Origin: Candidatus Eiseniibacteriota bacterium
GTDB taxonomy: Bacteria > Eisenbacteria > RBG-16-71-46 > CAZAMP01
Direction of reading: 5' to 3'
Assembly (NCBI GenBank): GCA_965224245.1
Contig: OZ245046.1
Location: 672,001-736,000, forward strand
Length of the DNA: 64,000 nt
The translations under genes were made by a program, and so were the position numbers. Under the pieces are notes generated by a model that saw only the letters and a program-made list of their open reading frames with translations, made no database searches and was not told the origin of the DNA. This document shows positions 1 through 64,000 of the stretch, one piece after another. Position 1 is the stretch's first letter. Every line of letters starts with the position of its first letter.

Positions 1-1
1 G

Positions 2-1522
2 TGGGCCGGGCTCACGTTCGCCGTACACCCGGTTCACGCGGACGTCGTCACGCCCATCGTGCACCGCAAGGAGATGCTCGCGCTGATGTTCGGTCTCGCC
101 GCGACTGTCGCCTGGCGACGGAGCGGTCGGTCGGTTCTCGCCGGCGTGCTGGCGGTGACTGCGTTCGTCGTGGCCCTTCTGTCCAAGGAGGTGTCGATCG
201 TGGCGCTGCCGGTGCTGCTTCTCGCGTCGATGCACCAGCGGGTGTGGAGTGACGGCATGAACGCGGCCAGGTGGCCGGTCCTCACGATGCTCGGCCTGAG
301 CGTTGCGGGTGCCGCATTCGTTCTCTCGACGATTCCCGATCCCTTCGCGCGAGCGTCCATCGCCGAGCTCCACGGGTGGCAGATCGATGCCTACGGAGAC
401 GTCGTTCGCAACGTCGCCGCGGGATGGGCTCGCGCGATCGGGCTCTGGCTCGGCGACCCCGCCATCGTCGCCGAGCCACCGCTCATTCGCGCGACGGGTC
501 TCGGCTCGGGGACGGTCACGTTCGGTGCGTTCGCCCTGATCGTCGTGACCGCGATCGTCGCGTTCACGTGGCGCCGGCGGCCCATCGTCTCGTTCGGGCT
601 CCTGTGGACCGCGGGCATGCTCGTCCCGACGTCCAACCTCGTCCCCCTCTCGCACTTCTACCTTCCCGCGCGCTATCTGTACGCGGCGTCGTTCGGGGTG
701 TGTCTCCTCGTGGGATACGGCGTGGGCGCCGCCCTCAGTGCACGGGCGGTCCGCGCGCGGCGATCCGCGCGCGCTGCGGTCGGCTTCGCCGCTGCTCTCG
801 TCTGTGGTGCGCTCGCGATGGCCGCGATGGGGCGGTCGGGGGACTGGACGTCCGACGAGGCGATCTGGCGCACGGCCCGGGAGCGGGGCGCCGCGAGCCT
901 TCGCGCCCATCAGGGGCTCGCGCGTCTGGCGGTCGCGGACCGCGACTACGCCGGCGCCGCCGAGGAGCTCACGCGCGCGGCCGAGCTCGTGCCCCTCGAT
1001 GACCCGTCGGTGTCCGGTGGCTACGACGGTGGCGTGCATCGAGACCTGGGCTGGGCGCTCCATCTCGCCGGCCGTGTCGACGAGGCGGGCACGGTCGGAG
1101 AGAGCCTGGCGGTCTACTTCCCGGACGACGTGTCGGCACGGCTGCTCGCGTCCCGCGCGGCCATGGCCCGCGAGAACGATGCCATCGCGCGACGACATCT
1201 GGAGCGGCTGGACACGCTGCGTCCCGATGAGCCTCGCACGCTCTCCACGCTGGCGCTGCTGCTCGCCACCTCCCGGGACGAGTCGATCCGGGATCTCGAG
1301 GCCGCGTGGAGCCTGGCCCGGCGCGCCGTCGCCCGCCGCGAGGATGCCGCCGGGCTTCGCGTGATGGGAGTGGTCGCGAGCCACCGTGGCGCGTTCGAGG
1401 ATGCCGTCGCGCTGGCCGAGCGCGCGCGCACCCTGGCCCGCGCGCCGGGCGACACGACCCTCCGCCGGATCCTGGACGAGGACGTGCGCCGCTATCGCGA
1501 GGGCGTGGCCGGCACGCGTTGA
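2..1522 (+). CDS. TMTC-like membrane glycosyltransferase (O-mannosyltransferase-like) with C-terminal TPRs; 5'-partial
   Basis: Frame is open from base 2 (WAGLTFAVHPVHADVVTPIVHRKE). FAVHPVH, LLSKE, ARYLY..SFG and W.S...IW motifs, multiple TM helices, then TPR-like helices. Confidence 0.7.
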   Translation, partial: WAGLTFAVHPVHADVVTPIVHRKEMLALMFGLAATVAWRRSGRSVLAGVLAVTAFVVALLSKEVSIVALPVLLLASMHQRVWSDGMNAARWPVLTMLGLSVAGAAFVLSTIPDPFARASIAELHGWQIDAYGDVVRNVAAGWARAIGLWLGDPAIVAEPPLIRATGLGSGTVTFGAFALIVVTAIVAFTWRRRPIVSFGLLWTAGMLVPTSNLVPLSHFYLPARYLYAASFGVCLLVGYGVGAALSARAVRARRSARAAVGFAAALVCGALAMAAMGRSGDWTSDEAIWRTARERGAASLRAHQGLARLAVADRDYAGAAEELTRAAELVPLDDPSVSGGYDGGVHRDLGWALHLAGRVDEAGTVGESLAVYFPDDVSARLLASRAAMARENDAIARRHLERLDTLRPDEPRTLSTLALLLATSRDESIRDLEAAWSLARRAVARREDAAGLRVMGVVASHRGAFEDAVALAERARTLARAPGDTTLRRILDEDVRRYREGVAGTR

Positions 1523-1540
1523 GAGCCCCACGCCGAGGTT

Positions 1541-4500
1541 TCAGCTCCGCGTCAGCTCCATCGGCACGTCGACGAACAGAACGTCGAGCGGCGATTCTCC
1601 CCGTCTCGCGCGCTCGAGGCTGTCCGAGATTCGCTGCCGCCACTTCCGTCCGAGTGCGCACTCGACGTCGGATGCGGTCTCCAGCGTCGAGATGCCACGC
1701 TCGTGATCACCGCGGGCGTAGTGACAGAGACCGGCGAAGTACCGGTTGACCATCTGGGTCAGGGGTCGATCGTCGTCGGCGAGAACCCGTTCGACCAGCT
1801 CCAGCGCGGCGTCCCATTTGCCGCGGCGCATCTGGATCGCGGCCAGCGTGTTCCGGTAGGTCGGGTCGTCCGCGCTGAGGATAAGCGCCGTCTCCATGAG
1901 CTCCTCGGCGCGGTCGAGATCCCGACCGCACAACGCCAGCGACCAGGCGAGATTGTTGCACGAGGTGGGATTGGTGGGATCGCGCTCGTACACGTCCTCC
2001 AGGGTCGGGATCGTGGCGGCGACGTCACCACATGCCCAGTCGTACCCAACGCGATGCTGCTCGAGCTCGTCGGGGTCACCCTTCAGGCTCGCGAAACGCG
2101 ACAGATCCTCCTCGAGCCGATCGCACTCGTTGCGGCGCGAGTGGCCGCCGATGCGCGCCCGGACGATCGTCAGGCTGTCCGTCTCGGGGTGCAGCGCGAA
2201 GATGCGACGCTCCAGGCGCACGGCATCCTCGTGACGCCCGGCGGCACAGAACGCGTCGACGAGCGCGAGCTGGGACTCCCTCGATCCATACTGCCGATCG
2301 ATCTGCTCCAGGATCTCGATCTCACCGTCGACGTCCCCGAGCTCCTGTTTGATGCCGAGTCTGAGCTGCAGAACCAGCAGGTCCGATGGCGCCCGCTCCC
2401 CGGCGGTGTCGGCCAGGGAGTCGGCCAGGAAGTGCCGGCCGTCGGCGAGCTCGATCGCCGCCAGGAGAAACAGCGGGTAGGGCCCGGCGCTCGTGTCGCC
2501 GGCGACGTCGGCCAGGAGGTCGTGCGCGAACGTGCGTCGCCGTTCTCCTTCCTCACCCGCGCCGCCGACGTCGTTTCCGAGGATCCGGGCGACGGCCTGG
2601 ATGACGAACCCGTGATCGTCGGGGTAGTCCTTCACGTACGCTCGGATGGAGTCGAACTCCGACTCGTCGGCCAGGTGGTTGTAGGAGTACGGCTGCACCA
2701 CACCCGCTCGAAACCGGAGCCAGTCTTTCCGGAACGTCCGGTATGCGTCGCCGTCCAGAAACACGCGGTCCATCGCGAAGTCCTGGGTCACCTCCACCCA
2801 CCGGTCGTCGCCGTCCGAGCGCGTACGTGCCCGGATCCGGCCCTCGTACCCCGGGCCGGCCACGCTCAGCGGCACGACCTCTTCGTCGGCTCGCCACCCG
2901 GCGCCGTGATGGAACCGGAGGGTCGCGTGACCGCGGTACGGATACGCGAGCTCGATGGCGACCCCGCGCTGGTCCACGTCGGGAAACGACAGAAACGGGT
3001 CGGCGACCTCGGTATCGTGCCGGAATGCGACCGTGTTCCGATCCGGTGCCCACGACGTGTCGACGAAGGTGCCTCGCAGCGTGACGTCCTCGCACTCGGA
3101 CTCCAGCATCGCCCAGTCGACCCGGCGGCAGGAGGACCAGAGGCCGTAGCCGAGCGCACGCGTGATGACGTAGTTCACGACGTTCGTGTCCGGATGCTCC
3201 ATGAGACCGTGAAGCTGTGCGGCGACGTCGCCGGTCAGCCGGTTCGAGACCTCGATTCGTGCCCGGCGAGCGGACTCCGGGAAGATGTCGACCTCGAGCT
3301 CCATGCCCGTCCGGTCCGGCTCCTGGAGCGGGATGTCCACGAGCGTTGCATCGTCGCCTCGCGGCAGCACGAGTCCCGTGACGCCGGTGTCTGCCGCCGG
3401 CAGGTAGTCGTAGCAGGGGATCCCGCTGGTCAGGTCGCAGAAGACCTCACGACCCGAGCCGACGTGGACCCGTACGATCACGTGGGTGAACTCGCCCGGC
3501 TCGGGCTGGTCCTCGTGGATCCGGACGTCGGGGCGCGGCGCCAGGAGAACCGGCTCGGCGTCCACGCCCACGGCCTCCAGGCACGCGAGCATCAGGACCA
3601 CCATGTCCTTGCAGTCGCCGTAGCCGCGTCGTGCCACCTCTCGCGCGGCCGTCGGCACGACCGATCCACGGTCGAGCGCGATGGAGAGATACTCGACCTC
3701 CGAGACGATGTGACGGAAGAGCGCAGCGACGATCTCACGCTCGCCGTGCGCGTCCGCGGTCACGCGCGTCGCCAGCTCGCGGATCTCGTCCGATGCCTCA
3801 ACCCGGCTCCAGAACGTGCGCGCATACTCCCGGACCGCGTCGGGCCACGACGCATAGGTGCTCGCGGCCACCCACGGGTAGCTCTCGATGAGGTTGCCCA
3901 CGTCGGTCGCCACCCAGAGCTCGGGCGCCTCGACTCGCCATCGGTGGAGTGCGTAGGTGCCGTCGGTCCACGTATCCGCCGGGGCCACGTCGTCGTGCGT
4001 CATGAGGTGCAGCGGGGAATCCCGCCTGACCCGCAGCTCGAGCACCTCTTCGAGGATCGGCGAGAACCCACCGAACAGGTGACGGACGGACCAGCCGCCG
4101 TCGAAGAAGCTCTCCTCGTGCTGATCGAAGACCAGGTCGAGCGAACACCCCACGGTGAGATCGGGGAAGGGGATGGTCAGCTCGCGCCAGTCGTCGATGT
4201 CGGCGTTGCCGACGCTCGACGACGAGACGTAGAAATCCGAGCGCGACACGTCGGTGATCCGCCCGTCGGGGTGGATCACGCGCGCGACACGGACGCGCGG
4301 CATGCTGCGTCCGGCCCGGAAGGCGATCCGCATGGGCTGCACGTCGACGAGGCCGTCTCGCGCCAGAACCTGGATCGTGGTGCGACGGCGGCTGGTGAGG
4401 CGCGACGGTCCGACGCTGGAGAGGCTCGCCTGCGACAGGAGGGTCCGGGTACCGTAGCCGGCCGAGACCGTATCCTCGGATGCCATCCGCTCCAGGATCC

Positions 4501-6466
4501 AGTCGACGTCATCGAGGTCGTGCTCGAAGGCATCGAAGACGTGGGCGAGTTCGTCGGTCTCCGTCGTCTCCGGAGATGGACCCGGGACCTGTCCGCCGGC
4601 CGACACCAGCATCGAGCGGTAGCGGGGCTCCCCGGGCAGCTCCTCGAGCAGGCCGCCCAGCATTGCCTGGGCCTCCGCGAGAGCCCCTCCACGGATGCGC
4701 TCCCCTGCGACCATCAGTCGTGCCCAGCGGGCTCGGGGATGGGCCTCGATCACGCGCTCGGCGATCCGTCGCATGGCGTCGGGGCGCTCGTACATCCCCG
4801 CGTACGCGTAGAGCACGGTGAGCGGGTCGACGTCCAGGTCGTCCTGGCGCTGGAGCCAGGTGTCGAGCCGCGCTTGGGCGGCCGCCGGGCTGTCGAACCG
4901 ATTGATGACGTCGAGCTCCAGCTGGATCAATACGGGGGTGCCGTCGCACCGCTCTCGCATCCGTGCCAGCATGTCGCGCGCGAAGGACTCGTCGTCGATC
5001 TCGAACGCGATCCGCGCGACGCTGTGCATCAGGAAGAGGTTGTTCGGCTCCAGCGCGAGGGCCCTCTCCGCCAGCGTCCGTGCACGTTCGCGTCGCTCGA
5101 GGGTGGCGGATCGGTATGCCGCGGAGACCACGTGCCACGGGTTGCCGGTCTGCAGGCGGTCGACGTCGTCGTATCGGCCACGGATCTCGGCCACCTCGAT
5201 CGCGCGCCGGGGGAACCGGTCGGCGCTCACGCCGGCCGCGGTCAACGAATCCAGCATGGCGGCGGCCTGATCGACGTCCTGCTCGATCAGGTCGTCCAGT
5301 CGCCGCTGGAGGGCCAGGGCTGGATTCTCACGACGGACGAGTGCGTCCACGGAATCCGCGCGCGCAGAGAGACCCAGAAATCGCAGGCACCGGCGCACCG
5401 ACTCGACGGCGGCGGAGTCGAGCGTGTGCTCGATCAGTGCGTTCGCCGACGCCCGCAACGTGTCGGGGTCGGCGTCGCCCTCCACCATGAAGTCGAGCTT
5501 CTGCCGGAGCACGTAGGTTGAGGTGACATCGAGATCCGCCGACATCGTCGAGCACAGTGCGTGGTAGCCGAGCCCCTTCAACGCGCCGACCTCCGCTGAT
5601 CGGGCGGCGTTCTGGAGGTCGGGGTGCTCGGCGACGACGTCGGCCAGCGACATGATCTCGTCGGCCGACAGTCGCGACGAGGCCTCGGCGAACAGGTCGT
5701 AGACGAGACGGTCGTCGCACGCCGGGCACTCGGCGAGGGATCGAGTCCAGGTGTCCCGGAACGCGCTCAGCTCGTCGGAAACCTGGTGGAGCTCCGCCAG
5801 GACGTCGAGCTCGCGCCGGAACTGCGCGTTCAGCGGGGTCGCATACCCGGCGTCGAGCGCCTCCCTGTACGTCTCCAGGGCGTCGCCGAGGTCTCGGGAC
5901 TTGGCCAGGTAGATCCCGGACTCGACCCACTCGCGGGCCACCACCGGATCCTGCTCGACGACGCGGAGATCCGCCTCCTGCTTCACCGGCTCGGACATGG
6001 CGAGCTCCCGGCGGAGACGAAGGCGGTAGAACCGGGGCCAGGCCCAGTCGGACCGCGCATCCACCGAGGCGTCGAACGCCGCCAGGGCGCTGATCAGCCT
6101 CCGCCGGTAGTACTCGGTCAGTCCCAGCATGAACGCGCGCCCCTCCGGCGTTCGGGCGACCTCGGGGACGTCGGACGGTGCGGAGCCAGAGGCGAGCCGG
6201 CGGGCCAGGTCCGGCAGTCCGAGCCCATCCCGGCGCGCCAGGACGACCTCGCGAAGCGTGTACCCGTCGACCGGATCGCGCTCGAGAATCCGATGCCGGA
6301 GCTCGAGCGCCCGATCCACGTCGTGCGTCCGGCGTGCCTCGGTGGCGGCGACTCGCTCGGAGTCGAGCGGGTCGGGCTCGTATGGCGGTAGCGAGATCGC
6401 GCTGCTCGCGCTCGCGAGTGCGAGCATGAGAGCAAAGAGACCGGCAGTCGGGGAGTGGATCGACAT
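1541..6466 (-). CDS. Large secreted TPR + DUF3857/transglutaminase-like protein
   Basis: Signal peptide from MSIHSPTAGLFALMLALA. Transglutaminase-like triad GDCKD / FTHVI / FCDLT, DUF3857-like region (ARVIHPDG..FPDLTVG), TPRs at both ends (NNLAWSLA). Confidence 0.8.
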   Translation of the reverse strand: MSIHSPTAGLFALMLALASASSAISLPPYEPDPLDSERVAATEARRTHDVDRALELRHRILERDPVDGYTLREVVLARRDGLGLPDLARRLASGSAPSDVPEVARTPEGRAFMLGLTEYYRRRLISALAAFDASVDARSDWAWPRFYRLRLRRELAMSEPVKQEADLRVVEQDPVVAREWVESGIYLAKSRDLGDALETYREALDAGYATPLNAQFRRELDVLAELHQVSDELSAFRDTWTRSLAECPACDDRLVYDLFAEASSRLSADEIMSLADVVAEHPDLQNAARSAEVGALKGLGYHALCSTMSADLDVTSTYVLRQKLDFMVEGDADPDTLRASANALIEHTLDSAAVESVRRCLRFLGLSARADSVDALVRRENPALALQRRLDDLIEQDVDQAAAMLDSLTAAGVSADRFPRRAIEVAEIRGRYDDVDRLQTGNPWHVVSAAYRSATLERRERARTLAERALALEPNNLFLMHSVARIAFEIDDESFARDMLARMRERCDGTPVLIQLELDVINRFDSPAAAQARLDTWLQRQDDLDVDPLTVLYAYAGMYERPDAMRRIAERVIEAHPRARWARLMVAGERIRGGALAEAQAMLGGLLEELPGEPRYRSMLVSAGGQVPGPSPETTETDELAHVFDAFEHDLDDVDWILERMASEDTVSAGYGTRTLLSQASLSSVGPSRLTSRRRTTIQVLARDGLVDVQPMRIAFRAGRSMPRVRVARVIHPDGRITDVSRSDFYVSSSSVGNADIDDWRELTIPFPDLTVGCSLDLVFDQHEESFFDGGWSVRHLFGGFSPILEEVLELRVRRDSPLHLMTHDDVAPADTWTDGTYALHRWRVEAPELWVATDVGNLIESYPWVAASTYASWPDAVREYARTFWSRVEASDEIRELATRVTADAHGEREIVAALFRHIVSEVEYLSIALDRGSVVPTAAREVARRGYGDCKDMVVLMLACLEAVGVDAEPVLLAPRPDVRIHEDQPEPGEFTHVIVRVHVGSGREVFCDLTSGIPCYDYLPAADTGVTGLVLPRGDDATLVDIPLQEPDRTGMELEVDIFPESARRARIEVSNRLTGDVAAQLHGLMEHPDTNVVNYVITRALGYGLWSSCRRVDWAMLESECEDVTLRGTFVDTSWAPDRNTVAFRHDTEVADPFLSFPDVDQRGVAIELAYPYRGHATLRFHHGAGWRADEEVVPLSVAGPGYEGRIRARTRSDGDDRWVEVTQDFAMDRVFLDGDAYRTFRKDWLRFRAGVVQPYSYNHLADESEFDSIRAYVKDYPDDHGFVIQAVARILGNDVGGAGEEGERRRTFAHDLLADVAGDTSAGPYPLFLLAAIELADGRHFLADSLADTAGERAPSDLLVLQLRLGIKQELGDVDGEIEILEQIDRQYGSRESQLALVDAFCAAGRHEDAVRLERRIFALHPETDSLTIVRARIGGHSRRNECDRLEEDLSRFASLKGDPDELEQHRVGYDWACGDVAATIPTLEDVYERDPTNPTSCNNLAWSLALCGRDLDRAEELMETALILSADDPTYRNTLAAIQMRRGKWDAALELVERVLADDDRPLTQMVNRYFAGLCHYARGDHERGISTLETASDVECALGRKWRQRISDSLERARRGESPLDVLFVDVPMELTRS

Positions 6467-6795
6467 GAGGTCGCCTTCGTTCGTCACGGACCGGCGACCG
6501 CCCCCGGGCCGATCGAGCCCGCGGGCAGCGGACGTCACGCGCACCCGGGTCGCAGCCGTGAGCTCCGCGATGCGGATTGATGGTGCCGAAGCGTCGATCG
6601 GATGGTACGTCCCCTGATTCTCGATTGGAAGGGAATAGCGCCGTCGGTCGGCTCGTCTGGGTGCGGTTCCCGCCGATGCATGCGCGCGAGGACCGGCGGG
6701 CCCGATGCGTCGAGCAGGAAAACGTCGCCGGGACACCAGTTCTCGGGCGTGGGACGTGTAGGGATGTCGACGAGACGTGAACCGAGGAGTGATCG

Positions 6796-6909
6796 ATGTC
6801 CAGCGCCATGTTGCTTCGATACCGGGCAGACGGACCTGCCACCCACGTACCGCTTCGCCTCGCGGCCCTGCTCGCCGTCCTGATCACGGCGGGATGCCTG
6901 CTGGGCTGA
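6796..6909 (+). CDS. Putative 37-aa small membrane peptide (not in the ORF track)
   Basis: GAGGAG 6 nt before the ATG. Translates to MSSAMLLRYRADGPATHVPLRLAALLAVLITAGCLLG*, with a hydrophobic C-terminal helix. Confidence 0.45.
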   Translation: MSSAMLLRYRADGPATHVPLRLAALLAVLITAGCLLG

Positions 6910-7024
6910 TCCTCGCGTATCATCGCGGACATCCGATCGCCGGAGCGAACCGGGCTCGTGCGACCGTCCCGACGCTCGTCGAAGCGCACCCATCCCGACG
7001 CTCCGCGCGGAGAGGAGGCCCGCA

Positions 7025-8230
7025 GTGCCCAGCAAGAGGTCCCATCCGCGATGGACTCCCACCGGGAGCGCCCCCTGGCGCCGCTGGGGCGACGATCTGG
7101 AGCCGGAGTCGATCCGCCAGATCGAGGACGCCTGCCGCCTGCCGATCTCCGTTCGTGGGGCGCTGATGCCCGACGCTCATCGGGGCTACGGGCTTCCGAT
7201 CGGCGGCGTCCTGGCCACCCGCGACGCGGTGATCCCGTACGCGGTCGGGGTGGACATCGCGTGTCGGGTGCGCATGTCGGTGCTCGACGTCGACCCGCTG
7301 GAGCTGGACCGACGGAGGTCGCGCTTCGAGTCGGCCATTCAGCGCGAGACACGATTCGGGATCGGGGCCGCGTTCGTGAAGCGACGTCGCCACGAGGTCC
7401 TCGACGACGACTGGGACGTGTCTCCGGTCACCTCGTCGCTCAAGGACCGGGCCTGGGCTCAGCTGGGGACCAGTGGAAGCGGCAACCACTTCGTCGAGTT
7501 CGGGGTCCTCGAGGTCGATCGCGACGACGTGCCGGGTCTCGGACCGGGGCGATACCTGGCCTTCCTCAGCCACTCCGGCAGTCGCGGCACCGGCGCGAAC
7601 GTCGCGTCCCACTACAGCAAGCTCGCCAAGCGCCTTCATCCGGAGCTCCCACGCGAGCTGCAGAACCTCGCGTGGCTGGATCTAGCGACCCACGAGGGAC
7701 AGGAGTACTGGAACGCGATGGAGCTGATGGGCCGATACGCGGCGGCGAACCATGCCTGCATCCACCGGTACGTCGCGCTCCGGCTCGGGGCGGAGGTCGT
7801 GTTCGATCTCGAGAATCACCACAACTTCGCGTGGCGCGAGATGCACGACGGAGAGCCTCTGATCGTGCACCGGAAGGGGGCGACGCCCGCGGGCGAGGGC
7901 GTGCTCGGGATCATCCCGGGCTCGATGGCCACGCCGACGTACGTCGTGCGCGGGCTCGGGAGCGACGCGTCGCTGTGCTCGGCCGCACACGGCGCGGGCC
8001 GCGTCATGAGTCGGACACAGGCCAAGAAGACGCTCCGCTGGAAGGACGCCGCGGCTCAGCTCGAGGCCGCCGGCGTCACGCTGATCTCGGCCGGGCTGGA
8101 CGAGGTGCCCGCCGTCTACAAGGACATCGACGCCGTGATGCGAGCCCAGTCCGATCTCGTGGAGCCCCTCGCGACGTTCCGTCCCCGGCTCGTCAAGATG
8201 GCGCCGGCGGGTGAGCGCCCCGAGGACTGA
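7025..8230 (+). CDS. rtcB: RtcB family RNA ligase
   Basis: MPDAH.GYGLPIGGV, VGVDIAC, GSGNHF, HSGSRG, HHNFA, HRKGAT, PGSM and HGAGR motifs. GAGGAGG RBS before the GTG. Confidence 0.95.
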   Translation: MPSKRSHPRWTPTGSAPWRRWGDDLEPESIRQIEDACRLPISVRGALMPDAHRGYGLPIGGVLATRDAVIPYAVGVDIACRVRMSVLDVDPLELDRRRSRFESAIQRETRFGIGAAFVKRRRHEVLDDDWDVSPVTSSLKDRAWAQLGTSGSGNHFVEFGVLEVDRDDVPGLGPGRYLAFLSHSGSRGTGANVASHYSKLAKRLHPELPRELQNLAWLDLATHEGQEYWNAMELMGRYAAANHACIHRYVALRLGAEVVFDLENHHNFAWREMHDGEPLIVHRKGATPAGEGVLGIIPGSMATPTYVVRGLGSDASLCSAAHGAGRVMSRTQAKKTLRWKDAAAQLEAAGVTLISAGLDEVPAVYKDIDAVMRAQSDLVEPLATFRPRLVKMAPAGERPED

Positions 8231-8348
8231 ACCTCGGTCCTGCCGGGCTCCCGGATTCCCGACGCCACCAGAACTCCGTCCCCCGGGCCGTATGCCGGAG
8301 AGACCCGCCGGCCACGTCACCCCGAGCGGCGGGGAAAGGAGACGCCCC

Positions 8349-9101
8349 GTGGACATCCTGTGCCGTGGACTCCGGGATCGGCGCCAGGCCGCCTCGGACG
8401 AGACGATCTCGGTCGCCGACAAGGCCATCTTCGCGGGAGGCTCCATCGCGCGTGCCCGCGGCGCCGTGGGGCTTCGGCGAACCGACCGCCCCGCGGAGCA
8501 GATCCGTGCCATCATCCTCCACCAGACCTGGGGACGGACCTTTCTCCCGGGCACGCGATCGGCGTACCCGCGCGATCGTGCCGGTGACGCGAACGTCCGG
8601 AGTCACCACGCCATCGACCGCGTCGCGGCCCATTTCGTCGTGTTGAACGACGGAACGATCTTCTACACCCACGACATCGAGTATGTAATCAACAGCGCGG
8701 GTCGACGGTACGGGATCGACATCGAGTTCGCGGGCCGGTTCACCCGCACCCGACGGCTGAGCGTGGCGGCGATCCGGTCGGGTCGCGAGCTCCTGCGCGT
8801 GCTCACGCGGCGGCTGCCGGAGATCACGCACGTGCATCCCCATGGGCAGGTCCAGCGCCGGGACGCTCAGGGGCTGTGCGGCGGTGCCACCGGGAACCGA
8901 TGCGACAAGCACGACACGTGTCCCGGCCCCGACGTGTGGGTGAACGTCGGCGAGTGGGCGGTTCGCTCCCTCGGGCTGACCGCCGACACTACGTTGCCCT
9001 ACTACCAGAACAACGGGATCAGCGACGCGCAGCGGGATCGATCCTTCGACCAGGACCTCGAGCTCTTTCTCGACGAGATCTACCCCATCGCGGCGCCGTG
9101 A
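8349..9101 (+). CDS. N-acetylmuramoyl-L-alanine amidase (Amidase_2 / PGRP-T7 lysozyme-like)
   Basis: ILHQT, AAHFVV..DG.I, GIDIEFAG, HPHGQV and TCPG motifs (His/His/Cys Zn ligands). AAGGAG before GTG 8349. No signal peptide. Confidence 0.75.
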   Translation: MDILCRGLRDRRQAASDETISVADKAIFAGGSIARARGAVGLRRTDRPAEQIRAIILHQTWGRTFLPGTRSAYPRDRAGDANVRSHHAIDRVAAHFVVLNDGTIFYTHDIEYVINSAGRRYGIDIEFAGRFTRTRRLSVAAIRSGRELLRVLTRRLPEITHVHPHGQVQRRDAQGLCGGATGNRCDKHDTCPGPDVWVNVGEWAVRSLGLTADTTLPYYQNNGISDAQRDRSFDQDLELFLDEIYPIAAP

Positions 9102-9528
9102 CGGCGCCACGCCGGGTGGGGAACGCCGCTCGATCTCGCGATCCGGTCAGCTTGACGCGTTCACGGCGCCGAGCACCTGCGCCCACTGGGCCTACATGCT
9201 GCTGGTGCGCGCGACACGGCATCGTCGGTGGTTTCAGCGATCTCGCGGTGGTATGCGGGCGACATGCGGCGCGCTGGCGAACCGGTCGTCCTGAGCGGTG
9301 CGGTCTCGGTTGTCGCGTCCGAGGCGGGCAATCGGATCTTTCTCGACGGAGGCTGAGCCCGAACGGCGAGCGCAGAGAGGTTGGACCTGGATCGGTACCC
9401 TGGGCGGGTGTGCGCGACGGCACCGGTCGCCTTCAAGCCGATGCTGCCAGATCTCCGCCATGATGCAGGTCAATCCGTTCGGATCACGTGGTAAGCTCGC
9501 ATGGCGTCGACTCTCGGGAGGTTGGCGA

Positions 9529-12009
9529 ATGCGATTCCCCGGTACCGGGTTGCTCGGATCTCCACTCACGCGCGCGTTGTTACGCCCCGTGCTCGTTCTG
9601 TTGGCTACAGTCGTCGGTGTCGGCTCGCCGCATCGGTCGACCGCCGACTGCGTCGACTACACCGGATACCTCCACACCGTCGGTGGACTCGTTCTGTCGG
9701 AGAGCCAGCCGACGACGGCAGTCGCCGTCGCCGGGGAGAACGCCTACGCGACGACGCACGGGACCTTCCACGTGGTCAGCCTGGCGGACCCGACGCTCCC
9801 TGTCGTGATCGGCACGGTACCGATCGCCGGTACGGTGGTGAGGGTGCGTCCATCGTCGCTGCACGCTTATCTTGCCTCTGGAGCAAACGGGTTGGAGATC
9901 GTAGATGTCTCCGATCCGACATCGCCGAAGCTGGTGGACACATACTCGACCGGCGGCAGCATCGGGGGAGTCGCGATCGCCGACGACATCGCCTGCCTGA
10001 CCGCGTATGGCGCAGGCATGATTCTGCTCGACGTCTCGAACCCCACCGCGCCGGTTCTCCTGGGAGAGGTGGACACGCCGGGAATCGCGATGGACGTCTC
10101 TCTGCGTGACGGGTATGCGTTCGTGGCTGAGGTGGACTCCGGGCTGACCGTCGTCGACGTCCGAGCACCGACCGTGCCCATGATCGTGGAGCGTTTCACG
10201 GACTACGGGACGACGGCCGTCCACGTGTCCGGCGGGCGCGCCTACGTTGCCACGGTTTCCGATGGGCTCGCGATACTGGACGTCACGGATCCCGCCGACG
10301 TCAGGCTCTCCGGCACTGTGGCCCCCGACTGGTCGTCATCGGTGAGTGGGGTCGCCGTTCGCGGTACGGATGTCTTCACGGTTGCCGGCGGGATCGGCAC
10401 CCTGGTCGCGATCGATGCCGCGGGCCCCACGGCGCCCTTCGTTACAGGAGTCCTCTACACAGGTGGGGCACTCGCCGCGAGTAGTCAGTACATCGTGACG
10501 GCTCGGATGTCGGTCGTCGACATTGCGTCGACGTCGGCACTGTCCCTCGAGGCGACGCTGGATCTCCCGTGCTCGGCGATGCTGGTGTCGGACGACGTGG
10601 CCTATCTCGTCGAGCAGGGAGAGGTGTGGGACCAGCGCGACGTGCAGGTTCTCGACATGGCCGAGCCGCTGTCACCCGCGGTCACGTCGACGGTCGACAC
10701 CCCCGGCGAGGCCCGGGACTTCGTTCTGTCCGGGGAGCGACTGTACGTCGCCGACGGGACAGGGGGACTCGCGATCGTCAACGTGTCCATTCCGACAGCC
10801 GCTTACCTGGAGGGAAGCGTCGACGAGATGCCGGGCATCGCCGAGGAGATAGCGCTATCGGGGACGGTCGCGTACGTGACCCAGTTCGACCTGCCTCCGA
10901 CCTCCCTGCACGTGTTCAACGTCGCGAATCCCACGGCGCCACTTCACGTTCGGTGGGTCGAGACCCCGGGGCTCCCCAGTGCGATGGCCACGGTCGCGGG
11001 GCACTTGCTGGTCGGTGACACAGCCGAAGGGCTCGTGGTGATGAGCCTCTCGAACCCACTGGATCCGACCATCGTTCACACTGTCGAGCTCCCAGCCGCG
11101 TGGCGCGTCGGCGACATTCTCGTCGACGGGGGAACCGCCTATGTCACCGCCGACGAGGCCGGCATCTACGTCGTGGACGTGTCGGACCCCGTAGCGGCCA
11201 GCCTCCTGGCCCGTGTGCCGACGGTGCAGCCGGCGTTGGAGCTGGCGCTGGAGGGTTCAATCCTGTACGTCAGCCTGCAGTTCGGCGGCCTGATGCTGTT
11301 CGACGTCTCGGATCCGGCGCGACCGGTACGGAGCGGGGAGACGGTCCTCGTGCCCGAGCAATGGATCGTAGACGTTGCGCTATCGCACGACTACGTCTAC
11401 GCCCCAACCGGGGACTCATTGGTGGTGTTTCCCAGGCATTGCTCTGACAACACCCCTGTCCTGGTGGAACACACGGAGGTCACGGTGGCGCGCGATGCGG
11501 TGGTCGTCGAGTGGAGTACCGGGGACACCCGGGATGTCCTGGGATTCGATCTGATCCGCCGCGACGTCACCTCGAGCGAGGAGCACGTCGTTAACGACGT
11601 GCAGCTTCCGCCGACGGGCCGTCATCGTGTCGAGGATCGAACCGTGGTCGCCGGGCGTGTCTATCATTACTTCATCGAGTGCGTTCTCCGGAGTCTCTCA
11701 CGGAACCGCATCGGCCCTCTGGTGGCAAGCGTTCCCGATGAGGTGATCCCGATCGTGCACCCGAACCCGTTCGCGAGCGCCGTGGCGTTCTCGCTCCCAC
11801 GCGCGGCGAGCGACGTCTCGGTACACGTGTACGACGTGCTGGGTCGTGTCGTCCGGCACTTCGAGTCGATTGCGGCGGGGACGGCGGAGCTCGTTTGGGA
11901 TGGACGTGACGACCGGGGCTTCTCGCTGGCCGCGGGCACCTACTACGCTGACCTGACCGTCGATGGTCGGTCCCACGTCGTCCGCGTCGTTCTCGATCCC
12001 CGTCAGTGA
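9529..12009 (+). CDS. Secreted LVIVD-repeat beta-propeller protein with FlgD-Ig/T9SS-like CTD
   Basis: Repeated AYV....GL.I.DVS.P..P units. C-terminal HPNPF...YDVLGRVVR...WDGRDDRG...GTYY. GGGAGG before ATG 9529. Confidence 0.85.
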   Translation: MRFPGTGLLGSPLTRALLRPVLVLLATVVGVGSPHRSTADCVDYTGYLHTVGGLVLSESQPTTAVAVAGENAYATTHGTFHVVSLADPTLPVVIGTVPIAGTVVRVRPSSLHAYLASGANGLEIVDVSDPTSPKLVDTYSTGGSIGGVAIADDIACLTAYGAGMILLDVSNPTAPVLLGEVDTPGIAMDVSLRDGYAFVAEVDSGLTVVDVRAPTVPMIVERFTDYGTTAVHVSGGRAYVATVSDGLAILDVTDPADVRLSGTVAPDWSSSVSGVAVRGTDVFTVAGGIGTLVAIDAAGPTAPFVTGVLYTGGALAASSQYIVTARMSVVDIASTSALSLEATLDLPCSAMLVSDDVAYLVEQGEVWDQRDVQVLDMAEPLSPAVTSTVDTPGEARDFVLSGERLYVADGTGGLAIVNVSIPTAAYLEGSVDEMPGIAEEIALSGTVAYVTQFDLPPTSLHVFNVANPTAPLHVRWVETPGLPSAMATVAGHLLVGDTAEGLVVMSLSNPLDPTIVHTVELPAAWRVGDILVDGGTAYVTADEAGIYVVDVSDPVAASLLARVPTVQPALELALEGSILYVSLQFGGLMLFDVSDPARPVRSGETVLVPEQWIVDVALSHDYVYAPTGDSLVVFPRHCSDNTPVLVEHTEVTVARDAVVVEWSTGDTRDVLGFDLIRRDVTSSEEHVVNDVQLPPTGRHRVEDRTVVAGRVYHYFIECVLRSLSRNRIGPLVASVPDEVIPIVHPNPFASAVAFSLPRAASDVSVHVYDVLGRVVRHFESIAAGTAELVWDGRDDRGFSLAAGTYYADLTVDGRSHVVRVVLDPRQ

Positions 12010-12033
12010 GGTCGCAGGCGCCGTATCGTCGTC

Positions 12034-13644
12034 TCACTCCGACGGAATCATGACCCACGGATGGACCCGACCACTCTCGCTCACACTCCCGACGAGCGTC
12101 TCGCCACGGATCGTGGCCTCGAACGCGATCATCTCCTCGCCGTTCGGGAAGTCGAAGCGGATCGACGATCCATGGCAGTGCACGTTCGTCAACGGCAGCC
12201 CGGCGACGCCCTCACCCGGAAAGTCGATCGTCCCCGTCCACTCCTCATCCATTTGACCGAGCTCGACCCCGATGTCGTAGTCGAGTACTCGTCCGGTCCA
12301 GCGCCCGGCCGGTGACCGACCGTTCGCGGCCGAGAGGAGCGCAAGAACAGCCTCCAGCGCCGCGTCGCGGCCCGCCCGCCCGTCGGCCGAGGTCTCGATA
12401 GCCGGGATGTGGGGCTCCAGCGACTCTCGTGAGTCCTTCGGTCCCGCGTACTGCCAGTACAGCGTCGAGACGCGGAGCGTGAGACCGGTGTTGGGCAACC
12501 GGATCTTCCGGGAGTCCCCGAAGTGGTTCGGCCTCGCACCCGTGGGCTCGCCCACGAAGATCGCGCTCGTGTGCGTCTCGAGATCGAGCGCGAACATCAT
12601 GGCCGCCGAGAAGGTGTTCCGACCGATCAGCACGAACAGCCGGCCGGGCGGATCCAGCGCGCGACATCGGATCAGCGCGTGCAGGAACGAGCGGTTCAGG
12701 GAGTTGTCGCCGCCGCGATTGAACCGGAGGTCCAGCACGAGTGCGGCCGCCTTCGTCGATTCGACGACACCGGTGAGGCGGGTGGCGAACGCGGCGATCG
12801 TCTCGTCCTCCTCGTCGTAGACCTCGTCGTACTGGCCGTACACGACGTTCGGCTCGTCGAGCACCTCGAACCAGAAGTTGCGGTCCGGATGCCCGTCGCG
12901 GAGCGGCGAGACACCCGAGAGCGAGCTCGCGCTCACCCACTCGGCGGCGGTGCCCTCCGGAACCGGCGACAGCACGACGGTGTGTCGGTCGCCGTCGGCG
13001 GACGAGAGCGCGAGGCGCACGTGGCCGGGGTCCTCGACGATTCCGAGCGCGTGAAGGAGCTCGGGCAGGACCAGGCGAGAGGGAAGCAGAGCGCGGCGCT
13101 GATGGTCGTTGTCGTGGTGAACGACGCGTGAGACCCGCGTCACGACCTCGTCGATGGGCACGCCGCCGATGCCCTCCACGCGGGCGCCCAGATCGCCGGC
13201 GTGCTCGCGGCCGATCTCGTGCACGAACAGGCCGTCGGCGAACGCGGCCAGCCGCACCGGGAGGTAGCGAAACCGCATGGCCGGGAACGCCGGCGGGGGA
13301 GTCGGCGAGTGGCCGGTGAAGAACCCGCTGCCGTCGACGATGGGCAGGGTCAGTCGCGTGTGGCCGTCCCCGACGGCGGCCACGATGGCGGCCAGCTCCA
13401 CGATGAGCTCGTGATGGGACATCGACGGTGTCCGCGCGATGAGGGTGTCGATCGATGCGTCGAACGCATCGCGGGTCATCGCGTGGAAGAGGTCGGGGTG
13501 TACGTCGGGCATCCGCTCGCGGACGAACCGAAGGTCCTCGGCCCAGGCCGCCGCGTGGTCGGGGGACACGACGTCGCCCCTCGCGGAGTCGCTCGCGAGG
13601 ACGAAGCCGAAGAGGAAGCACGTGAGGGCGTGGCGGATCGTCAT
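12034..13644 (-). CDS. Secreted S41-family peptidase-like protein
   Basis: Signal peptide. DGHT, LDLRFNRGG, LIGRNTFSAA and FVGEPTG motifs. Confidence 0.75.
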   Translation of the reverse strand: MTIRHALTCFLFGFVLASDSARGDVVSPDHAAAWAEDLRFVRERMPDVHPDLFHAMTRDAFDASIDTLIARTPSMSHHELIVELAAIVAAVGDGHTRLTLPIVDGSGFFTGHSPTPPPAFPAMRFRYLPVRLAAFADGLFVHEIGREHAGDLGARVEGIGGVPIDEVVTRVSRVVHHDNDHQRRALLPSRLVLPELLHALGIVEDPGHVRLALSSADGDRHTVVLSPVPEGTAAEWVSASSLSGVSPLRDGHPDRNFWFEVLDEPNVVYGQYDEVYDEEDETIAAFATRLTGVVESTKAAALVLDLRFNRGGDNSLNRSFLHALIRCRALDPPGRLFVLIGRNTFSAAMMFALDLETHTSAIFVGEPTGARPNHFGDSRKIRLPNTGLTLRVSTLYWQYAGPKDSRESLEPHIPAIETSADGRAGRDAALEAVLALLSAANGRSPAGRWTGRVLDYDIGVELGQMDEEWTGTIDFPGEGVAGLPLTNVHCHGSSIRFDFPNGEEMIAFEATIRGETLVGSVSESGRVHPWVMIPSE

Positions 13645-13674
13645 GCGGACAGGACGTCCGACCCGCCCCGGAAG

Positions 13675-15264
13675 TTACACCACCTCCACGGAGTCCGGAC
13701 CGGCCGGTGACGGCGGGCCGGCGCGCGGCGTCCGGGGGATCACGATGGTGAAGGTCGAGCCCCTGCCGAGATCGCTCTCGACCTGTATCCGGCCCCCGTG
13801 GCGGCGCATGATGTCGTAGCAGATCGAGAGACCCAGGCTGGAGCCGATGCGGTCGGCCCGTCCCACGAAGCGGGGCTCGAAGATGTGGTCCAGCTGGTCC
13901 TGGGGGATGCCGCAGCCGGTGTCCCCGATCGTCACCGAGACCGCGTCGCCGTCCCGACACGTCCGGATCGTGATCCGGCCCGAGTCCGTGATGGCCTGCG
14001 ACGCGTTGCGCAGGACGTTCAGAAACACCTGGTTCAGCTGCCGCGGATGGCACACCACGGGACCGACGTCACCATACTCCCTGACCACGTCGATCCGATC
14101 TCGGAGCTCGTGCCCGAGCAGCGTCAGCGCGCTGTCGATCCCCTCGTGGATGTCGCACGCCTTGAGGTCGGCCTCGTCGAGACGGGTGAACGAGCGGAGG
14201 CTCTCGACGATGCCGGCGACGCGATCGTTGCCGGCACAGATCACGCGGCTGGCGTCACGGATGACGCGCAGAATCGTCTCCAGAGCCGGATCCGGAGCCG
14301 CACCGGCTCCGCCGCTCGCGAGGTGTCGCTGGAGCTTCGCGACAGCGGAGTCGAGCGTGTCGCACATGCTTCCGATCGCGCCGACCGGAGAGTTGATCTC
14401 GTGCGCGATCCCCCGGACCAGCTTGCCGAGCGCGGCCATCCGCTCGGACTGGATCAGATGCGCTTCCTTCTCCCGGAGCTCGCGATGCGCACGTTCGAGG
14501 TCGAGCTGGACTCGCTTCTTCTCGGTGATGTCCCGGGCGATACCGATGAAGTGGGTCACGCCGCCGTCGCGGTCCTTCAGGCAGGACGCATTGGACGTGT
14601 GCCAGCGCCAGCTCCCGTTCGCGTGCCGGACCCGGTACTCGATCCCCCCGCGCTTCTTCCCGGTCTCGAGCACGGTGTTCAGAAACGTGTAGCAGGCATC
14701 CAGATCGTCGGCGTGGACGAGCGGGGCGAACGGCTCGCCCACGATGTCCGACACGTCGTGACCCAGCACCTCGGTCCAGTTCGGGGAGACGTACGTGAAG
14801 ACCCCCGGGGGGGTCAGCACGTAGATGATGTCGTTCGCGTTCTCGACCAGGCTCCGAAAGCGCTCCTCGCTTCGCCTGAGCGATTCCTCGGCCCACTTGC
14901 GATCGGTGATGTCGTTCAGGCCGGTCACGAGGACGTCTTCGCCGCGCAGCCGGGTCGCGACGATCGAGGCCAGCGCCCATCGCTCGCGTCCGTGCGCCTC
15001 GCGGAGGCGGAGCTCGCGGTTGCCGATCCGTCCGCACCGTTCGATCTCCTCGAGGAGCGTCTGCCGGTCTCCGGGGTCGGCGTAGAACTCCGGCGTCTTC
15101 TGTCCGATGACCTCGGTGGCGGGGACGCCGCCGAACGCGGCGGCACCCTCGTTCGCGTACAGGACGGTGCCGTCGGACCGGCGGCTGATGAGGAGAGGGA
15201 ACGGTGCGGCATCGAGGATCGTGCGCACCACGTCCTGGTCGTCGGTCGGGGGCGCACCCGCCAA
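13675..15264 (-). CDS. Soluble PAS-PAS sensor histidine kinase (orphan)
   Basis: Two PAS/PAC domains (DITDRK, RDITEKK), H-box IAHEINSP, N-box NVLRNA, DTGCGI. GAGGAGG before the TTG start. Confidence 0.9.
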   Translation of the reverse strand: MAGAPPTDDQDVVRTILDAAPFPLLISRRSDGTVLYANEGAAAFGGVPATEVIGQKTPEFYADPGDRQTLLEEIERCGRIGNRELRLREAHGRERWALASIVATRLRGEDVLVTGLNDITDRKWAEESLRRSEERFRSLVENANDIIYVLTPPGVFTYVSPNWTEVLGHDVSDIVGEPFAPLVHADDLDACYTFLNTVLETGKKRGGIEYRVRHANGSWRWHTSNASCLKDRDGGVTHFIGIARDITEKKRVQLDLERAHRELREKEAHLIQSERMAALGKLVRGIAHEINSPVGAIGSMCDTLDSAVAKLQRHLASGGAGAAPDPALETILRVIRDASRVICAGNDRVAGIVESLRSFTRLDEADLKACDIHEGIDSALTLLGHELRDRIDVVREYGDVGPVVCHPRQLNQVFLNVLRNASQAITDSGRITIRTCRDGDAVSVTIGDTGCGIPQDQLDHIFEPRFVGRADRIGSSLGLSICYDIMRRHGGRIQVESDLGRGSTFTIVIPRTPRAGPPSPAGPDSVEVV

Positions 15265-15316
15265 GGCGACCTCCTCGGGTTCGCGGTACGGCGCGAAGCC
15301 GTCACCGACGGTCGGA

Positions 15317-16198
15317 CTAGCGGAGGATCACGACGCGTGCGGACGTGACCGTCCCCCGGGCCTCGATCTCGACGAGATAGATCCCGCTCGGGAGCCGCCG
15401 GCCGTCCCGATCGTGGGTGTCGAGCACGAACGCGTGCACGCCCGCGCCGACCGATGTCTCGTGCGCGGCCGAGACCCGCCGTCCCGCCGGGTCGATGACC
15501 CGGATGGTCACGTCTCCGGGAGCCGACAGCGCGTAGACGATCTCCGCGCGCGTTCCGATCGCCGGGTTCGGCGTGACCGACAGGACCGACAGCACGTCCG
15601 GTGCGTCGGCGACGTCTCCGACCCCGACCGAGATGCAGTCCGAATCGCCCTCGTCGTAGGCGAGGTCACCGTCGTTGTCCAGCCCCAGACCGTCGCCGTC
15701 CCAGTCCTCGCCGTCGGGTGGCATCGGGGAGCACGGCTCCTTGACGTTCACGTCGTCGCGGAGATAGTGAACGGGACGGACGTCCTCAGGCAGCGGCACC
15801 GGGTCGCCGGGGTGGCAGTTCGCGCAGCGGAGCCCGTTCATGTCGGGCGGCACCCCGCTGGCCGTATGGTGGAGCCGAAGGCCGGCGCCCCAGCCCAGGT
15901 CGGTCCCGTTGTCGCGTCCATGACAGCCGCGGCAGCTCTGGGCCCCCGCGGCGCCGCCCTCGCTCGTGCGCGGATTGTCCCCGACCGACACGTGACAGAG
16001 CAGACACTCGGACGTCATCTGGTCGGGGCCGACGTGAAGGTCGTGGAGTGGACCCCGGCTGATGAATCCCGGATGACAGTCGGCGCATCCGCGCATCCCG
16101 CCCTGAGCCTCGTAGCGTTCGTAGCCGTCGGACGGGGTGGTGACGACCAGGACGAGCAGCAGTCCGGCCGAGACCCCGAGCCTAGAGAGCGCGCGCAC
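15317..16198 (-). CDS. Secreted tetraheme c-type cytochrome with acidic Ca-binding-like loop and FlgD-Ig/T9SS-like CTD
   Basis: Signal peptide. CADCH, CLLCH, CRGCH and CANCH. DWDGDGLGLDNDGD loop. TPNP...DPAGRRV...DGRRLPSGIY CTD. Confidence 0.85.
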   Translation of the reverse strand: MRALSRLGVSAGLLLVLVVTTPSDGYERYEAQGGMRGCADCHPGFISRGPLHDLHVGPDQMTSECLLCHVSVGDNPRTSEGGAAGAQSCRGCHGRDNGTDLGWGAGLRLHHTASGVPPDMNGLRCANCHPGDPVPLPEDVRPVHYLRDDVNVKEPCSPMPPDGEDWDGDGLGLDNDGDLAYDEGDSDCISVGVGDVADAPDVLSVLSVTPNPAIGTRAEIVYALSAPGDVTIRVIDPAGRRVSAAHETSVGAGVHAFVLDTHDRDGRRLPSGIYLVEIEARGTVTSARVVILR

Positions 16199-16327
16199 GG
16201 CAGCCTCCGAGGTTCGAGTGGATTCCGCAGACGGGGCCGACCAAGCTTAGCGGGAGGCTCCAGGAGAGCGGCGTAAGGGGTTTCCGAACATCTCGTGCGG
16301 ACTATGTCGTCGTGTCGCCGTCGACCC

Positions 16328-18778
16328 TCAGCGGAGCACGACGAAAGCTCGTGAGGCGGCGTCGCCGGCGCGCACGAAGTAGACGCCGGCCGCGACGTCG
16401 AGCCCGGCCCGGTCGCGACGATCCCAGAGCGCACCGTCACGCGTCGCGGGCAGCACGCGCACCAGCCGGCCGCGCGCGTCGTGGATTCGAAACACGATCT
16501 CGGAGTCGTGCGAGCGCCCCGCGGCGACGAACCGGAGGCCGGTGCTCTCGGCGGTCACCAGGATCCGGGACGCCACGTCCACCGGCGGTGAGTCGGATGG
16601 CCCGGCATCGAGCATGCCGGGCGGTGTCGCGAGGAGCATCACCCACTCCGGCATGCCGGGCGCCTGACGGTGCCAGGTGACCGGAACCGTGCCGGACGGA
16701 CCGATCACGGTGCCGACCTCGCCGGCGGCCTCGACGTCGACGATCCGCCACGGCTCGCCGCTCGGAAGCCCGCGGATCTCGACCGTCGTCATCGTCTCAC
16801 CGTCGTCGCGAAAGAACGTGTAGATGCGGGCGCCGGACTCCAGTGCGATCGCGTGGGCTTCGGGCCGGTCGTAGGCGACGTCGTAGAGGTTCAGCACCTC
16901 GCCGCGCGCCATGTCGTAGCCACGGAGCCGGCCGAGCCACGTCTGCCAGCGGTCGAGCCCGAGATCGTGAGGCGACGTGTACATCGTCGTGAGGACGGCT
17001 CCCACGCCGACGCTGTTGGCGAACGTGCCGCTCAGGTCGTTGTAGTCGATCGGATCCAGATAGCCGTCGCCGACCGGAGCCCCCGGCCCCCGGAGCGCCT
17101 TGGAGAACTTGACCTTCTTGCGGACGTCGACGTCGGTGAAGGGGTCGGACGCGTCCTCGAGGTGGGCGTAGGGCATCTTGTACGGATCGTGCGGACCGGA
17201 GCACTCGCACAGGATGAGCGGCGCGTCGGGAGCCAGCGCCTGCACGGTCTCGTAGATCCCCCGGTACAGCTCGGGGACGGCCTCGACGGCGTCGATCGGA
17301 CGCGCATGCGCGTGCACGGCGTTGTAGCACGGCGGCACCGATCGGAGCGTGCTCCCGTCGAGGTAGATTCCGTCGAAGCCGTACGTGTCCAGGAACCGAA
17401 CGGCCGTGCCGACGATCTCCTCTCGCGCGGGCGGGTACGCCGGACACAGGAATCGATGCGAGCGATCGGTCAGCGGATAGGTGCCGTCGGCGTCCCGGAC
17501 GAGGTACGAGATCGGGATCCCGCAGCCGCTCTCCCAGGCGATCGGATACCACCACGTGTGGATGTCGAACCGCTCGTTCGCGACTCCCCACTGCGCGGTG
17601 TGGACGCTCGAGACGAAGTCCACCAGGTCCGGTTCGCCGGCTGGGAACTTGCCGGGCGCCGTGTTCGGCCGCCACGAGCCGTAGAGATCGAACCAGCCGT
17701 CATCCAGCGCGATCCACGTGATGCCGAGATCGGCGAGCCCGTCCAGCACCCCGACCACGTCGTCGAGCGTGAAGTCGAGGCCGAAGCCCCAGCTCTTCCA
17801 GTACGGCTCGTAGACACGGTCCGGCCAGGGGCCGAACGTCTTCAGCCCGGCGTCCTCGAGCACGGCCTGCAGCATGAGACCGTACCGCCGAGCGGCATCG
17901 AAGTAGTCGCCCCGGTGAGCGACGGCCGCGGTCAGGATGGTCGAGACCGATTCACCGGGCTCGAGCGACTCCGGGAACTGACCGTGGCTCCCGGCGGTCG
18001 GCTGTACGATGGAGACGGCCACCCGTCCGTCGCCGAGAACGCGACAGGGCAGGCCGATGGCACGCGGCCCGGGCTCGAGGCTCATCAGCGCCACGCCGGT
18101 CTCTGCCCCTCGCACGTCGATGAACGGCTGACCGCCACGTCCCTCCGCGTCCGGGCTCACCAGGTCGTTCGCGCGCGAGAACCCCGGTGACAGCGGGACG
18201 TCGAGCCACCAGTCACGCCACTCGCGCGTCGTGGCCTGGACGCTGGTGAACGACCACGGCGCCTCGGCGGGATTGCTGAGCCGTCGATCCAGTCGCAGGT
18301 GGCCGCTGACGAGCGTGGCGATCTGGAGCGGTGTGTCCGCCGAGCCGTTCGCGAACGCGGCCTGCATGACCACGGCGTCGGGATGGTCGTCGTAAACGCG
18401 AAGCGTCAGCGTCTTCTCGATCGGCACGCCGAGCACCGGCGCCTGGCCGCGGAGAGTGAGGCCGAGACCGGAGCCGAAGTGGTCGGCGACGGGCTCGACG
18501 GTCACGCCACCGGGTACGAGAGGAAACAGCGTGTAGTCGGCGCTCCCCACGCGCACGTAGTGGGAGGGGCGCGCGGACACGTCGTCGGCTCGCGAGGTCA
18601 CGATCCGGGCCTCGTCCTCGCCGTCGATCGAGATCAGCCGTAGTCGCATGTCCGTGTCGACGACGACCTTCATGACCGGCGTCGACAGCACGTGCTCGCC
18701 GTCGACGACGGCGTGCTCCACCGCGCCCGTGGGCGCGGCGAGGAGAAACACGAGGGTGAGGAGCGAGTGACGACCCAT
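16328..18778 (-). CDS. Secreted alpha-galactosidase-like glycoside hydrolase (GH36/clan D) with CTD
   Basis: Signal peptide from MGRHSLL. WIALDDGW and GIYLDG motifs. DARGRLVR...WDRRD...GVYFV CTD. Confidence 0.8.
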   Translation of the reverse strand: MGRHSLLTLVFLLAAPTGAVEHAVVDGEHVLSTPVMKVVVDTDMRLRLISIDGEDEARIVTSRADDVSARPSHYVRVGSADYTLFPLVPGGVTVEPVADHFGSGLGLTLRGQAPVLGVPIEKTLTLRVYDDHPDAVVMQAAFANGSADTPLQIATLVSGHLRLDRRLSNPAEAPWSFTSVQATTREWRDWWLDVPLSPGFSRANDLVSPDAEGRGGQPFIDVRGAETGVALMSLEPGPRAIGLPCRVLGDGRVAVSIVQPTAGSHGQFPESLEPGESVSTILTAAVAHRGDYFDAARRYGLMLQAVLEDAGLKTFGPWPDRVYEPYWKSWGFGLDFTLDDVVGVLDGLADLGITWIALDDGWFDLYGSWRPNTAPGKFPAGEPDLVDFVSSVHTAQWGVANERFDIHTWWYPIAWESGCGIPISYLVRDADGTYPLTDRSHRFLCPAYPPAREEIVGTAVRFLDTYGFDGIYLDGSTLRSVPPCYNAVHAHARPIDAVEAVPELYRGIYETVQALAPDAPLILCECSGPHDPYKMPYAHLEDASDPFTDVDVRKKVKFSKALRGPGAPVGDGYLDPIDYNDLSGTFANSVGVGAVLTTMYTSPHDLGLDRWQTWLGRLRGYDMARGEVLNLYDVAYDRPEAHAIALESGARIYTFFRDDGETMTTVEIRGLPSGEPWRIVDVEAAGEVGTVIGPSGTVPVTWHRQAPGMPEWVMLLATPPGMLDAGPSDSPPVDVASRILVTAESTGLRFVAAGRSHDSEIVFRIHDARGRLVRVLPATRDGALWDRRDRAGLDVAAGVYFVRAGDAASRAFVVLR

Positions 18779-18870
18779 GTGTCGAGTGTACACGAACCGG
18801 GAGTCCGCGATCCACGCGGTAGCCGTGGCGCACCCGTTCGGCGCGGCGAGCGCGGTCGACGGCCGGTGGT

Positions 18871-19551
18871 CTACTCGAACAGCTTCGCCACGATCTGCTC
18901 CACCGGGCCGAGTCGCTCGCGTCGCGCCTCGAGGTCCTCGGCGAGGCGGCGAAGTCCGATGATCCGCTCGCTCGTCGATCCATCGAGCAGCTCGTTCGAC
19001 AGCATGGACAGCGATCGCGTGCCGGCGACGCTCGACATCAACGTGACCAGGATCCGGCAGTGCTCCTCGGGTGGCAATCCCTCGAGCGCGGCCTCGGGGT
19101 CCGCCATGAAGTCCGCGATGACCGGATCCAGGGCGGTCAGGGCCGCCACCCCCTCGGCCAGGTCGGCGTGGGCGTCGGCGCGCCGACCGAGGCGCAGCGC
19201 ACAGAACGCGGTTCCGCTCCACACCGGGGCGAAGAGCGGACGCAGCGCGTCCGGGGTGTCGAGCATCACGGCGCGGACGGAGTCGACGACGGTCATGCAC
19301 CCCGCGCGCTCGTCGTCACCGGCGCCGACCACTGCCGAGGTGATCGCGGAGAACGTGCGCATCGTGCTCGAGAACTCCTCGCAGGATGACGGAGGGTGAG
19401 CGGGAAACCGCTCCAGCAGCCGCTCCGCGAGCCTCCGCGACGAGTCGGCTCGATCAGTCGTGGGCGCGGAGGCTCCGCCGCGTGGCGCGGCGGCCATCGC
19501 GACGAGCGCGAGCATGCACAGCATCCGGCGGACGCCGGAGAATCCCTTCAT
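18871..19551 (-). CDS. Hypothetical exported helical protein
   Basis: Signal-peptide-like N-terminus (RRMLCMLALVAMAAA) and protein-like composition. No motif recognised; start uncertain. Confidence 0.55.
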   Translation of the reverse strand: MKGFSGVRRMLCMLALVAMAAAPRGGASAPTTDRADSSRRLAERLLERFPAHPPSSCEEFSSTMRTFSAITSAVVGAGDDERAGCMTVVDSVRAVMLDTPDALRPLFAPVWSGTAFCALRLGRRADAHADLAEGVAALTALDPVIADFMADPEAALEGLPPEEHCRILVTLMSSVAGTRSLSMLSNELLDGSTSERIIGLRRLAEDLEARRERLGPVEQIVAKLFE

Positions 19552-19814
19552 GGGCGATGTCTCCGCGGTGGGCAAACGTCGGTCGCTCGTCGCCCCCCCG
19601 GGTGGGGGCGCTCGCACGCCGAACGAGGGTTCGCATGTCTGCGCGCAGCATACACCGGTGCCCAGGTCCGTGACACGCGGGTCTGCGTTCACTCTCGTGA
19701 CGTTTGATTGCCCTTCACGTGAGGAAGCCGGGGCGCCGCGGGTGCTACGCTCTCTCCGCCGTCCGGACGTCTCCCGGGACGGCCTCGCGGATTCCGCGAT
19801 CGAGGAGCGTTCTC

Positions 19815-21818
19815 ATGCACTCCCCAGCAACCCGTTCCTCCGGCGATCTCCGGGTCGAGATCCACGCTCGGATGCGCGCCGGTCATCGCGAGGTGTTCGA
19901 CTTCTCGGTGATCGCCGGGATGCTCGGTCTGGGGGCGCTGCTGGCCGCCGCGCTGCCGGCCGCCGCCGACACCGAATCTCAGACTGACTGGTCCGGGGGG
20001 CCGGACGCGGTGGGGTCGGTCGTGGAGTGGTCCGACCGGTTCATGGCGGTGTCGGACGTGAGCTGGCGATCGATCCCGGGGCAGCTCGTGCTGGCGTCCA
20101 CGGCGGCGCTCCCGGCCGGGGGGCTCGTCATCGACACCGAGCCCAACTGCTACTCGGTCGCGGACGGAGACGTCGACGGCGACGGGGACCTCGATCTTCT
20201 CTCCGCCCTGCCGCTCACGTCGTTCCCGGGCACGGGCGTCGTGCGCTGGTACGAGAACGATGGGGCGGCCGGCGGCTGGACGCTTCACGTCGTGGACGAC
20301 GACTTCTACGGCGGCTACGCGGCGGCGGCCGCCGATCTCGACGCGGACGGCGATCTGGACGTCGTGGCCGCCGCGTTCTACGACAGGTCCGACGACGAGC
20401 GAAACGGGCGCTACACCTGGTACGAGAACCTGGATGGCGCGGGCACGTCGTGGCAGAAGCGGCTGATCGGCGACCAGTTCTACGGCACCGAGAACGTCGC
20501 GACCGCCGACATCGACGGTGACGGCGATCTCGACGTGTACGGAAGCTCGTCGCTCACGTACCTCCTGAGCCAGAACGACGACATCCGGTGGTTCGAGAAC
20601 GTGATGGGTGACGGAACGGTGTGGACGCAGCACACCGTGGACGACAGCTTCCCCGACGCGATCGAGGCCGATGCCGAGGACATGGACGGCGATGGTGACC
20701 TGGACATCGTGAGCGTGGCGTACGGCGCCCACGATCTCGCGTGGTGGGAGAACACCGACGGCCTCGGCGTGTCGTGGGCGAAGCACCTCATCTCCGACTT
20801 CACGCTGGTGGACGGCGCGGTGGACGCCGAGGATCTCGACGGCGACGGAGACGCGGACATCATCGCGGTCGGATTCAACGCGTCCGTCGCCGCCTGGTAC
20901 GAGAACCTCGACGGCGTGGGGGGAAGCTGGGCCGGTCGCGCGATCGGTGCGCTCACCGAGGGCTACGACGTCGTCGTCGACGACCTCGACGGCGACGGCC
21001 GGCTGGACGTCCTCGCCTGCAACTCGGATCTCGACTTCTCCGAGGTCGTCTGGTACCGGAACCTCGGCGGCGCGGCCGCGTGGTCCCGACACACCGTGAA
21101 CCTCGGCCACGATCGCGGGACGCGCGTCATCGCGTCCGACCTCGACGGCGACGGGGCCCTGGAGGCGGTGTTCACCGAGGGAGGAGCCAGCGCCGAGGAC
21201 GTCGCCGGACTTCATCGCTGGACGTTCACGTCGTTCCTGGGTGCCGGCGAGCTGGACTCCCAGGTGCTGGATGCGGGCGGGGCCACCACGTGGGAGTCGA
21301 TCGCGTGGGATGCCCACATGCCCGCCGGCACGTCGCTGACCTTCCAGATTCGCACCGGCGACGACCCGGACGCGCTGGGACCGTGGTCGGCCGATATCAC
21401 CGATCCGGGCTCGCTGGCCGGGATCGTCACCCCGGACACGCGCTACGTGCAGGTCCGGACGCGTCTGGCCTCGGCCGACCCCGCCGCGTCGCCGTTCGTC
21501 TTCGACCTCGCGATCAGCACCGACGCGTTCGTCGTCGCGAGCGACCCCGACCTCACGCCACCCGGGACCATGCGGCTCGTCGTGCCCAGTCCGGTCGCCC
21601 GTGCGGCACGTGTGACGCTGATCGCGAGCCCGACGGACCCCGTGCAGGTCGACGTCGTCGACGTGAGCGGTCGGCGCGTCGCGACGCCGATCACCGTCGC
21701 AGACGCGGTTGCCGGTCGGCGTCGGTTCGAGCTCCCGGCGCTCCCGCCCGGTGTCTACTACGTGAGCGCGCGTTCGGGCGCGCAGCGCATCACCCGGCCG
21801 CTCGTGGTCGTGCGGTAG
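19815..21818 (+). CDS. Secreted FG-GAP/VCBS-repeat protein with CTD
   Basis: Seven D.DGDGD.D-type repeats with W(Y/F/W)EN. C-terminal PSP...DVSGRRV...PGVYYV. GAGGAG before ATG 19815. Confidence 0.85.
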   Translation: MHSPATRSSGDLRVEIHARMRAGHREVFDFSVIAGMLGLGALLAAALPAAADTESQTDWSGGPDAVGSVVEWSDRFMAVSDVSWRSIPGQLVLASTAALPAGGLVIDTEPNCYSVADGDVDGDGDLDLLSALPLTSFPGTGVVRWYENDGAAGGWTLHVVDDDFYGGYAAAAADLDADGDLDVVAAAFYDRSDDERNGRYTWYENLDGAGTSWQKRLIGDQFYGTENVATADIDGDGDLDVYGSSSLTYLLSQNDDIRWFENVMGDGTVWTQHTVDDSFPDAIEADAEDMDGDGDLDIVSVAYGAHDLAWWENTDGLGVSWAKHLISDFTLVDGAVDAEDLDGDGDADIIAVGFNASVAAWYENLDGVGGSWAGRAIGALTEGYDVVVDDLDGDGRLDVLACNSDLDFSEVVWYRNLGGAAAWSRHTVNLGHDRGTRVIASDLDGDGALEAVFTEGGASAEDVAGLHRWTFTSFLGAGELDSQVLDAGGATTWESIAWDAHMPAGTSLTFQIRTGDDPDALGPWSADITDPGSLAGIVTPDTRYVQVRTRLASADPAASPFVFDLAISTDAFVVASDPDLTPPGTMRLVVPSPVARAARVTLIASPTDPVQVDVVDVSGRRVATPITVADAVAGRRRFELPALPPGVYYVSARSGAQRITRPLVVVR

Positions 21819-21911
21819 CGCGTGCGGGTCGGTGACGGAACGGCCCCGCCGCTCCGGACCGTCCCGTGACGCCGGAGGCCGGCCGGCGACGTCACGCCCG
21901 CACCGCGACCA

Positions 21912-24158
21912 TCAGCGGCGAACGACGAGCTTCTCGGCGCGCGTGGCCGTTCCCGACTCGAGTCGGTAGAAGTAGACGCCGTCGGTGATCGGACGCCCGT
22001 CGGAGCCCCGACCATCCCAGCGCACGACGTGCGATCCGGCCCGGAGAGACCCGTCCACGAGCACCCGGACCTCGCGGCCCCGCACGTCGAACAGTGCGAG
22101 GCGAATCCGCCCGGGCGCCGGCAACACGAAGTGAATCTGACCGCCGGCCGCGGTCGGATTCGGCGCGACGCGGAGCGAGACCGACGCGAGCTCCGTCCCG
22201 CTCTCCACCCCGATCGTACCGTCGCCGGTGCGGAACTCCCACGACCCGACCGTCGCGAGCAGCTGTCCGTCGACGTCCCGGGCGGCTCGGTCGACGGTGA
22301 CCGCGTACCACGTGAACGGTGCCAGCGGCTCGACGGGCTCCAGCCGCAGTCGCGTGTCGCCATCGAGCCAGCTCACGACGGGGTCGCCGTCGAGCGCCGG
22401 GGCGACGCTGACCGCGGCGAGCGTGGCCGCTCGCTGCATCGGCTGGCTGAACGCGAGCTCGATGACCGCATCGAGCGGCACGTCCTCACCGGCGGGCGAC
22501 CCCTCCACGACCAGCGGATGTCCGGAGATCTCCACCGCATCGCGCCAGATCAGATCGACGAGCGCGTCCCGATCGGCGCCGTACCCACCCCACTGGTAGA
22601 ACGCGTAGGACACCGTGTTTCCCGGGGCCACGATGCCGAAGCGCTTCTCGAAGAAGAGGTTCTCCATGTTCGAGCACGTGCCGCCCGGGGCGATCGGATA
22701 CTCGCCGATCGTGCCCCCGAGCGCCGGCTGGCAGAGGAAGTACGCGGCATCGGGCATCGCGTCCGCGTCCCAGTCATCGGCGATGACGCCGATCGCGTAG
22801 TGAGAGCCACGATCGAACGCCGCCACCCAGTTGCCGTCGACGACGTCGGATGAGAATCCGTGCTCCCCGCCCCATGCCGCGGCATCGTTGGGGAGGAGTC
22901 CTCGGTCGTCGTCCTCCCGATCGCTGCTCCCATCGTCGCCGTACAGCCACTGCTCGCGTCCCCACACGAGATCGAGGTCGTGGGCGACGTCGTCGACGTT
23001 GGTCACGTCGTAACGATGGTGGAGGGACCGGCTCTCGCGGCCGAACGTGACCGTCTTGATCACCTCGAGCACGTTTCGGAGCCCGTAGACCCCGCCGGAC
23101 GGAATGGTGAACGTCATCGATGCGAGGGTCGCGTCGGTCAGCCAGTCGAGCGAGGATCCGGTCCACTTGATGTTGCTGGGATAGGTGCCGGTGCCGTCGT
23201 CGAACGGCGTGTCGTCGACGTGGACGGCCACTCGCTCCATGCAATCGACCGTGTGGGACTCCCCGTCGGCGAGGTCGGTGACCTGGAGGTCGACGACGCA
23301 TCCGGGCCCGTGGGGCGCGGAGAAGTCCTCGCCCAGGATGCCGGTGTGCACGTATCGGTTCCACACGACGTAGCCGTTGCGGAAGTCGCGGCGCGCGATG
23401 TCGGCCGTGTCGTAGCGATCGATCAGCGTGGCACAGAGATCGGACGGGGCATCGAACGTCACCGTGACGCGCCGGACGCTGGCCGATGCGAGGTCGAGCG
23501 TGAACGAGACGACGTTGCCGGGATCGAGCGTCACGTCCGAGACGCCGTCACCGGACACCACGAGGTTCGACACGGCGTTCGCGACCGGGAGGATCGGCAG
23601 CCGAACGCGGCCCGCGCTCTCCACGGAGCTTCGTACGAACGCGAAGTCGCGGATCTCGTGGTGCCAGGTTCCGTCCCCGTTCGGTGTGGCCACGAAGTCG
23701 GCGTACTCGTCCAGCACGTCCGCGAGGTGTGCGGTGGTCAGCCCCGACCAGCGGCGCACGGCGAACGTGGTCAGCGACGGCGACGCGTCCGAGGCGGTCT
23801 CGCCCCGCCGGTGTGCCGTCGCCGTGAGGGACCAGGATCCCGTCGGGCGCGCCTCGCCACGATGACCGTCCACCCGGAAGAGACCGGTGTAGCGGCCGTC
23901 GCCGGCGACGGCGTCGGGGGCGGTGCCGTCGTCGCGGAGGTGGGGGCGAACGGCGGGGTTCAACGGGGAGGAGGCCACGACCGAGTCACAGTCCGCGACC
24001 GGCATGCCGCTCTGGGTCACGTCGGCCGTCACGGCCACCTCGCCGAACCAGGACGTGCGGGATCGATCGAGCGTCGTGACGACCTCGAGGGCGGTGGCCA
24101 GTCCGGGCATCAGGGTGAGCACGATCGAGACGACGGCGGAACGGTGGTGGGCTTCCAC
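21912..24158 (-). CDS. Secreted protein: choice-of-anchor-X-like domain, SbsA/Big_5 Ig domain and FlgD-Ig CTD
   Basis: LRDDG..PD.VAGDGRYTG, P.GEDVP.D.VI...FSQPM and APNP...DVRGREV...WDGRG..G...GVYFY. Confidence 0.8.
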   Translation of the reverse strand: MEAHHRSAVVSIVLTLMPGLATALEVVTTLDRSRTSWFGEVAVTADVTQSGMPVADCDSVVASSPLNPAVRPHLRDDGTAPDAVAGDGRYTGLFRVDGHRGEARPTGSWSLTATAHRRGETASDASPSLTTFAVRRWSGLTTAHLADVLDEYADFVATPNGDGTWHHEIRDFAFVRSSVESAGRVRLPILPVANAVSNLVVSGDGVSDVTLDPGNVVSFTLDLASASVRRVTVTFDAPSDLCATLIDRYDTADIARRDFRNGYVVWNRYVHTGILGEDFSAPHGPGCVVDLQVTDLADGESHTVDCMERVAVHVDDTPFDDGTGTYPSNIKWTGSSLDWLTDATLASMTFTIPSGGVYGLRNVLEVIKTVTFGRESRSLHHRYDVTNVDDVAHDLDLVWGREQWLYGDDGSSDREDDDRGLLPNDAAAWGGEHGFSSDVVDGNWVAAFDRGSHYAIGVIADDWDADAMPDAAYFLCQPALGGTIGEYPIAPGGTCSNMENLFFEKRFGIVAPGNTVSYAFYQWGGYGADRDALVDLIWRDAVEISGHPLVVEGSPAGEDVPLDAVIELAFSQPMQRAATLAAVSVAPALDGDPVVSWLDGDTRLRLEPVEPLAPFTWYAVTVDRAARDVDGQLLATVGSWEFRTGDGTIGVESGTELASVSLRVAPNPTAAGGQIHFVLPAPGRIRLALFDVRGREVRVLVDGSLRAGSHVVRWDGRGSDGRPITDGVYFYRLESGTATRAEKLVVRR

Positions 24159-24478
24159 GAGTTATCCCCCCGGCGCTCGTGTGGCAGCTCCCGTCGAGAC
24201 GACGAGTCTAGCATCCAGGCGACGGTCGATTCGAGCCGAGTCGCAGCCCGGGCCGCCCATCGGGGCTCGATGACTCCGGACCACTGGCTGATCGCCATCG
24301 CCGATCGAACTCGTCCGAAGCGAGTCGACGCTCGACCGACGCTAGAACGCTCGGCGGCAACAGGTAATACGTAGGACCCGAAGCCGCGGCCGGCGGCGGC
24401 GATCGCCGGAGAGCCGTCGGGAGGATCCGTCGAACGCCCTCCGGGATGGGGCACCGCCGGCGGGCCGGGATGGAGCGA

Positions 24479-24505
24479 CGCGGGCGGACGACGTGTCCGC
24501 CCGCG
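24479..24505 (-). terminator. GC-rich hairpin downstream of the 24516-27161 gene (no U-tract)
   Basis: CGCGGGCGGAC-gacgt-GTCCGCCCGCG: 11-bp perfect stem, 10 nt after the stop codon. Confidence 0.45.
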
Positions 24506-24515
24506 CCCGCGGGGT

Positions 24516-27161
24516 CTACTTCGTGAGGATCATCTTCCGGGTCTCGGCCGAGGCTCCGGCACGCAGCGTGTAGAAGTAGACGCCGGACGCGACCGGGTGG
24601 CCGTCGTTTCCGAGACCGTCCCACACGACCGTGTGCGGACCGCCATCGGCCCACGACTGGAAGTCGCGCACCTCACGCCCTGATCCGTCGAAGATCGCCA
24701 GCCGGAACGCGCCGGCCGTCGGAAGCGTGAAGCCGATCGTGGTGGTGGGGTTGAACGGGTTCGGTCGGTTCTGGGCCAGCGAGAACACAGCGGCCCCGGG
24801 GGCCTCGGTCCGGTACGCGATGTCGTCCCACATGTCGCGAATCACGCCCGCGGCGACCAGCGTCGCCTCGTTGAGGGCCTCGGCGATGTCCTTGGCCGTC
24901 GCGTAGTCCGCGTCGGTCGAGCCCGGATCGTTGATCAGATCCGCGACGTCCTGGAGCGCCTGGCTCACCGTGAACGGCGGAACATCCTCCGATGCAGCGT
25001 CGAAGGAGAGGATCTTCCCCGACGCCACGTTCAGGAGAAGCGCCAGGTAGTGCTGCTTGGCACGGTCCAGCATGTCGTGGCTGTTGCGTGCGGTGAGCGT
25101 GGATCGGATCGTCTCCAGATCGAGCGGCACGTCTCCGCCGTCCACCATGAACGTCACGCCCTCGACCGCGATCGCGCTCAGCTCGTTGTCGTAGAAGTGG
25201 CTGTACAGAGCCTCCGGATACGTCGTGCGCATGTCGGTCTCGCTCTCCTGAGCATTGCCGCGGCCGAGCACGTAGACGTTGGCCTGGTGCTTCCAGTAGC
25301 CCATGCTGCGGGCCACCCCGGTCGGGGCCAGGCAGCCGAGGGCGAAGTCGGCGACCTGATCGCTCGTCACCGTGAGCGCGATGTGCGCATCGGTGGGAGA
25401 GATCGCGTGGAAGCCGAGGGGCAGGACACACGTGATCTCGATGTCCGTCTCGTACCGGATGTCGTCGAACGCGTAGTGGCCGTCCGCGTCGGTGGTCGTC
25501 GTCGTGTACTCGCCTCCGGCGTCGAGGCCGATCGTGACGCCGGCGACCGAGGCTCCACAGTCGTTCGACACCGTGCCCGAGACGTCGAACACGCAGCCGA
25601 TCGCGAAGTCGACGACGACGTCGTCGGTGACCTCGTACAGCGAGAGCGTGCCCGTGGTCGGGGTGTCCGCCACGAAGCCGTCGGGAAGGACGACGCTGAC
25701 GTCGTAGTCGACGGAGCCCGGGAGCGCGATGAACGCGTACGCGCCGTTCGCGTCGGTCGACGTCGAGTACATGCCGCCGTCCGAGCCCGCCACCTCGATC
25801 GTGATGCCGCTCTCGGCGCCTCCGCAGTCCGACGTCACCGTCCCCGTGATGTCGATCACGGCCCATCCGCTCTCGAGCGCGTACGGCAGGCCGTCGGCCT
25901 GGCCGCAGCCGATGGAGTACGGAACGTCGACGAAGCCGTCGAGGTCCGCATCGGGACCGGTCCACCCGGTCCAGTAGTTGCCGCCCACCGGGGCGGGCAG
26001 GTGCAGGATCGCCGTGTTCGAGCCGCAGATCACCGTGGGGGCGGCGCCGACGTCGGACACGAAGTCGTTGTTGTAGATCTCGTGCTGGTTGTTCGAGCGA
26101 AGCTGGATCGCGCTCGTGGTGTGTGAGCGGAAGCGGTTCTCGGTGACGATGTACTTCGCGAGATCGATGATGGAGATCGGGAGACCGTTCACGTTCACAC
26201 GGTTGTCGTTGATCGTGACCACGCCTGAGCACAGGCTGTGGACGATGCCGAGTCCGCCGGTGATGTCGTTCCCGAGGATCTGTCCGCTCCCGCAGTTGAT
26301 CGAGAACACTCCGTCGCCGTTCGCAGAGAGCGTGTTGTCCTGGACGAGCACGTTGTTGGAGCCGATGAAGCGGATGGCGTCGAAGAGGCCGCCGGTGACG
26401 GTCGACGACGTCACCTGCATCGCATGTGCCCCGTTGCCGTAGACCCCGTAGCGCGGGCTCGTGACGGCGCTGGTCTCGACCGAGTGCCCGGTGCCGCCGA
26501 ACGCGTAGACGCCGTACTGGCCCCCGGTGACGTCCGCGTTTCGGATGGTCACGTTCTGGCTGCCGACGATGTACACGCCGTAGGTGGCTCCGGTGACGAT
26601 CTGAAAGCCGCCGCCGTCCAGCGTGATGCCGTTGCCCATGATCTGGACGGTCTCGAACACGTCCTCGGTCAGGACGGCCGTCTTCGTCACGGAGTCCCAG
26701 GTCCCCGGCACGTGCGTTCCCTGCGGCGTCCAGCCGGAGTCGCCGAGGTACCACGTGGACTGGTCGGGCTTGATCAGGATCGAGTGGGGTGCGGTCAGGT
26801 CCTGCACCCAGGTGAGGGATCCGGTCTCGTCGACCACGACCTCCAGCACGTTGCGGAGATCGTCTTCCGATCGGTACAGCGACGCGCCCGCGGGCAGGCC
26901 CGTGACCGTGATCTGAGTGGACGCGACCTCCGTGCTCGCGTCCACCGCCAGCTCGAGCGCGTCGGACGCCAGCGCCTGGATGGCGGCCTGGATGGGGTCG
27001 GTCGTGGTGATCGTGAACGATGCATCATCGAGCGAGACGGTGAATTGCGTGTCGTTGCCGTAGGACGAGCCGGGCGCCATCGGCGGCTCGGTCTGGGCGT
27101 TCGCGCTCGCCGCGGTCAGGACGAGACAGAGCACGCACGACAGGTGGGCGACACGAGACAT
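24516..27161 (-). CDS. Secreted NosD-like right-handed beta-helix protein with two carboxypeptidase-regulatory/Cna-B-like domains and FlgD-Ig CTD
   Basis: Signal peptide, ITLDGGGF, PbH1-like repeats, GGNYW...D.D.DGF.D.PY, two TTD.(N/D)G.Y.F units, GYWKHQ, QNRPNPFNP...WDG.GNDG..VASGVYFY. Confidence 0.85.
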   Translation of the reverse strand: MSRVAHLSCVLCLVLTAASANAQTEPPMAPGSSYGNDTQFTVSLDDASFTITTTDPIQAAIQALASDALELAVDASTEVASTQITVTGLPAGASLYRSEDDLRNVLEVVVDETGSLTWVQDLTAPHSILIKPDQSTWYLGDSGWTPQGTHVPGTWDSVTKTAVLTEDVFETVQIMGNGITLDGGGFQIVTGATYGVYIVGSQNVTIRNADVTGGQYGVYAFGGTGHSVETSAVTSPRYGVYGNGAHAMQVTSSTVTGGLFDAIRFIGSNNVLVQDNTLSANGDGVFSINCGSGQILGNDITGGLGIVHSLCSGVVTINDNRVNVNGLPISIIDLAKYIVTENRFRSHTTSAIQLRSNNQHEIYNNDFVSDVGAAPTVICGSNTAILHLPAPVGGNYWTGWTGPDADLDGFVDVPYSIGCGQADGLPYALESGWAVIDITGTVTSDCGGAESGITIEVAGSDGGMYSTSTDANGAYAFIALPGSVDYDVSVVLPDGFVADTPTTGTLSLYEVTDDVVVDFAIGCVFDVSGTVSNDCGASVAGVTIGLDAGGEYTTTTTDADGHYAFDDIRYETDIEITCVLPLGFHAISPTDAHIALTVTSDQVADFALGCLAPTGVARSMGYWKHQANVYVLGRGNAQESETDMRTTYPEALYSHFYDNELSAIAVEGVTFMVDGGDVPLDLETIRSTLTARNSHDMLDRAKQHYLALLLNVASGKILSFDAASEDVPPFTVSQALQDVADLINDPGSTDADYATAKDIAEALNEATLVAAGVIRDMWDDIAYRTEAPGAAVFSLAQNRPNPFNPTTTIGFTLPTAGAFRLAIFDGSGREVRDFQSWADGGPHTVVWDGLGNDGHPVASGVYFYTLRAGASAETRKMILTK

Positions 27162-27190
27162 GGTGATTCCTCCCCCGAATTGGAACGGAC

Positions 27191-27300
27191 GGATGACTCG
27201 TCACCGAATCATCCGGTAGAACGTCGCATGAACCCCGGTCCCGACGACGGCGCGTGCCGCACGCGCGGACGTGGGAGACCGACGTGAGTCAGATGACTCG
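27191..27300. promoter_or_regulatory. Two palindromic sites sharing GATGACTCG, upstream of the beta-helix gene
   Basis: GGATGACTCG-tcac-CGAATCATCC (27191-27214) and GAGTCA-ga-TGACTC (27286-27299). Confidence 0.35.
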
Positions 27301-27423
27301 AACCACTAACATCTTCGTTCGAACTCGGAGGCGGCGAGCGGCCGTCGCGACCGGCCCACCCGAATCCGATTCAACGCGTCGAGAACGACCTCAGCATCGC
27401 ACCGAACGGCACTTCGATGCAAA

Positions 27424-27566
27424 TCGCGCGGACACCGGCATGGCCGGCGGGTGCCGTCCGGAGGGGGGGCAGGTCTCGGCGCGACACGTTGCGCGACCCG
27501 CGGTGGCGTGACCCAGGTGGGAGGGTCCCGGCGCGACACGAAGCGCGGCCCGGAGAGGCGTGCCCC
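27424..27566. repeat. Degenerate tandem repeat with 52-bp period
   Basis: 27472-27514 vs 27524-27566 match at 35 of 43 positions. GACAC cores at 27431, 27483 and 27535. Confidence 0.6.
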
Positions 27567-27674
27567 CGGTACGGGACTCCCGCTATCGCGGTGTCGGGAT
27601 CGATGCGCTACGCTGTCCGGTCGTCGAAAGGGGGCCCGGTCCGGAGCCGAGCCCGTCGTCCGCGTGGGGGAGTC

Positions 27675-28754
27675 GTGCGCCGCATCCTCAACAGTCACAA
27701 CACGATGACGATCGTCTACGGGTTCGTGGTGACCCTGATCCTGGCCATCGGCTGCTGGTGGATGATCTTCGTCGCGCAGGAGGGTCGCCGGCACGTCGCT
27801 TACGAGCGACATCGACTCGAGTCCGAGCTGGCCCAGGCCACGCTCGCGCTGGACGCCCACCGGGGGGGCACGCTCCCGGTCGATGCCCTCTCCCGCGAGT
27901 TCCCCAACGTCGACTGGTCGGATCCCTCGGCGCTCCGCATCACCGGGCACGCGCTCGAGGACGTCCGGCGGGAGGCCGCTCGCCGGACGCGGATGTTCGT
28001 CTCCGAGGGTATCACGCTGGCCCTGCTCCTCCTGGGCGGGACGTCGATCCTCGCCGTGGCGCACCGGGCCGAGCGGCGATACCGTGCCGCACGGGAGGTC
28101 TTCCTGGAGGAGACCACGCACGATCTGCGCACCCCGCTGGCCAGCCTGCAGCTGTCGCTCGACACGCTGGACCGCACCGATCTCGCACCGTCGCAACGGG
28201 CGCAGGTTCGCGAGCGCATGAAGGCCGACACGCACCGGCTGCACCTGATGGTCGAGCAGATGCTCTCGGCCGGAGGAGGTGTGGACGAAGGCGAGCCGCT
28301 GGAGCTGCTCGATCTCGCGGACGCCGCGCGGGGTGTCGTGGGTGAGTTCGCCGGGCTCGTCGCCGAGACGCACACCACGCTCGAGCTCGAGCTGCCGCCG
28401 GGCTGCATCGTGCGCGGCCGGCGCGTCATGCTCACCGCCGCCGTTCGCAACCTCGTCGACAACGCCGTGAAGTACGCCGGCGAGAACGGTATCGTGCGCG
28501 TGCGCCTGGAGGCCGGCCACGACCTGCATCGACTGGCGGTCGAGGACACCGGGCCGGGCATCCCGCCCGATCAGCACGCCGCCGTGTTCCGCCGCTTCGT
28601 GCGCAATCACACGGGCGGCGAAGCGCGGGGGTCGGGTCTGGGGCTGTACCTGGCCCGGCGCAACGTCGAGTCCATGGGCGGACGCATCGATCTGCACTCC
28701 GACGTCGGACGCGGGGCCCGCTTCGAGATCGTTCTCCCGGCGGCGGCGACATGA
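27675..28754 (+). CDS. Membrane sensor histidine kinase
   Basis: Two TM helices, THDLRTPL H-box, NLVDNAVKY, DTGPGI and GSGLGL. Confidence 0.9.
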   Translation: MRRILNSHNTMTIVYGFVVTLILAIGCWWMIFVAQEGRRHVAYERHRLESELAQATLALDAHRGGTLPVDALSREFPNVDWSDPSALRITGHALEDVRREAARRTRMFVSEGITLALLLLGGTSILAVAHRAERRYRAAREVFLEETTHDLRTPLASLQLSLDTLDRTDLAPSQRAQVRERMKADTHRLHLMVEQMLSAGGGVDEGEPLELLDLADAARGVVGEFAGLVAETHTTLELELPPGCIVRGRRVMLTAAVRNLVDNAVKYAGENGIVRVRLEAGHDLHRLAVEDTGPGIPPDQHAAVFRRFVRNHTGGEARGSGLGLYLARRNVESMGGRIDLHSDVGRGARFEIVLPAAAT

Positions 28755-29455
28755 CGCCACGCATCCTGCTCGTCGAGGACGATCAGAGCCTCGCCGCCGG
28801 CATCAAGCTGAACCTCGAGCTCGAGGGATACGAGGTTCGCCACGCGGACTCGGCCGAGGCGGCCATCGACATGCAGCGAGCAGCGCCCGCCGACTGCCTG
28901 ATCCTCGACGTCGCACTGCCGGGAGAGGACGGCTTCGCGCTCTGCGATCGAATTCGCCAGTCCGGTGACTACACCCCGATCCTCTTCCTGACCGCGAAGG
29001 GCCGCTTCGAGGATCGCATGCGCGGGCTGGAGGCCGGCGGCGACGACTACCTGACCAAGCCGTTTCAGCTCGTGGAGCTGTTGACTCGCGTCAAGGTGCT
29101 GCTACGCCGGCAAGGATGGGCGCGCGCCGACGCGGACGCGTCGGGGATCGCGATCGGCGAGAACGTCGTCGATCTCGAGCGACTGGAGATCCGGGGACCG
29201 GACGGAGCCCACCGACTCCGGCCCAAGGAGGCGTTGATCCTGCGGCTCCTCGTCGAGGCCAGGGGTAAGCCGGTCTCCCGGGCGACGATCCTCGATCAGG
29301 TGTGGGGCGAGAAGGCGTACCCGTCGACGCGCACGGTGGACAACTTCATCGTGTCGCTCCGCAAGAGCCTCGAGCCCGATCCGCACGATCCGCGGTACAT
29401 CGTGTCGGTGCACGGCGTGGGCTATCGGCTCGACGTCGACTTCAGCGCCCGGTAG
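28751..29455 (+). CDS. OmpR/PhoB-family response regulator
   Basis: [24 protein letters not shown] and winged-helix [11 protein letters not shown]...VHGVGYR. ATGA overlap with the kinase. Confidence 0.95.
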
Positions 29456-31065
29456 CGCCGGATCAGCGCGTTCGTCGAGCTGTCGTGGGCGAGCGACGGC
29501 TCGTCCGGGCGCTCCAGCTCGGTCACGATGCGCTGCGCCAGCACCTTCCCCAGCTCGACGCCCCACTGGTCGAACGAGTTGACGTCCCAGACGACCCCCT
29601 GCGTGAAGACGCTGTGCTCGTACAGGGCGACCAGCGCGCCCAGCGTGTTCGGGGTCAGGCGCTCCATCAGGAGCATGTTGGAGGGGCGGTTGCCGTCGAA
29701 CACCCGGTGCGGCACCTGGGGCTCGGGTACGCCCTCGGCCCGCACCTGGTCGGGCGTCTTGCCGAAGGCCAGGGCCTCCGCCTGGGCGAGCACGTTGGCG
29801 ATCAGGAGATCGTGATGGCGTCCACCGGGGTTCAGGGATCGTGCGAACGCGATGAAGTCGCACGGGACGAGGTGCGTCCCCTGGTGCAAGAGCTGGTAGA
29901 ACGAGTGCTGTCCGTTCGTGCCCGGCTCGCCCCACACGACCGGTCCGGTCGCGTAGTCCACCCGGGAGCCGGCGTGGGTCACGGACTTGCCGTTGCTCTC
30001 CATGGCCAGCTGCTGGAGGTAGGCGGGGAAGCGGTCCAGGTACTGATCGTACGGGAGCACCGCGACCGTCGGCGCGCCGAAGAAGTCGGTGTACCAGATC
30101 GTCAACAGGCCCATCAGGACGGGCAGGTTTTGCTCGAACGGCGCGGTCCGAAAGTGCTCGTCCATCGCGTGGAACCCGGCGAGCATCTCGCGGAACCGAT
30201 CCGCCCCGACGGCCAGCATCGTCGACAGCCCGATCGCGGAGTCCATCGAGTAGCGGCCGCCGACCCAGTCCCAGAAGCCGAACACGTTGTCGGCATCGAT
30301 CCCGAACGCGGCGACGGCGTCGGCGTTCGTGGAGACCGCCACGAAGTGCCGCGAGACGGCGCCCTCGTCGAGGTCGGTTGCCGCGAGCAGCCACTCGCGT
30401 GCCGACCGCGCGTTCGTCATGGTCTCGAGCGTCGTGAACGTCTTCGATGACACGACGAACAGCGTCTCGGCGGGATCCAGATCCGCCAGCGCCTCGGCGA
30501 GGTCGGTCCGGTCGACGTTCGACACGAACCGGAACGCGAGCCGCCGATCGGCGTAGCGCCGAAGCGCACCGGTCGCCATCACCGGTCCCAGGTCCGATCC
30601 GCCGATCCCGATGTTGACGACGTTCCGGATGCGTTTGCCGGTGTGCCCCGTCCAGCGCCCGTCGCGGACCCGATCGGTGAACGCGGCCATCCGGTCGAGC
30701 ACGGCGTGCACGTCCGGCACCACGTTCCGGCCGTCCACGACGATCGAGGCGCCCGCGGGCGCGCGCAGCGCGACGTGCAAGGCGGCACGCCCCTCGGTGG
30801 AGTTGATCTTCTCCCCGGCGAACATGGACTCGATGCGGTCACGCAGTTCGCACTGTCCGGCCAGCTCCACGAGGAGGCGCACCGTGTCGTCGGTGATCCG
30901 GTTCTTGGAGTAGTCGAGGTGAATGCCCGCCGCCTCCACCGACATGCGCGACGCGCGGTCGGGGTCCGCGGCGAACAGGTCGCGGAGATGGAGGTCCTTC
31001 GCTCGCCGGTACTCGGCCTCGAGTGAGATCCATGCGGGTCGCTGGCGAAGCGGCGAAGGCGTCAT
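29422..31065 (-). CDS. pgi: Glucose-6-phosphate isomerase
   Basis: [47 protein letters not shown] and [10 protein letters not shown]. Confidence 0.98.
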
Positions 31066-31154
31066 CTCGTCTCTTCCTCGTGTCGTGGGTATCCGCGATG
31101 CGTCGCGCACGCCGGGGCATCACGCCGGTCGACGCGATCCTCCGGGGCGCGGAC

Positions 31155-31196
31155 GGCGCTCGGCGGCGGCGTGCCGGCGCACCGCCGCCGAGTGTC
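31155..31196 (-). terminator. Strong GC hairpin between the FmdB-like gene and pgi
   Basis: GGCGCTCGGCGGCGG...CCGCCGCCGAGTGTC inverted repeat right after the FmdB-like stop. No U-tract. Confidence 0.35.
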
Positions 31197-31198
31197 GA

Positions 31199-31363
31199 TC
31201 AGCTCTTCTTCGACGTGTGGACCTGGATGTTGGACCAGACCCGATCCAGGTTCTTGCTCTTGCACTTCGGGCAGGCGGGCTTCGTCTTCTCGTGCTCGGA
31301 GAGCGTCTGGATCAGCTCGAACTTCTTGCGGCAATCGCGGCACACGTAAGCGTAGGTGGGCAT
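31199..31363 (-). CDS. FmdB-family zinc-ribbon protein (54 aa)
   Basis: MPTYAYVCRDCRKKFE...CPKCKS. CAGGAGG RBS. It is the tail of the 31199..33148 ORF in the track. Confidence 0.9.
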   Translation of the reverse strand: MPTYAYVCRDCRKKFELIQTLSEHEKTKPACPKCKSKNLDRVWSNIQVHTSKKS

Positions 31364-31443
31364 GGCACAAACCTCCTGTTCGAGACCACGCGATAGAGAG
31401 TACCCCTCCGAGGGAGCGGGTGAAAGCCGGTCCCGACGCCCGG

Positions 31444-33633
31444 TCACCGCACGTGCACGATCCGCGTTCGGAGCTCCCCGCGACCCACGAAGTACACGCC
31501 GTTGGGTACGCGAATCCCCTGGTGCAGCGAGAGGTAGCTCCAGCGGCCGCGACCGCGTCCCGGGCCCACCGGATCGATGCGGACGATCGCCACGCGCCGG
31601 CCGTCCGCCGCGTACACCGGCAGTGAGGGGGGGAGAGGTCCCGGCGTCTCCACCGACAGCGTCGTCCAGCCCGTGCCCACGGTCGGGAACGCCCGGAGCA
31701 CGCCGGCCGTTGGCGGCGGCGTCTGGGGCCGGAGGTCCCTGCGCGTCGCCCGTTCGATCAGGTTTCGCGTCACCTGCTGCACCTCGGGATCCACGGAGAG
31801 GCCCCAGCACCAGCCCGTCGTCCCGCCGCTGAACAGGATCCCGCCGGCCGGCAGCGTCGCGATCACCATGAGCGCGTTTCCGGGCTCGTCGGTGTAGTAG
31901 TTGTCGCATGCGCTGTGGCCCAGCACGTGAGCGGGAGGCGTCCGGGGATCGGACCAGGCCAGCTCGGGCACCCCATCGGTGAACGTGAGCGGGCCGCCAT
32001 CGACCTCGTACCCGACGATGGCCTGTGCTCTGCCGAACGTGTCGCCGTCGCGGAGACCGGTGCCGTCGAAGACCCAGTGGCCGGCGTCGGTGACGGCATA
32101 ACCGCCGTAGCCGTCGAACCAGTCGAACTCGGTGTCGTCGGGGATCGCCGACCCGCTGGACCAGTTCACGTTGCCGCCATGGCGCCAGCTGAGGGCCGTG
32201 GCGAGCTCGGGGGGGCGCGGCGTCGGGAGCTCGTCCCACAGCCCGGTGACCTGCTTCGGATCGACGAGATGGTAAGGGTCCTGGTCGACCCGGTTCTTGT
32301 AGCACACGAGTCGTTCGCTGGACCCCAGGTCCACCGGATCGCGGTCGCCGGCGAGGCGGGTCTGCCACCACATCGTGTTTCCGGAGAAGCACAGGAGCGA
32401 TCCGCCGTTCGCGAGGAACGACTCGAGCGTGTTCCGCATCCGGCCGGTCCAGTACTCGCTGTGCCAGGTCAGAACGATCGCGCGATAGTGACGGAAGATG
32501 GTGTCGTCGTGGTGGAGATCGTGGTCGGAGAACACCCCCGCCCGGATGCCTTCGCGGTGGAGCCATCGCACCAGGTGCACGGGTGTGTGATAGAAGCCCA
32601 GGTAGCGGTGCTGGGTGGGGCGCTCGAAGCTGACCTCGTGGGTCCGGGTGGGCGGTGAGCCGTAGAAGTTCTTGCCGCCCCAGGCGTTGTAGGCCTGGTC
32701 GGTGTGCGTTGGGATGACCACGGCGAGGTCGCCATCGCGGCCGTTCCCCGAGACGATCATCGTCTCCCACGTCGAGCGCTCGCCGTCGTCGACCACCACG
32801 GTGTAGACCCCCGACGGCCAGTCGTCGCCCACGGGAATGGACACGCTCACCGGCCAGGCGCATCCGGCGCTGGAGACGTTCTCCGGGACCGGCTGCTCGA
32901 CGAGGCCGCGCATCGTGCCGCGCCACACGACCCGGGGTGCCTCGCCCTCGTACCGCACCTCGACGGCGGCCGTGGGGCGGGTGGCGGACGCGTGAAGAGC
33001 GACCGGTGTTCCGGCGGTCACCGATGTCGGCCGGAGATAGAAATCCAGCGTCTCCAGCTCTCCGCCGAGCCGGAGGCGCACGTCGTCCAGCCAGAATCGC
33101 CCCTGGCGCAGGACGCGAGAGGCGTGGAGACCGAACGACAGGTAGCACCGCCCGGCGCCATCACCGAGCCGCGGGTTGAAGCGGACCCGGTACGTGCGGA
33201 ACGACGGCGCGAGCCGGCCCACGAGCTGCAAGAGCGGCGCCCGACCGGCCCACTCCCCGCTCGTCGTCTGATAGATGACGTCCACTTGAAACGGGGAGTC
33301 GGGCATCTCCACCTTCAACGTGAAGGTGGCCTCGTAGACCGCATTCATCGAAGGCAGCTGGACCGAGGGGGAGGCCAGACGGTAGTGGAGCGTGACCGGC
33401 GGAGCGTCCACGCGCACCGACGGTGCCTCGGCTCCGTACACCCGCGGCGCCCGTGAGACCTGGAAGTAGTCGACGGCCGCGTCGGGCTCCTTCCGCCAGC
33501 CCGGCGCCAGTCCGGTCTCGGGGTCGGCATCGACGAACGACTCGTTCAGGAGGACCTGTGCCGACAGGGGCTCGGTCGCGATGGTGACGGAGAGGATCAG
33601 GACACCCACGAGGCACGTAGAGGGCGAGCGCAT
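31444..33633 (-). CDS. Secreted N,N-dimethylformamidase large-subunit-like protein with N-terminal beta-sandwich and degenerate CTD
   Basis: T.QAYN.WGGK..Y, VSFERP, HSEYW..MR, FSGNT.WWQ, GYEVDG and FSGGT..W. Signal peptide from MRSPST. ADGRRV...PNGVYFV tail. Confidence 0.8.
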   Translation of the reverse strand: MRSPSTCLVGVLILSVTIATEPLSAQVLLNESFVDADPETGLAPGWRKEPDAAVDYFQVSRAPRVYGAEAPSVRVDAPPVTLHYRLASPSVQLPSMNAVYEATFTLKVEMPDSPFQVDVIYQTTSGEWAGRAPLLQLVGRLAPSFRTYRVRFNPRLGDGAGRCYLSFGLHASRVLRQGRFWLDDVRLRLGGELETLDFYLRPTSVTAGTPVALHASATRPTAAVEVRYEGEAPRVVWRGTMRGLVEQPVPENVSSAGCAWPVSVSIPVGDDWPSGVYTVVVDDGERSTWETMIVSGNGRDGDLAVVIPTHTDQAYNAWGGKNFYGSPPTRTHEVSFERPTQHRYLGFYHTPVHLVRWLHREGIRAGVFSDHDLHHDDTIFRHYRAIVLTWHSEYWTGRMRNTLESFLANGGSLLCFSGNTMWWQTRLAGDRDPVDLGSSERLVCYKNRVDQDPYHLVDPKQVTGLWDELPTPRPPELATALSWRHGGNVNWSSGSAIPDDTEFDWFDGYGGYAVTDAGHWVFDGTGLRDGDTFGRAQAIVGYEVDGGPLTFTDGVPELAWSDPRTPPAHVLGHSACDNYYTDEPGNALMVIATLPAGGILFSGGTTGWCWGLSVDPEVQQVTRNLIERATRRDLRPQTPPPTAGVLRAFPTVGTGWTTLSVETPGPLPPSLPVYAADGRRVAIVRIDPVGPGRGRGRWSYLSLHQGIRVPNGVYFVGRGELRTRIVHVR

Positions 33634-33882
33634 ACCGCCTCCAGCTGAGAGATGGGTCTGTTCGCGGAGGGGTACGACCGGAGAATAGCCGGCGGGGGCT
33701 CGAGGTTCCAGCTTTCGACGCCGTGAGGCGTCCGTGCGTCGATGCCACGCATGGGGCGTCTGGCGACCGAGCCCGAGAAACTTCCGGACCCCGTTCCAAC
33801 CTTCTGGTCGCCGGGGGAGTCCTACCTGATGACATCGCCGGAGCATCGACTCGCACCACCCTCGAACCCGGAGCTGAATACA

Positions 33883-36591
33883 ATGCCATTCCGACCCGCG
33901 TTCGTCGCCGGAGTCCGCATGCGCGTCGCGCTCGCCGCCGTCCTGCTGGCCGGTGCGGCGACGTCGGTCGACGCCGAGAAACGAGATGGACCTCCATCCC
34001 CCACCATGGCTCCCCCCGTGATCTCCAGCACCATCCGCGCGTTCCGACTCTCCTCGGACGTGCGGATCGACGGCGTGCTCGACGACGCGGCCTGGAAGCG
34101 TGCCCCCAACGACGGTCTCGTGCAGCACGAGCCGAGCAACGGCGCCAGGCCGATCCACCGGACCGACTGGTGGATTGCGTACGACGACGACGCCTTGTAC
34201 GCCGCGTTCCGCTGCTACGACTCGGCGCCGGACTCCATCGACACGTCGGTGGGTCGTCGCGACGCGTCGCTCCTGACCGACGAGGTGTACCTGGAGCTGG
34301 ACACGTTCAACGACGATCGGAACGGCTACCTGTTCGTGGCCGGAGCGGGCGGATACTTCCTGGACGCGGTCCTGTACAACGACGGCTGGTGGGACAGCTC
34401 CTGGGATGCGGTCTGGTCCACCGCGTCGGAGGTCGACCGGGAGGGGTGGTGCGCCGAGATGCGCATCCCGTTCTCCCAGCTCGCGTTCGCGCCCGGGGAC
34501 GAGCAGGTCTGGGGCGTCAACGTCGTTCGCAACTGCAAGCGCCTCCAGTCCACCGACTATCTCTTCCACAAGCCCCGCAACGAGTCGGGGTACGTGAGCC
34601 GATACCCGGACCTCGTGGGCATCTCGGGCATCGCACCGCCGTCGAACCGCGAGGGCACCATCTACGGGGCGAGCAAGGGCGAGTACCTGAGCGCCGAGGA
34701 TGGCGATCCGTTCAACGACGGCTCCGAGTACGCCGCCGACGTGGGCGGCGACCTGAAGTGGGGGCTCACGTCGAACCTCACGCTGAACGCGACGATCAAC
34801 CCGGACTTCGGGCAGGTCGAGGTGGATCCGGCGGTCGTCAACCTGTCGAACTTCGAGACCTTCTTCCCGGAGAAGCGACCGTTCTTCGTCCAGGACGCGA
34901 ACACGTTCCGCTTCGGTCGGGACGGCACCGCCAGCAACTGGGGCTTCAACTGGACCGATCCGATGCTCTTCTACAGCCGCCGGATCGGGCGCGCTCCCCA
35001 GCTCCGGGTAACGGGCGATGCCGACCACGTGAGAACGCCGCACGGCACGACCATCCTGGGAGCGGCCAAGGTCACCGGCAAGGTCGGTGGCACCTCGCTC
35101 GGCGTGCTGAGCGCGCTCACCGGCCGCGAGCACCACGACCTCGCGCTGGGAGACGGGCGCTCGCGCGAGCTCGCCGAGCCGCTGACGAGCTACAACCTCG
35201 TACGCGCCACCCGCACGTCCGACGCGTCGACGCACGCGATCGGCGCGATGTTCACCGGCACCGAGCGCGACCTGAGCGATGCCAGGAGCGTATCCGCGCT
35301 ACCACGCCGCGCCTACGCCGGCGGGGTGGACGGCTGGGCACGTCTCGACGACGACGGCGTGTGGGCCATGCGCGGGTACGTGGCCGGGAGCTGGATCGAG
35401 GGCGACGCCGATGCGATCGCCGCCCGCCAGCGCTCGTCGCTCCGGTACCTGCACCGGCCCGACGCCGACCATCTCGACTACGATCCGTCGCGCACGTCGC
35501 TGTCCGGATGGTCCTCGCGGGTCATGCTGAACAAGCAGAAGGGTGACTACTCGCTCAACACCGCGATCGGCGCGACGTCTCCTGGCTTCGAGGTCTCGGA
35601 TCTGGGCTTCCAGGGCCGAGGCGACATCGTCAACACCCACCTGGCGGTGGGCCGGAGCTGGGACGAGCCTCGCGGTGTTCTCCGCAGCCGGAACGTGAAC
35701 CTGCACACGTACTGGACGTGGGACTTCTCGGGCCTACACACCGGGGGCGGCGCCGGAGCCAGCTTCTGGACCGAGTTCACGAACTACTGGTCCGTGAACG
35801 GTGGCGTCTTCTACAACCCCGAGCGCAACAACACCACCATCACCCGTGGCGGGCCGGTGCTCCGCCGGCCGATCAACCGCGAGTTCAACGTCGGCTTCTC
35901 CAGCGACCGGCGAAAGGCCTGGCGGCTGTCGGGGTTCGGCTTCGGCAGCTGGGGCGGACCCGGCGAGTCCAGTGCGTACGCCGAGCTCGGCGTCGAGGTG
36001 AAGCCAACGAGCGCCCTCAAGCTGTCGGTGAGCCCGGGGTACACCTGGGAGCACAACACCTCCCAGTACGTGGACACGATCGAGGACGCGGCGGCCACGT
36101 CGACGTTCGGCAGCCGGTATCTCTTCGCCGACCTCGAGTACGTCGAGGCGTCGATGACGTTCCGCGTGGACTGGTCGTTCACGCCGAGGCTGACGCTGCA
36201 GTCGTACGTCCAGCCGCTGATCGCGGTCGGGGACTATCGCGGACTGAAGCAGTTCGCCGAGCCGGGCACGTTCGACTTCGACGTCTACGGGGAGACTCCG
36301 GGGTCGTCGATCTCCCACGAGCCGGGTGCCGAGTACGAGATCGATCCCGGCGACGGCGGCGACACGTTCACCGTGCGGGACCCCGACTTCAACTTCAAGT
36401 CGATCCGCCTGAATACCGTGCTGCGCTGGGAGTACAGCCCGGGCTCGACGTTCTATCTCGTCTGGACCCGCAACGGCACCAACTTCGACCACGCCGGTCA
36501 GTTCGACCTGGGTCGCGACGTCGGCGATCTGATGAACGCGCCGGGCGACGACGTGCTCCTGGTCAAGGTGACCCGCTGGTTCGATTTCTAG
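33883..36591 (+). CDS. DUF5916-type protein (CBM9-like domain + outer-membrane beta-barrel)
   Basis: IDGVLDD.AW, W.AEMRIPFSQL, TINPDFGQVE.D, F.EKRPFF and FYSRRIG motifs, C-terminal Phe. Alternative start at 33919. Confidence 0.85.
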   Translation: MPFRPAFVAGVRMRVALAAVLLAGAATSVDAEKRDGPPSPTMAPPVISSTIRAFRLSSDVRIDGVLDDAAWKRAPNDGLVQHEPSNGARPIHRTDWWIAYDDDALYAAFRCYDSAPDSIDTSVGRRDASLLTDEVYLELDTFNDDRNGYLFVAGAGGYFLDAVLYNDGWWDSSWDAVWSTASEVDREGWCAEMRIPFSQLAFAPGDEQVWGVNVVRNCKRLQSTDYLFHKPRNESGYVSRYPDLVGISGIAPPSNREGTIYGASKGEYLSAEDGDPFNDGSEYAADVGGDLKWGLTSNLTLNATINPDFGQVEVDPAVVNLSNFETFFPEKRPFFVQDANTFRFGRDGTASNWGFNWTDPMLFYSRRIGRAPQLRVTGDADHVRTPHGTTILGAAKVTGKVGGTSLGVLSALTGREHHDLALGDGRSRELAEPLTSYNLVRATRTSDASTHAIGAMFTGTERDLSDARSVSALPRRAYAGGVDGWARLDDDGVWAMRGYVAGSWIEGDADAIAARQRSSLRYLHRPDADHLDYDPSRTSLSGWSSRVMLNKQKGDYSLNTAIGATSPGFEVSDLGFQGRGDIVNTHLAVGRSWDEPRGVLRSRNVNLHTYWTWDFSGLHTGGGAGASFWTEFTNYWSVNGGVFYNPERNNTTITRGGPVLRRPINREFNVGFSSDRRKAWRLSGFGFGSWGGPGESSAYAELGVEVKPTSALKLSVSPGYTWEHNTSQYVDTIEDAAATSTFGSRYLFADLEYVEASMTFRVDWSFTPRLTLQSYVQPLIAVGDYRGLKQFAEPGTFDFDVYGETPGSSISHEPGAEYEIDPGDGGDTFTVRDPDFNFKSIRLNTVLRWEYSPGSTFYLVWTRNGTNFDHAGQFDLGRDVGDLMNAPGDDVLLVKVTRWFDF

Positions 36592-36685
36592 AACGGATCC
36601 GGGGCGCCGTCGCCCATCGGCGTGACGGCGCCCGCGCGGAGCCCGGCCGCGCCCGACTCCCTTCGGGTCGACGCGTCGCCCGACG

Positions 36686-37468
36686 TCATCGAGGCAGCAC
36701 GGTGAGTCGCGCCGTCTCGTTTCCAGACGCTCGGATCAGGCGGGCGAAGTAGACGCCGGGCGCCCAGCGCACGGCCCGATGCGAGCATCGCCGGCGGACT
36801 CGTCACGCCGGAGACAGGGACCGACACGGGGTCCTGGAAGACCAGCCCGAGATAGAAATGGCGGTCGTCCCGGTGTCGAAGCCGTCGGCGTCGATCACGA
36901 GCGCACCCGACGTGAACGTGAACGTGTGGATTCCCGCTTCCAGGACCCCGGAGTCGCCGAACGTGACCATACCCGGCTCGGAGATCCCCCCGGAGAACAC
37001 CGTTCCCGACGGACCGTCGATCCGGAGGTGCGCATTGGCCGCGCCGGCGGTGTTCGCGAAGCCGGAGACGTTGAACTCGGTGAGCGCCGACACGTCGAAG
37101 CTCGCGGTGATGCTGGCGTCCATCCCGGCCTGCGCGGTGGCGTCCGGGTTCTCGGCGTCGCGGATCGCGTGCGCGTTCGTGGATCCGGTCATCAGGATCA
37201 CCTCGGTTCCGACGTCGGAGAACTGCGAGGCGAGCGCGTACGCGGAGGATCCCTCGAGCAGGACCTCCGAATCGTCGAAGAGGTCGAGCGGCCCGGCGAC
37301 GTCCTCGACGGACGTATCGCCGTCGGCGAGGAACTCGATGCCGTCGCTGACCGCGGTCGACGTGCCGACACGCAGGCGGCGTGCTGGACGAACGACGTTC
37401 GAGCCCGATCTCGTGCTTCCGACGCGTCGGCGAAGAGGCGGGACTGAGCGTAACGCCATCGATGTCAT
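36686..37468 (-). pseudogene. Frameshifted, internally deleted remnant of a CTD-bearing secreted beta-sandwich protein
   Basis: The main frame ends early. Shifted segments read FYLGLVFQDPVSVP..MLASGRAL and then APGVYFARLIRASGNETARLTVLPR*. No signal peptide. Confidence 0.55.
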
Positions 37469-37669
37469 GGTGTTGTGGCTCGGATGTCACGTGCTCCAGG
37501 GCGAGCTCGCCGCGGTGGGATTCGGATCGCGGGAGCGCCCGCCGGTCGCTCGCGCCACCCGCGCCGCTGCGGAGGCTGCGCCCTCCGGCCGCCGGGCTCC
37601 GTGATACCATCGTTGCTCGAACGGCGTTCCGTCTCTCGTCACTCTCCTCCCAGCCCGGAGCAGCACATC

Positions 37670-39898
37670 ATGCGCGTTCCCGCGTTCGCAGTCCTCTCGG
37701 TGGTCCTCTCCGCGCCCGCGGCCGCGGGCATCGTCATCAACGAGCTCCTCCCGAATCCCGCCGGCGACGACGTCGGAACCGAGCGAGTCGAGATCTACAA
37801 CGACGGGACCGACCCGATCGACGTGACCGGATGGGCCATCGACGACGCGGCGACGATCGACGACGTCAGCGTGCGCGCGCGCCTCCCGGAGGACTTCGAC
37901 ACGTCGGCGTGTTCGAGCAGTCCCGTGATCGGGCCCGGCGAGTTCCGTCTCGTCAAGGGGACCTCGACCGCGGCCTGGCTGAACAACTCCGGTGACGACG
38001 TCTACCTGATCAGCGACCGGACGGCCACGCCGACCGTCGTCGACGTGGTCACGTACCCGAGCGCGAGCTCCGAGGTGGACAACGTGTGGGCCTGCGTCCC
38101 CGACGGATCGCTGAACTTCGACTGGCGGGCGCAGAGCCTCTGCGGATCGAACGGGGGCAGCGGCAACGCGACCGCTCCCGACGCGATCACCGACCTCGGG
38201 GCCGGACCCGGGGCGTTCCCCGGCGAGATCGTGCTCACCTGGACGGCCACCGGAGACGACGGCTCCGCCGGCACGGCGAGCGAGTACGTCATCAAGGTGT
38301 CGGATGCGCCGATCGACGCGGGCAGCTTCGCCGCCGCGACCGACCTCGACTTCTGGCTGCACGAGCCGTTGCCGCAGGAAGCGGGTACGCCGGAGTCGCT
38401 GGTTGTGTCCGGGTTCGACCCGGCCGAGACGTACTTCTTCGCGATCACGGCGGTCGATGACGCGCTCAACGAGAGCCCCGTGTCGAACTCGCCCGGCACG
38501 ATGCCGGCCCCGGGCACGCTCCTCGACACGGACTTCGGTCTCTCCACCTACTTCGGCAACCTCCACTCGCACACGGGCTACTCCGACGGGGAGGACGCAC
38601 CGGCCGACGCATACGAGTACGCACGCTACGATGCGCAGACGCCGCTCGACTTCCTGGCGGTGACCGATCACAACCACTCCGGCGCCGGTCCGATGAGCCC
38701 GGCGCTCTATCAGGCCGGCCTCGCCGCCGCGGCCGCGGCGAACGAGGACGGCGGCTTCGTGGCCATCTACGGGCAGGAGTTCGGGCTGTCGGGGAACGGA
38801 CACGCCAACGTGTTCGAGTCGCCGGTGCTCTTCGGGTGGGAGGGTGGCAACTACGACGTCTTCGTGGCCGAGGGCGACTATGCGGCGCTCTACACCGCGG
38901 CCGTGAGCAACCCGCCGGCGGTGGGCCCGCCGTTGATTCTCTGGTGTCATCCGCAGTCGGGCGACTTCGACGGACTGGCGGTGACCGCCGACTCGCCGTC
39001 GGTCGTGAAGCTCATCTGTCTCGTGAACGGCCCGGCGTTCTCGACCGTGCAGGACGAGTCGGATGTCGGCAACACGGGGTTCGACGACACGTTCCAGGAC
39101 GCGCTTCGTCTCGGGCATCGGGTCTCCCCGACCGGCGACCAGGACAACCACAACGCGAACTGGGGAGCGTCCACGGAGAGCCGGACCGCGGTGCTCGCAT
39201 CCGAGCTCACGAAGTCGGCCATCCTGGAGGCGCTTCACGACGGACACAACTACGCGACGCAGGACCACGACGTCGTCGTGGGGCTCTCGGCCGACGGGCA
39301 CATGATGGGAGAGGCCTTCGTCCGATCCTCCGGGATCCGACTGGCGGTCGAGGTGTCCGACCCCGATCCCGGTGACGGGGTCGATCTGATCGAGCTGTAC
39401 CGGGGTGTGACCGGCGCATCGAACGCGACGCGAGTGGCGTTCAACGTGGGAAACACGCGCTTCGACTGGCGCGAGACCGAGTCCTTCGACCCGGGGACCG
39501 AGGTCCACTACTACGCGCGCATCCGTCAGAGCGACACCCAGCTCATCTGGACCGCGCCGGTCTACGTGACCTACGACGCGGCGCTGGCGACGTCGGATCC
39601 GGACCACGGTCCGGCCGCGAGGCCGCTCCTGGCCGTGCACCCGAATCCGACCGCAGGTGGTACGTCGGTCCAGTTCACGCTGCCGGATGACGACCGCATC
39701 GTGTCGCTGGACGTGCTGGACGTGTCGGGACGGCGGATCCGGCGGCTCGTGGGTGGCGCGCTGCCCCGTGGCGCATACGGCGTCGACTGGGACGGCCGCA
39801 CGCGGTCCGGGACACCGGTCTCACCGGGCATCTACTTCGTCCGTCTCGCATCGTCAGATGGACACACGGCAACGCAACGCGTGACTGTGCTTCGCTGA
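37670..39898 (+). CDS. Secreted lamin-tail + FN3-like + PHP (CehA/McbA-like) metallohydrolase with FlgD-Ig CTD
   Basis: IVINELLPNP..E.VEIYN, LTWTA.GDD, GNLHSHT.YSDG, VTDHNH, GQE, GHAN, D.DNH and HPNP...DVSGRRIR...WDGR..SG...PGIYF. Confidence 0.85.
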   Translation: MRVPAFAVLSVVLSAPAAAGIVINELLPNPAGDDVGTERVEIYNDGTDPIDVTGWAIDDAATIDDVSVRARLPEDFDTSACSSSPVIGPGEFRLVKGTSTAAWLNNSGDDVYLISDRTATPTVVDVVTYPSASSEVDNVWACVPDGSLNFDWRAQSLCGSNGGSGNATAPDAITDLGAGPGAFPGEIVLTWTATGDDGSAGTASEYVIKVSDAPIDAGSFAAATDLDFWLHEPLPQEAGTPESLVVSGFDPAETYFFAITAVDDALNESPVSNSPGTMPAPGTLLDTDFGLSTYFGNLHSHTGYSDGEDAPADAYEYARYDAQTPLDFLAVTDHNHSGAGPMSPALYQAGLAAAAAANEDGGFVAIYGQEFGLSGNGHANVFESPVLFGWEGGNYDVFVAEGDYAALYTAAVSNPPAVGPPLILWCHPQSGDFDGLAVTADSPSVVKLICLVNGPAFSTVQDESDVGNTGFDDTFQDALRLGHRVSPTGDQDNHNANWGASTESRTAVLASELTKSAILEALHDGHNYATQDHDVVVGLSADGHMMGEAFVRSSGIRLAVEVSDPDPGDGVDLIELYRGVTGASNATRVAFNVGNTRFDWRETESFDPGTEVHYYARIRQSDTQLIWTAPVYVTYDAALATSDPDHGPAARPLLAVHPNPTAGGTSVQFTLPDDDRIVSLDVLDVSGRRIRRLVGGALPRGAYGVDWDGRTRSGTPVSPGIYFVRLASSDGHTATQRVTVLR

Positions 39899-40075
39899 TC
39901 GCAGGGCCGGAACGGCCCCACCGCTACCCATACCTGACCGTCGTCCTGCCCGAGCAAGAGCGTAGGCCCGGTTTCCAACCGTGGCCGCATTCGAGTGCAC
40001 CGGTCGTCCGATCTGTGGCATGTTTGCCGCGTATCGGTTTCTGGAGATCCGAGCTGGGCCTCGAGGAGGACTGTC

Positions 40076-40771
40076 ATGACACGATCGATGTCGAAGACGG
40101 TGTGCCGGAGGGCATGCGCCGCCCTCACGGTGGTGATCCTGTGGGCGCCGGGCGCTCACGCGTACGAGCAGTGGTCGCAGAACGGCGGCGACGCGACCAA
40201 CTGCGGGACCTGCCACGGCGACTTCCGGAACGCCGACTACACGTCGCCGAGCGATGGCATGAACTGGGGAAACCTGCACAACCTTCACCGCTCGACGATG
40301 CTCAGCGGCGACTGTGACGTGTGTCACTCCGGCAGCAGTCGGTTTCCGGTCCTGATCGACGTCTCGAACGGGGGAGACGGGCTCGCTGGCATCTCCTGCA
40401 TGGGCTGCCACGGACGCGCGGCCGACGACACGCCGGAGAACCCGGAGTTCCCGAACGGCGCCGGCGCCGGGCTGCGCCAGCATCACCACAACGCCGGAGC
40501 CACCGTGTGCGCCGATTGCCACGACGATGCGGACCCGGCGAACTACGTTCCGGTGGGCGAGCACGTTCTGCCCGAGTACTACGCGAACCCGGGCAACAAT
40601 CACCCCGCGATGCCGCAGAGTCCGTGCAACGGCTCGGGGACCGAGGACTTCGCCGGGAGCGCGGACGGTCTGGACAACGACGGCGACCTGGACTACGACG
40701 CGACCGACGCCGACTGCTCCACGCCCGTGCGGGAGACCACGTGGGGTCGGATCCGAGCGTCCTATCGGTAG
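40076..40771 (+). CDS. Secreted tetraheme c-type cytochrome with acidic loop and short 'TTWGRIRASYR' tail; paralog of 15317-16198
   Basis: GAGGAGG RBS, signal peptide ending AHA, CGTCH, CDVCH, CMGCH, CADCH and DGLDNDGDLDYD. Confidence 0.88.
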   Translation: MTRSMSKTVCRRACAALTVVILWAPGAHAYEQWSQNGGDATNCGTCHGDFRNADYTSPSDGMNWGNLHNLHRSTMLSGDCDVCHSGSSRFPVLIDVSNGGDGLAGISCMGCHGRAADDTPENPEFPNGAGAGLRQHHHNAGATVCADCHDDADPANYVPVGEHVLPEYYANPGNNHPAMPQSPCNGSGTEDFAGSADGLDNDGDLDYDATDADCSTPVRETTWGRIRASYR

Positions 40772-40790
40772 TGCGAAGAGCGGGCGCACC

Positions 40791-42107
40791 ATGGCGAGAC
40801 CGACCGAGGGCCTGATGAGAGCGTCCCGCGGAACACCGGTGGCGATGGTCTTGCTCGTGGCATCTCTGACACCGGGAGAGAAGGCCGACGCGTCGGACGC
40901 CGCGTTCACCGACCGCGTCGGCACGCTCTCCCTCTCCGCCGAGCTCGACAGCCGCGGCTCCCTCGGCGGCGTGTGCGTCGACCGCCTCGGCTTCGTCTAC
41001 GTGGCCAACTTCCGCGACAAGCTCTGGCGCATCGACCCCGAGGGCGAGGTCACGCTTCTCTCGGACGCACTCTACGGCGCGTCCGGCAATGCCGTGGACT
41101 CCCGGGGACGCCTCTACCAGTCGAACTTCCAGGGCCACACGATCTCCCGCATCTGGCGTGACGGCCGGATCGAGCCCTTCGCGACGGATGGGCTCCAGGG
41201 GCCGGTCGGCATCGCGATCAACGCCGGAGACTCGCTCTTCGTCTGCAATTGCCAGGGGAACACCATCTCACGGGTCACGCCGGAGGGTCGGGTCGAGCTC
41301 TTCGCCACGCATCCCTCGTTCGCGTGTCCGAACGGGATCGTGCTGGCCGACGACGGGAACCTCTACGTCGCGAGCTTCCAGAGCCACGACCTCGTCCGCA
41401 TCACGCCCGACGGCGAGACCAGCGTGTTCGTCACCATTCCCGGGGGTGCCGGCAACACGCACCTGACGGTGGCCAAGGGGTTCCTGTTCCTGACGAAGCT
41501 GGTTGCGAACCGCGTCGTGAAGGTGTCGCTCGATACCGGTGAGGTGACGTCGCTGGCCGGCACCGGGCAGCCGGGACACGCGGACGGACCGGCGCCGGAG
41601 GCCACGTTCAGCAGCCCGAACGGCATCGCGGCGTCGCCCTCGGGAGATCGTCTCTACCTGAACACGCTGGTCGGTGAGCGCGGCTGGGGTGAGCCGACCC
41701 GGATCTCGGTCCGTACGATCGAACTCGTGCGACTGGCGGACCTCCTCCGCGACGCGCTGGACGAGGCCGGCGATGGGGATCCGCTCGCAGCGATGCGTGA
41801 CGTGTACCACCGGTACCGGGCCGATCCGGTGCGAGGGCAGGAGAACACCCTGTCCGAGATGATCACGTTCGGATACGACCTTCTGTCGAGCCGCCGCCTG
41901 TCCGAGGCCGTGACGGTGTTCCGGCTCAATGCCGAGTCGTACCCCGACGTCGCCGCGGCGCACTACCACCTCGGCGAGGCCTATCGGTATTCGGGCCAGT
42001 CCGAGAAGGCCGCGAGCGAGTACGAGAGGGTCCTCGAGATCGCAGCCGATCACGCGCTGGCGCGCGCGAGGCTCGACGCCGTCCGGGCCGCGCTCGAGGC
42101 ACAGTAG
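40791..42107 (+). CDS. Exported SMP-30/NHL beta-propeller protein with C-terminal TPR
   Basis: Repeats such as PNGIVLADDGNLYV and GTGQPGHADG..A.F..PNGI. TPR segment GY.LL...AV.VF.LN..YP...LGEAY. Confidence 0.8.
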   Translation: MARPTEGLMRASRGTPVAMVLLVASLTPGEKADASDAAFTDRVGTLSLSAELDSRGSLGGVCVDRLGFVYVANFRDKLWRIDPEGEVTLLSDALYGASGNAVDSRGRLYQSNFQGHTISRIWRDGRIEPFATDGLQGPVGIAINAGDSLFVCNCQGNTISRVTPEGRVELFATHPSFACPNGIVLADDGNLYVASFQSHDLVRITPDGETSVFVTIPGGAGNTHLTVAKGFLFLTKLVANRVVKVSLDTGEVTSLAGTGQPGHADGPAPEATFSSPNGIAASPSGDRLYLNTLVGERGWGEPTRISVRTIELVRLADLLRDALDEAGDGDPLAAMRDVYHRYRADPVRGQENTLSEMITFGYDLLSSRRLSEAVTVFRLNAESYPDVAAAHYHLGEAYRYSGQSEKAASEYERVLEIAADHALARARLDAVRAALEAQ

Positions 42108-42138
42108 AACGCTTCACGACCGGGATCCTCTAGCACCG

Positions 42139-43914
42139 TCACCTCGACCCCGCGCCGGCCCCGAGCTGCTGGAGCGCGGTCCGCGCCGGTCCGAAGCCCG
42201 GCTGAAGCCGGGCGGCGGTCTCGTACTCCCGCACCGCGTCGGCTCTCCGGCCGGCGCGGAGGTACGCGTTTCCCAGATGAAAGTGCGTCAGGTACCAGTC
42301 GGGCTGCCGCTGGAGCGACATCTGGAGGCGGGCGATGGCGTCCTCGACCGAGCCGAGCTCGAGCAGCACGAAGCCGAGCGCGGTCAGGGCCCTCGCGTCG
42401 CGCGGCTCGAGCCGCGTGGCCATCTCGAGCTGCTCGCGCGCCGCGGCGAAGCGCTTGAGCTGAAGGAGGTAGTTCCCGAACGAAAGTCGCAGTGTGGCGT
42501 CGTTGGGGTTGGCGGTCACGCCCTCGCGGTAGACGGCGATGCCCTCCTCGGGCCGGTCGTGCTCGCGCAGCAGCGACGCCCAGTCCACGTACAGCTGGGT
42601 ACACCGGGAGTCCACGTCGACTCCCTCGCGATAGGCCGCGAACGCACCGTCGAGGTCGCCTGCCCGGGCCGACGCGAGCGCGAGGCGATCGAAGCCCATG
42701 CCGCGCTGCCCCAGCATGAACGGCGTGTCCGCGGGAACGTCGACCCCGCGCCGGAAGAACGCCCGCGCCTTCTCGTAGTTCCCCCGGAAGAGATGGACCT
42801 GCCCGAGGCTCATGCAGGCCATCGCGTGCATGGGCTCCTCGCGGAGTATGCGCTCCCACTCCACCACGGCGGCGGTGGTGTCGCCGAGGGCCTCCAGCGT
42901 CATCGCGTACTCGTGTCGGATGTTGGCGTAGGTGGGATCGATCTCGAGCGCGATCGCCAGGTTGTCGCGCGCCTCGCGAACGCGGGCCGGATCCCGGCCC
43001 CCCGGACCCGGTCGCAAGAGGAAGCGCCCCATGGCCATCCTCACGTCGCGCTCGCGTGGGGCCACCTCGACCGCCCGCCGCAGCAGCCGCTCGGCGCGGA
43101 CCGTGTCGCCCCAGCTCTGGGCGATCTGAGCCTCCGTGACGAGGATGTCGCCGGTGCTCGAGAGCATGTAGAGGTTGTGCACGAGGGGATCGAGCATGGC
43201 CAGACCGATGTCCGAGCCCAGCTCTTCGTGTCGCCGGGCGTCGTCCTCCCGGCCCAGTGCCCCGTAAGCGAGCGCGAGCATGCGGTGCGCGGGACCGTAG
43301 TTCGGGTGCGCGGCCACCGCGCCCTCGAGGACTCGTGCCGCCTCGACCCACTGACCGCCATCGCCGTGGACGCGGGCCATGCCCACCGCCGCGTGCGGAT
43401 GCGTGGGATCGGTCTCCAGGGCCTTCCGAAACGCGTGCTCGGCCTCCTCGATCGACCCGGCCCGGAAGTAGAGCTGCCCCAGCCGCGCCCACGAGTGGGC
43501 GTCGCCGGGATCCAGCTCGACCGCCTGCGACAGGAACGTGATCGCGCGTTCGTTCTGTCCGTTCTTCACCTCGAGCACGCCCAGCAGATGCGGCCACCGA
43601 GGCTCCTTGGGCGCGACCTTCATCGCCAGGCGATAGGCGATGCGGGCCGGCTCGAGGAACGCATTCGCGTGATACGCCATGGCCAGCGCACCCACGGCCT
43701 CGCCGGAGCCCGGATGCGCGCGCGCCTCGGCGTCGGCCTGGCTGAGCTGCGCCTGGATCGCCGGGGAGTAGCGTGCCAGCTCGGGAAGGGGCGGGAGCTC
43801 GGCCAGGAGCGTTCGGTTCGTCGCGTAGCGAATGCCCGTGATCAGGAGCGCCCCGGCCACGATGGCGACGGCGGCGAGGACGATCCATCCGCGAGCCTGG
43901 CCGCGCGCGTTCAT
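42139..43914 (-). CDS. Membrane-anchored TPR-repeat protein
   Basis: N-terminal TM helix after MNARGQ, many TPRs (A...dP......LG). ATGA overlap with the upstream gene. Confidence 0.85.
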   Translation of the reverse strand: MNARGQARGWIVLAAVAIVAGALLITGIRYATNRTLLAELPPLPELARYSPAIQAQLSQADAEARAHPGSGEAVGALAMAYHANAFLEPARIAYRLAMKVAPKEPRWPHLLGVLEVKNGQNERAITFLSQAVELDPGDAHSWARLGQLYFRAGSIEEAEHAFRKALETDPTHPHAAVGMARVHGDGGQWVEAARVLEGAVAAHPNYGPAHRMLALAYGALGREDDARRHEELGSDIGLAMLDPLVHNLYMLSSTGDILVTEAQIAQSWGDTVRAERLLRRAVEVAPRERDVRMAMGRFLLRPGPGGRDPARVREARDNLAIALEIDPTYANIRHEYAMTLEALGDTTAAVVEWERILREEPMHAMACMSLGQVHLFRGNYEKARAFFRRGVDVPADTPFMLGQRGMGFDRLALASARAGDLDGAFAAYREGVDVDSRCTQLYVDWASLLREHDRPEEGIAVYREGVTANPNDATLRLSFGNYLLQLKRFAAAREQLEMATRLEPRDARALTALGFVLLELGSVEDAIARLQMSLQRQPDWYLTHFHLGNAYLRAGRRADAVREYETAARLQPGFGPARTALQQLGAGAGSR

Positions 43915-45269
43915 GGCAGGTCGTCTCCCCAGTGGTTGGTCCAGAGCGTGATGCGTCCGATCCGGTCGAACGGTGGATACAGGTTCATGCTGCCCGTCAC
44001 CGCGTCGATGCGTCCGTCGCCGTCCATGTCCGCGACATCCACGGTGACGAGATGCGTCGGGGCCTCGGCCAGGTCGCGTCCCACGAACGTGCCGGCGCGG
44101 TTCTCCCACCAGACCATGCTCTGCGCGCCCGGACGATCCCACCAGTTGAACGCGCTCACCGAGAGCACGTCCAGGTCCCCGTCCCGGTCCAGGTCGGCGG
44201 CGCAGGGGTCGTAGGCGCCGGGGAACGTGCCCAGCCGGCGAAACTCGAACGACCAGCCCCCGACGTTCTCCAGCCACTGCACGCCGTGGCTGGGGAGCGG
44301 CCGGTAGTCGGTGGCGACGAACGCATCGCCGTTGGCCCAGATGATGTCGGGGTCGCCGTCGGCGTCCAGATCGCCGATGCCGATGCCGGAGCTGCCGTAG
44401 TCGTCGTCGGCCACGCCGTACAGGATGCGCGTCTTGAACCGGCCGTGCCCGTCGTTCTCGAAGGCGTAGACCTCCTCCCACTCCTGGGAGACGAGAGCGA
44501 CGATGTCGAGATCGCCGTCTCCGTCCAGATCGACCACCGGCGTGTGGATCGTGCCCGAGAGCGAGAGCAGGATCTCGCTCTCGAAGTGCCAGTCGCCGTC
44601 GTTGCGCATCCAGCGGATCTCGCCCTGGTCGTACCCGAACTGTCCGACGGCGAGGTCCACGTCGCCGTCGCCGTCGAGATCACCGCACTGAACGTCCGTG
44701 ACGCGGGCGATCTCGTCGGCCAGGACGTGCTGGGTGAAGCGCTCCTCGCCGTCGTTCTCCAGCACGATCACCTTCCCGATGCGATCGTTGTTGGGCAGGA
44801 TCATGCCCATGCTGGCGACCAGCACGTCGAGATCCCCGTCCAGATCCACGTCGCATGCCTCGGCGTGCGCGGGGCCGCCGATGTCCGGTCCGATCGCGCG
44901 CTCGGTGTACACGCCGCGCGGAGCCTGCCGGATCCACTTCACGCGGCGCGCGAGCACGTCACAGACGATCACGTCGGGGAGCCCGTCGGCGTCCAGGTCG
45001 GTGACGGCCACGTGCGCGATCGTGGCCTTCTCGTCCGGCGTGTCGCCGATCGGCTGGGGAGACATGAACGGGATCGGGTCGTCCCGGAGATTCTCGGTAG
45101 GGGACGTCGGCGCCTCGCCCTCTGTGGCCTGTCGCGTGATCCGCGCGAACACCTCACCGTACGAGAGTCCCGTACGCTGGCTCTCGTAGGCCAGAAGTGC
45201 CAGTGGCAGCCCCACGAGCACCAGCGGCAGGATCAGAAGCGGCGACGGTGCCCGGCGAGTCCTCTTCAT
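43911..45269 (-). CDS. Membrane-anchored FG-GAP/VCBS-repeat protein
   Basis: N-terminal TM helix and seven D.D.DG..D repeats followed by W.EN-like motifs. Confidence 0.85.
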   Translation of the reverse strand: MKRTRRAPSPLLILPLVLVGLPLALLAYESQRTGLSYGEVFARITRQATEGEAPTSPTENLRDDPIPFMSPQPIGDTPDEKATIAHVAVTDLDADGLPDVIVCDVLARRVKWIRQAPRGVYTERAIGPDIGGPAHAEACDVDLDGDLDVLVASMGMILPNNDRIGKVIVLENDGEERFTQHVLADEIARVTDVQCGDLDGDGDVDLAVGQFGYDQGEIRWMRNDGDWHFESEILLSLSGTIHTPVVDLDGDGDLDIVALVSQEWEEVYAFENDGHGRFKTRILYGVADDDYGSSGIGIGDLDADGDPDIIWANGDAFVATDYRPLPSHGVQWLENVGGWSFEFRRLGTFPGAYDPCAADLDRDGDLDVLSVSAFNWWDRPGAQSMVWWENRAGTFVGRDLAEAPTHLVTVDVADMDGDGRIDAVTGSMNLYPPFDRIGRITLWTNHWGDDLP

Positions 45270-45279
45270 CGATCGATCC

Positions 45280-47265
45280 TCATGCCGTCACGAACCACAG
45301 TATACCTCCGGTCACGGCGAGCAAGAGCGCCGCGACCGGTGTCATCCCGCGGAGCATTCGATGGTCGTCCGACGTCTCGGCCGCCCACACCCGACGCGCG
45401 GTCTTCAGCGCGGCCCCGGCTCCGATCAGGACCAGGCACGCCTGGATCCACGGGATCGCCTCTGGCCAGAGCTGCTTCCAGGGATGCCCCGCGGTGCCGA
45501 ACAGATTCCAGCCCCAGCCGAACGGATCGGAGAGCGTGGAGAGCACGAACGATCCCTCCACCATGAACATCTGCACCGCGAACGCCATCCAGGTGAAGAG
45601 CCCGAGCGGCACCAGCGGTGACGTGTTGCGAGGCACCAGCCGAGACAGTGGGGCGGAGACGCCGGCCGCCCGTGCGCCCAGCGCGGTCACCGCGGCCATC
45701 AGCGACGGCACGAGGCCGAGCGCGATGATCCACAGCGACGCGGTGTATACCGCGAAGAGATCCCAGTTGTTCTTGTCGACCACGTTCACCATGTCGCGAA
45801 GCGCGTGCCAGGGACCCAGGAACGTGACGCAGTAGACCACGGCCAGCGTCATCATCACACCGGCCTGGAGTGCCTCGTCGCGGCCCTCGACCAGCCGCTG
45901 GAGACCGAACGGCCGCCAGGTCAGCGACACGTTCCGATACGAGCAGGTGCGCAGGCACTCCAGACAGAGGCCGCACTCGGCGTTGCTGTCGATCTCGGAC
46001 ACGGTCAGGCCGTAGGGACAGGCCCAGCCGCAGTCGTTCCCCTTGTGGCAGGTCTCGAGGTCCCGCTCGTGACAGCGATGACAGACGTTCTGTCGCTGGG
46101 ATCGGAGTGCCAGCCGACCCATGGGGGCATAGAGGCTGATGAAGCTGTTGATCGGGCACAGAAAACGGCAGAACGCACGCAGCTCGAAGACCAGCGGCAG
46201 GAGCGTCGCGAGCAGCATCAACAGCACCAGCGCCCAGCCGGTCCAGCGCGGCTGGCTGATCACCAGCACGCTCACGGTGCCGAATCCCAGGAAGAAGAGC
46301 GTGCGGGGAACGCGGTTCGACAGCCGCCGGGGCCACGGCCGCATCAGCCCGAAGAACCGGTTGCGATAGCCGCCGGTCCCGCCCGCGCCCACCGTTCGCA
46401 CGCCCACGGTCGCGCCACGCTGGATGGCGTCTCCGAACATCGGGATGGGGCACACCGTGCACCACACGCGTCCGCCGAGCGGAACGAACACGACGACGAG
46501 CACGAACAGCCACACCACCCACAACAGGAGCACGCCGAGATTGCCGCCGGCCATCTTCGTGCCCAGGAGCGACGTCAGGAGGATCACGTACGCGAGCACG
46601 CTCATCACGCTCATGAGCCAGAACTGCAGCCCCTGCGTGGCGAGGAGCCCCCGGAGCCTCGGCCAGCGCTCGAAGAGGTTCACGATGACGGGACGCTCGC
46701 TCGGGTGCAGGTCGCCGGCCGGGCCGCCCTGCGGGGTCGGGTCGCGTCGTCGCCGGAGCCCGAGGAGTCCGATCAGCGGAAGCCCGACCAGAAGCCCCAT
46801 CGAGCCACCGAAGAGATAGTTGGGCTCCACGATCAGGAAGCCCTGCTCGAACGCGTGCATCTCGCCGCAGTACACGTGGCAGCGAAACCGGGACTTCGTG
46901 TTGAAGAACCCCGCGAGCCCCGGGCGGCCCGCCTCCACGACGACCTCTTTCATGACCTCGGGCTCGCCGTGCGGATCGCTGGGACGCGCGACCTCCACCT
47001 CCCGCGAGTTGGGGCTGACCTTCACGTCGAGGTCGTACTCCTGGAGAAAGAAGCTGTGCGGTGTGTCGCGCGCCGAGAACGTGAACACCAGGCGATCGCC
47101 CCGATTGGCGTGGATGACCTCGGGCTGGCTGCCATAGCGGAAGAGATCGATGTGGATTCGACGGATCTGGGGCTCGTCGGCGAACAGCATCGTGACGCCG
47201 ACACCGGCGGCGAAGAACGCCGTGCCGATGGTCAGGTTCAGGGCGATGGTGCGAAGGCGTCTCAT
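45280..47265 (-). CDS. Cupredoxin (CuA-like) domain fused to NapH/NosR/FtrD-type polyferredoxin membrane protein
   Basis: TPHSF...CHVYCGEMH, then TM helices with WCTVCP and FCRFLCP, then CHRC...C...CP and CGLCLECLRTC. Confidence 0.8.
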   Translation of the reverse strand: MRRLRTIALNLTIGTAFFAAGVGVTMLFADEPQIRRIHIDLFRYGSQPEVIHANRGDRLVFTFSARDTPHSFFLQEYDLDVKVSPNSREVEVARPSDPHGEPEVMKEVVVEAGRPGLAGFFNTKSRFRCHVYCGEMHAFEQGFLIVEPNYLFGGSMGLLVGLPLIGLLGLRRRRDPTPQGGPAGDLHPSERPVIVNLFERWPRLRGLLATQGLQFWLMSVMSVLAYVILLTSLLGTKMAGGNLGVLLLWVVWLFVLVVVFVPLGGRVWCTVCPIPMFGDAIQRGATVGVRTVGAGGTGGYRNRFFGLMRPWPRRLSNRVPRTLFFLGFGTVSVLVISQPRWTGWALVLLMLLATLLPLVFELRAFCRFLCPINSFISLYAPMGRLALRSQRQNVCHRCHERDLETCHKGNDCGWACPYGLTVSEIDSNAECGLCLECLRTCSYRNVSLTWRPFGLQRLVEGRDEALQAGVMMTLAVVYCVTFLGPWHALRDMVNVVDKNNWDLFAVYTASLWIIALGLVPSLMAAVTALGARAAGVSAPLSRLVPRNTSPLVPLGLFTWMAFAVQMFMVEGSFVLSTLSDPFGWGWNLFGTAGHPWKQLWPEAIPWIQACLVLIGAGAALKTARRVWAAETSDDHRMLRGMTPVAALLLAVTGGILWFVTA

Positions 47266-47516
47266 CGAAACCTCGATCGGACGCGGTCCTCACGCCGTGA
47301 GGGTCGCGAAAGAACAACCGGCGACTATATCACATCGGCCGGCGCCGCCACCGTCATCGACGCCGGGAGCGGGGCTCGCGGGCACTCGACCGCGGTGGCT
47401 GGTCTCAGCCCGTCGGGGCGGAGATCGTGGACCCTCGGGGAAGGGAGCCGTGGCGGCGGCACGTGCCGGCGTGTGACAGCGCCGCCGGCACCGGGGGACG
47501 TGAGGGTCCGCGGAGG

Positions 47517-48398
47517 CTAGGCGATCGACCACTCCGCGGCGTCGAGGTGACGTCGCTCCTCGTCCGTCAGCTCGATCGCGTCGGCCAGCGTGGAGCTGAG
47601 ACCGTTCTTCTCGCTGCGTGCTCCCGGGATGACGAAGACGGTCGGGCCCTGGGCGAGCACCCAGGCGAGCACGACCTCGTGCGGAGTCGCGTCGCGCGAG
47701 GCGGCGATGGCTCGCGACACCTCGTGGTGCGGGAGCTTCTGATTCAGCCGGCCGCCCCCCACCGGGCTGTAGGCGAGAAAGCCGATGTGATGCTCGGCGC
47801 AATGTGCGACCACCCCGGTCTCGATCGCCTCGCGGAAGAACGGGTTGAGACGGTTCTGCACGGTCGTGATCGGGACGATGGCCCGGGCCTCGTCGATCTG
47901 GGATACGCTCACGTTGGAGAGTCCGATCCAGCGGATCTTGCCCTCGTCACGAAGACGCGCCAGCGCGCCGACGCTCTCGGCGAACGGGACGCGGTCGTCG
48001 GGCGCGTGCAGCTGGTACAGGTCGATGCAGTCCGTACCGAGCCCGGCCAGCGAGTCCTCGCACGCCCGGCAGAGGGAGTCCGGGCGGCCGTCTCGCTCCC
48101 ACCGCCCGTCCGGCCGGGTCATGCCCCCCTTGGTCGCGATCACCACCGCGTCGCGGTCACCGTCCCACGTCCGGACGGCCTCGGCGCACAGGCGCTCGTT
48201 GTGACCGATGTCCGTGTGATCGAGGCAGTATACGTTCGCGGTGTCGATGAGCCGGACCCCGGCCTCCAGAACCGCATGAATGACCCGGATCCCGGTGTCG
48301 TGGTCGGGACGACCATGGAGCGACAGCGGCATCCCGCCGAACCCCACGCGGGCGAGACGAGGACAGTCGGGCTGGGGACCGAGTGGGATCGTCTTCAT
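47517..48398 (-). CDS. Aldo/keto reductase
   Basis: GFGGM, IDTANVY, IATKGG, IDLYQLH, GKIRWIGLSN and AYSP. Confidence 0.93.
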   Translation of the reverse strand: MKTIPLGPQPDCPRLARVGFGGMPLSLHGRPDHDTGIRVIHAVLEAGVRLIDTANVYCLDHTDIGHNERLCAEAVRTWDGDRDAVVIATKGGMTRPDGRWERDGRPDSLCRACEDSLAGLGTDCIDLYQLHAPDDRVPFAESVGALARLRDEGKIRWIGLSNVSVSQIDEARAIVPITTVQNRLNPFFREAIETGVVAHCAEHHIGFLAYSPVGGGRLNQKLPHHEVSRAIAASRDATPHEVVLAWVLAQGPTVFVIPGARSEKNGLSSTLADAIELTDEERRHLDAAEWSIA

Positions 48399-48613
48399 GC
48401 CGATCCTCCCATGTCTGGCGGCGTGACGAGACCTCGTGAGCGTCGGGAGCTCGGGCGGTCGCGGCGACGCGCGGGGGGCGATGTCGTGGGCGCATCGAGA
48501 CGATCATTCTCGATCAGTCGAGCTCGTGCTTCAACCGTAACCGGACTCCGGCGTGAAATCCGCGCACGCACCGAACGTCCGGCCTCGTGAGCGGTGTTCG
48601 CAAGCCGGGCCGG

Positions 48614-50098
48614 TCAGCGTGGGCGGATGAACGACGAGTAGAACTCCGGAAGCGTGAACGGACTCACGCGAAGCGCGACCGACTCGGGAGCGGCCATGCC
48701 GACCCAGGCGTCCGCCTGATCACGGAGCTCGGCCAGTCGTCCGCGTAGCTCGCGCCGGAGGGCACGTGCGGCACGTGTGCGATCCGTGGGCGAGTCCGCG
48801 TCGGCGAGCGAGGTTCGCCAGCTCTCCACGCGTGCCCGATGGCCGTCACGCTCCGCCGTGGCCACGACTCCGAGCGCCGTCAGGTGATCGATGACCGAGA
48901 TCGCGCTGGATGCGTGGGCCTCGGCCGCCTCCACCGCGAAGCGCGCGACGTCGGCGGCTCGCGCCCGCATCGCGTCGCCGATCCGGTTCACCGACCGCGA
49001 CGACGTGTCCACGAGCACGAATGCGACCACGTCCAGGAGGTCGCCGTCCAGCGTCACACGAAGGTCGTGACCGGTCGCGACGGCGTCGAGCGGGCGAACG
49101 CCGTCCCCATCCAGCCGCCATGCGGCGGCGTCCGCTCGACCGGCCACGTCGACCACCGCGTCGTCGTCGGAGGCGCCGATCGCGAGCTCGAAGCCCGGCT
49201 TGCTGCGTCGCACGATCACGAGCGAGAGGCCGTCCCGATCGATCCGCGCCGCGCGGATCCCGCGGGTTCGTGACGTCGCGCCGCCGCGGGTCTCGGAACC
49301 CGCGAGCAGGTGTCCGCCGAGCACCTCCAGCTCGTTGCCGATGATCGCGGCCTCCGCGAGTCGCTCTCGACCCCACCCGTAGCGATCGAACAGGCCGAAC
49401 TCGGGCCACAGGAACACGCCACGCGCGCCGTGCGAGACCGCGGTCCAGAAGATCAGCCGAAACTGGGAGCCGTCGACGATCGTGCTCTGCTGGCGGGCGT
49501 CGAGGCCGAACCGACGATGCTGAGAGTAGATTCCGCTGCACTGGACCGTCGTCCACAGCCGCTCCCGTCCGACCCCGTAGCGGAGCTCGTCGAGGAAGCC
49601 GTCCGCGTACTCGTCGATCGTCTGCTGTGGGAACGGATAGGCATACGGCGAGTAGACGTCGAGGAGCTCCGCGAACGGACGATCGCTCTCGACCGTCCGC
49701 CCGTTCTCGAACGCGAAGGTCGGATGCTCGGTGTCGACCCGGCGGATCATCTCGAGACGCTTCCGACACGTGGCGAGATCGGCCTCCCCGGCGGCGTCGT
49801 CCACCAGGAACCAGGCGGCGAGCGCGGGCTCGCGGGCGAACCACGCCGCCTCGGTGGGGTTTCGCGGGCGGGCGACCACACGGAGACCGTGATGCGCGGC
49901 CTCCCGGGCCAGGACGGTGTCGGCGCCCACGTAGCACGCGGTGAAGCGGTGCTCGGCCAGATCGGCGGGCGACGCGCCATGGAGCCACAGGAGGCCGTAC
50001 AGGAAGAACGTCGGGTCGGGGGATACCCGCGTGGCGGCGGTGGCGGTCGCCGCGAGCATCGCCATCAGCGCCGAGGCCGCGATGGCTCGCGTGTTCAT
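48614..50098 (-). CDS. Exported hypothetical protein, possible glycoside-hydrolase-like TIM barrel
   Basis: Signal peptide. LAAWFLVDD, D.EHPT, YAYP, W..VQ and HGARG..W resemble GH-like barrels; the usual DEP is DDA here. Confidence 0.55.
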   Translation of the reverse strand: MNTRAIAASALMAMLAATATAATRVSPDPTFFLYGLLWLHGASPADLAEHRFTACYVGADTVLAREAAHHGLRVVARPRNPTEAAWFAREPALAAWFLVDDAAGEADLATCRKRLEMIRRVDTEHPTFAFENGRTVESDRPFAELLDVYSPYAYPFPQQTIDEYADGFLDELRYGVGRERLWTTVQCSGIYSQHRRFGLDARQQSTIVDGSQFRLIFWTAVSHGARGVFLWPEFGLFDRYGWGRERLAEAAIIGNELEVLGGHLLAGSETRGGATSRTRGIRAARIDRDGLSLVIVRRSKPGFELAIGASDDDAVVDVAGRADAAAWRLDGDGVRPLDAVATGHDLRVTLDGDLLDVVAFVLVDTSSRSVNRIGDAMRARAADVARFAVEAAEAHASSAISVIDHLTALGVVATAERDGHRARVESWRTSLADADSPTDRTRAARALRRELRGRLAELRDQADAWVGMAAPESVALRVSPFTLPEFYSSFIRPR

Positions 50099-51498
50099 CG
50101 CAGCTCCAGTCGCACCATGTACTCGCCACGCTCGGCTGACTTCCCCGGCCGACGGATCGTCATGTCGCGACGTCCGCTCACGATCACGCCGCTCCGGCCG
50201 TGATCAGTGTCGCCATCGAGCCCCACGTAGATGTAGTCCGTGTCGAGGGTCCGAAAGCGGACCTCGTTGTCGCCGCGCCGGATCGTCCCCAGGTCGACCG
50301 GAAGCGCGTGCCAGCCGGCGCGTCCGAGCTCGGTCACCGATCCGCGGGCGATCGTGCGGCCGTTGACGTCGATCTCCATCCGGCCCCACCGAGCGGCGTC
50401 GGGCACGGCGGGATCGAACCAGCTGCGCGTCGTCTTGTCCCACGGGTCTCGTTCCATCCGGTAGTGGAGCCGCGCTTGCTCGTACCGGGTGGGGTCGGCG
50501 TCGACGACCAGCACCTTCACCAGCTCGTCCGTCGGACGCGACAGGAGACCGTACGCCGGTGGATCCGCCTCGCCGTCGTCGTCGACGACGAGAAGCCGCT
50601 CCGTGGACGACCCGACACGTCCGGCGAGGCGCGCGTCGGCCGGCGACGTGGCGCAGGTGACCGAGAGACGGCCCGACTCCCGCCGGATGAGCACCGCATG
50701 GGCGACGCCGGGCGGTAGCGGAAACGTCGCCGATCCGTTCGCGGGAACCACGTCGGAGAACGCGCGCACCCAGGTCTCGGCGGTGATCTCGCGGAAGACC
50801 AGTGTGGTCGCGGAGCCGTCGGCGCCGCCCGCGACGGTCAGCCGCCCCGTGTCGGCGCGCGGCGCAATGGACGCGAGCGCCCAGCTCTCGAGGTTGGCCG
50901 GATGGGGAAGTGGGCGAACCGGACCCCGGCGACCGGTGCGAGGAGAAGCCGGCGCGGGGGCGCGATCGATCGTCGCGGGCGCTCCATCGGCGAGTTCGAC
51001 CGCGACGAGGTAGAGGAGATGCCTCGGGTTCTCGGCCTTCTCGGTCTCGTAGAGGTCCAGAGGCAACGATCGCGTCCAGTCCTCGCGTTCATCACCGGAA
51101 CGCCACAAGAAGCCCGTGCGGCGATCCCCCACCGTGATCGGCGTGACGTCGCTCGTGAATCCCGACGCGCGAGGCTCGCGCGCGCGAGGACGTGATCGGG
51201 CGGCGTCGACGACGCCGTCACCTCCCAGAAGGAACACGACCGATCCCGGCGCGCTCGCGAGCCGATAGGGGATCGGATCGATCGGATGTTCGGGCGTCGG
51301 CAGCGGAGCCGCCGTGTCGACACGCACCACGATCGGCTCGCGAGCGGGCGCAACGTCCGGATCCGGTGCGCGGACGTACCGTGGCGTCTCGAGACCGGTG
51401 CCTTCGGCACAGGCCGTCACGAGCGTCGCGGCCGTCACCGCGATCCAGGCCAGCGGCGGTACCGTGTCGGGGCGAACGCGGTGCGGGATGTCGATCAC
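50095..51498 (-). CDS. Hypothetical lipoprotein
   Basis: Lipobox-like LVTAC after a hydrophobic stretch. ATGA overlap with the next gene. Start uncertain. Confidence 0.5.
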   Translation of the reverse strand: MIDIPHRVRPDTVPPLAWIAVTAATLVTACAEGTGLETPRYVRAPDPDVAPAREPIVVRVDTAAPLPTPEHPIDPIPYRLASAPGSVVFLLGGDGVVDAARSRPRAREPRASGFTSDVTPITVGDRRTGFLWRSGDEREDWTRSLPLDLYETEKAENPRHLLYLVAVELADGAPATIDRAPAPASPRTGRRGPVRPLPHPANLESWALASIAPRADTGRLTVAGGADGSATTLVFREITAETWVRAFSDVVPANGSATFPLPPGVAHAVLIRRESGRLSVTCATSPADARLAGRVGSSTERLLVVDDDGEADPPAYGLLSRPTDELVKVLVVDADPTRYEQARLHYRMERDPWDKTTRSWFDPAVPDAARWGRMEIDVNGRTIARGSVTELGRAGWHALPVDLGTIRRGDNEVRFRTLDTDYIYVGLDGDTDHGRSGVIVSGRRDMTIRRPGKSAERGEYMVRLELR

Positions 51499-51780
51499 TC
51501 CTTCGTGTGCTCGCTCGGAGTGCGGTGGCGCCTCGGCGCACGCAGGGCCGGATTGTACGGGACGCCGACCGTGCCTCGAAGCACATCCCGTGCGGTGATC
51601 GAGCGAGAGGAGCGCGCGCGCCGCGGCGGCCCGCGAGGCCGGCGAGCCGGGCGCGATGCCACGTTCGTCGTCGCGCATCCGCCTCCGAGGGCATAGAATC
51701 CAGCGTCGGCGACCGATCGACATACGGGAGTCGAAGCCGCGACGCGACATGGGGTGCGCGCGGCACAGAAAGGAGCCGTC

Positions 51781-52173
51781 ATGAGAGTCGCACGATGGGT
51801 CGTCCCGCTGGCCGCGCTGATTGCCTCCTCTGCGTTCGCCACCGAGGAGACGTCCCTCATGGTCGAGCGGGCGGTGACGCTCGACGAGCTACCCGCCGCG
51901 GTCCGATCGACGATCCTCGAGGAGGCCGACGGGGCCGAGCTCACGGAGATCGAGGAGATCACGATCGACGACGTGCGGCGCTACGAGGCCGAGTGGATCG
52001 TCGGCGACACCGAGTTCGAGGTGCTCGTCTCCGCGGACGGCGAGGTTCTCGGTCGTGATTCCGAGAGCGTGGTCGACGGCGACGACGACGACGACCACGA
52101 CGACGATGACGATGGCGACGAGGACGACGGCGCCCCCGGCTCGTCGGCCGCCGACGACGAGGCCGACGACTGA
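51781..52173 (+). CDS. Periplasmic PepSY-like protein with poly-Asp tail
   Basis: AAGGAG RBS, signal peptide, LDELPAAVRSTI...YEAE.....E.EV.VSADGEVL and DGDDDDDHDDDDD. Confidence 0.8.
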   Translation: MRVARWVVPLAALIASSAFATEETSLMVERAVTLDELPAAVRSTILEEADGAELTEIEEITIDDVRRYEAEWIVGDTEFEVLVSADGEVLGRDSESVVDGDDDDDHDDDDDGDEDDGAPGSSAADDEADD

Positions 52174-52246
52174 CCGCGAGCAAGCGCTCGGGATGAGGCG
52201 TCCACCGCCCCGGCGGCCACGGCCCGATCCGTGACCGGGCTCCGCG

Positions 52247-52266
52247 CATGATGCAATTGCATCATG
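52247..52266. promoter_or_regulatory. Perfect 20-bp palindrome, likely operator
   Basis: CATGATGCAATTGCATCATG, about 90 bp upstream of the FAD monooxygenase start. Confidence 0.55.
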
Positions 52267-52357
52267 GACCCGTACGTGATTCGGGAGACATGATGAGAGG
52301 TTGAGCCGCTCCGACGCGGTTCCGTCTCACTCGCATTCGACGAATGGGGGCCCCACG

Positions 52358-53641
52358 ATGTCGCGAGTCAAACGAGTCGGTGTCTTGATCGCCGGCGCCG
52401 GTCCCGTCGGTCTGCTGGCCGCCATCGCGTTGCGACAACGCAACACGGACGTGGTCATCTTCGATCAGGGGCCGCGCCCCACGACGCGCAGCTACGCACT
52501 GGCGTTGCACCCCGCGACGGTCGCGCTCCTGGACAGCTACGGACTCGGCCCGCGCCTGATGGCCGAGGGCCGGGTGATCGAGACGATGTCGTTTCACGAC
52601 GCGGAGCGCCCGCGCGCCGAGCTGCACTTCCGCGCGGCCCGCGAGGACTTCCCGCACCTGGTCGTCATGCCGCAGGCGAGCCTCGAGCGCATGCTCCAGG
52701 ACCTGCTCGGCGAGCTCGGCACCACCGTCAAGTGGGATCACCGGGTCGCGCGCGTGATGCCGTCGTCCGATGGACCTGCCGCGGTGACGATCGCGAAGCT
52801 CGGCGACGATTCGGTCGGCTATCCGGTGGCACGCACCGAGCGCATCGTCACCAAGGAGCTGGAGTACGAGGCCGACGTCGTGCTCGGCATGGACGGCCAC
52901 CGCTCGGCGGTCCGCCAGAACCTGTTCATCGACTACCCCGAGGTGGACGCGCCGGACATCTTCGCCGTGTTCGAGACCGAGCTGGACACCCCGCTCCCGG
53001 ACATCGCGCGCGTCGGCCTCTCGGAGGCCACGACCGACGTCGTGTGGCCGCTCACCGGCAACGGCTGCCGGTTCGGCTTCCGGCTCGAGGACACCGGCGA
53101 GCCCATCGCACCCCGGCTGAAGAGCCGCCTCCTGGTCGAGCTCCACGACGACGTGTACCGCACGGTTCCCGCCGAGGCGCTCGATCCGTTCATCGCCGAG
53201 CGACTCCCGTGGTTCGACATCGGCGTGCGAGCGATCCGCTGGTCCGCGCTCGTGAAGTTCGAACGCCGACTCGCCGCGTCCTTCGGTCAGGGCAACGTAT
53301 GGCTCGCCGGGGATGCGGCCCATCTGGCCAGCCCGCTGTCGGGGGTCAGCATGAACGTCGGTCTCCAGGAAGGCGATGAGCTGGCGAGGCTCGCGGCCGG
53401 TGTCGTGAGCGGGGCCAGCAGCGTGGCCGACCTGGAAGCCTACGGTCGGCGTCGGACGAGCGTGTGGCACGATCTCCTCGGACTGGAATCGAGCGTGGCG
53501 CCGCTCACGTCGTGCGACGAGTGGGTCGCGGCGAACGCGTCCCGGATCGCGGCGTGCTTGCCCGCGTCCGGGGAGGACCGGGTCCGCCTGGCCAAGGCCC
53601 TCGGGCTGGCGATCTCGACGCCGAACGACGTCGCGGTCTGA
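52358..53641 (+). CDS. FAD-dependent monooxygenase (UbiH/FAD_binding_3 family)
   Basis: IAGAGPVGL, GMDG.RS.VR, LAGDAAH..SP and MN.GL motifs. Confidence 0.88.
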   Translation: MSRVKRVGVLIAGAGPVGLLAAIALRQRNTDVVIFDQGPRPTTRSYALALHPATVALLDSYGLGPRLMAEGRVIETMSFHDAERPRAELHFRAAREDFPHLVVMPQASLERMLQDLLGELGTTVKWDHRVARVMPSSDGPAAVTIAKLGDDSVGYPVARTERIVTKELEYEADVVLGMDGHRSAVRQNLFIDYPEVDAPDIFAVFETELDTPLPDIARVGLSEATTDVVWPLTGNGCRFGFRLEDTGEPIAPRLKSRLLVELHDDVYRTVPAEALDPFIAERLPWFDIGVRAIRWSALVKFERRLAASFGQGNVWLAGDAAHLASPLSGVSMNVGLQEGDELARLAAGVVSGASSVADLEAYGRRRTSVWHDLLGLESSVAPLTSCDEWVAANASRIAACLPASGEDRVRLAKALGLAISTPNDVAV

Positions 53642-53749
53642 GCGGCCGGTCCCGGCCGGCCGGCGCCAGGGGTGAACGCACGTTCGGGAACTACGTAGCT
53701 CGGCGACCGCAGTCACGTATGTCGCACGCGCCCTCACCTCGTCGATAGT

Positions 53750-53763
53750 TCCGGATATCCGGA
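53750..53763. promoter_or_regulatory. Perfect 14-bp palindrome, candidate ArsR autoregulatory operator
   Basis: TCCGGATATCCGGA immediately upstream of the AGGAGG RBS of the ArsR gene. Confidence 0.5.
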
Positions 53764-53781
53764 TACGTCGAGGAGGTGGAG

Positions 53782-54114
53782 ATGACGTCGGATACGACCC
53801 CACACGTCGATCTCGATCGGTTCGTCCACGACCGGACGCTCGTCGAGCACCGCGCCGGGATCCTGCGGGCGCTCGGCAACCCCGTCCGGCTGCGGCTCAT
53901 CGCGGTGCTGTGCGATCGAGACTGCACGGTCGGTGAGCTGATTGCGCGCGTCGAGCTTCCCCAGTCGTCCGTCTCGCGCCAGCTGGCCTGGCTTCGCCTG
54001 CACGGACTGGTGACCGACCACATCCACGGCCGGCAACGCACGTATCGCCTGGCCATCCCCGAGGTCGTCAATCTCGTCCGCTGCCTGGCCCGCTGCGGCC
54101 ACGCGCCCACGTAG
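53782..54114 (+). CDS. ArsR/SmtB-family transcriptional repressor
   Basis: LRALGNPVRLRLI..L, V.EL......QSSVSRQLA.LR..GLV....GR..Y. Confidence 0.92.
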   Translation: MTSDTTPHVDLDRFVHDRTLVEHRAGILRALGNPVRLRLIAVLCDRDCTVGELIARVELPQSSVSRQLAWLRLHGLVTDHIHGRQRTYRLAIPEVVNLVRCLARCGHAPT

Positions 54115-54130
54115 TCGAAGGAGCGACGTC

Positions 54131-56344
54131 ATGTCTCGCGTCTCGCGGCGATCGTTCATCAAGGTCGGGGGGGCCGCATCCGCCGGTGTCGCGATGTCCG
54201 GGCTCACCAGCAACTGGTGGGGGCTCGATCCCGATCGCGTCCACGATCCGTCAACCGACGGAGATCGGGTGGTGCCGACGTTCTGTGAGCTGTGCTTCTG
54301 GAAGTGCGGCGTTCTCGCTCACGTCACGAACGGTCGGGTCACGAAGATCGTGGGCAACCCCGCGCACCCGCTCTCACGCGGGCGGCTCTGTCCCCGCGGG
54401 ACCGGCGGCGTGGGGCTTCTGTACGACCCCGATCGCCTCCGGCAGCCGCTGCTCCGGGTCTCGAAACGCGGCTCCGACGAGTTCGAGCCGGTCAGCTGGG
54501 ACACCGCGCTCGATCACGTGGCCACGAACCTGGCCAGGATCCGGGACGAGCACGGTCCCGAGGCGGTCGCACTCTACAGCCACGGCTACGGCGGCTCGTG
54601 GTTCAAGCACCTCATGCATGCGTACGGGTCGCCGAACGTCGCCGCGCCGTCCTACGCGCAGTGCCGTGGACCGCGCGAGGTCGGCTTTCAGCTCACGTTC
54701 GGCTCCGGGGTCGGATCGCCGGAGAACACGGACATGCCCAACGCCCGCGTCATCACGCTGATCGGCTCGCATCTCGGTGAGAACATGCACAACACGCAGG
54801 TGCAGGATCTCGCCGAAGCCCTCGACCGGGGCGCGGAGCTGATCGTCGTCGATCCGCGGTTCTCGACCGCGGCCGGGAAGGCGCGCCACTGGCTGCCGAT
54901 CAAGCCCGGAACCGACATCGCGCTCCTTCTGGCGTGGATGCACGTGATCATCGAGGAGAAGCTCTACGCGCGCGACTACGTCGAGCGCTACGCGACGGGG
55001 TTCGATGCGCTGCGTGCCCACGTGCGCGACAAGACGCCGGAGTGGGCGTTCACCCGGACGACCATTCCGCCCGAGACGATCGTGGCCACCGCGCGCCTGA
55101 TGGCCGGGGCGAGCCCGGCGTCGCTCGTCCACCCCGGGCGTCACGTCACGTGGTACGGCGACGACACCCAGCGCAGCCGGGCCATCGCGATCCTGAACGC
55201 GCTGCTCGGCGCGTGGGGACATCGTGGCGGCTTCGTCCTGCCGACGGCGATGTCGATCCCGCCGTATCCGTACGCGCATCCAGGTGTGAGGATGCCCGCG
55301 AGCGCGGACATGCCGAGGGATACGGTCTACCCGATGGCCGGCGCCACGCTGGCGTCCGGTCTCTGTGACGCATCGATCCCCGGAACGGCCGACTACGACA
55401 TCCGGTCCTGGATCGTCTACGGCACCAACCTGATCCAGTCACTTCCCGATCCCCGGAAAACGCGCCGGGCGCTGGCCGAGCTCGACTTCGTGGTCGCGAT
55501 CGACGTGCTGCCGATGGAGATCGTCGGCTGGGCCGACGTGGTGCTGCCCGAGGCCACGTATCTCGAGCGCTGTGACGAAGTGCACGCGCCGCCGTTCCGG
55601 ACGCCGTTCCTCGCGGTGCGTCAGCCCGTGGTCGAGCCGATGTACGACACGAGGCCCGGCTGGCGGATCGCGCGGGAGATCGGCACACGGCTCGGTCTCG
55701 ACGAGTACTTCCCGTGGACCGACAGCGTCGAGTATGCCAAGCGTCGAGTGTCGGATGCGGGTCTCGACTGCGAGACGCTGATGACGACGGGCGTGATCGA
55801 GGGGCCTCCATCGCCGATCACGATCGAGGACGGCCTCGAGCCCTCGTTCGCCACGCCATCGGGCAAGATCGAGCTCTACTCACGACAGCTCGCCGACTCG
55901 GGCTTCGATCCGATGCCGGTCTATCGGGCCCCGGAGGAGCCGCCGCCGGGGTCGTTCCGGCTGCTCTTCGGACGGGCGCCGATGCACACGTTCGGCCGCA
56001 CCACCAACAACCGCTTCCTGTCGGAGGTTCACGACGAAAACGAGGTGTGGGTAAACGCCCGGATCGCCCGCGAGCGCGGGATCGCCGACCGTGAGCGGGT
56101 CACCCTCGTCAACCAGGACGGAGTGCGCTCCGCCCCGATCCGCGTACGTGCCACCGAGCGGATCCGACCGGACTGCGTCTACATGGTTCATGGGTATGGT
56201 CACACCGCGAAGGGTCTCCGCTTCGCGCGCGGCCGGGGGGCGAGCGACGCCGAGCTCGTCACCCGCGTCGCCGTGGATCCGATCATGGGTGGCACCGGGA
56301 TGAACGTGAACGTCGTCACGATCGAAAAGGGGGCGCCGGCATGA
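54131..56344 (+). CDS. psrA: Polysulfide/thiosulfate reductase molybdopterin subunit (PsrA/PhsA-like), Tat-exported
   Basis: SRRSFIK Tat motif, CELCFWKC...CPRG FS0 cluster, SYAQCRG (Cys Mo ligand), HLGEN, HPGR, ADVVLP..TYLER and PSGKIELYS. Confidence 0.85.
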   Translation: MSRVSRRSFIKVGGAASAGVAMSGLTSNWWGLDPDRVHDPSTDGDRVVPTFCELCFWKCGVLAHVTNGRVTKIVGNPAHPLSRGRLCPRGTGGVGLLYDPDRLRQPLLRVSKRGSDEFEPVSWDTALDHVATNLARIRDEHGPEAVALYSHGYGGSWFKHLMHAYGSPNVAAPSYAQCRGPREVGFQLTFGSGVGSPENTDMPNARVITLIGSHLGENMHNTQVQDLAEALDRGAELIVVDPRFSTAAGKARHWLPIKPGTDIALLLAWMHVIIEEKLYARDYVERYATGFDALRAHVRDKTPEWAFTRTTIPPETIVATARLMAGASPASLVHPGRHVTWYGDDTQRSRAIAILNALLGAWGHRGGFVLPTAMSIPPYPYAHPGVRMPASADMPRDTVYPMAGATLASGLCDASIPGTADYDIRSWIVYGTNLIQSLPDPRKTRRALAELDFVVAIDVLPMEIVGWADVVLPEATYLERCDEVHAPPFRTPFLAVRQPVVEPMYDTRPGWRIAREIGTRLGLDEYFPWTDSVEYAKRRVSDAGLDCETLMTTGVIEGPPSPITIEDGLEPSFATPSGKIELYSRQLADSGFDPMPVYRAPEEPPPGSFRLLFGRAPMHTFGRTTNNRFLSEVHDENEVWVNARIARERGIADRERVTLVNQDGVRSAPIRVRATERIRPDCVYMVHGYGHTAKGLRFARGRGASDAELVTRVAVDPIMGGTGMNVNVVTIEKGAPA

Positions 56345-56883
56345 GCGCGAAACGCTACGCGATGGCCGTCGACACGCGCCTCTGTGTCGGCTGCAGCGCC
56401 TGCGTGCTGGCCTGCAAGGCGGAGAACGACGTCCCCGATGGTTACTGCCGGGACTGGATCGTCGAGGAGGTGCGCGGAACGTATCCGGACCTCCGCGCCG
56501 AGATCCGGTCCGAGCGCTGCAATCACTGCAGCCGTCCGCCCTGTGTGTCGTCGTGCCCCACGGGGGCGAGCCACCTGAGCGACGGCGGGGTGGTGCTGGT
56601 CACGCACGACAGGTGCACCGGATGCAAGGCATGCATCGCGTCGTGTCCGTACGATGCGCGGTTCGTGCATCCTGACGGATACGTCGACAAGTGCACGTTC
56701 TGTCTGCACCGCGTGCGCCACGGCGAGGAGCCGGCCTGCGTTGCGGTGTGTCCCACGCGATGTCTGACGTTCGGCGATCTGAACGATCCGGACTCGCGCC
56801 TCTCCATGCTCCTTCGGACGCGAGAGCACACGGTCAATCATCCCGAGACCGGGTGCGACCCCAACGTCTACTTCCTGGTGTGA
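56341..56883 (+). CDS. psrB: 4Fe-4S electron-transfer subunit (PsrB/NrfC-like)
   Basis: CVGCSACVLAC, CNHCSRPPCVSSCP, CTGCKACIASCP and CTFC...CVAVCP. Confidence 0.88.
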   Translation: MSAKRYAMAVDTRLCVGCSACVLACKAENDVPDGYCRDWIVEEVRGTYPDLRAEIRSERCNHCSRPPCVSSCPTGASHLSDGGVVLVTHDRCTGCKACIASCPYDARFVHPDGYVDKCTFCLHRVRHGEEPACVAVCPTRCLTFGDLNDPDSRLSMLLRTREHTVNHPETGCDPNVYFLV

Positions 56884-56896
56884 GGAGGAGAGAGTC

Positions 56897-57811
56897 ATGT
56901 CGCTCGCATCGGTCCCCGTCGAGATCCTGCACGGGAGACACAATCCTCACATCGATCCGGTGCTCCACGTCTGGGGCTGGGAGATTCCCGTCTACCTGTT
57001 CCTCGGTGGACTGGCTGCCGGGCTCATCGTGCTGTCGGCGATCCTCGCCCGACGGCCGGACGCCGGGGAGCTGCCGGCGCGTATCCGGCGCATGCCGCTG
57101 GTCGCGCTCGGGCTCCTGAGCGTTGGAATGGGGGCGCTGCTCCTCGATCTCGAGTATCCGTCCCACGTACTCCGCTTCTTCGCGAGCTTCCAGCCGGCGT
57201 CTCCGATGTCGTGGGGGTCGTGGATCCTCGTGCTCGTGTACCCGTCCGCCCTGGCGCTGGCCTGGCGACTCGAGCGCCGGAAGCCCGTCGGGTCCGGCGT
57301 TGCGATGCTGGCCGTTGCCGCGGGGGTCGCGCTCGGCATCTACACCGGCGTCCTTCTCGGCGCGCTCGGTGCGCGGCCGCTCTGGAACTCGGCGGTGCTG
57401 GGCCCGCTGTTCCTGGTCTCGGGGCTGTCGACCGGCGCCGCGCTGATGCTCCTCGCCCGTCCCGGTCCTCGCGCGGCGGCACGCCTGACCCGCTGGGACA
57501 CCGGCCTCATCGTGCTGGAGCTCGTCCTGATCGGGGTGTTCGTCATCGGCCTGGCGTCGGGTGGACGCGCGGCCGCGCACTCCCTCGCGCTGATTCTCGG
57601 CGGACCCTACACGCCGATCTTCTGGGCGCTCGTGGTGATCGCGGGACTCCTGGTTCCGCTCCTCGTGAACGGGCTCGAGATCAGCCACCGGGTCCCGGTC
57701 AACGCGGTGGCGCCGATCCTCGTGCTCGTCGGCGGCCTGGCGCTCCGGTGGGTGCTCGTCGTCGCCGGGCAGCACTCGACGGTGGGTCTGTCGGCTCTCG
57801 TGGGGAGGTGA
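56897..57811 (+). CDS. psrC: NrfD/PsrC-family membrane anchor
   Basis: WGWEIPVYLFLGGLAAG, SPMSWGSWIL, YTGVLL...RPLWN and LVGGLALR. Confidence 0.88.
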   Translation: MSLASVPVEILHGRHNPHIDPVLHVWGWEIPVYLFLGGLAAGLIVLSAILARRPDAGELPARIRRMPLVALGLLSVGMGALLLDLEYPSHVLRFFASFQPASPMSWGSWILVLVYPSALALAWRLERRKPVGSGVAMLAVAAGVALGIYTGVLLGALGARPLWNSAVLGPLFLVSGLSTGAALMLLARPGPRAAARLTRWDTGLIVLELVLIGVFVIGLASGGRAAAHSLALILGGPYTPIFWALVVIAGLLVPLLVNGLEISHRVPVNAVAPILVLVGGLALRWVLVVAGQHSTVGLSALVGR

Positions 57812-57831
57812 CACCGTGGACGTGAAACTAT

Positions 57832-58317
57832 GTGGCCGGCGTCGTGCTGGGGCTCGTGCTGCTGACCTCGTTCCTCGTGCTGGGGATGGGGCTCGGCTCA
57901 TCGGGCGCCGTGACCCGACTCGGCGTCGGCATCTCTCATCTGATCGCTCCGGACGCCGTCGAGAGCAACGCGTACCTGTCGCGGTACGTCGGTCCGGGAA
58001 AGTCGCACGTGCTCGATGACTGGCTCGTGTTCCTGGTGCTCGGCGTGTTCCTGGGCGGTGCCGTGGGTGCGCTGAGCGGGGGCCGGCTCCGCCGGGAGGT
58101 CGTGCGCGGACCGCGAATGTCGGCGCTCGGCCGCATCCTGCTGGCCGTCGCGGGCGGCGTGCTGATGGGCGTGGCCGCTCGCTTCGCCCGCGGCTGCACC
58201 TCGGGACAGGCGCTCTCGGGGGGAGCCCTGCTGTCCGTGGGGTCGTGGGTGTTCATGCTCGCGGTGTTCGCCGGCGGCTATCTCCTGGCGCCGGTGGTGC
58301 GGAGGCAATGGCGATGA
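57832..58317 (+). CDS. YeeE/YedE (TsuA-like) sulfur-compound transporter, first half; 5' end apparently disrupted
   Basis: YVAGVVLGL, GLGSSG and GG.LMG.AARFARGCTSGQALSG. The RBS-linked start at 57816 is out of frame and the in-frame GTG at 57808 hits TGA at 57823. Confidence 0.75.
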   Translation: MAGVVLGLVLLTSFLVLGMGLGSSGAVTRLGVGISHLIAPDAVESNAYLSRYVGPGKSHVLDDWLVFLVLGVFLGGAVGALSGGRLRREVVRGPRMSALGRILLAVAGGVLMGVAARFARGCTSGQALSGGALLSVGSWVFMLAVFAGGYLLAPVVRRQWR

Positions 58318-59492
58318 CGACGCTTCCACTCTACATGAACGACGCGTTCGGGTATCCGGTGGGCCTGGTCCTGGCGGTCGTGATCGGCTTCGGGTTCGGC
58401 TTCGCGCTGGAGCGGGCCGGGTTCGGCCGGGCATCGGTGCTGGCCGCGCAGTTCTATCTCACCGACATGCGTGTCCTGAAGGTGATGTTCACCGCGATCG
58501 TGACCGCGCTGATCGGGACGACGATCGCATCGGCGGTCGGCGTGCTCGATCTCTCGCAGGTCGCGGTGCCCCACACCTACCTCTGGCCGCAGCTCGTGGG
58601 CGGGCTCCTGCTCGGTGCGGGCTTCATCGTGTCCGGCTACTGCCCGGGGACCGGCGTCGTGGCGGCCGCATCGGGTAAGCTCGACGGACTCGCCGCGATC
58701 GCGGGCGTGATGCTCGGCTCGGTTCTGTTCGGGCTCGCGTACCCGTGGGTGGAGTCGTTCCACCTGTCGGGTGATCTCGGTGTCTTTCGTCTCACCGATC
58801 TCATACACCTCTCCCAGCCGATCCTCGCACTCCTGGTCACCGCGATGGCGCTGGCCATGTTCCTCGGAGGCGAGGCACTCGAGCGGTGGCAGGCCACTCG
58901 CGATCGCAGCACGCCGCCCGAGGTGTCGCGCGCGCCGCGCCGCCGCGCTCTCGTGGGCCTGGGCGTGGGCGCGCTGGCCGGGCTGGCCACGCTTCTGGTC
59001 CCGGTCCGAGTGACGTCCGATGAGCCCGTCCCGGCGCCGGGACGGATCTCCGCGCTCCAGCTCGCGGAGGTGCTCGTGCGCGACCCGTCGTCGCTCTTCG
59101 TGATCGACGTGCGCCCCGACGGGGGCGGCGATCCGATCCCGGGCGCGATGCGCGTCCCGGCGGGCGACACGCTGGAGTCGTTCGTGGCGCGCCTGCCGGG
59201 CACGCGTCTTCTCGTGGTCTACGACGAGCGCGGGGAATCGGATGCGCTCGAGGAGGCGGTCGGCGGATTCGACGGTCGCGTCGCGACGCTCACGGGTGGA
59301 TACGAGGCGTTCGATCGCACGATCCTGTCGCCGCCGGAGCCGATCGAGAGCCCGAGCGCCGACGACGTCGCGCTGCATCGCCTGCGCGCGGCGCTTCATG
59401 CACACTTCACCGGATCCAGCCAGTCCGCGCCGCCGCCCGTGGTGCCGAAGAAGGCGGTGCAGCGTTCGACCACGCGTGCCGGAGGGTGCTGA
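58314..59492 (+). CDS. YeeE/YedE second half fused to a Cys-less rhodanese domain, ending in GGC
   Basis: GFGFALERAGF, GGLLLG.GF...GYCPGT, IDVR...IPGA, VVYDERG, LTGG and terminal RAGGC*. ATGA overlap with the previous gene. Confidence 0.85.
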   Translation: MTTLPLYMNDAFGYPVGLVLAVVIGFGFGFALERAGFGRASVLAAQFYLTDMRVLKVMFTAIVTALIGTTIASAVGVLDLSQVAVPHTYLWPQLVGGLLLGAGFIVSGYCPGTGVVAAASGKLDGLAAIAGVMLGSVLFGLAYPWVESFHLSGDLGVFRLTDLIHLSQPILALLVTAMALAMFLGGEALERWQATRDRSTPPEVSRAPRRRALVGLGVGALAGLATLLVPVRVTSDEPVPAPGRISALQLAEVLVRDPSSLFVIDVRPDGGGDPIPGAMRVPAGDTLESFVARLPGTRLLVVYDERGESDALEEAVGGFDGRVATLTGGYEAFDRTILSPPEPIESPSADDVALHRLRAALHAHFTGSSQSAPPPVVPKKAVQRSTTRAGGC

Positions 59493-59604
59493 GAGCCGCC
59501 TGCATCAGGGTCTCGCGGGGCTCGCCGATGGGCCGCGATCCCGGCGGACGCGCACTACGGTGCGGGAGCGTGACCGCTGGCGACCCATGCGCGCTGTGTG
59601 GCCG

Positions 59605-61461
59605 TCACATCACCGCGTGCATCGGCGCCAGCTCGGCGGCCCGGAGTGGAACCCCGAGCGCGATCGCCCCGGGGATCGCGCGATGGGCGAAGTGGAACGC
59701 CGTCTGCACCTTGTTGTGAAGGAACGCCGCCTCGGGCGTCCCGGCCAGCCACGCGGCCAGCGCGCGAGGATCGTCCGTGACCTCCGCCTCGGCACGAAGC
59801 GCGGCCAGGCGTGACTCGGCGATGACGGCCTGCTCCAGGAGGTAGTGGCCGCCGAGCGCATGACCAAACATGTCGAGCACCGGAACGGCGTTCATCAGGA
59901 GCACCATCTGGCCGTCCCGACGCTCCGCGGCCATCGCCGAGACCTCCTGGATCTGTTGCAGGAGCTTGCCCAGGAGCTTGGCCGCGCGCGCGATCGGATC
60001 GGTGTCGGCGTTCTCGCGGGCCATCAGCGTCTGCACCGTCGCGCCGGCCATGCCGAGGAGCTCCTTGATCGGCTGCCCGTCGTTGGCCGGGAGCTTGCGC
60101 ATCACGAGATCGAGCGCCTGGATGCCGTTCGTGCCCTCGTAGATCGACGCGATCTTCGCGTCGCGGAGATACTGCTCGACCGGGTACTCGCGCGTGTAGC
60201 CGTATCCGCCGAACACCTGGAGACACCACTCGGTCACCCGGAAGCCCCAGTCCGAGCCCCACGCCTTGCAGATCGGGGTGAGGACGTCCACGTAGGACTG
60301 GAAGCGCGCGCGCTCGTCGCCCTCGGTGACGCGTGTCTTGTCGATGTAGAACGACGTGCGCAGAAGGAGCGCACGCATGGCCTCGACGTAGGCCCCCGAC
60401 GTGAAGAGCATCCGTCTGACGTCGGGGTGCTCGATGATCGCGGCGGGCGGGGCATCACGATCGGCCAGCTTCGTCCAGTGCCGGCTCTGCTTGCGCTCGC
60501 GCGCAAAGCGTAGCGCCGCCTCGTGGGCCGCGCCGGCCAGCGCCTGGCCCTGCAGACCCACCTCGATGCGGGCGGGGTTCATCATGTGGAACATGAGCCG
60601 CATGCCGGCGTTCTCCTCGCCGAGGAGATACCCCTCACAGCCGTCGGACTGGCCGAACACCAGCGAGCAGGTGGGCGAGGCGTGAATGCCGAGCTTCTCC
60701 TCGACGCCGCCGCAGGCGACGTCGTTGGGCTCTCCCAGCGAGCCGTCCGGATTGACGCGGATCTTGGGCACGATGAACAGCGACAGGCCGCGCGTGCCCT
60801 CCGGCGCGCCTTCGACGCGCGCGAGGACCGCGTGGATGATGTTGTCGGTCAGGTCGTGATCACCACCGGTGATGAAGATTTTCTCGCCCGTGATCGCGTA
60901 ACGGCCGTCGCCCAGCCGGACGGCCTTCGTCCGTGCCGCGCCGACGTCCGATCCGGCCTGCGGCTCGGTGAGGCACATCGTGCCCGCCCAGGTTCCGGCA
61001 TACATTTTCTCGCAGAAGCGCGCGCGCTGGTCGTCGGTGCCGAAGTCCTCGATGAGGGCGGCCGCGCCGCGCGTGAGGAGCGTGGTCAGCGAGAGCGACA
61101 TGTTGGCGCCGAAGAAGAACTCGTTCGTGACGTTGCCGACGATCTCGGGGAGACCCATGCCGCCGTACTCGGGGTTGTTGATGCAGCCGATCCATCCGCC
61201 CTCGGCCAGGACGTCGTAGGCAGGCTTGAAGGACGGCGGAAGCGTGACCGTTCCGTCGCGCCAGGTGACCCCGATCCGATCTCCCTCGGCGTTCGTGGGG
61301 GCCCAGCTCTCCTGGGCGATCTTGAGCGCTTCCTGGATCACCATCTCGATGCTGGCGCGATCCCACTCCGCGAAACGCTCGTGCGAGAGGATCTCGTCGA
61401 TGGGCAGCCAGTCGAAGAGCTGAAACGTCACGTCGCGCAGGTTGACGTCGTAGTTCACCAC
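59605..61461 (-). CDS. Acyl-CoA dehydrogenase (~600-aa type)
   Basis: EYGGMGLP, GTMCLTEPQAGSD, GEKIFIT, EEKLGIH.SPT, HPDVRRML, QVFGGYGY and IYEGTNGIQALDL. Confidence 0.95.
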   Translation of the reverse strand: MVNYDVNLRDVTFQLFDWLPIDEILSHERFAEWDRASIEMVIQEALKIAQESWAPTNAEGDRIGVTWRDGTVTLPPSFKPAYDVLAEGGWIGCINNPEYGGMGLPEIVGNVTNEFFFGANMSLSLTTLLTRGAAALIEDFGTDDQRARFCEKMYAGTWAGTMCLTEPQAGSDVGAARTKAVRLGDGRYAITGEKIFITGGDHDLTDNIIHAVLARVEGAPEGTRGLSLFIVPKIRVNPDGSLGEPNDVACGGVEEKLGIHASPTCSLVFGQSDGCEGYLLGEENAGMRLMFHMMNPARIEVGLQGQALAGAAHEAALRFARERKQSRHWTKLADRDAPPAAIIEHPDVRRMLFTSGAYVEAMRALLLRTSFYIDKTRVTEGDERARFQSYVDVLTPICKAWGSDWGFRVTEWCLQVFGGYGYTREYPVEQYLRDAKIASIYEGTNGIQALDLVMRKLPANDGQPIKELLGMAGATVQTLMARENADTDPIARAAKLLGKLLQQIQEVSAMAAERRDGQMVLLMNAVPVLDMFGHALGGHYLLEQAVIAESRLAALRAEAEVTDDPRALAAWLAGTPEAAFLHNKVQTAFHFAHRAIPGAIALGVPLRAAELAPMHAVM

Positions 61462-61708
61462 TCACCTCCCAGGTGAGAATGCCGTTCCGCACGGCACGGA
61501 GCCGGGACGTCCCGGGGACGCGTCGCCGCGCCCGCCAGGAAAGCCGGCCAGTGTGACGCAACGACGAGTCGCTCGCAACCGTGGACTCGTGGCCACGAAT
61601 GGCCGTGTCGCGCGGATTCGGATGACGTTCGGAGACGGGCCCGGCACGTCACGGGACGTTGCGCTCGGGTGCGCGGTTCCCGGTGTCCGCGGTCGGCGCA
61701 CGAGGTCC

Positions 61709-63238
61709 TCAGTCGGCGGGTGTCGTCGGGCGCTGCGGGGTCCAGTGCCAGCTGGATCCGGCGGCCGAATCGAGGATGGTGACACCGATGGCCTCGAGCT
61801 CGTCCCGGATGCGGTCCGCGTCGGCGAAGAGCTTCTCCTCTCGCGCACGCTGACGCTCGTCGAGCCTGGCGTCGATGTCGTCGCTGGATTCGGTCACGTG
61901 CTCCGGCCTGAGATCGAGGTCACGGACCGACGTGTCGAGGAGGTCGAGTCCGAGCGCGAGGTCGTAGATGGCGATCAGTCGCAGACGTTCGTCCACCGAG
62001 AGCTCGTTCGTGGTGGCGACCTTGCTCAGGAGCGCAAGCGCCTTGCCCGTGTTGAGGTCGGCGCTGATCGCCTCGTCGAACTCCGTGATCCACGGGCTGG
62101 TCTCGTCCAGGTCGCCCAGCGCGCCCCGGATGGCCGGTGCGAACGAGGCACCGCGCGAGAATCGCACCTCGCGGAACGGCCGCGCCCAGTCGGCGTCGGC
62201 ATCGCGCCTCAGCTCCTCGATCCGGCTCACCAGCCGGGTCAGGCCCGTATGGGCCGCCACCAGCGCGTCGAAGCTGAACTCGACCTGCTGGCGATAGTGC
62301 GACATCAACAGAAAGTACCGGTACACGAGGGGGTGGATGCCCCACGACACGAGGTTCTGAAGGCGCAGGATCTTGCCGCGCGACTTCGACATCTTCTCCA
62401 TCTCGGAGATCAGGAACTCGTTGTGCAGCCAGTACCGGACGCCGGAGTCGTCCGTGTCGAGAAATGCCTGGTTCTGCGCGATCTCGTTGCAGTGATGAAC
62501 CTGGCGGTGATCCACCCCGCCGGTGTGGATGTCGAACGGGGCATCGAGGTACTTGATGCTCATGACCGAGCACTCGAGATGCCATCCCGGCGCGCCGACG
62601 CCCCAGGGGCTCGTCCACTCCATCAGTCGGTTGCTGCTCTCCGGCGACCGACGCCAGACGGCGAAGTCCTCCGGGCTGCGCTTGTCGTCGGCGCTCACCC
62701 TTCTGCCGGCCTCCTGGCCCTCACGGCTCGCGCGGGCCAGCCGCCCGTAGTCCGCGACCTTGGACGTGTCGAAGTAGAGCCCGTCTTCGATCTCGTAGGT
62801 GTAGCCGGCGCGTTCGAGACGTGCGGCGAAGGCGATCATCTCCTGGATGTGATCGGTGGCCTTTGGCCAGACCGACGGCGGCAGGACGCGGAGCGCCTCC
62901 AGCGACTCGCGGAAGTCCGACGCGTAGTGCTCGGCGATCTCCCAGACGGATCGCTTCTCGGCGCGCGCGGCCTTCTCCATCTTGTCCTCACCCTCGTCCT
63001 CGTCGCTCGTGAGGTGCCCGACGTCGGTGATGTTCATCACGTGGAGCACGTCGTAGCCCTTCCACTGGAGGGTGCGCCGGAGCGTGTCGGTGAAGACGTA
63101 CGCGCGGAGGTTGCCGAGGTGTTGATACGCGTAGACCGTGGGCCCGCACGTGTACAGGTGGACGATGTTCGGTCGGATGGACTCGAACGGGACCAGCTCG
63201 CGCTCCATGCTCGAATACAGCGTCAGCGTCGCAGCCAC
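61709..63238 (-). CDS. cysS: Cysteinyl-tRNA synthetase
   Basis: YTCGPTVY, HLGN, NITDVGH, PGWHLECS, DIHTGG and KMSKS, plus C-terminal AD.IRDEL...G. Confidence 0.96.
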   Translation of the reverse strand: MAATLTLYSSMERELVPFESIRPNIVHLYTCGPTVYAYQHLGNLRAYVFTDTLRRTLQWKGYDVLHVMNITDVGHLTSDEDEGEDKMEKAARAEKRSVWEIAEHYASDFRESLEALRVLPPSVWPKATDHIQEMIAFAARLERAGYTYEIEDGLYFDTSKVADYGRLARASREGQEAGRRVSADDKRSPEDFAVWRRSPESSNRLMEWTSPWGVGAPGWHLECSVMSIKYLDAPFDIHTGGVDHRQVHHCNEIAQNQAFLDTDDSGVRYWLHNEFLISEMEKMSKSRGKILRLQNLVSWGIHPLVYRYFLLMSHYRQQVEFSFDALVAAHTGLTRLVSRIEELRRDADADWARPFREVRFSRGASFAPAIRGALGDLDETSPWITEFDEAISADLNTGKALALLSKVATTNELSVDERLRLIAIYDLALGLDLLDTSVRDLDLRPEHVTESSDDIDARLDERQRAREEKLFADADRIRDELEAIGVTILDSAAGSSWHWTPQRPTTPAD

Positions 63239-63404
63239 GTGATCGTCACTCCGTCTCGGGGATGGCCCCGGGGGGCCGGTGCCGTGCGTCTCCAGCCGGC
63301 GTGTCATCGGAGGCCGGATACGATACAAGACGCGCGGCCCGGATACCACGCCCGAGGGCAGGATCGGCCGAGCTGCGGCGGTGACCGAGATCCGCCGGGA
63401 TCCG

Positions 63405-64000
63405 CTACCGGAACAGCACCGCGGTTCCCGCCACGGCGAGGATCGCCCCCAGCACGGCCCGGCGTGTGACGCGCTCGCCGAGCCCCCACCGTGAGACGGG
63501 CAGAATCACGACCGGCGTGATCGACATGATCGTGGCCGCGATGCCCGCGGCGGTGTGCTGCACCGCGACCAGCGAGAGCGACACCCCGAGAAACGGCCCG
63601 AAGACGGCGCCGATCGTGATCCGCGTCATGGCGTGGCCGTGCCGGACCGCGCGCCCGACACGCGGCCACATACCCGAGGCGGTGAAGATGACCGCGAAGC
63701 CCGCGATCGCCGCCAGCACGCGAATCTGATTGGCGGCGAAAGCGTCGTAGTCCGCCATCCCGTGCTTGCTCAGGATGAGGCCCACGGCCTGTCCGGTCGC
63801 ACCGCCGAGCCCGAGGAGCACACCGACCCATGACGGGCGCCCGGAGGGCCGGTCGGCAGCCGGGGCACGTTCGACGATCACCCAGGCGACACCCGTCAGC
63901 GTCATGGTCATGCCGACCCAGTCCTTCGCGGCCAGTGTCTCGCCGAGGGCGACGAACCCGAGCAGCGCGGCCAGAGGAGGCGCGAGCGCCATCATCAGCA
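63405..64000 (-). CDS. DMT/EamA-family transporter, 5'-partial
   Basis: LAPPLAALLG...LGE, GPFLGVSLS and terminal GERVT..A.LGA.LAV.G; multiple TM helices. Confidence 0.88.
   Translation of the reverse strand, partial: LMMALAPPLAALLGFVALGETLAAKDWVGMTMTLTGVAWVIVERAPAADRPSGRPSWVGVLLGLGGATGQAVGLILSKHGMADYDAFAANQIRVLAAIAGFAVIFTASGMWPRVGRAVRHGHAMTRITIGAVFGPFLGVSLSLVAVQHTAAGIAATIMSITPVVILPVSRWGLGERVTRRAVLGAILAVAGTAVLFR

Follow-up and report, generated by a model that had tools for sequence, protein, structure and literature searches.

Is a small tetraheme cytochrome that ends in a T9SS-like sorting domain sent to the cell surface, and what would it do there? The question is raised by a single gene in the window, by which we mean the whole stretch of 64,000 nucleotides that was analysed; the first-pass annotation had seen in its product a candidate surface-exported electron carrier. 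The tail of this protein reads as a T9SS address tag, so that the cytochrome is likely sent to the cell surface. Taken as a whole, the reading that we favor, in which the tailed tetraheme cytochrome is matured in the periplasm, exported in the manner of T9SS cargo, and put to work as a surface electron relay, has a probability of about 0.5. Of its parts, export through a T9SS-type route is likely, and electron relay, given export, is fairly probable.

The gene and its product

Table 1. Positions in the window of the cytochrome gene, its sequence elements, and its paralog.
Feature	Position	Strand	Basis
Gene, 293-aa tetraheme cytochrome with T9SS type A tail (P0001/P0002)	15317..16198	-	ORF call, profiles
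GGAGG ribosome-binding-site-like motif, 5 nt 5' of GTG start	16204..16208	-	sequence
Signal peptide of Sec type without lipobox Cys, aa 1-25; predicted cleavage S-D-G↓Y26	16124..16198	-	hydropathy
Y-x-x-Y at the mature N terminus, aa 26-29; its N-terminal amine a candidate heme ligand	16112..16123	-	motif conservation
CxxCH 1 (C38-H42)	16073..16087	-	sequence and homolog alignment
H52-x-x-H55 (within LHDLH), two likely distal ligands	16034..16045	-	homolog conservation
CxxCH 2 (C65-H69)	15992..16006	-	sequence and homolog alignment
CxxCH 3 (C89-H93)	15920..15934	-	sequence and homolog alignment
G-L-R-x-H-H, aa 106-111 (within GAGLRLHH)	15866..15883	-	homolog conservation
CxxCH 4 (C125-H129)	15812..15826	-	sequence and homolog alignment
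Acidic loop C156-C188, likely disulfide-closed, putative Ca-binding module	15635..15733	-	Cys conservation
T9SS type A / FlgD-Ig C-terminal domain (CTD), seven strands, D236-P-A-G239-R-R loop	15320..15592	-	profiles, model
Paralog, same core, mature start near 40160; short TWG peptide at 40718-40768 in place of CTD	39995..40771	+	ORF and profile

The N terminus of the protein is basic and hydrophobic, is free of cysteine, and ends in S-D-G↓Y; it is called a signal peptide here by hydropathy rather than by a signal-peptide predictor, and the residue before the inferred cleavage site is Ala, Gly, or Ser in 109 of 113 homologs. A lipoprotein was considered and rejected, as no cysteine precedes C38 and a lipobox-like pattern occurs in 1 of 120 homologs. 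The four CxxCH motifs, which like the signal peptide had been recognized in the first pass, are confirmed at residues 38, 65, 89, and 125. None of 100,000 shuffled sequences contained three or more such motifs, and each CxxCH residue is kept in 252–260 of 260 homologs. This homolog set was left after a loop-motif filter had removed 26 of 286 proteins; 4 of those removed are unrelated polyhemes, and the 13 inspected among the other 22 all have an N-terminal core. Spacing is tight, at ~26 residues per heme across residues 26–130, and the core is strongly acidic (29 Asp/Glu versus 11 Lys/Arg).

Downstream of the hemes lies the cysteine-bracketed acidic loop of the first-pass annotation (C156...EDWDGDGLGLDNDGD...C188), which also holds up: 12 of its 35 residues are Asp or Glu, and C156 and C188 are each present in 251 of 260 homologs, whereas conservation of D174, D176, and G177 in the same set is there by construction of the loop-motif filter. 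The profile NF033662 matches the loop weakly, below its cut-off. We infer that the loop binds Ca and is closed by a C156–C188 disulfide.

One assembled contig spans the gene and the cytochrome–tail junction with zero differences, although it probably comes from the source sample and so is not independent; a sequencing run from a second study covers just 151 bases. No RNA data set was listed as containing the sequence, a result that carries no information on expression. A frame artefact was rejected for the ORF. No promoter or terminator was found on the strand of the gene, which is flanked upstream by a glycosidase-like gene and downstream by a PAS kinase gene. The paralog is the only other ORF in the window with at least two CxxCH motifs and is 34% identical to the gene product over 209 columns (E 1e-14). 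It lacks the CTD and ends in a short TWG peptide.

The tail as a T9SS type A domain

The tail scores 31.6 bits against TIGR04183 (cut-off 23) over residues 208–291 of 293 and 29.9 bits against FlgD_ig (cut-off 27). Its AF2 model has seven strands with a pLDDT of 94.6, and the best Foldseek match for this model is the CTD of PorU (6za2, E 9e-5, TMq 0.74). PorU (Z 11.0) and PorZ (Z 10.9) share the tied top rows of VIA-align with unrelated Ig domains, for instance those of an S-layer protein and of alpha-2-macroglobulin; Ig sandwiches like that of the tail are common. The D-x-x-G-R-R loop, here D236-P-A-G-R-R, matches the loop of RgpB whose glycine is required for secretion (PMC11285876, seen in part). 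The protein thus has the sequence features of T9SS type A cargo, namely TIGR04183 at the extreme C terminus, a seven-strand Ig fold, and a Gly loop between β3 and β4. A flagellar FlgD orthologue was rejected, with an equivalog score of 26.6 against a cut-off of 230.

The proteins nearby that share this CTD had been described as secreted hydrolases. Most of those in the window are instead FG-GAP, Ig, beta-helix, and LVIVD proteins, and in the adjacent melibiase-like protein the CTD scores only weakly (FlgD_ig, 13.6 bits). Separately, a dimethylformamidase beta-subunit-like protein (PF20254, 229.9 bits) encoded at 31444–35235 on the minus strand of the window has a CTD-like tail at its end.

Export and heme-maturation genes of the host

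In the host genome (G000; 6.9 Mb, 97% complete), one gene product scores 555 bits as SprA (cut-off 200) and another 469 bits as PorU (cut-off 420), with a PorV-family gene directly after porU. Ca. Eisenbacteria is the probable phylum of the host: of 16 genomes compared by PNPase, 12 yielded a match, and the one from Ca. Eisenbacteria was the most similar (62% versus 48–59%). Seven PorV-family genes exceed the family cut-off; the one beside PorU passes the PorV/PorQ family cut-off but fails the PorV equivalog (99 < 250). PorV is present in 41 of 41 relatives. For heme maturation, the host genome has a CcmE/F/B/C cluster. By a profile built here, 459 ORFs of this genome end in the same tail, hydrolases and adhesin-like proteins among them; 150 of 415 tail candidates were scored with TIGR04183, and all exceeded its cut-off. 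The SprA pore is described as wide enough for folded cargo, and type A tails as cleaved by PorU (PMC12398890, in the part of that review available to us).

Motor components gave a different picture. GldM was detected in 0 of 61 genomes of the phylum, a count taken with control genomes that included no true T9SS and that therefore does not show absence. With controls of the same kind, GldN and GldM_1st gave no match in the host genome, and GldK and PorZ matched there only below cut-off. The loci at G000:C1:2011581-2018606 and 2561900-2576100 hold SprA, PorU, and PorV intact, possibly as a motor-less T9SS; the porU–porV cluster also includes a BamA-like gene and a second large barrel, which matches SprA weakly.

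One core under many tails

In the 260 homologs, the core is followed by a T9SS domain (18), a TWG peptide (26), a dockerin-like tail (39), a TM-plus-basic tail (23), DGFESG (10), an FYRL-type tail (7), or others (137), all assigned by pattern. Profile scores over cut-off back the assignment in single examples of Dockerin_GC, IPTL-CTERM, T9SS, and adhesin-repeat tails: P0090 ends in a GC-type dockerin (35.4 > 29), P0110 in IPTL-CTERM (22.4 > 20.5), and P0133 in adhesin repeats. PEP-CTERM-, MYXO-CTERM-, and DGFESG-like tails were recognized by eye and had no model match among 25 proteins scanned. In other phyla, the core is also joined to PKD and Ig domains and to Ser/Thr/Pro stalks. The survey of homologs proposed in the first pass thus yields the same core under many lineage-specific tails, of which the T9SS domain is one.

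SprA occurs in 16 of 77 carrier genomes. All 11 CTD/TWG loci (2 CTD, 9 TWG) lie in SprA-positive genomes, the other five of which have other tails, and neither CTD nor TWG was found among the readable tails of 61 SprA-negative genomes; this co-occurrence is confounded by lineage, such carriers being all FCB relatives, and does not count as independent evidence. In the SprA-negative genomes, nine tails extend past the end of the locus and were unread, and two further loci (L030 and L077) were not parsed.

Tails have changed hands within the family. On a FastTree tree of 114 cores (all 54 CTD/TWG rows and 60 random others), the CTD label needs 5 changes, 2 of them forced by starred branches; for the two tails, the changes so forced number at least 2 (CTD) and at least 3 (TWG). 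The two window copies are distant from each other on this tree. At G166:C258, adjacent and near-identical sister paralogs (L124 and L118) end one in a T9SS domain and the other in a TWG tail, a difference that reads in the sequences as a recent swap. The simplest reading of a core that takes its host's own label for exported proteins is that it belongs outside the cell.

Three observations concern the short tails themselves. The TWG tail, for which there is no NCBIfam match, ends at least 72 coding-like ORFs of the host genome, versus 2 internal matches. On this core, TWG and T9SS tails tend to open with a similar T/S-P/G-V junction. In two SprA-positive genomes, a short tail of the form G-P-P-H-x-x-V-P-V-x-R follows the same core (L072, L081, and P0109) and is possibly a third minimal signal.

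It could be argued that SprA, PorV, and PorU act here without a motor and that the FlgD-like tail is a domain for docking at the inner face of the outer membrane, for folding, or for retention, such that the protein would be a periplasmic electron carrier. The missing motor matches, the PorZ score under cut-off, and the match of the tail to flagellar FlgD are what one would expect in that case, as is the paralog's passing of Pfam models built on periplasmic carriers (see below). Yet the SprA, PorU, and PorV genes are intact, PorV extends through all the relatives, the tail is shared by hundreds of ORFs that include hydrolases and adhesin-like proteins, and in other phyla the core carries PKD, Ig, dockerin, and sorting tails of the kinds usual for outside proteins. 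We consider a periplasmic carrier quite unlikely. The tail score, the modeled match to the PorU CTD, the presence of SprA/PorV/PorU and Ccm, and the swapping of tails all speak for export after periplasmic maturation, the order of events proposed in the first pass.

A widespread core family

A search with the core returned 299 proteins close to it in length, plus 44 that are longer, and at E ≤ 1e-30 the family comprises 388 clusters at 50% identity, a count that takes in a few unrelated polyhemes. Of the genomic stretches that carry it, 119 were confirmed and 80 kept, with 79 of the 80 titled MAG; one false hit (L096) is left out of all locus counts, and L100, whose assembly is that of L075, is left out of the SprA test. 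By record title, the phyla include Krumholzibacteriota, Latescibacterota, Eisenbacteria, Gemmatimonadota, Planctomycetota, Acidobacteriota, Myxococcota, Nitrospirota, Verrucomicrobiota, and Desulfobacterota, among others, but phylum counts are approximate, as the titles of L058, L066, L078, L079, L095, and L097 look mislabelled. Among the records of this kind are Flavobacteriales without a SprA match and Rickettsiales with genomes of 9.6–10.3 Mb. In the host phylum, strong core matches occur in only 3 of 151 genomes.

The first-pass annotation had asked whether the core belongs to a characterized periplasmic cytochrome family, and for P0001 no such family is matched over its cut-off: c7 scores 21.4 (< 24.8), c3_2 scores 16.5 (< 25), and the c554 and NapC–NrfH profiles are below cut-off too. 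On these scores, membership in c3, c7, or CctA was rejected for P0001. The paralog passes both PF14537 cytochrome c3_2 (31.3 > 25) and PF14522 c7 (27.6 > 24.8). PDB sequence matches of the core are weak and CxxCH-driven. The AF2 core model is confident (pLDDT 89.1, pTM 0.82) and has short helices only. With this model, which is heme-free and loop-rich and may therefore miss matches, Foldseek returned one row (cytochrome f, 1vf5_C, E 7.9, Z < 2) and VIA-align none at Z ≥ 2; the best ESM Atlas score was 0.76, under the 0.9 lead level. The core is an uncharacterized, widespread family without a solved-structure match.

Three candidate distal ligands for four hemes

Four additional histidines had been proposed to complete four bis-His hemes. 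All four are present (H52, H55, H110, and H111), but only three are conserved as ligands would be. H111 is found in 260 of 260 homologs, H55 in 254, and H52 in 241, with Met in its place in 11; a His-to-Met swap is a classic heme-ligand exchange. H110 is found in 226 of 260 (105 of 120 in a smaller set), and in the other 34 it gives way to Arg, Leu, Tyr, Phe, Lys, or Ile. From the alignment, then, only H52, H55, and H111 behave like distal ligands, leaving three good candidates for four hemes, and four bis-His hemes appear doubtful. The AF2 core model, confident as it is, is heme-free and gave no heme geometry.

What might close the fourth heme? An aromatic-x-x-aromatic motif opens the mature chain directly after Ala, Gly, Ser, or Thr in 239 of 249 signal-bearing homologs. 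All 260 proteins have the core domain at their N terminus, also the 68 that are at least 500 residues long, and it heads fusions with 12 to 21 hemes as well. In cytochrome f, the N-terminal α-amine ligates the heme iron. The fourth ligand here may likewise be the N-terminal amine of Y26, and a free amine in this role would explain both the aromatic start motif and the strict N-terminal position.

The alternative to an amine ligand is an open heme site lined by R108, H110, and E138. On this alternative, the protein would be exported in the same way to serve as an extracellular redox enzyme or ligand sensor, with one five-coordinate heme in the R108/H110/E138 pocket and the other three hemes as a wire. 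The shortage of conserved His/Met distal candidates leaves room for such a site, R108 and E138 are kept in 246 and 260 of 260 homologs, respectively, a di-heme peroxidase-family protein in the same genome bears the same tail, and the T9SS-tagged members of the family stand alone, without electron-transfer neighbors. Against this, the tight heme spacing and the short helices of the model provide hardly enough chain to form a pocket, and a different ligand is available through the strict N-terminal position with its aromatic +1 residue. The core also heads 12- to 21-heme proteins, and no catalytic family matches over cut-off. An enzyme or sensor therefore seems unlikely. As for the acidic loop, calcium close to the hemes of an acidic cytochrome is able to shift potentials upward (PMC11791136, in the portion seen).

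Redox surroundings and other tagged cytochromes

Of 79 homolog loci (784 kb), 22 hold another ORF with at least four CxxCH motifs, compared with 2 of 60 control stretches (681 kb) from 20 genomes chosen for having multiheme neighbors, 1 of 19 unselected control stretches, and 5% of random 12.5-kb windows of the host genome. The neighbors of L037 and L030 are DmsE/MtrA-type decahemes with MtrB-family barrels; others are NrfH-like or cytochrome b–fused membrane multihemes. Beyond generic families, no neighbor family is conserved across the homolog loci. Within ~6 kb of the 11 CTD/TWG loci and of both window copies, no neighbor with four or more hemes was found. The role in extracellular electron transfer proposed in the first pass hence gains from the redox neighbors of the wider family but not from this gene, which has none, nor from the T9SS motor, which was not found; an electron-transfer role is plausible.

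Could the core instead be a component of a surface matrix or of adhesion, storing charge or heme or scavenging oxidants, with no dedicated respiratory wire? Its frequent fusion to Ser/Thr/Pro stalks and adhesin repeats, its patchy distribution, and its strongly acidic composition would suit such a role. However, multiheme and porin–cytochrome neighbors are enriched about ten-fold in the wider family, and the core is fused into longer heme chains, making a matrix component very unlikely.

Elsewhere, the host genome encodes an OmcS homolog (E 3.6e-39) and a decaheme protein (167.6 bits, under the DmsE cut-off) that adjoins a barrel-like ORF without a family match; the MtrB/PioB family has no match in this genome. 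The OmcS homolog and the decaheme/barrel-like pair could feed a surface cytochrome. In the window itself, positions 54131–59492 on the plus strand encode a molybdopterin oxidoreductase, Fe-S and NrfD-like subunits, and YeeE/YedE-like membrane proteins, read by eye as a polysulfide/thiosulfate reductase-type operon.

The cytochrome of the window is not the only one with this tail. Eight more host-genome proteins with at least two CxxCH motifs bear a T9SS-type tail, nine in total. Four of them (G000:C1:972477-974669, 2907169-2909976, 4394429-4397284, and 4724792-4727101; L234–L236) are related proteins with 5–6 hemes. Three of these four were scanned and matched no cytochrome family over cut-off, and L234 has no PDB match beyond FlgD; judged from their sequences, the four are a second uncharacterized family of tailed multihemes. 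The others are a 4-heme protein (G000:C1:6051246-6053483), a di-heme peroxidase-family protein (244981-246468), and two propeller-diheme proteins (420319-423186 and 6432546-6435371). A small diheme protein with a TWG tail (G000:C1:3915993-3916721, L240) has no Pfam match.

Relation to known systems

With T9SS type A cargo of Bacteroidota (RgpB, PorU, and PorZ), the protein shares a signal peptide, a seven-strand TIGR04183 tail, the D-x-x-G-R-R loop, and a genome with SprA, PorV, and PorU; it differs in being a multiheme c-type cytochrome and in having a host outside Bacteroidota in which the motor and PorZ were not found. MtrC, OmcA, MtrF, and UndA of Shewanella are likewise multiheme c-type cytochromes that, once matured in the periplasm, a secretion system carries over the outer membrane (PMC7096707, seen in part). 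Theirs is type II secretion, with an acylated N-terminal cysteine, whereas this protein has no lipobox and four hemes, and similarity of the core to the MtrC/OmcA type is scattered and at the level of CxxCH (profile E 2.6e-5, several weak stretches).

The first-pass statement that surface cytochromes are lipoproteins or parts of porin–cytochrome complexes proves a little narrow, as cases in ANME archaea and in Carboxydothermus have been described. ANME multihemes with PGF-CTERM/PEF-CTERM or S-layer domains are also directed to the cell surface by a C-terminal sorting signal (PMC5244752, partial text). They are archaeal, depend on an archaeosortase, and have no outer membrane to cross; the likeness seen here lies in the sorting signal. 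The best PDB sequence match of the family profile is 6QVM ("Multiheme cytochrome cf"; E 2.4e-6, with the signal peptide and first hemes as the best stretch), which we take to be OmhA. OmhA of Carboxydothermus ferrireducens is a loosely attached surface cytochrome outside porin–cytochrome complexes (PMC7829351, partial text), but it has eleven hemes and a Gram-positive host, and no single stretch of it matches the core better than E 0.07, nor is there a fold match.

Among small cytochromes, c7 (PpcA), c3, and the small tetraheme CctA resemble the core in size, in an H-x-x-H before CxxCH, and in weak profile matches; the present protein adds the acidic loop, presumably disulfide-closed, and the sorting tail, and there is no structural match. 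Cytochrome f and the Cyt572/Cyc2 modules share a mature chain that starts aromatic-x-x-aromatic just before CxxCH but are monoheme, with bodies unrelated to this core. For Cyt572, the mature start A↓YPGF comes from Edman sequencing (PMC13741234, seen in part).

No paper joining T9SS with multiheme cytochromes, or T9SS with these phyla, was found among the matches listed, although supplements or subscription papers may hold precedent. The word "cytochrome" is absent from the main text of two T9SS reviews (PMC11205867 and PMC12398890), and sorting terms are absent from 10.1101/2025.05.29.656830, PMC11475568, and PMC5539420; the portions seen of PMC5526843, PMC8406198, PMC12954380, and 10.1101/695007 hold no statement on amine ligation or tailed cytochromes. 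In the literature searched, then, we found no prior description of T9SS as an export route for cytochromes.

Proposed mechanism and implications

We predict that the protein would be exported by Sec, with cleavage before Y26, and that Ccm would attach four hemes in the periplasm. Three of these are probably His/His, through H52, H55, and H111, and the fourth would most likely be closed by the Y26 amine. The C156–C188 disulfide around the Ca-binding loop would stabilize the protein outside the cell and may tune its potentials. The folded cytochrome would then pass the SprA/PorV pore, PorV collecting the tail and PorU removing it, and the 165-residue core would be released or tethered at the cell surface. 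There, it could take electrons from porin–cytochrome or OmcS-type systems and pass them to minerals, humics, or partner cells, with flow possible in either direction.

A broader proposal, which we put forward tentatively and hold to be somewhat short of even odds, is that, in candidate phyla of the FCB group, a T9SS working without a motor carries heme-loaded multiheme cytochromes out of the cell and so provides a third route of extracellular electron transfer, next to type II-secreted lipoproteins and to porin–cytochrome or filament systems. Its best example would be a new amine- and Ca-loop-capped tetraheme fold that many phyla join to their own surface labels.

If export is real, the known T9SS repertoire of hydrolases and adhesins extends to respiratory heme proteins, and surveys of extracellular electron transfer based on lipoproteins, porin–cytochrome pairs, and filaments would miss this class. 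A simple rule for finding it, CxxCH plus a T9SS tail, picks out nine tailed multi-CxxCH proteins in this genome. The 165-residue core is small and expressible, which would allow a direct test of amine ligation and Ca tuning in a multiheme chain, and the recent swaps between T9SS domain and TWG peptide make the core a coloured reporter for the function of the TWG peptide.

Follow-up and report, generated by a model that had tools for sequence, protein, structure and literature searches.

The window analysed here, a stretch of 64,000 nucleotides from the genome of a Candidatus Eiseniibacteriota bacterium, encodes two tetrahaem cytochromes that share a core and carry different C-terminal extensions. 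One continues into a C-terminal domain (CTD) of the T9SS type A class and the other into a tail of 17 residues, which raises the question whether the short tail is itself a sorting or anchoring signal and how it relates to the CTD in whose place it stands. The features concerned are the following:

40063..40069, + strand: Shine-Dalgarno-like GAGGAGG, 6 nt 5' of the ATG, read from the sequence
40076-40771, + strand: tetrahaem cytochrome ORF of 231 aa with a predicted signal peptide
40076..40162, + strand: Sec signal peptide predicted from the sequence, residues 1-29, with AHA at its end
40163..40624, + strand: tetrahaem c core, CxxCH at 40202, 40313, 40397 and 40508
40625..40717, + strand: acidic DxDxDG loop between the conserved C184 and C214, where the shared cargo ends
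40718..40771, + strand: 17-aa TWG tail and stop, consisting of Thr-Pro-Val, a spacer and a predicted amphipathic helix (residues 223-230)
15635..16198, - strand: paralogous tetrahaem core, residues 1-188, with a predicted signal peptide
15317..15634, - strand: 105-aa T9SS type A / FlgD-Ig CTD with a Ser-Val-Gly-Val linker at its start

A tetrahaem core shared by two distant paralogs

In the tail-bearing protein the CxxCH motifs stand at residues 43, 80, 108 and 145 and the last cysteine is residue 214. Among 87 homologs all four motifs, as well as A29 at the end of the signal peptide, are at least 90% conserved, and with CxxCH motifs behind a signal peptide the protein qualifies as a multihaem cytochrome c. 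Candidate distal haem ligands in the same 87 sequences are H68, H71 and H137, which are invariant, and M75 and H176, which are nearly so; with these conserved residues all four haems could be six-coordinate, which would suit electron transfer better than catalysis. The Pfam families PF14537 and PF14522 match the core barely above cut-off, and NCBIfam contains no model for the tetrahaem family, its best matches lying far under cut-off. The acidic loop, matched weakly and under cut-off by NF033662, is likely closed by a disulfide between C184 and C214 and likely binds calcium. A structure model of the cytochrome has a pLDDT of 87, with 63-70 in the tail region, where a helix is placed at residues 223-230. 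The core gave neither a sequence match nor a fold match in the PDB, the missing fold match being weak evidence for a haem protein modelled without haem, and a search of the ESM Atlas reached a best score of 0.78, which is lead level only.

The core resembles the small multihaem cytochromes c3/c7 in holding four CxxCH motifs within about 200 residues, with His and Met for six-coordinate haems. It differs from them and from extracellular tetrahaem cytochromes such as OmcE in its acidic loop with the probable disulfide, in its mostly stand-alone genes (another multihaem ORF lies near the core in only 6 of 30 long loci) and in the lack of a fold match; in particular, no solved structure of OmcE-type nanowire subunits was matched in sequence or, on the weak evidence noted above, in fold. 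Elsewhere in the window, at 54131-59492, we read a twin-arginine molybdopterin oxidoreductase-like gene, a ferredoxin, membrane subunits and then two membrane proteins, a cluster resembling polysulfide/thiosulfate reductase. A cluster of five multihaem cytochromes, which have 6-14 CxxCH motifs apiece and might supply electrons upstream, lies 3 kb past the window end (C1:739069-748122 of the source genome).

The source genome (G000; 6.94 Mb, 97% complete) contains only two copies of the cytochrome, both in the window. In a BLASTP alignment residues 15-214 of the tail form pair with residues 11-188 of the 293-aa paralog at 34% identity (E 8e-21); a MAFFT alignment gives 39%. The alignment ends exactly at residue 214, as the first-pass annotation of this DNA had claimed for the end of homology, and every shared motif that it listed occurs in both proteins. 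It was also right about the 17 residues of the tail, whereas the CTD that it put at about 95 aa measures 105. The two genes are distant paralogs rather than a recent sister pair, the CTD form standing on a long outlier branch. The C-terminus of the paralog is a T9SS CTD by both models applied, PF13860 (29.9 bits, cut-off 27) and TIGR04183 (31.6 bits, cut-off 23).

Seven further CTD genes lie in the window at 9295-12009, 16328-19315, 19701-21818, 21912-24161, 24516-27200, 31444-33609 and 37454-39898; among them is the gene directly upstream of 40076-40771, which encodes an LTD plus CehA/McbA metallohydrolase protein. Nine ORFs of the genome combine at least two CxxCH motifs with a T9SS-type CTD (C1:244984, 420370, 687317, 972636, 2907169, 4394966, 4724807, 6051528 and 6432750), which suggests that T9SS export of haem proteins may be routine in this organism.

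Alternative ends on one core

To survey what follows the core in other organisms, we took the 120 homologs listed out of 572 and cut 117 of them at the last cysteine, dropping three. The ends of these 117 comprise 71 CTDs, 32 tails, eight MYXO-type ends, five dockerin-like ends and one other. Support for the kinds of end differs: eight of nine ends tested exceed the cut-off of MYXO-CTERM and two of two that of TIGR04183, the dockerin matches stay under cut-off, and PEP-CTERM-like (L012, L043) and GlyGly-like (L065) ends were judged by eye only. Among 80 genome loci spread over many phyla, we saw PKD/Ig arrays, additional haems or other short motifs behind the core, while in the near tail-less homologs L029, L030, L055 and L064 just 5-12 unrelated residues remain. 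Since the ends on the same core are so diverse or nearly absent, the tail is a portable module and not part of the cytochrome fold, and homologs that do without any tail contradict a structural role in that fold. From its ends the family would typically be surface-sorted. Two further kinds of terminus were seen along the way: the cytochrome ORFs in L051, L053 and L078 end in a short F-x-DGFESGD-type motif, possibly another uncatalogued sorting tag, and the homologs at L041:2-754 and L061:1599-3413 end in the recurrent terminus H-L-x-H-G-D-x-x-G-x-C.

Homologs with named sources come from Candidatus Krumholzibacteriia (tail forms P0011 and P0032), Candidatus Eisenbacteria (CTD form P0084) and Candidatus Latescibacterota. 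Tail and CTD forms are mixed in quick trees, which require the TWG label to change 9-12 times, with 2-3 changes forced by starred branches. Repeated independent swaps were nevertheless not established, because the AU test does not reject a single TWG clade (p 0.58) and the constrained tree scored higher; only at least one swap among close homologs is therefore supported.

The same exchange occurs on other cargos. Twelve tail families have CTD-bearing homologs in the source genome, and in seven of these the swap falls at the junction. The cytochrome pair itself lies under the threshold of the genome-wide swap script and is counted in addition, giving eight families in all.

A C-terminal tail on 60 cargo families

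The tail follows the pattern P-x4-[ST]W[GSAT]x[ILVM][KR]xx[YF]. We built a position matrix from 72 terminal seeds, scanned all ORF positions of the source genome and kept scores of at least 18. Of the resulting 126 matches, 122 lie no more than 30 residues from the stop and four further inside; removal of one likely false match leaves a set of 121 ORFs, including a few near-duplicates or uncalled ORFs, which fall into 60 cargo families. The segment from P to K is present in 115 of the 121. The regular expression proposed in the first pass matches beyond chance, 22 times in 59,329 six-frame ORFs and always no more than 14 residues from the stop, but it recalls just 21 of the 121 tails, because S, A or T often follows the Trp and the upstream Pro belongs to the motif. 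Between 7 and 25 residues are allowed after the Trp, most tails ending 7-10 residues behind it. From the Trp to the end the mean hydrophobic moment is 0.36 and the mean net charge +1.9, the basic residues being dispersed.

By a crude and permissive heuristic, signal peptides are predicted for 82 of 106 called tail genes against 1081 of 3938 others (a background of 27%), and for 289 of 431 CTD genes, so the enrichment asked of a sorting signal is present. A custom HMM finds 465 CTD ORFs in the genome, and tail and CTD never occur on one ORF (0/122). The cargos differ in size: none of the 106 tail proteins reaches 600 aa and 82 are shorter than 300 aa, whereas 225 of 429 CTD cargos measure 600 aa or more. 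One uncalled tail ORF of 1404 codons from stop to stop may be an exception. Recognisable tail cargos include choice-of-anchor V and X, DNRLRE, Omp28, LTD, M43, vWA and beta-helix domains. No Pfam or NCBIfam model covers the tail in 40 representatives, drawn from 40 of the 60 families, or in 40076-40771 itself.

A 42-base pattern detects tails in 140 of 151 genomes of the phylum, with 0-2 matches for reversed-pattern controls. Searched against 1.84 billion representatives, a method which favours short and fragmentary proteins, the tail profile gave 392 matches; among the best 150, 148 are terminal and none is 600 aa or longer. One of the proteins found, P0126, is lipoprotein-like, measures 272 aa and has four tandem tail copies at its end, and P0134 and P0172 carry one internal and one terminal copy each. 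A literature search, in which most subscription papers and supplements lay outside coverage, returned no description of the tail. The accessible text of PMC3909097, which reports TIGR04183 domains in Poribacteria and leaves their pathway unresolved, does not contain the motif, and the accessible part of PMC4454575 holds nothing bearing on it.

Relation to known sorting signals

In the T9SS, type A CTDs are read by PorV, moved by SprA and cut by PorU. The tail shares with such CTDs (TIGR04183/PF18962, here PF13860 FlgD-Ig-like) its position after the cargo, its cargo classes and its genomes, it is interchangeable with them on one core, and its first triplet resembles the CTD linker. Most of its cargos have a predicted Sec signal, and SprA, PorV and PorU are encoded in the genome. 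In contrast, the tail is a predicted helix of 17 aa, while the accessible parts of the literature describe T9SS CTDs as beta-sandwiches of 70-100 aa (PMC11285876) or three-stranded sheets of 40-55 aa (PMC11969387); a TIGR04183/PF18962 domain is lacking, and motifs B, D (GxY) and E (the terminal basic strand) are absent from the tail profile. At the cut site, where a small +1 and an aliphatic +2 residue belong, T/V-P-V of the tail aligns with x-[AGS]-V, but the +1 residue is Pro.

With the tripartite signals (MYXO-CTERM TIGR03901, PEP-CTERM, GlyGly-CTERM, LPXTG) the tail has in common that it is C-terminal, multi-copy and built around at least three near-invariant residues, and that it occurs on unrelated cargos whose homologs carry other signals or none, MYXO-CTERM itself being found on the same core. 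Attributes 1, 2, 3, 6, 7 and 8 of a list of sorting-signal properties, as given in the accessible part of that work (bioRxiv 10.1101/2023.06.07.544157), apply to it. None of 121 tails reaches a mean hydropathy of 1.6 over 15 aa that would mark a transmembrane helix (maximum 1.03), and a terminal cluster of 2-5 basic residues or a run of Arg is absent from them. The intramembrane-protease mechanism therefore does not apply.

Domains with many alternative C-terminal ends go by the name of choice-of-anchor. The cytochrome core is comparable to such NCBIfam families (e.g. NF041895, NF041940), and two named domains of this kind carry the tail in the source genome; the tetrahaem family itself is without an NCBIfam model, and the tail is no anchor catalogued there. 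Taken by its features, the tail is real, behaves as a C-terminal sorting signal would, is so far undescribed and belongs neither to the tripartite signals nor to the T9SS CTDs.

Association with the T9SS

The source genome encodes SprA, PorU and six PorV/PorQ-family barrels, all over cut-off. A search for GldM gave no match, but its control matched nowhere, and GldK gave weak sub-cut-off matches only. In the phylum sample SprA was found in 57 of 57 relatives, PorV in 33 of 33 and FlgD-type CTDs in 31 of 31. As these components are, like the tails, near-universal, profiling within the phylum cannot link them, and the search for a cognate translocon suggested in the first pass yielded an association of tail and SprA across phyla while nothing co-varies within the phylum. 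The cross-phylum comparison used 50 cytochrome-bearing genomes, from 50 of the 80 loci. In the 43 genomes lacking a SprA match, 14 tail-pattern matches stand against 13 for the control; of the seven with SprA, five hold tails above chance and two, from Gemmatimonadota and Glassbacteria, do not. Negatives from incomplete metagenome-assembled genomes are unreliable; a Flavobacteriales bin and a bin with the CTD form of the cytochrome gave no SprA match. Because the five tail-positive genomes are probably kin and the bins incomplete, the result is an association and no test of dependence.

A closer connection to the CTD appears at its linker. In a metagenome scan, a TWG-like motif stands in frame directly before the CTD sequence NYPNPFNP in 68 of 80 loci, which were read out of at least 125 stretches matched, and the form [ST]WGx[ILV]K accounts for 52 among the 80 loci listed; as the search pattern selected this layout, it shows existence and not frequency. 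The CTDs behind the motif are presumably Poribacteria-type. In the seven junction pairs of the source genome T/V-P-V of the tail aligns with x-[AGS]-V at the start of the CTD linker, a likeness of only three residues. About 17 residues before xPNP, x-[AGS]-V occurs in 177 of 347 CTDs against 20% by background, with a regular expression picked after a first one had shown no enrichment (52/347 against 12%). The triplet also resembles the published PorU cut consensus PT/GI with its small +1 residue, as given in the accessible text of PMC11969387, and Pro at +1 is found in 5 of 71 CTD linkers of the cytochrome family.

Several candidate leads were followed and set aside. Family f6, with small genomes (examples are G012, G019, G034, G077 and G114), keeps SprA and has 43-74 CTD matches in the six genomes counted and about 1-6 tail-pattern matches. 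It was considered as a case of natural tail loss, since a strict pattern gave zero in 11 of 29 genomes, yet real tails are kept there, on three cargo families including LTD and choice-of-anchor V, and the family therefore cannot reveal a co-lost reader. Counts of NPFNP as a proxy for CTDs proved misleading, family f2 having 0-1 NPFNP but 39-125 FlgD_ig matches. A 365-aa ORF beside the LTD-tail gene was not found with the query used in any of 33 genomes (33/33) and was dropped as a tail reader. A complex prediction for the PorV of the PorU operon with the tail, which scored 0.00 against a mark of 0.32 and had controls that were not folded, speaks neither for nor against this PorV as reader.

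Two loci deserve separate mention. At C1:3204225-3208679 (L157; also L158 and L159) a cluster begins with a double-LTD protein of 562 aa and ends with an LTD tail protein; the two genes lie up to about 9 kb apart in two f6 genomes, where LTD is among the few tail cargos kept. The gene at C1:2563660-2566875 (L083:5664-8876, - strand) encodes a protein of 1071 aa in which a short stretch is SprA-like and no Pfam family is matched. It lies in the porU-porV cluster, adjoins an Omp85/POTRA gene and is essentially single-copy in 44 of 44 relatives, and the predicted barrel is a candidate for a second translocon.

Discussion

That the tail is a module with some function in targeting or docking appears almost certain, and it is likely an undescribed address label of the cell envelope. 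The claim that the signal is portable and serves sorting or anchoring has good support, since the three checks by which the first pass would have refuted it all came out in its favour: signal peptides are enriched, seven further families swap, and tail-less homologs exist. Equivalence to the CTD, one of the options raised in the first pass, is less supported in view of the missing CTD fold and motifs, the small cargos, the Pro at +1 and the fusions of tail and CTD seen elsewhere.

As to mechanism, we tentatively favour, at a little short of probable, an uncleaved helical docking label that is read by a T9SS-associated envelope protein and holds or displays small cargo at the outer membrane, while CTD paralogs would be cut by PorU and covalently attached. 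The cytochrome would be exported by Sec and receive its haems in the periplasm, to judge from the signal peptide, the CxxCH motifs and a maturation-type WWD protein encoded in the genome. Its tail is predicted to fold into a short amphipathic helix, which would then dock on the putative receptor, and the protein may end up surface-associated as a stand-alone electron carrier, as the other sorting signals on the same core would indicate. The tail may be a helical part of the T9SS signal region that small proteins use on its own, and the receptor a T9SS-associated envelope protein by analogy with type B shuttles. For type B cargo, distinct shuttles lead to distinct destinations, according to the accessible part of PMC12618676. 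The two cytochromes of the window may be bound for different places. Having no membrane helix or beta-sandwich and a Pro where PorU prefers a small residue, the tail is likely an uncleaved docking helix; the Pro at +1, the tolerated extensions and the tandem copies of P0126 favour docking over sortase attachment. Against a T9SS reading, the published signals of this system, even the short ones, are beta-stranded with motifs B, D and E in the accessible text of PMC11969387, and the tail-less homologs, in which the cytochrome need not be anchored, count against docking.

A docking peptide could also be imagined for a scaffold outside the T9SS, in the S-layer, periplasm or cell wall and in the style of dockerin and cohesin, with the T9SS co-occurrence due to shared ancestry. 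The invariant Trp and spaced Pro imply sequence-specific binding, tandem and internal copies exist, the same core has dockerin-like ends in 5 of 117 listed homologs, and there are SprA-bearing genomes that have no tails. We consider this unlikely all the same, since the motif elsewhere stands behind the linker Val and ahead of the first CTD strand, within the part which PorU would cut off, and since surface docking of large exports should produce proteins with both tail and CTD, of which there are none in 122. It is quite improbable that the tail works with no protein reader at all, as an amphipathic helix that binds lipid or LPS and so ties small proteins to one face of a membrane: the predicted helix with its moment and positive charge and the lack of a transmembrane stretch would suit such a role, but lipid binding usually needs a less strict sequence than the fixed P-x5-W spacing and near-invariant Lys kept across 60 unrelated families, and the four copies of P0126 would be needless in a lipid-anchored protein.

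A further reading takes the tail for a cleaved T9SS signal of minimal size and in every respect the equal of the CTD, cut by PorU before the Pro so that the cargo is joined to a surface glycan. Here the swap point coincides with the start of the CTD linker in eight families, and Prevotella intermedia cleaves CTDs of 40-55 aa with a tolerant +1 residue, as the accessible text of PMC11969387 reports. The tail nevertheless offers no beta-strands, lacks motifs B, D and E and places Pro at +1, and the size limit on its cargo implies non-equivalence, so we judge full equivalence quite improbable as well. By position alone, the tail could also belong to the structure of the cytochrome or be left over, without function, from a CTD that was truncated; this is hardly tenable for a sequence found on 60 unrelated families and kept in nearly all genomes of the phylum with controls near zero, terminal in nearly all of the best matches and replaced by unrelated ends of 5-12 aa in homologs.

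Returning to the docking helix, a bolder form of the T9SS connection, which we regard as rather unlikely, is that the 17-residue helix constitutes a further class of T9SS signal and by itself takes small proteins that are folded and loaded with cofactor, this tetrahaem cytochrome among them, over the outer membrane of uncultured FCB-related phyla by a motor-less T9SS, possibly through the half-size SprA-like barrel of 1071 aa. Such a route would explain the cargo limit of about 600 aa.

The cytochrome points to T9SS-type export of haem-loaded cytochromes, for which no paper was found in a literature search with most subscription papers and supplements outside its coverage, and it is a ready test substrate, as one haem-stainable core comes in natural CTD, tail, MYXO-CTERM and tail-less versions. 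If the reading of the tail is correct, it would be a soluble and very short C-terminal address signal, unlike the beta-sandwich signals of the T9SS and the membrane-spanning sortase tags. In uncultured phyla that are abundant, as much as 2-3% of the proteome would carry it, and the 42-base pattern would annotate thousands of hypothetical proteins as envelope cargo.
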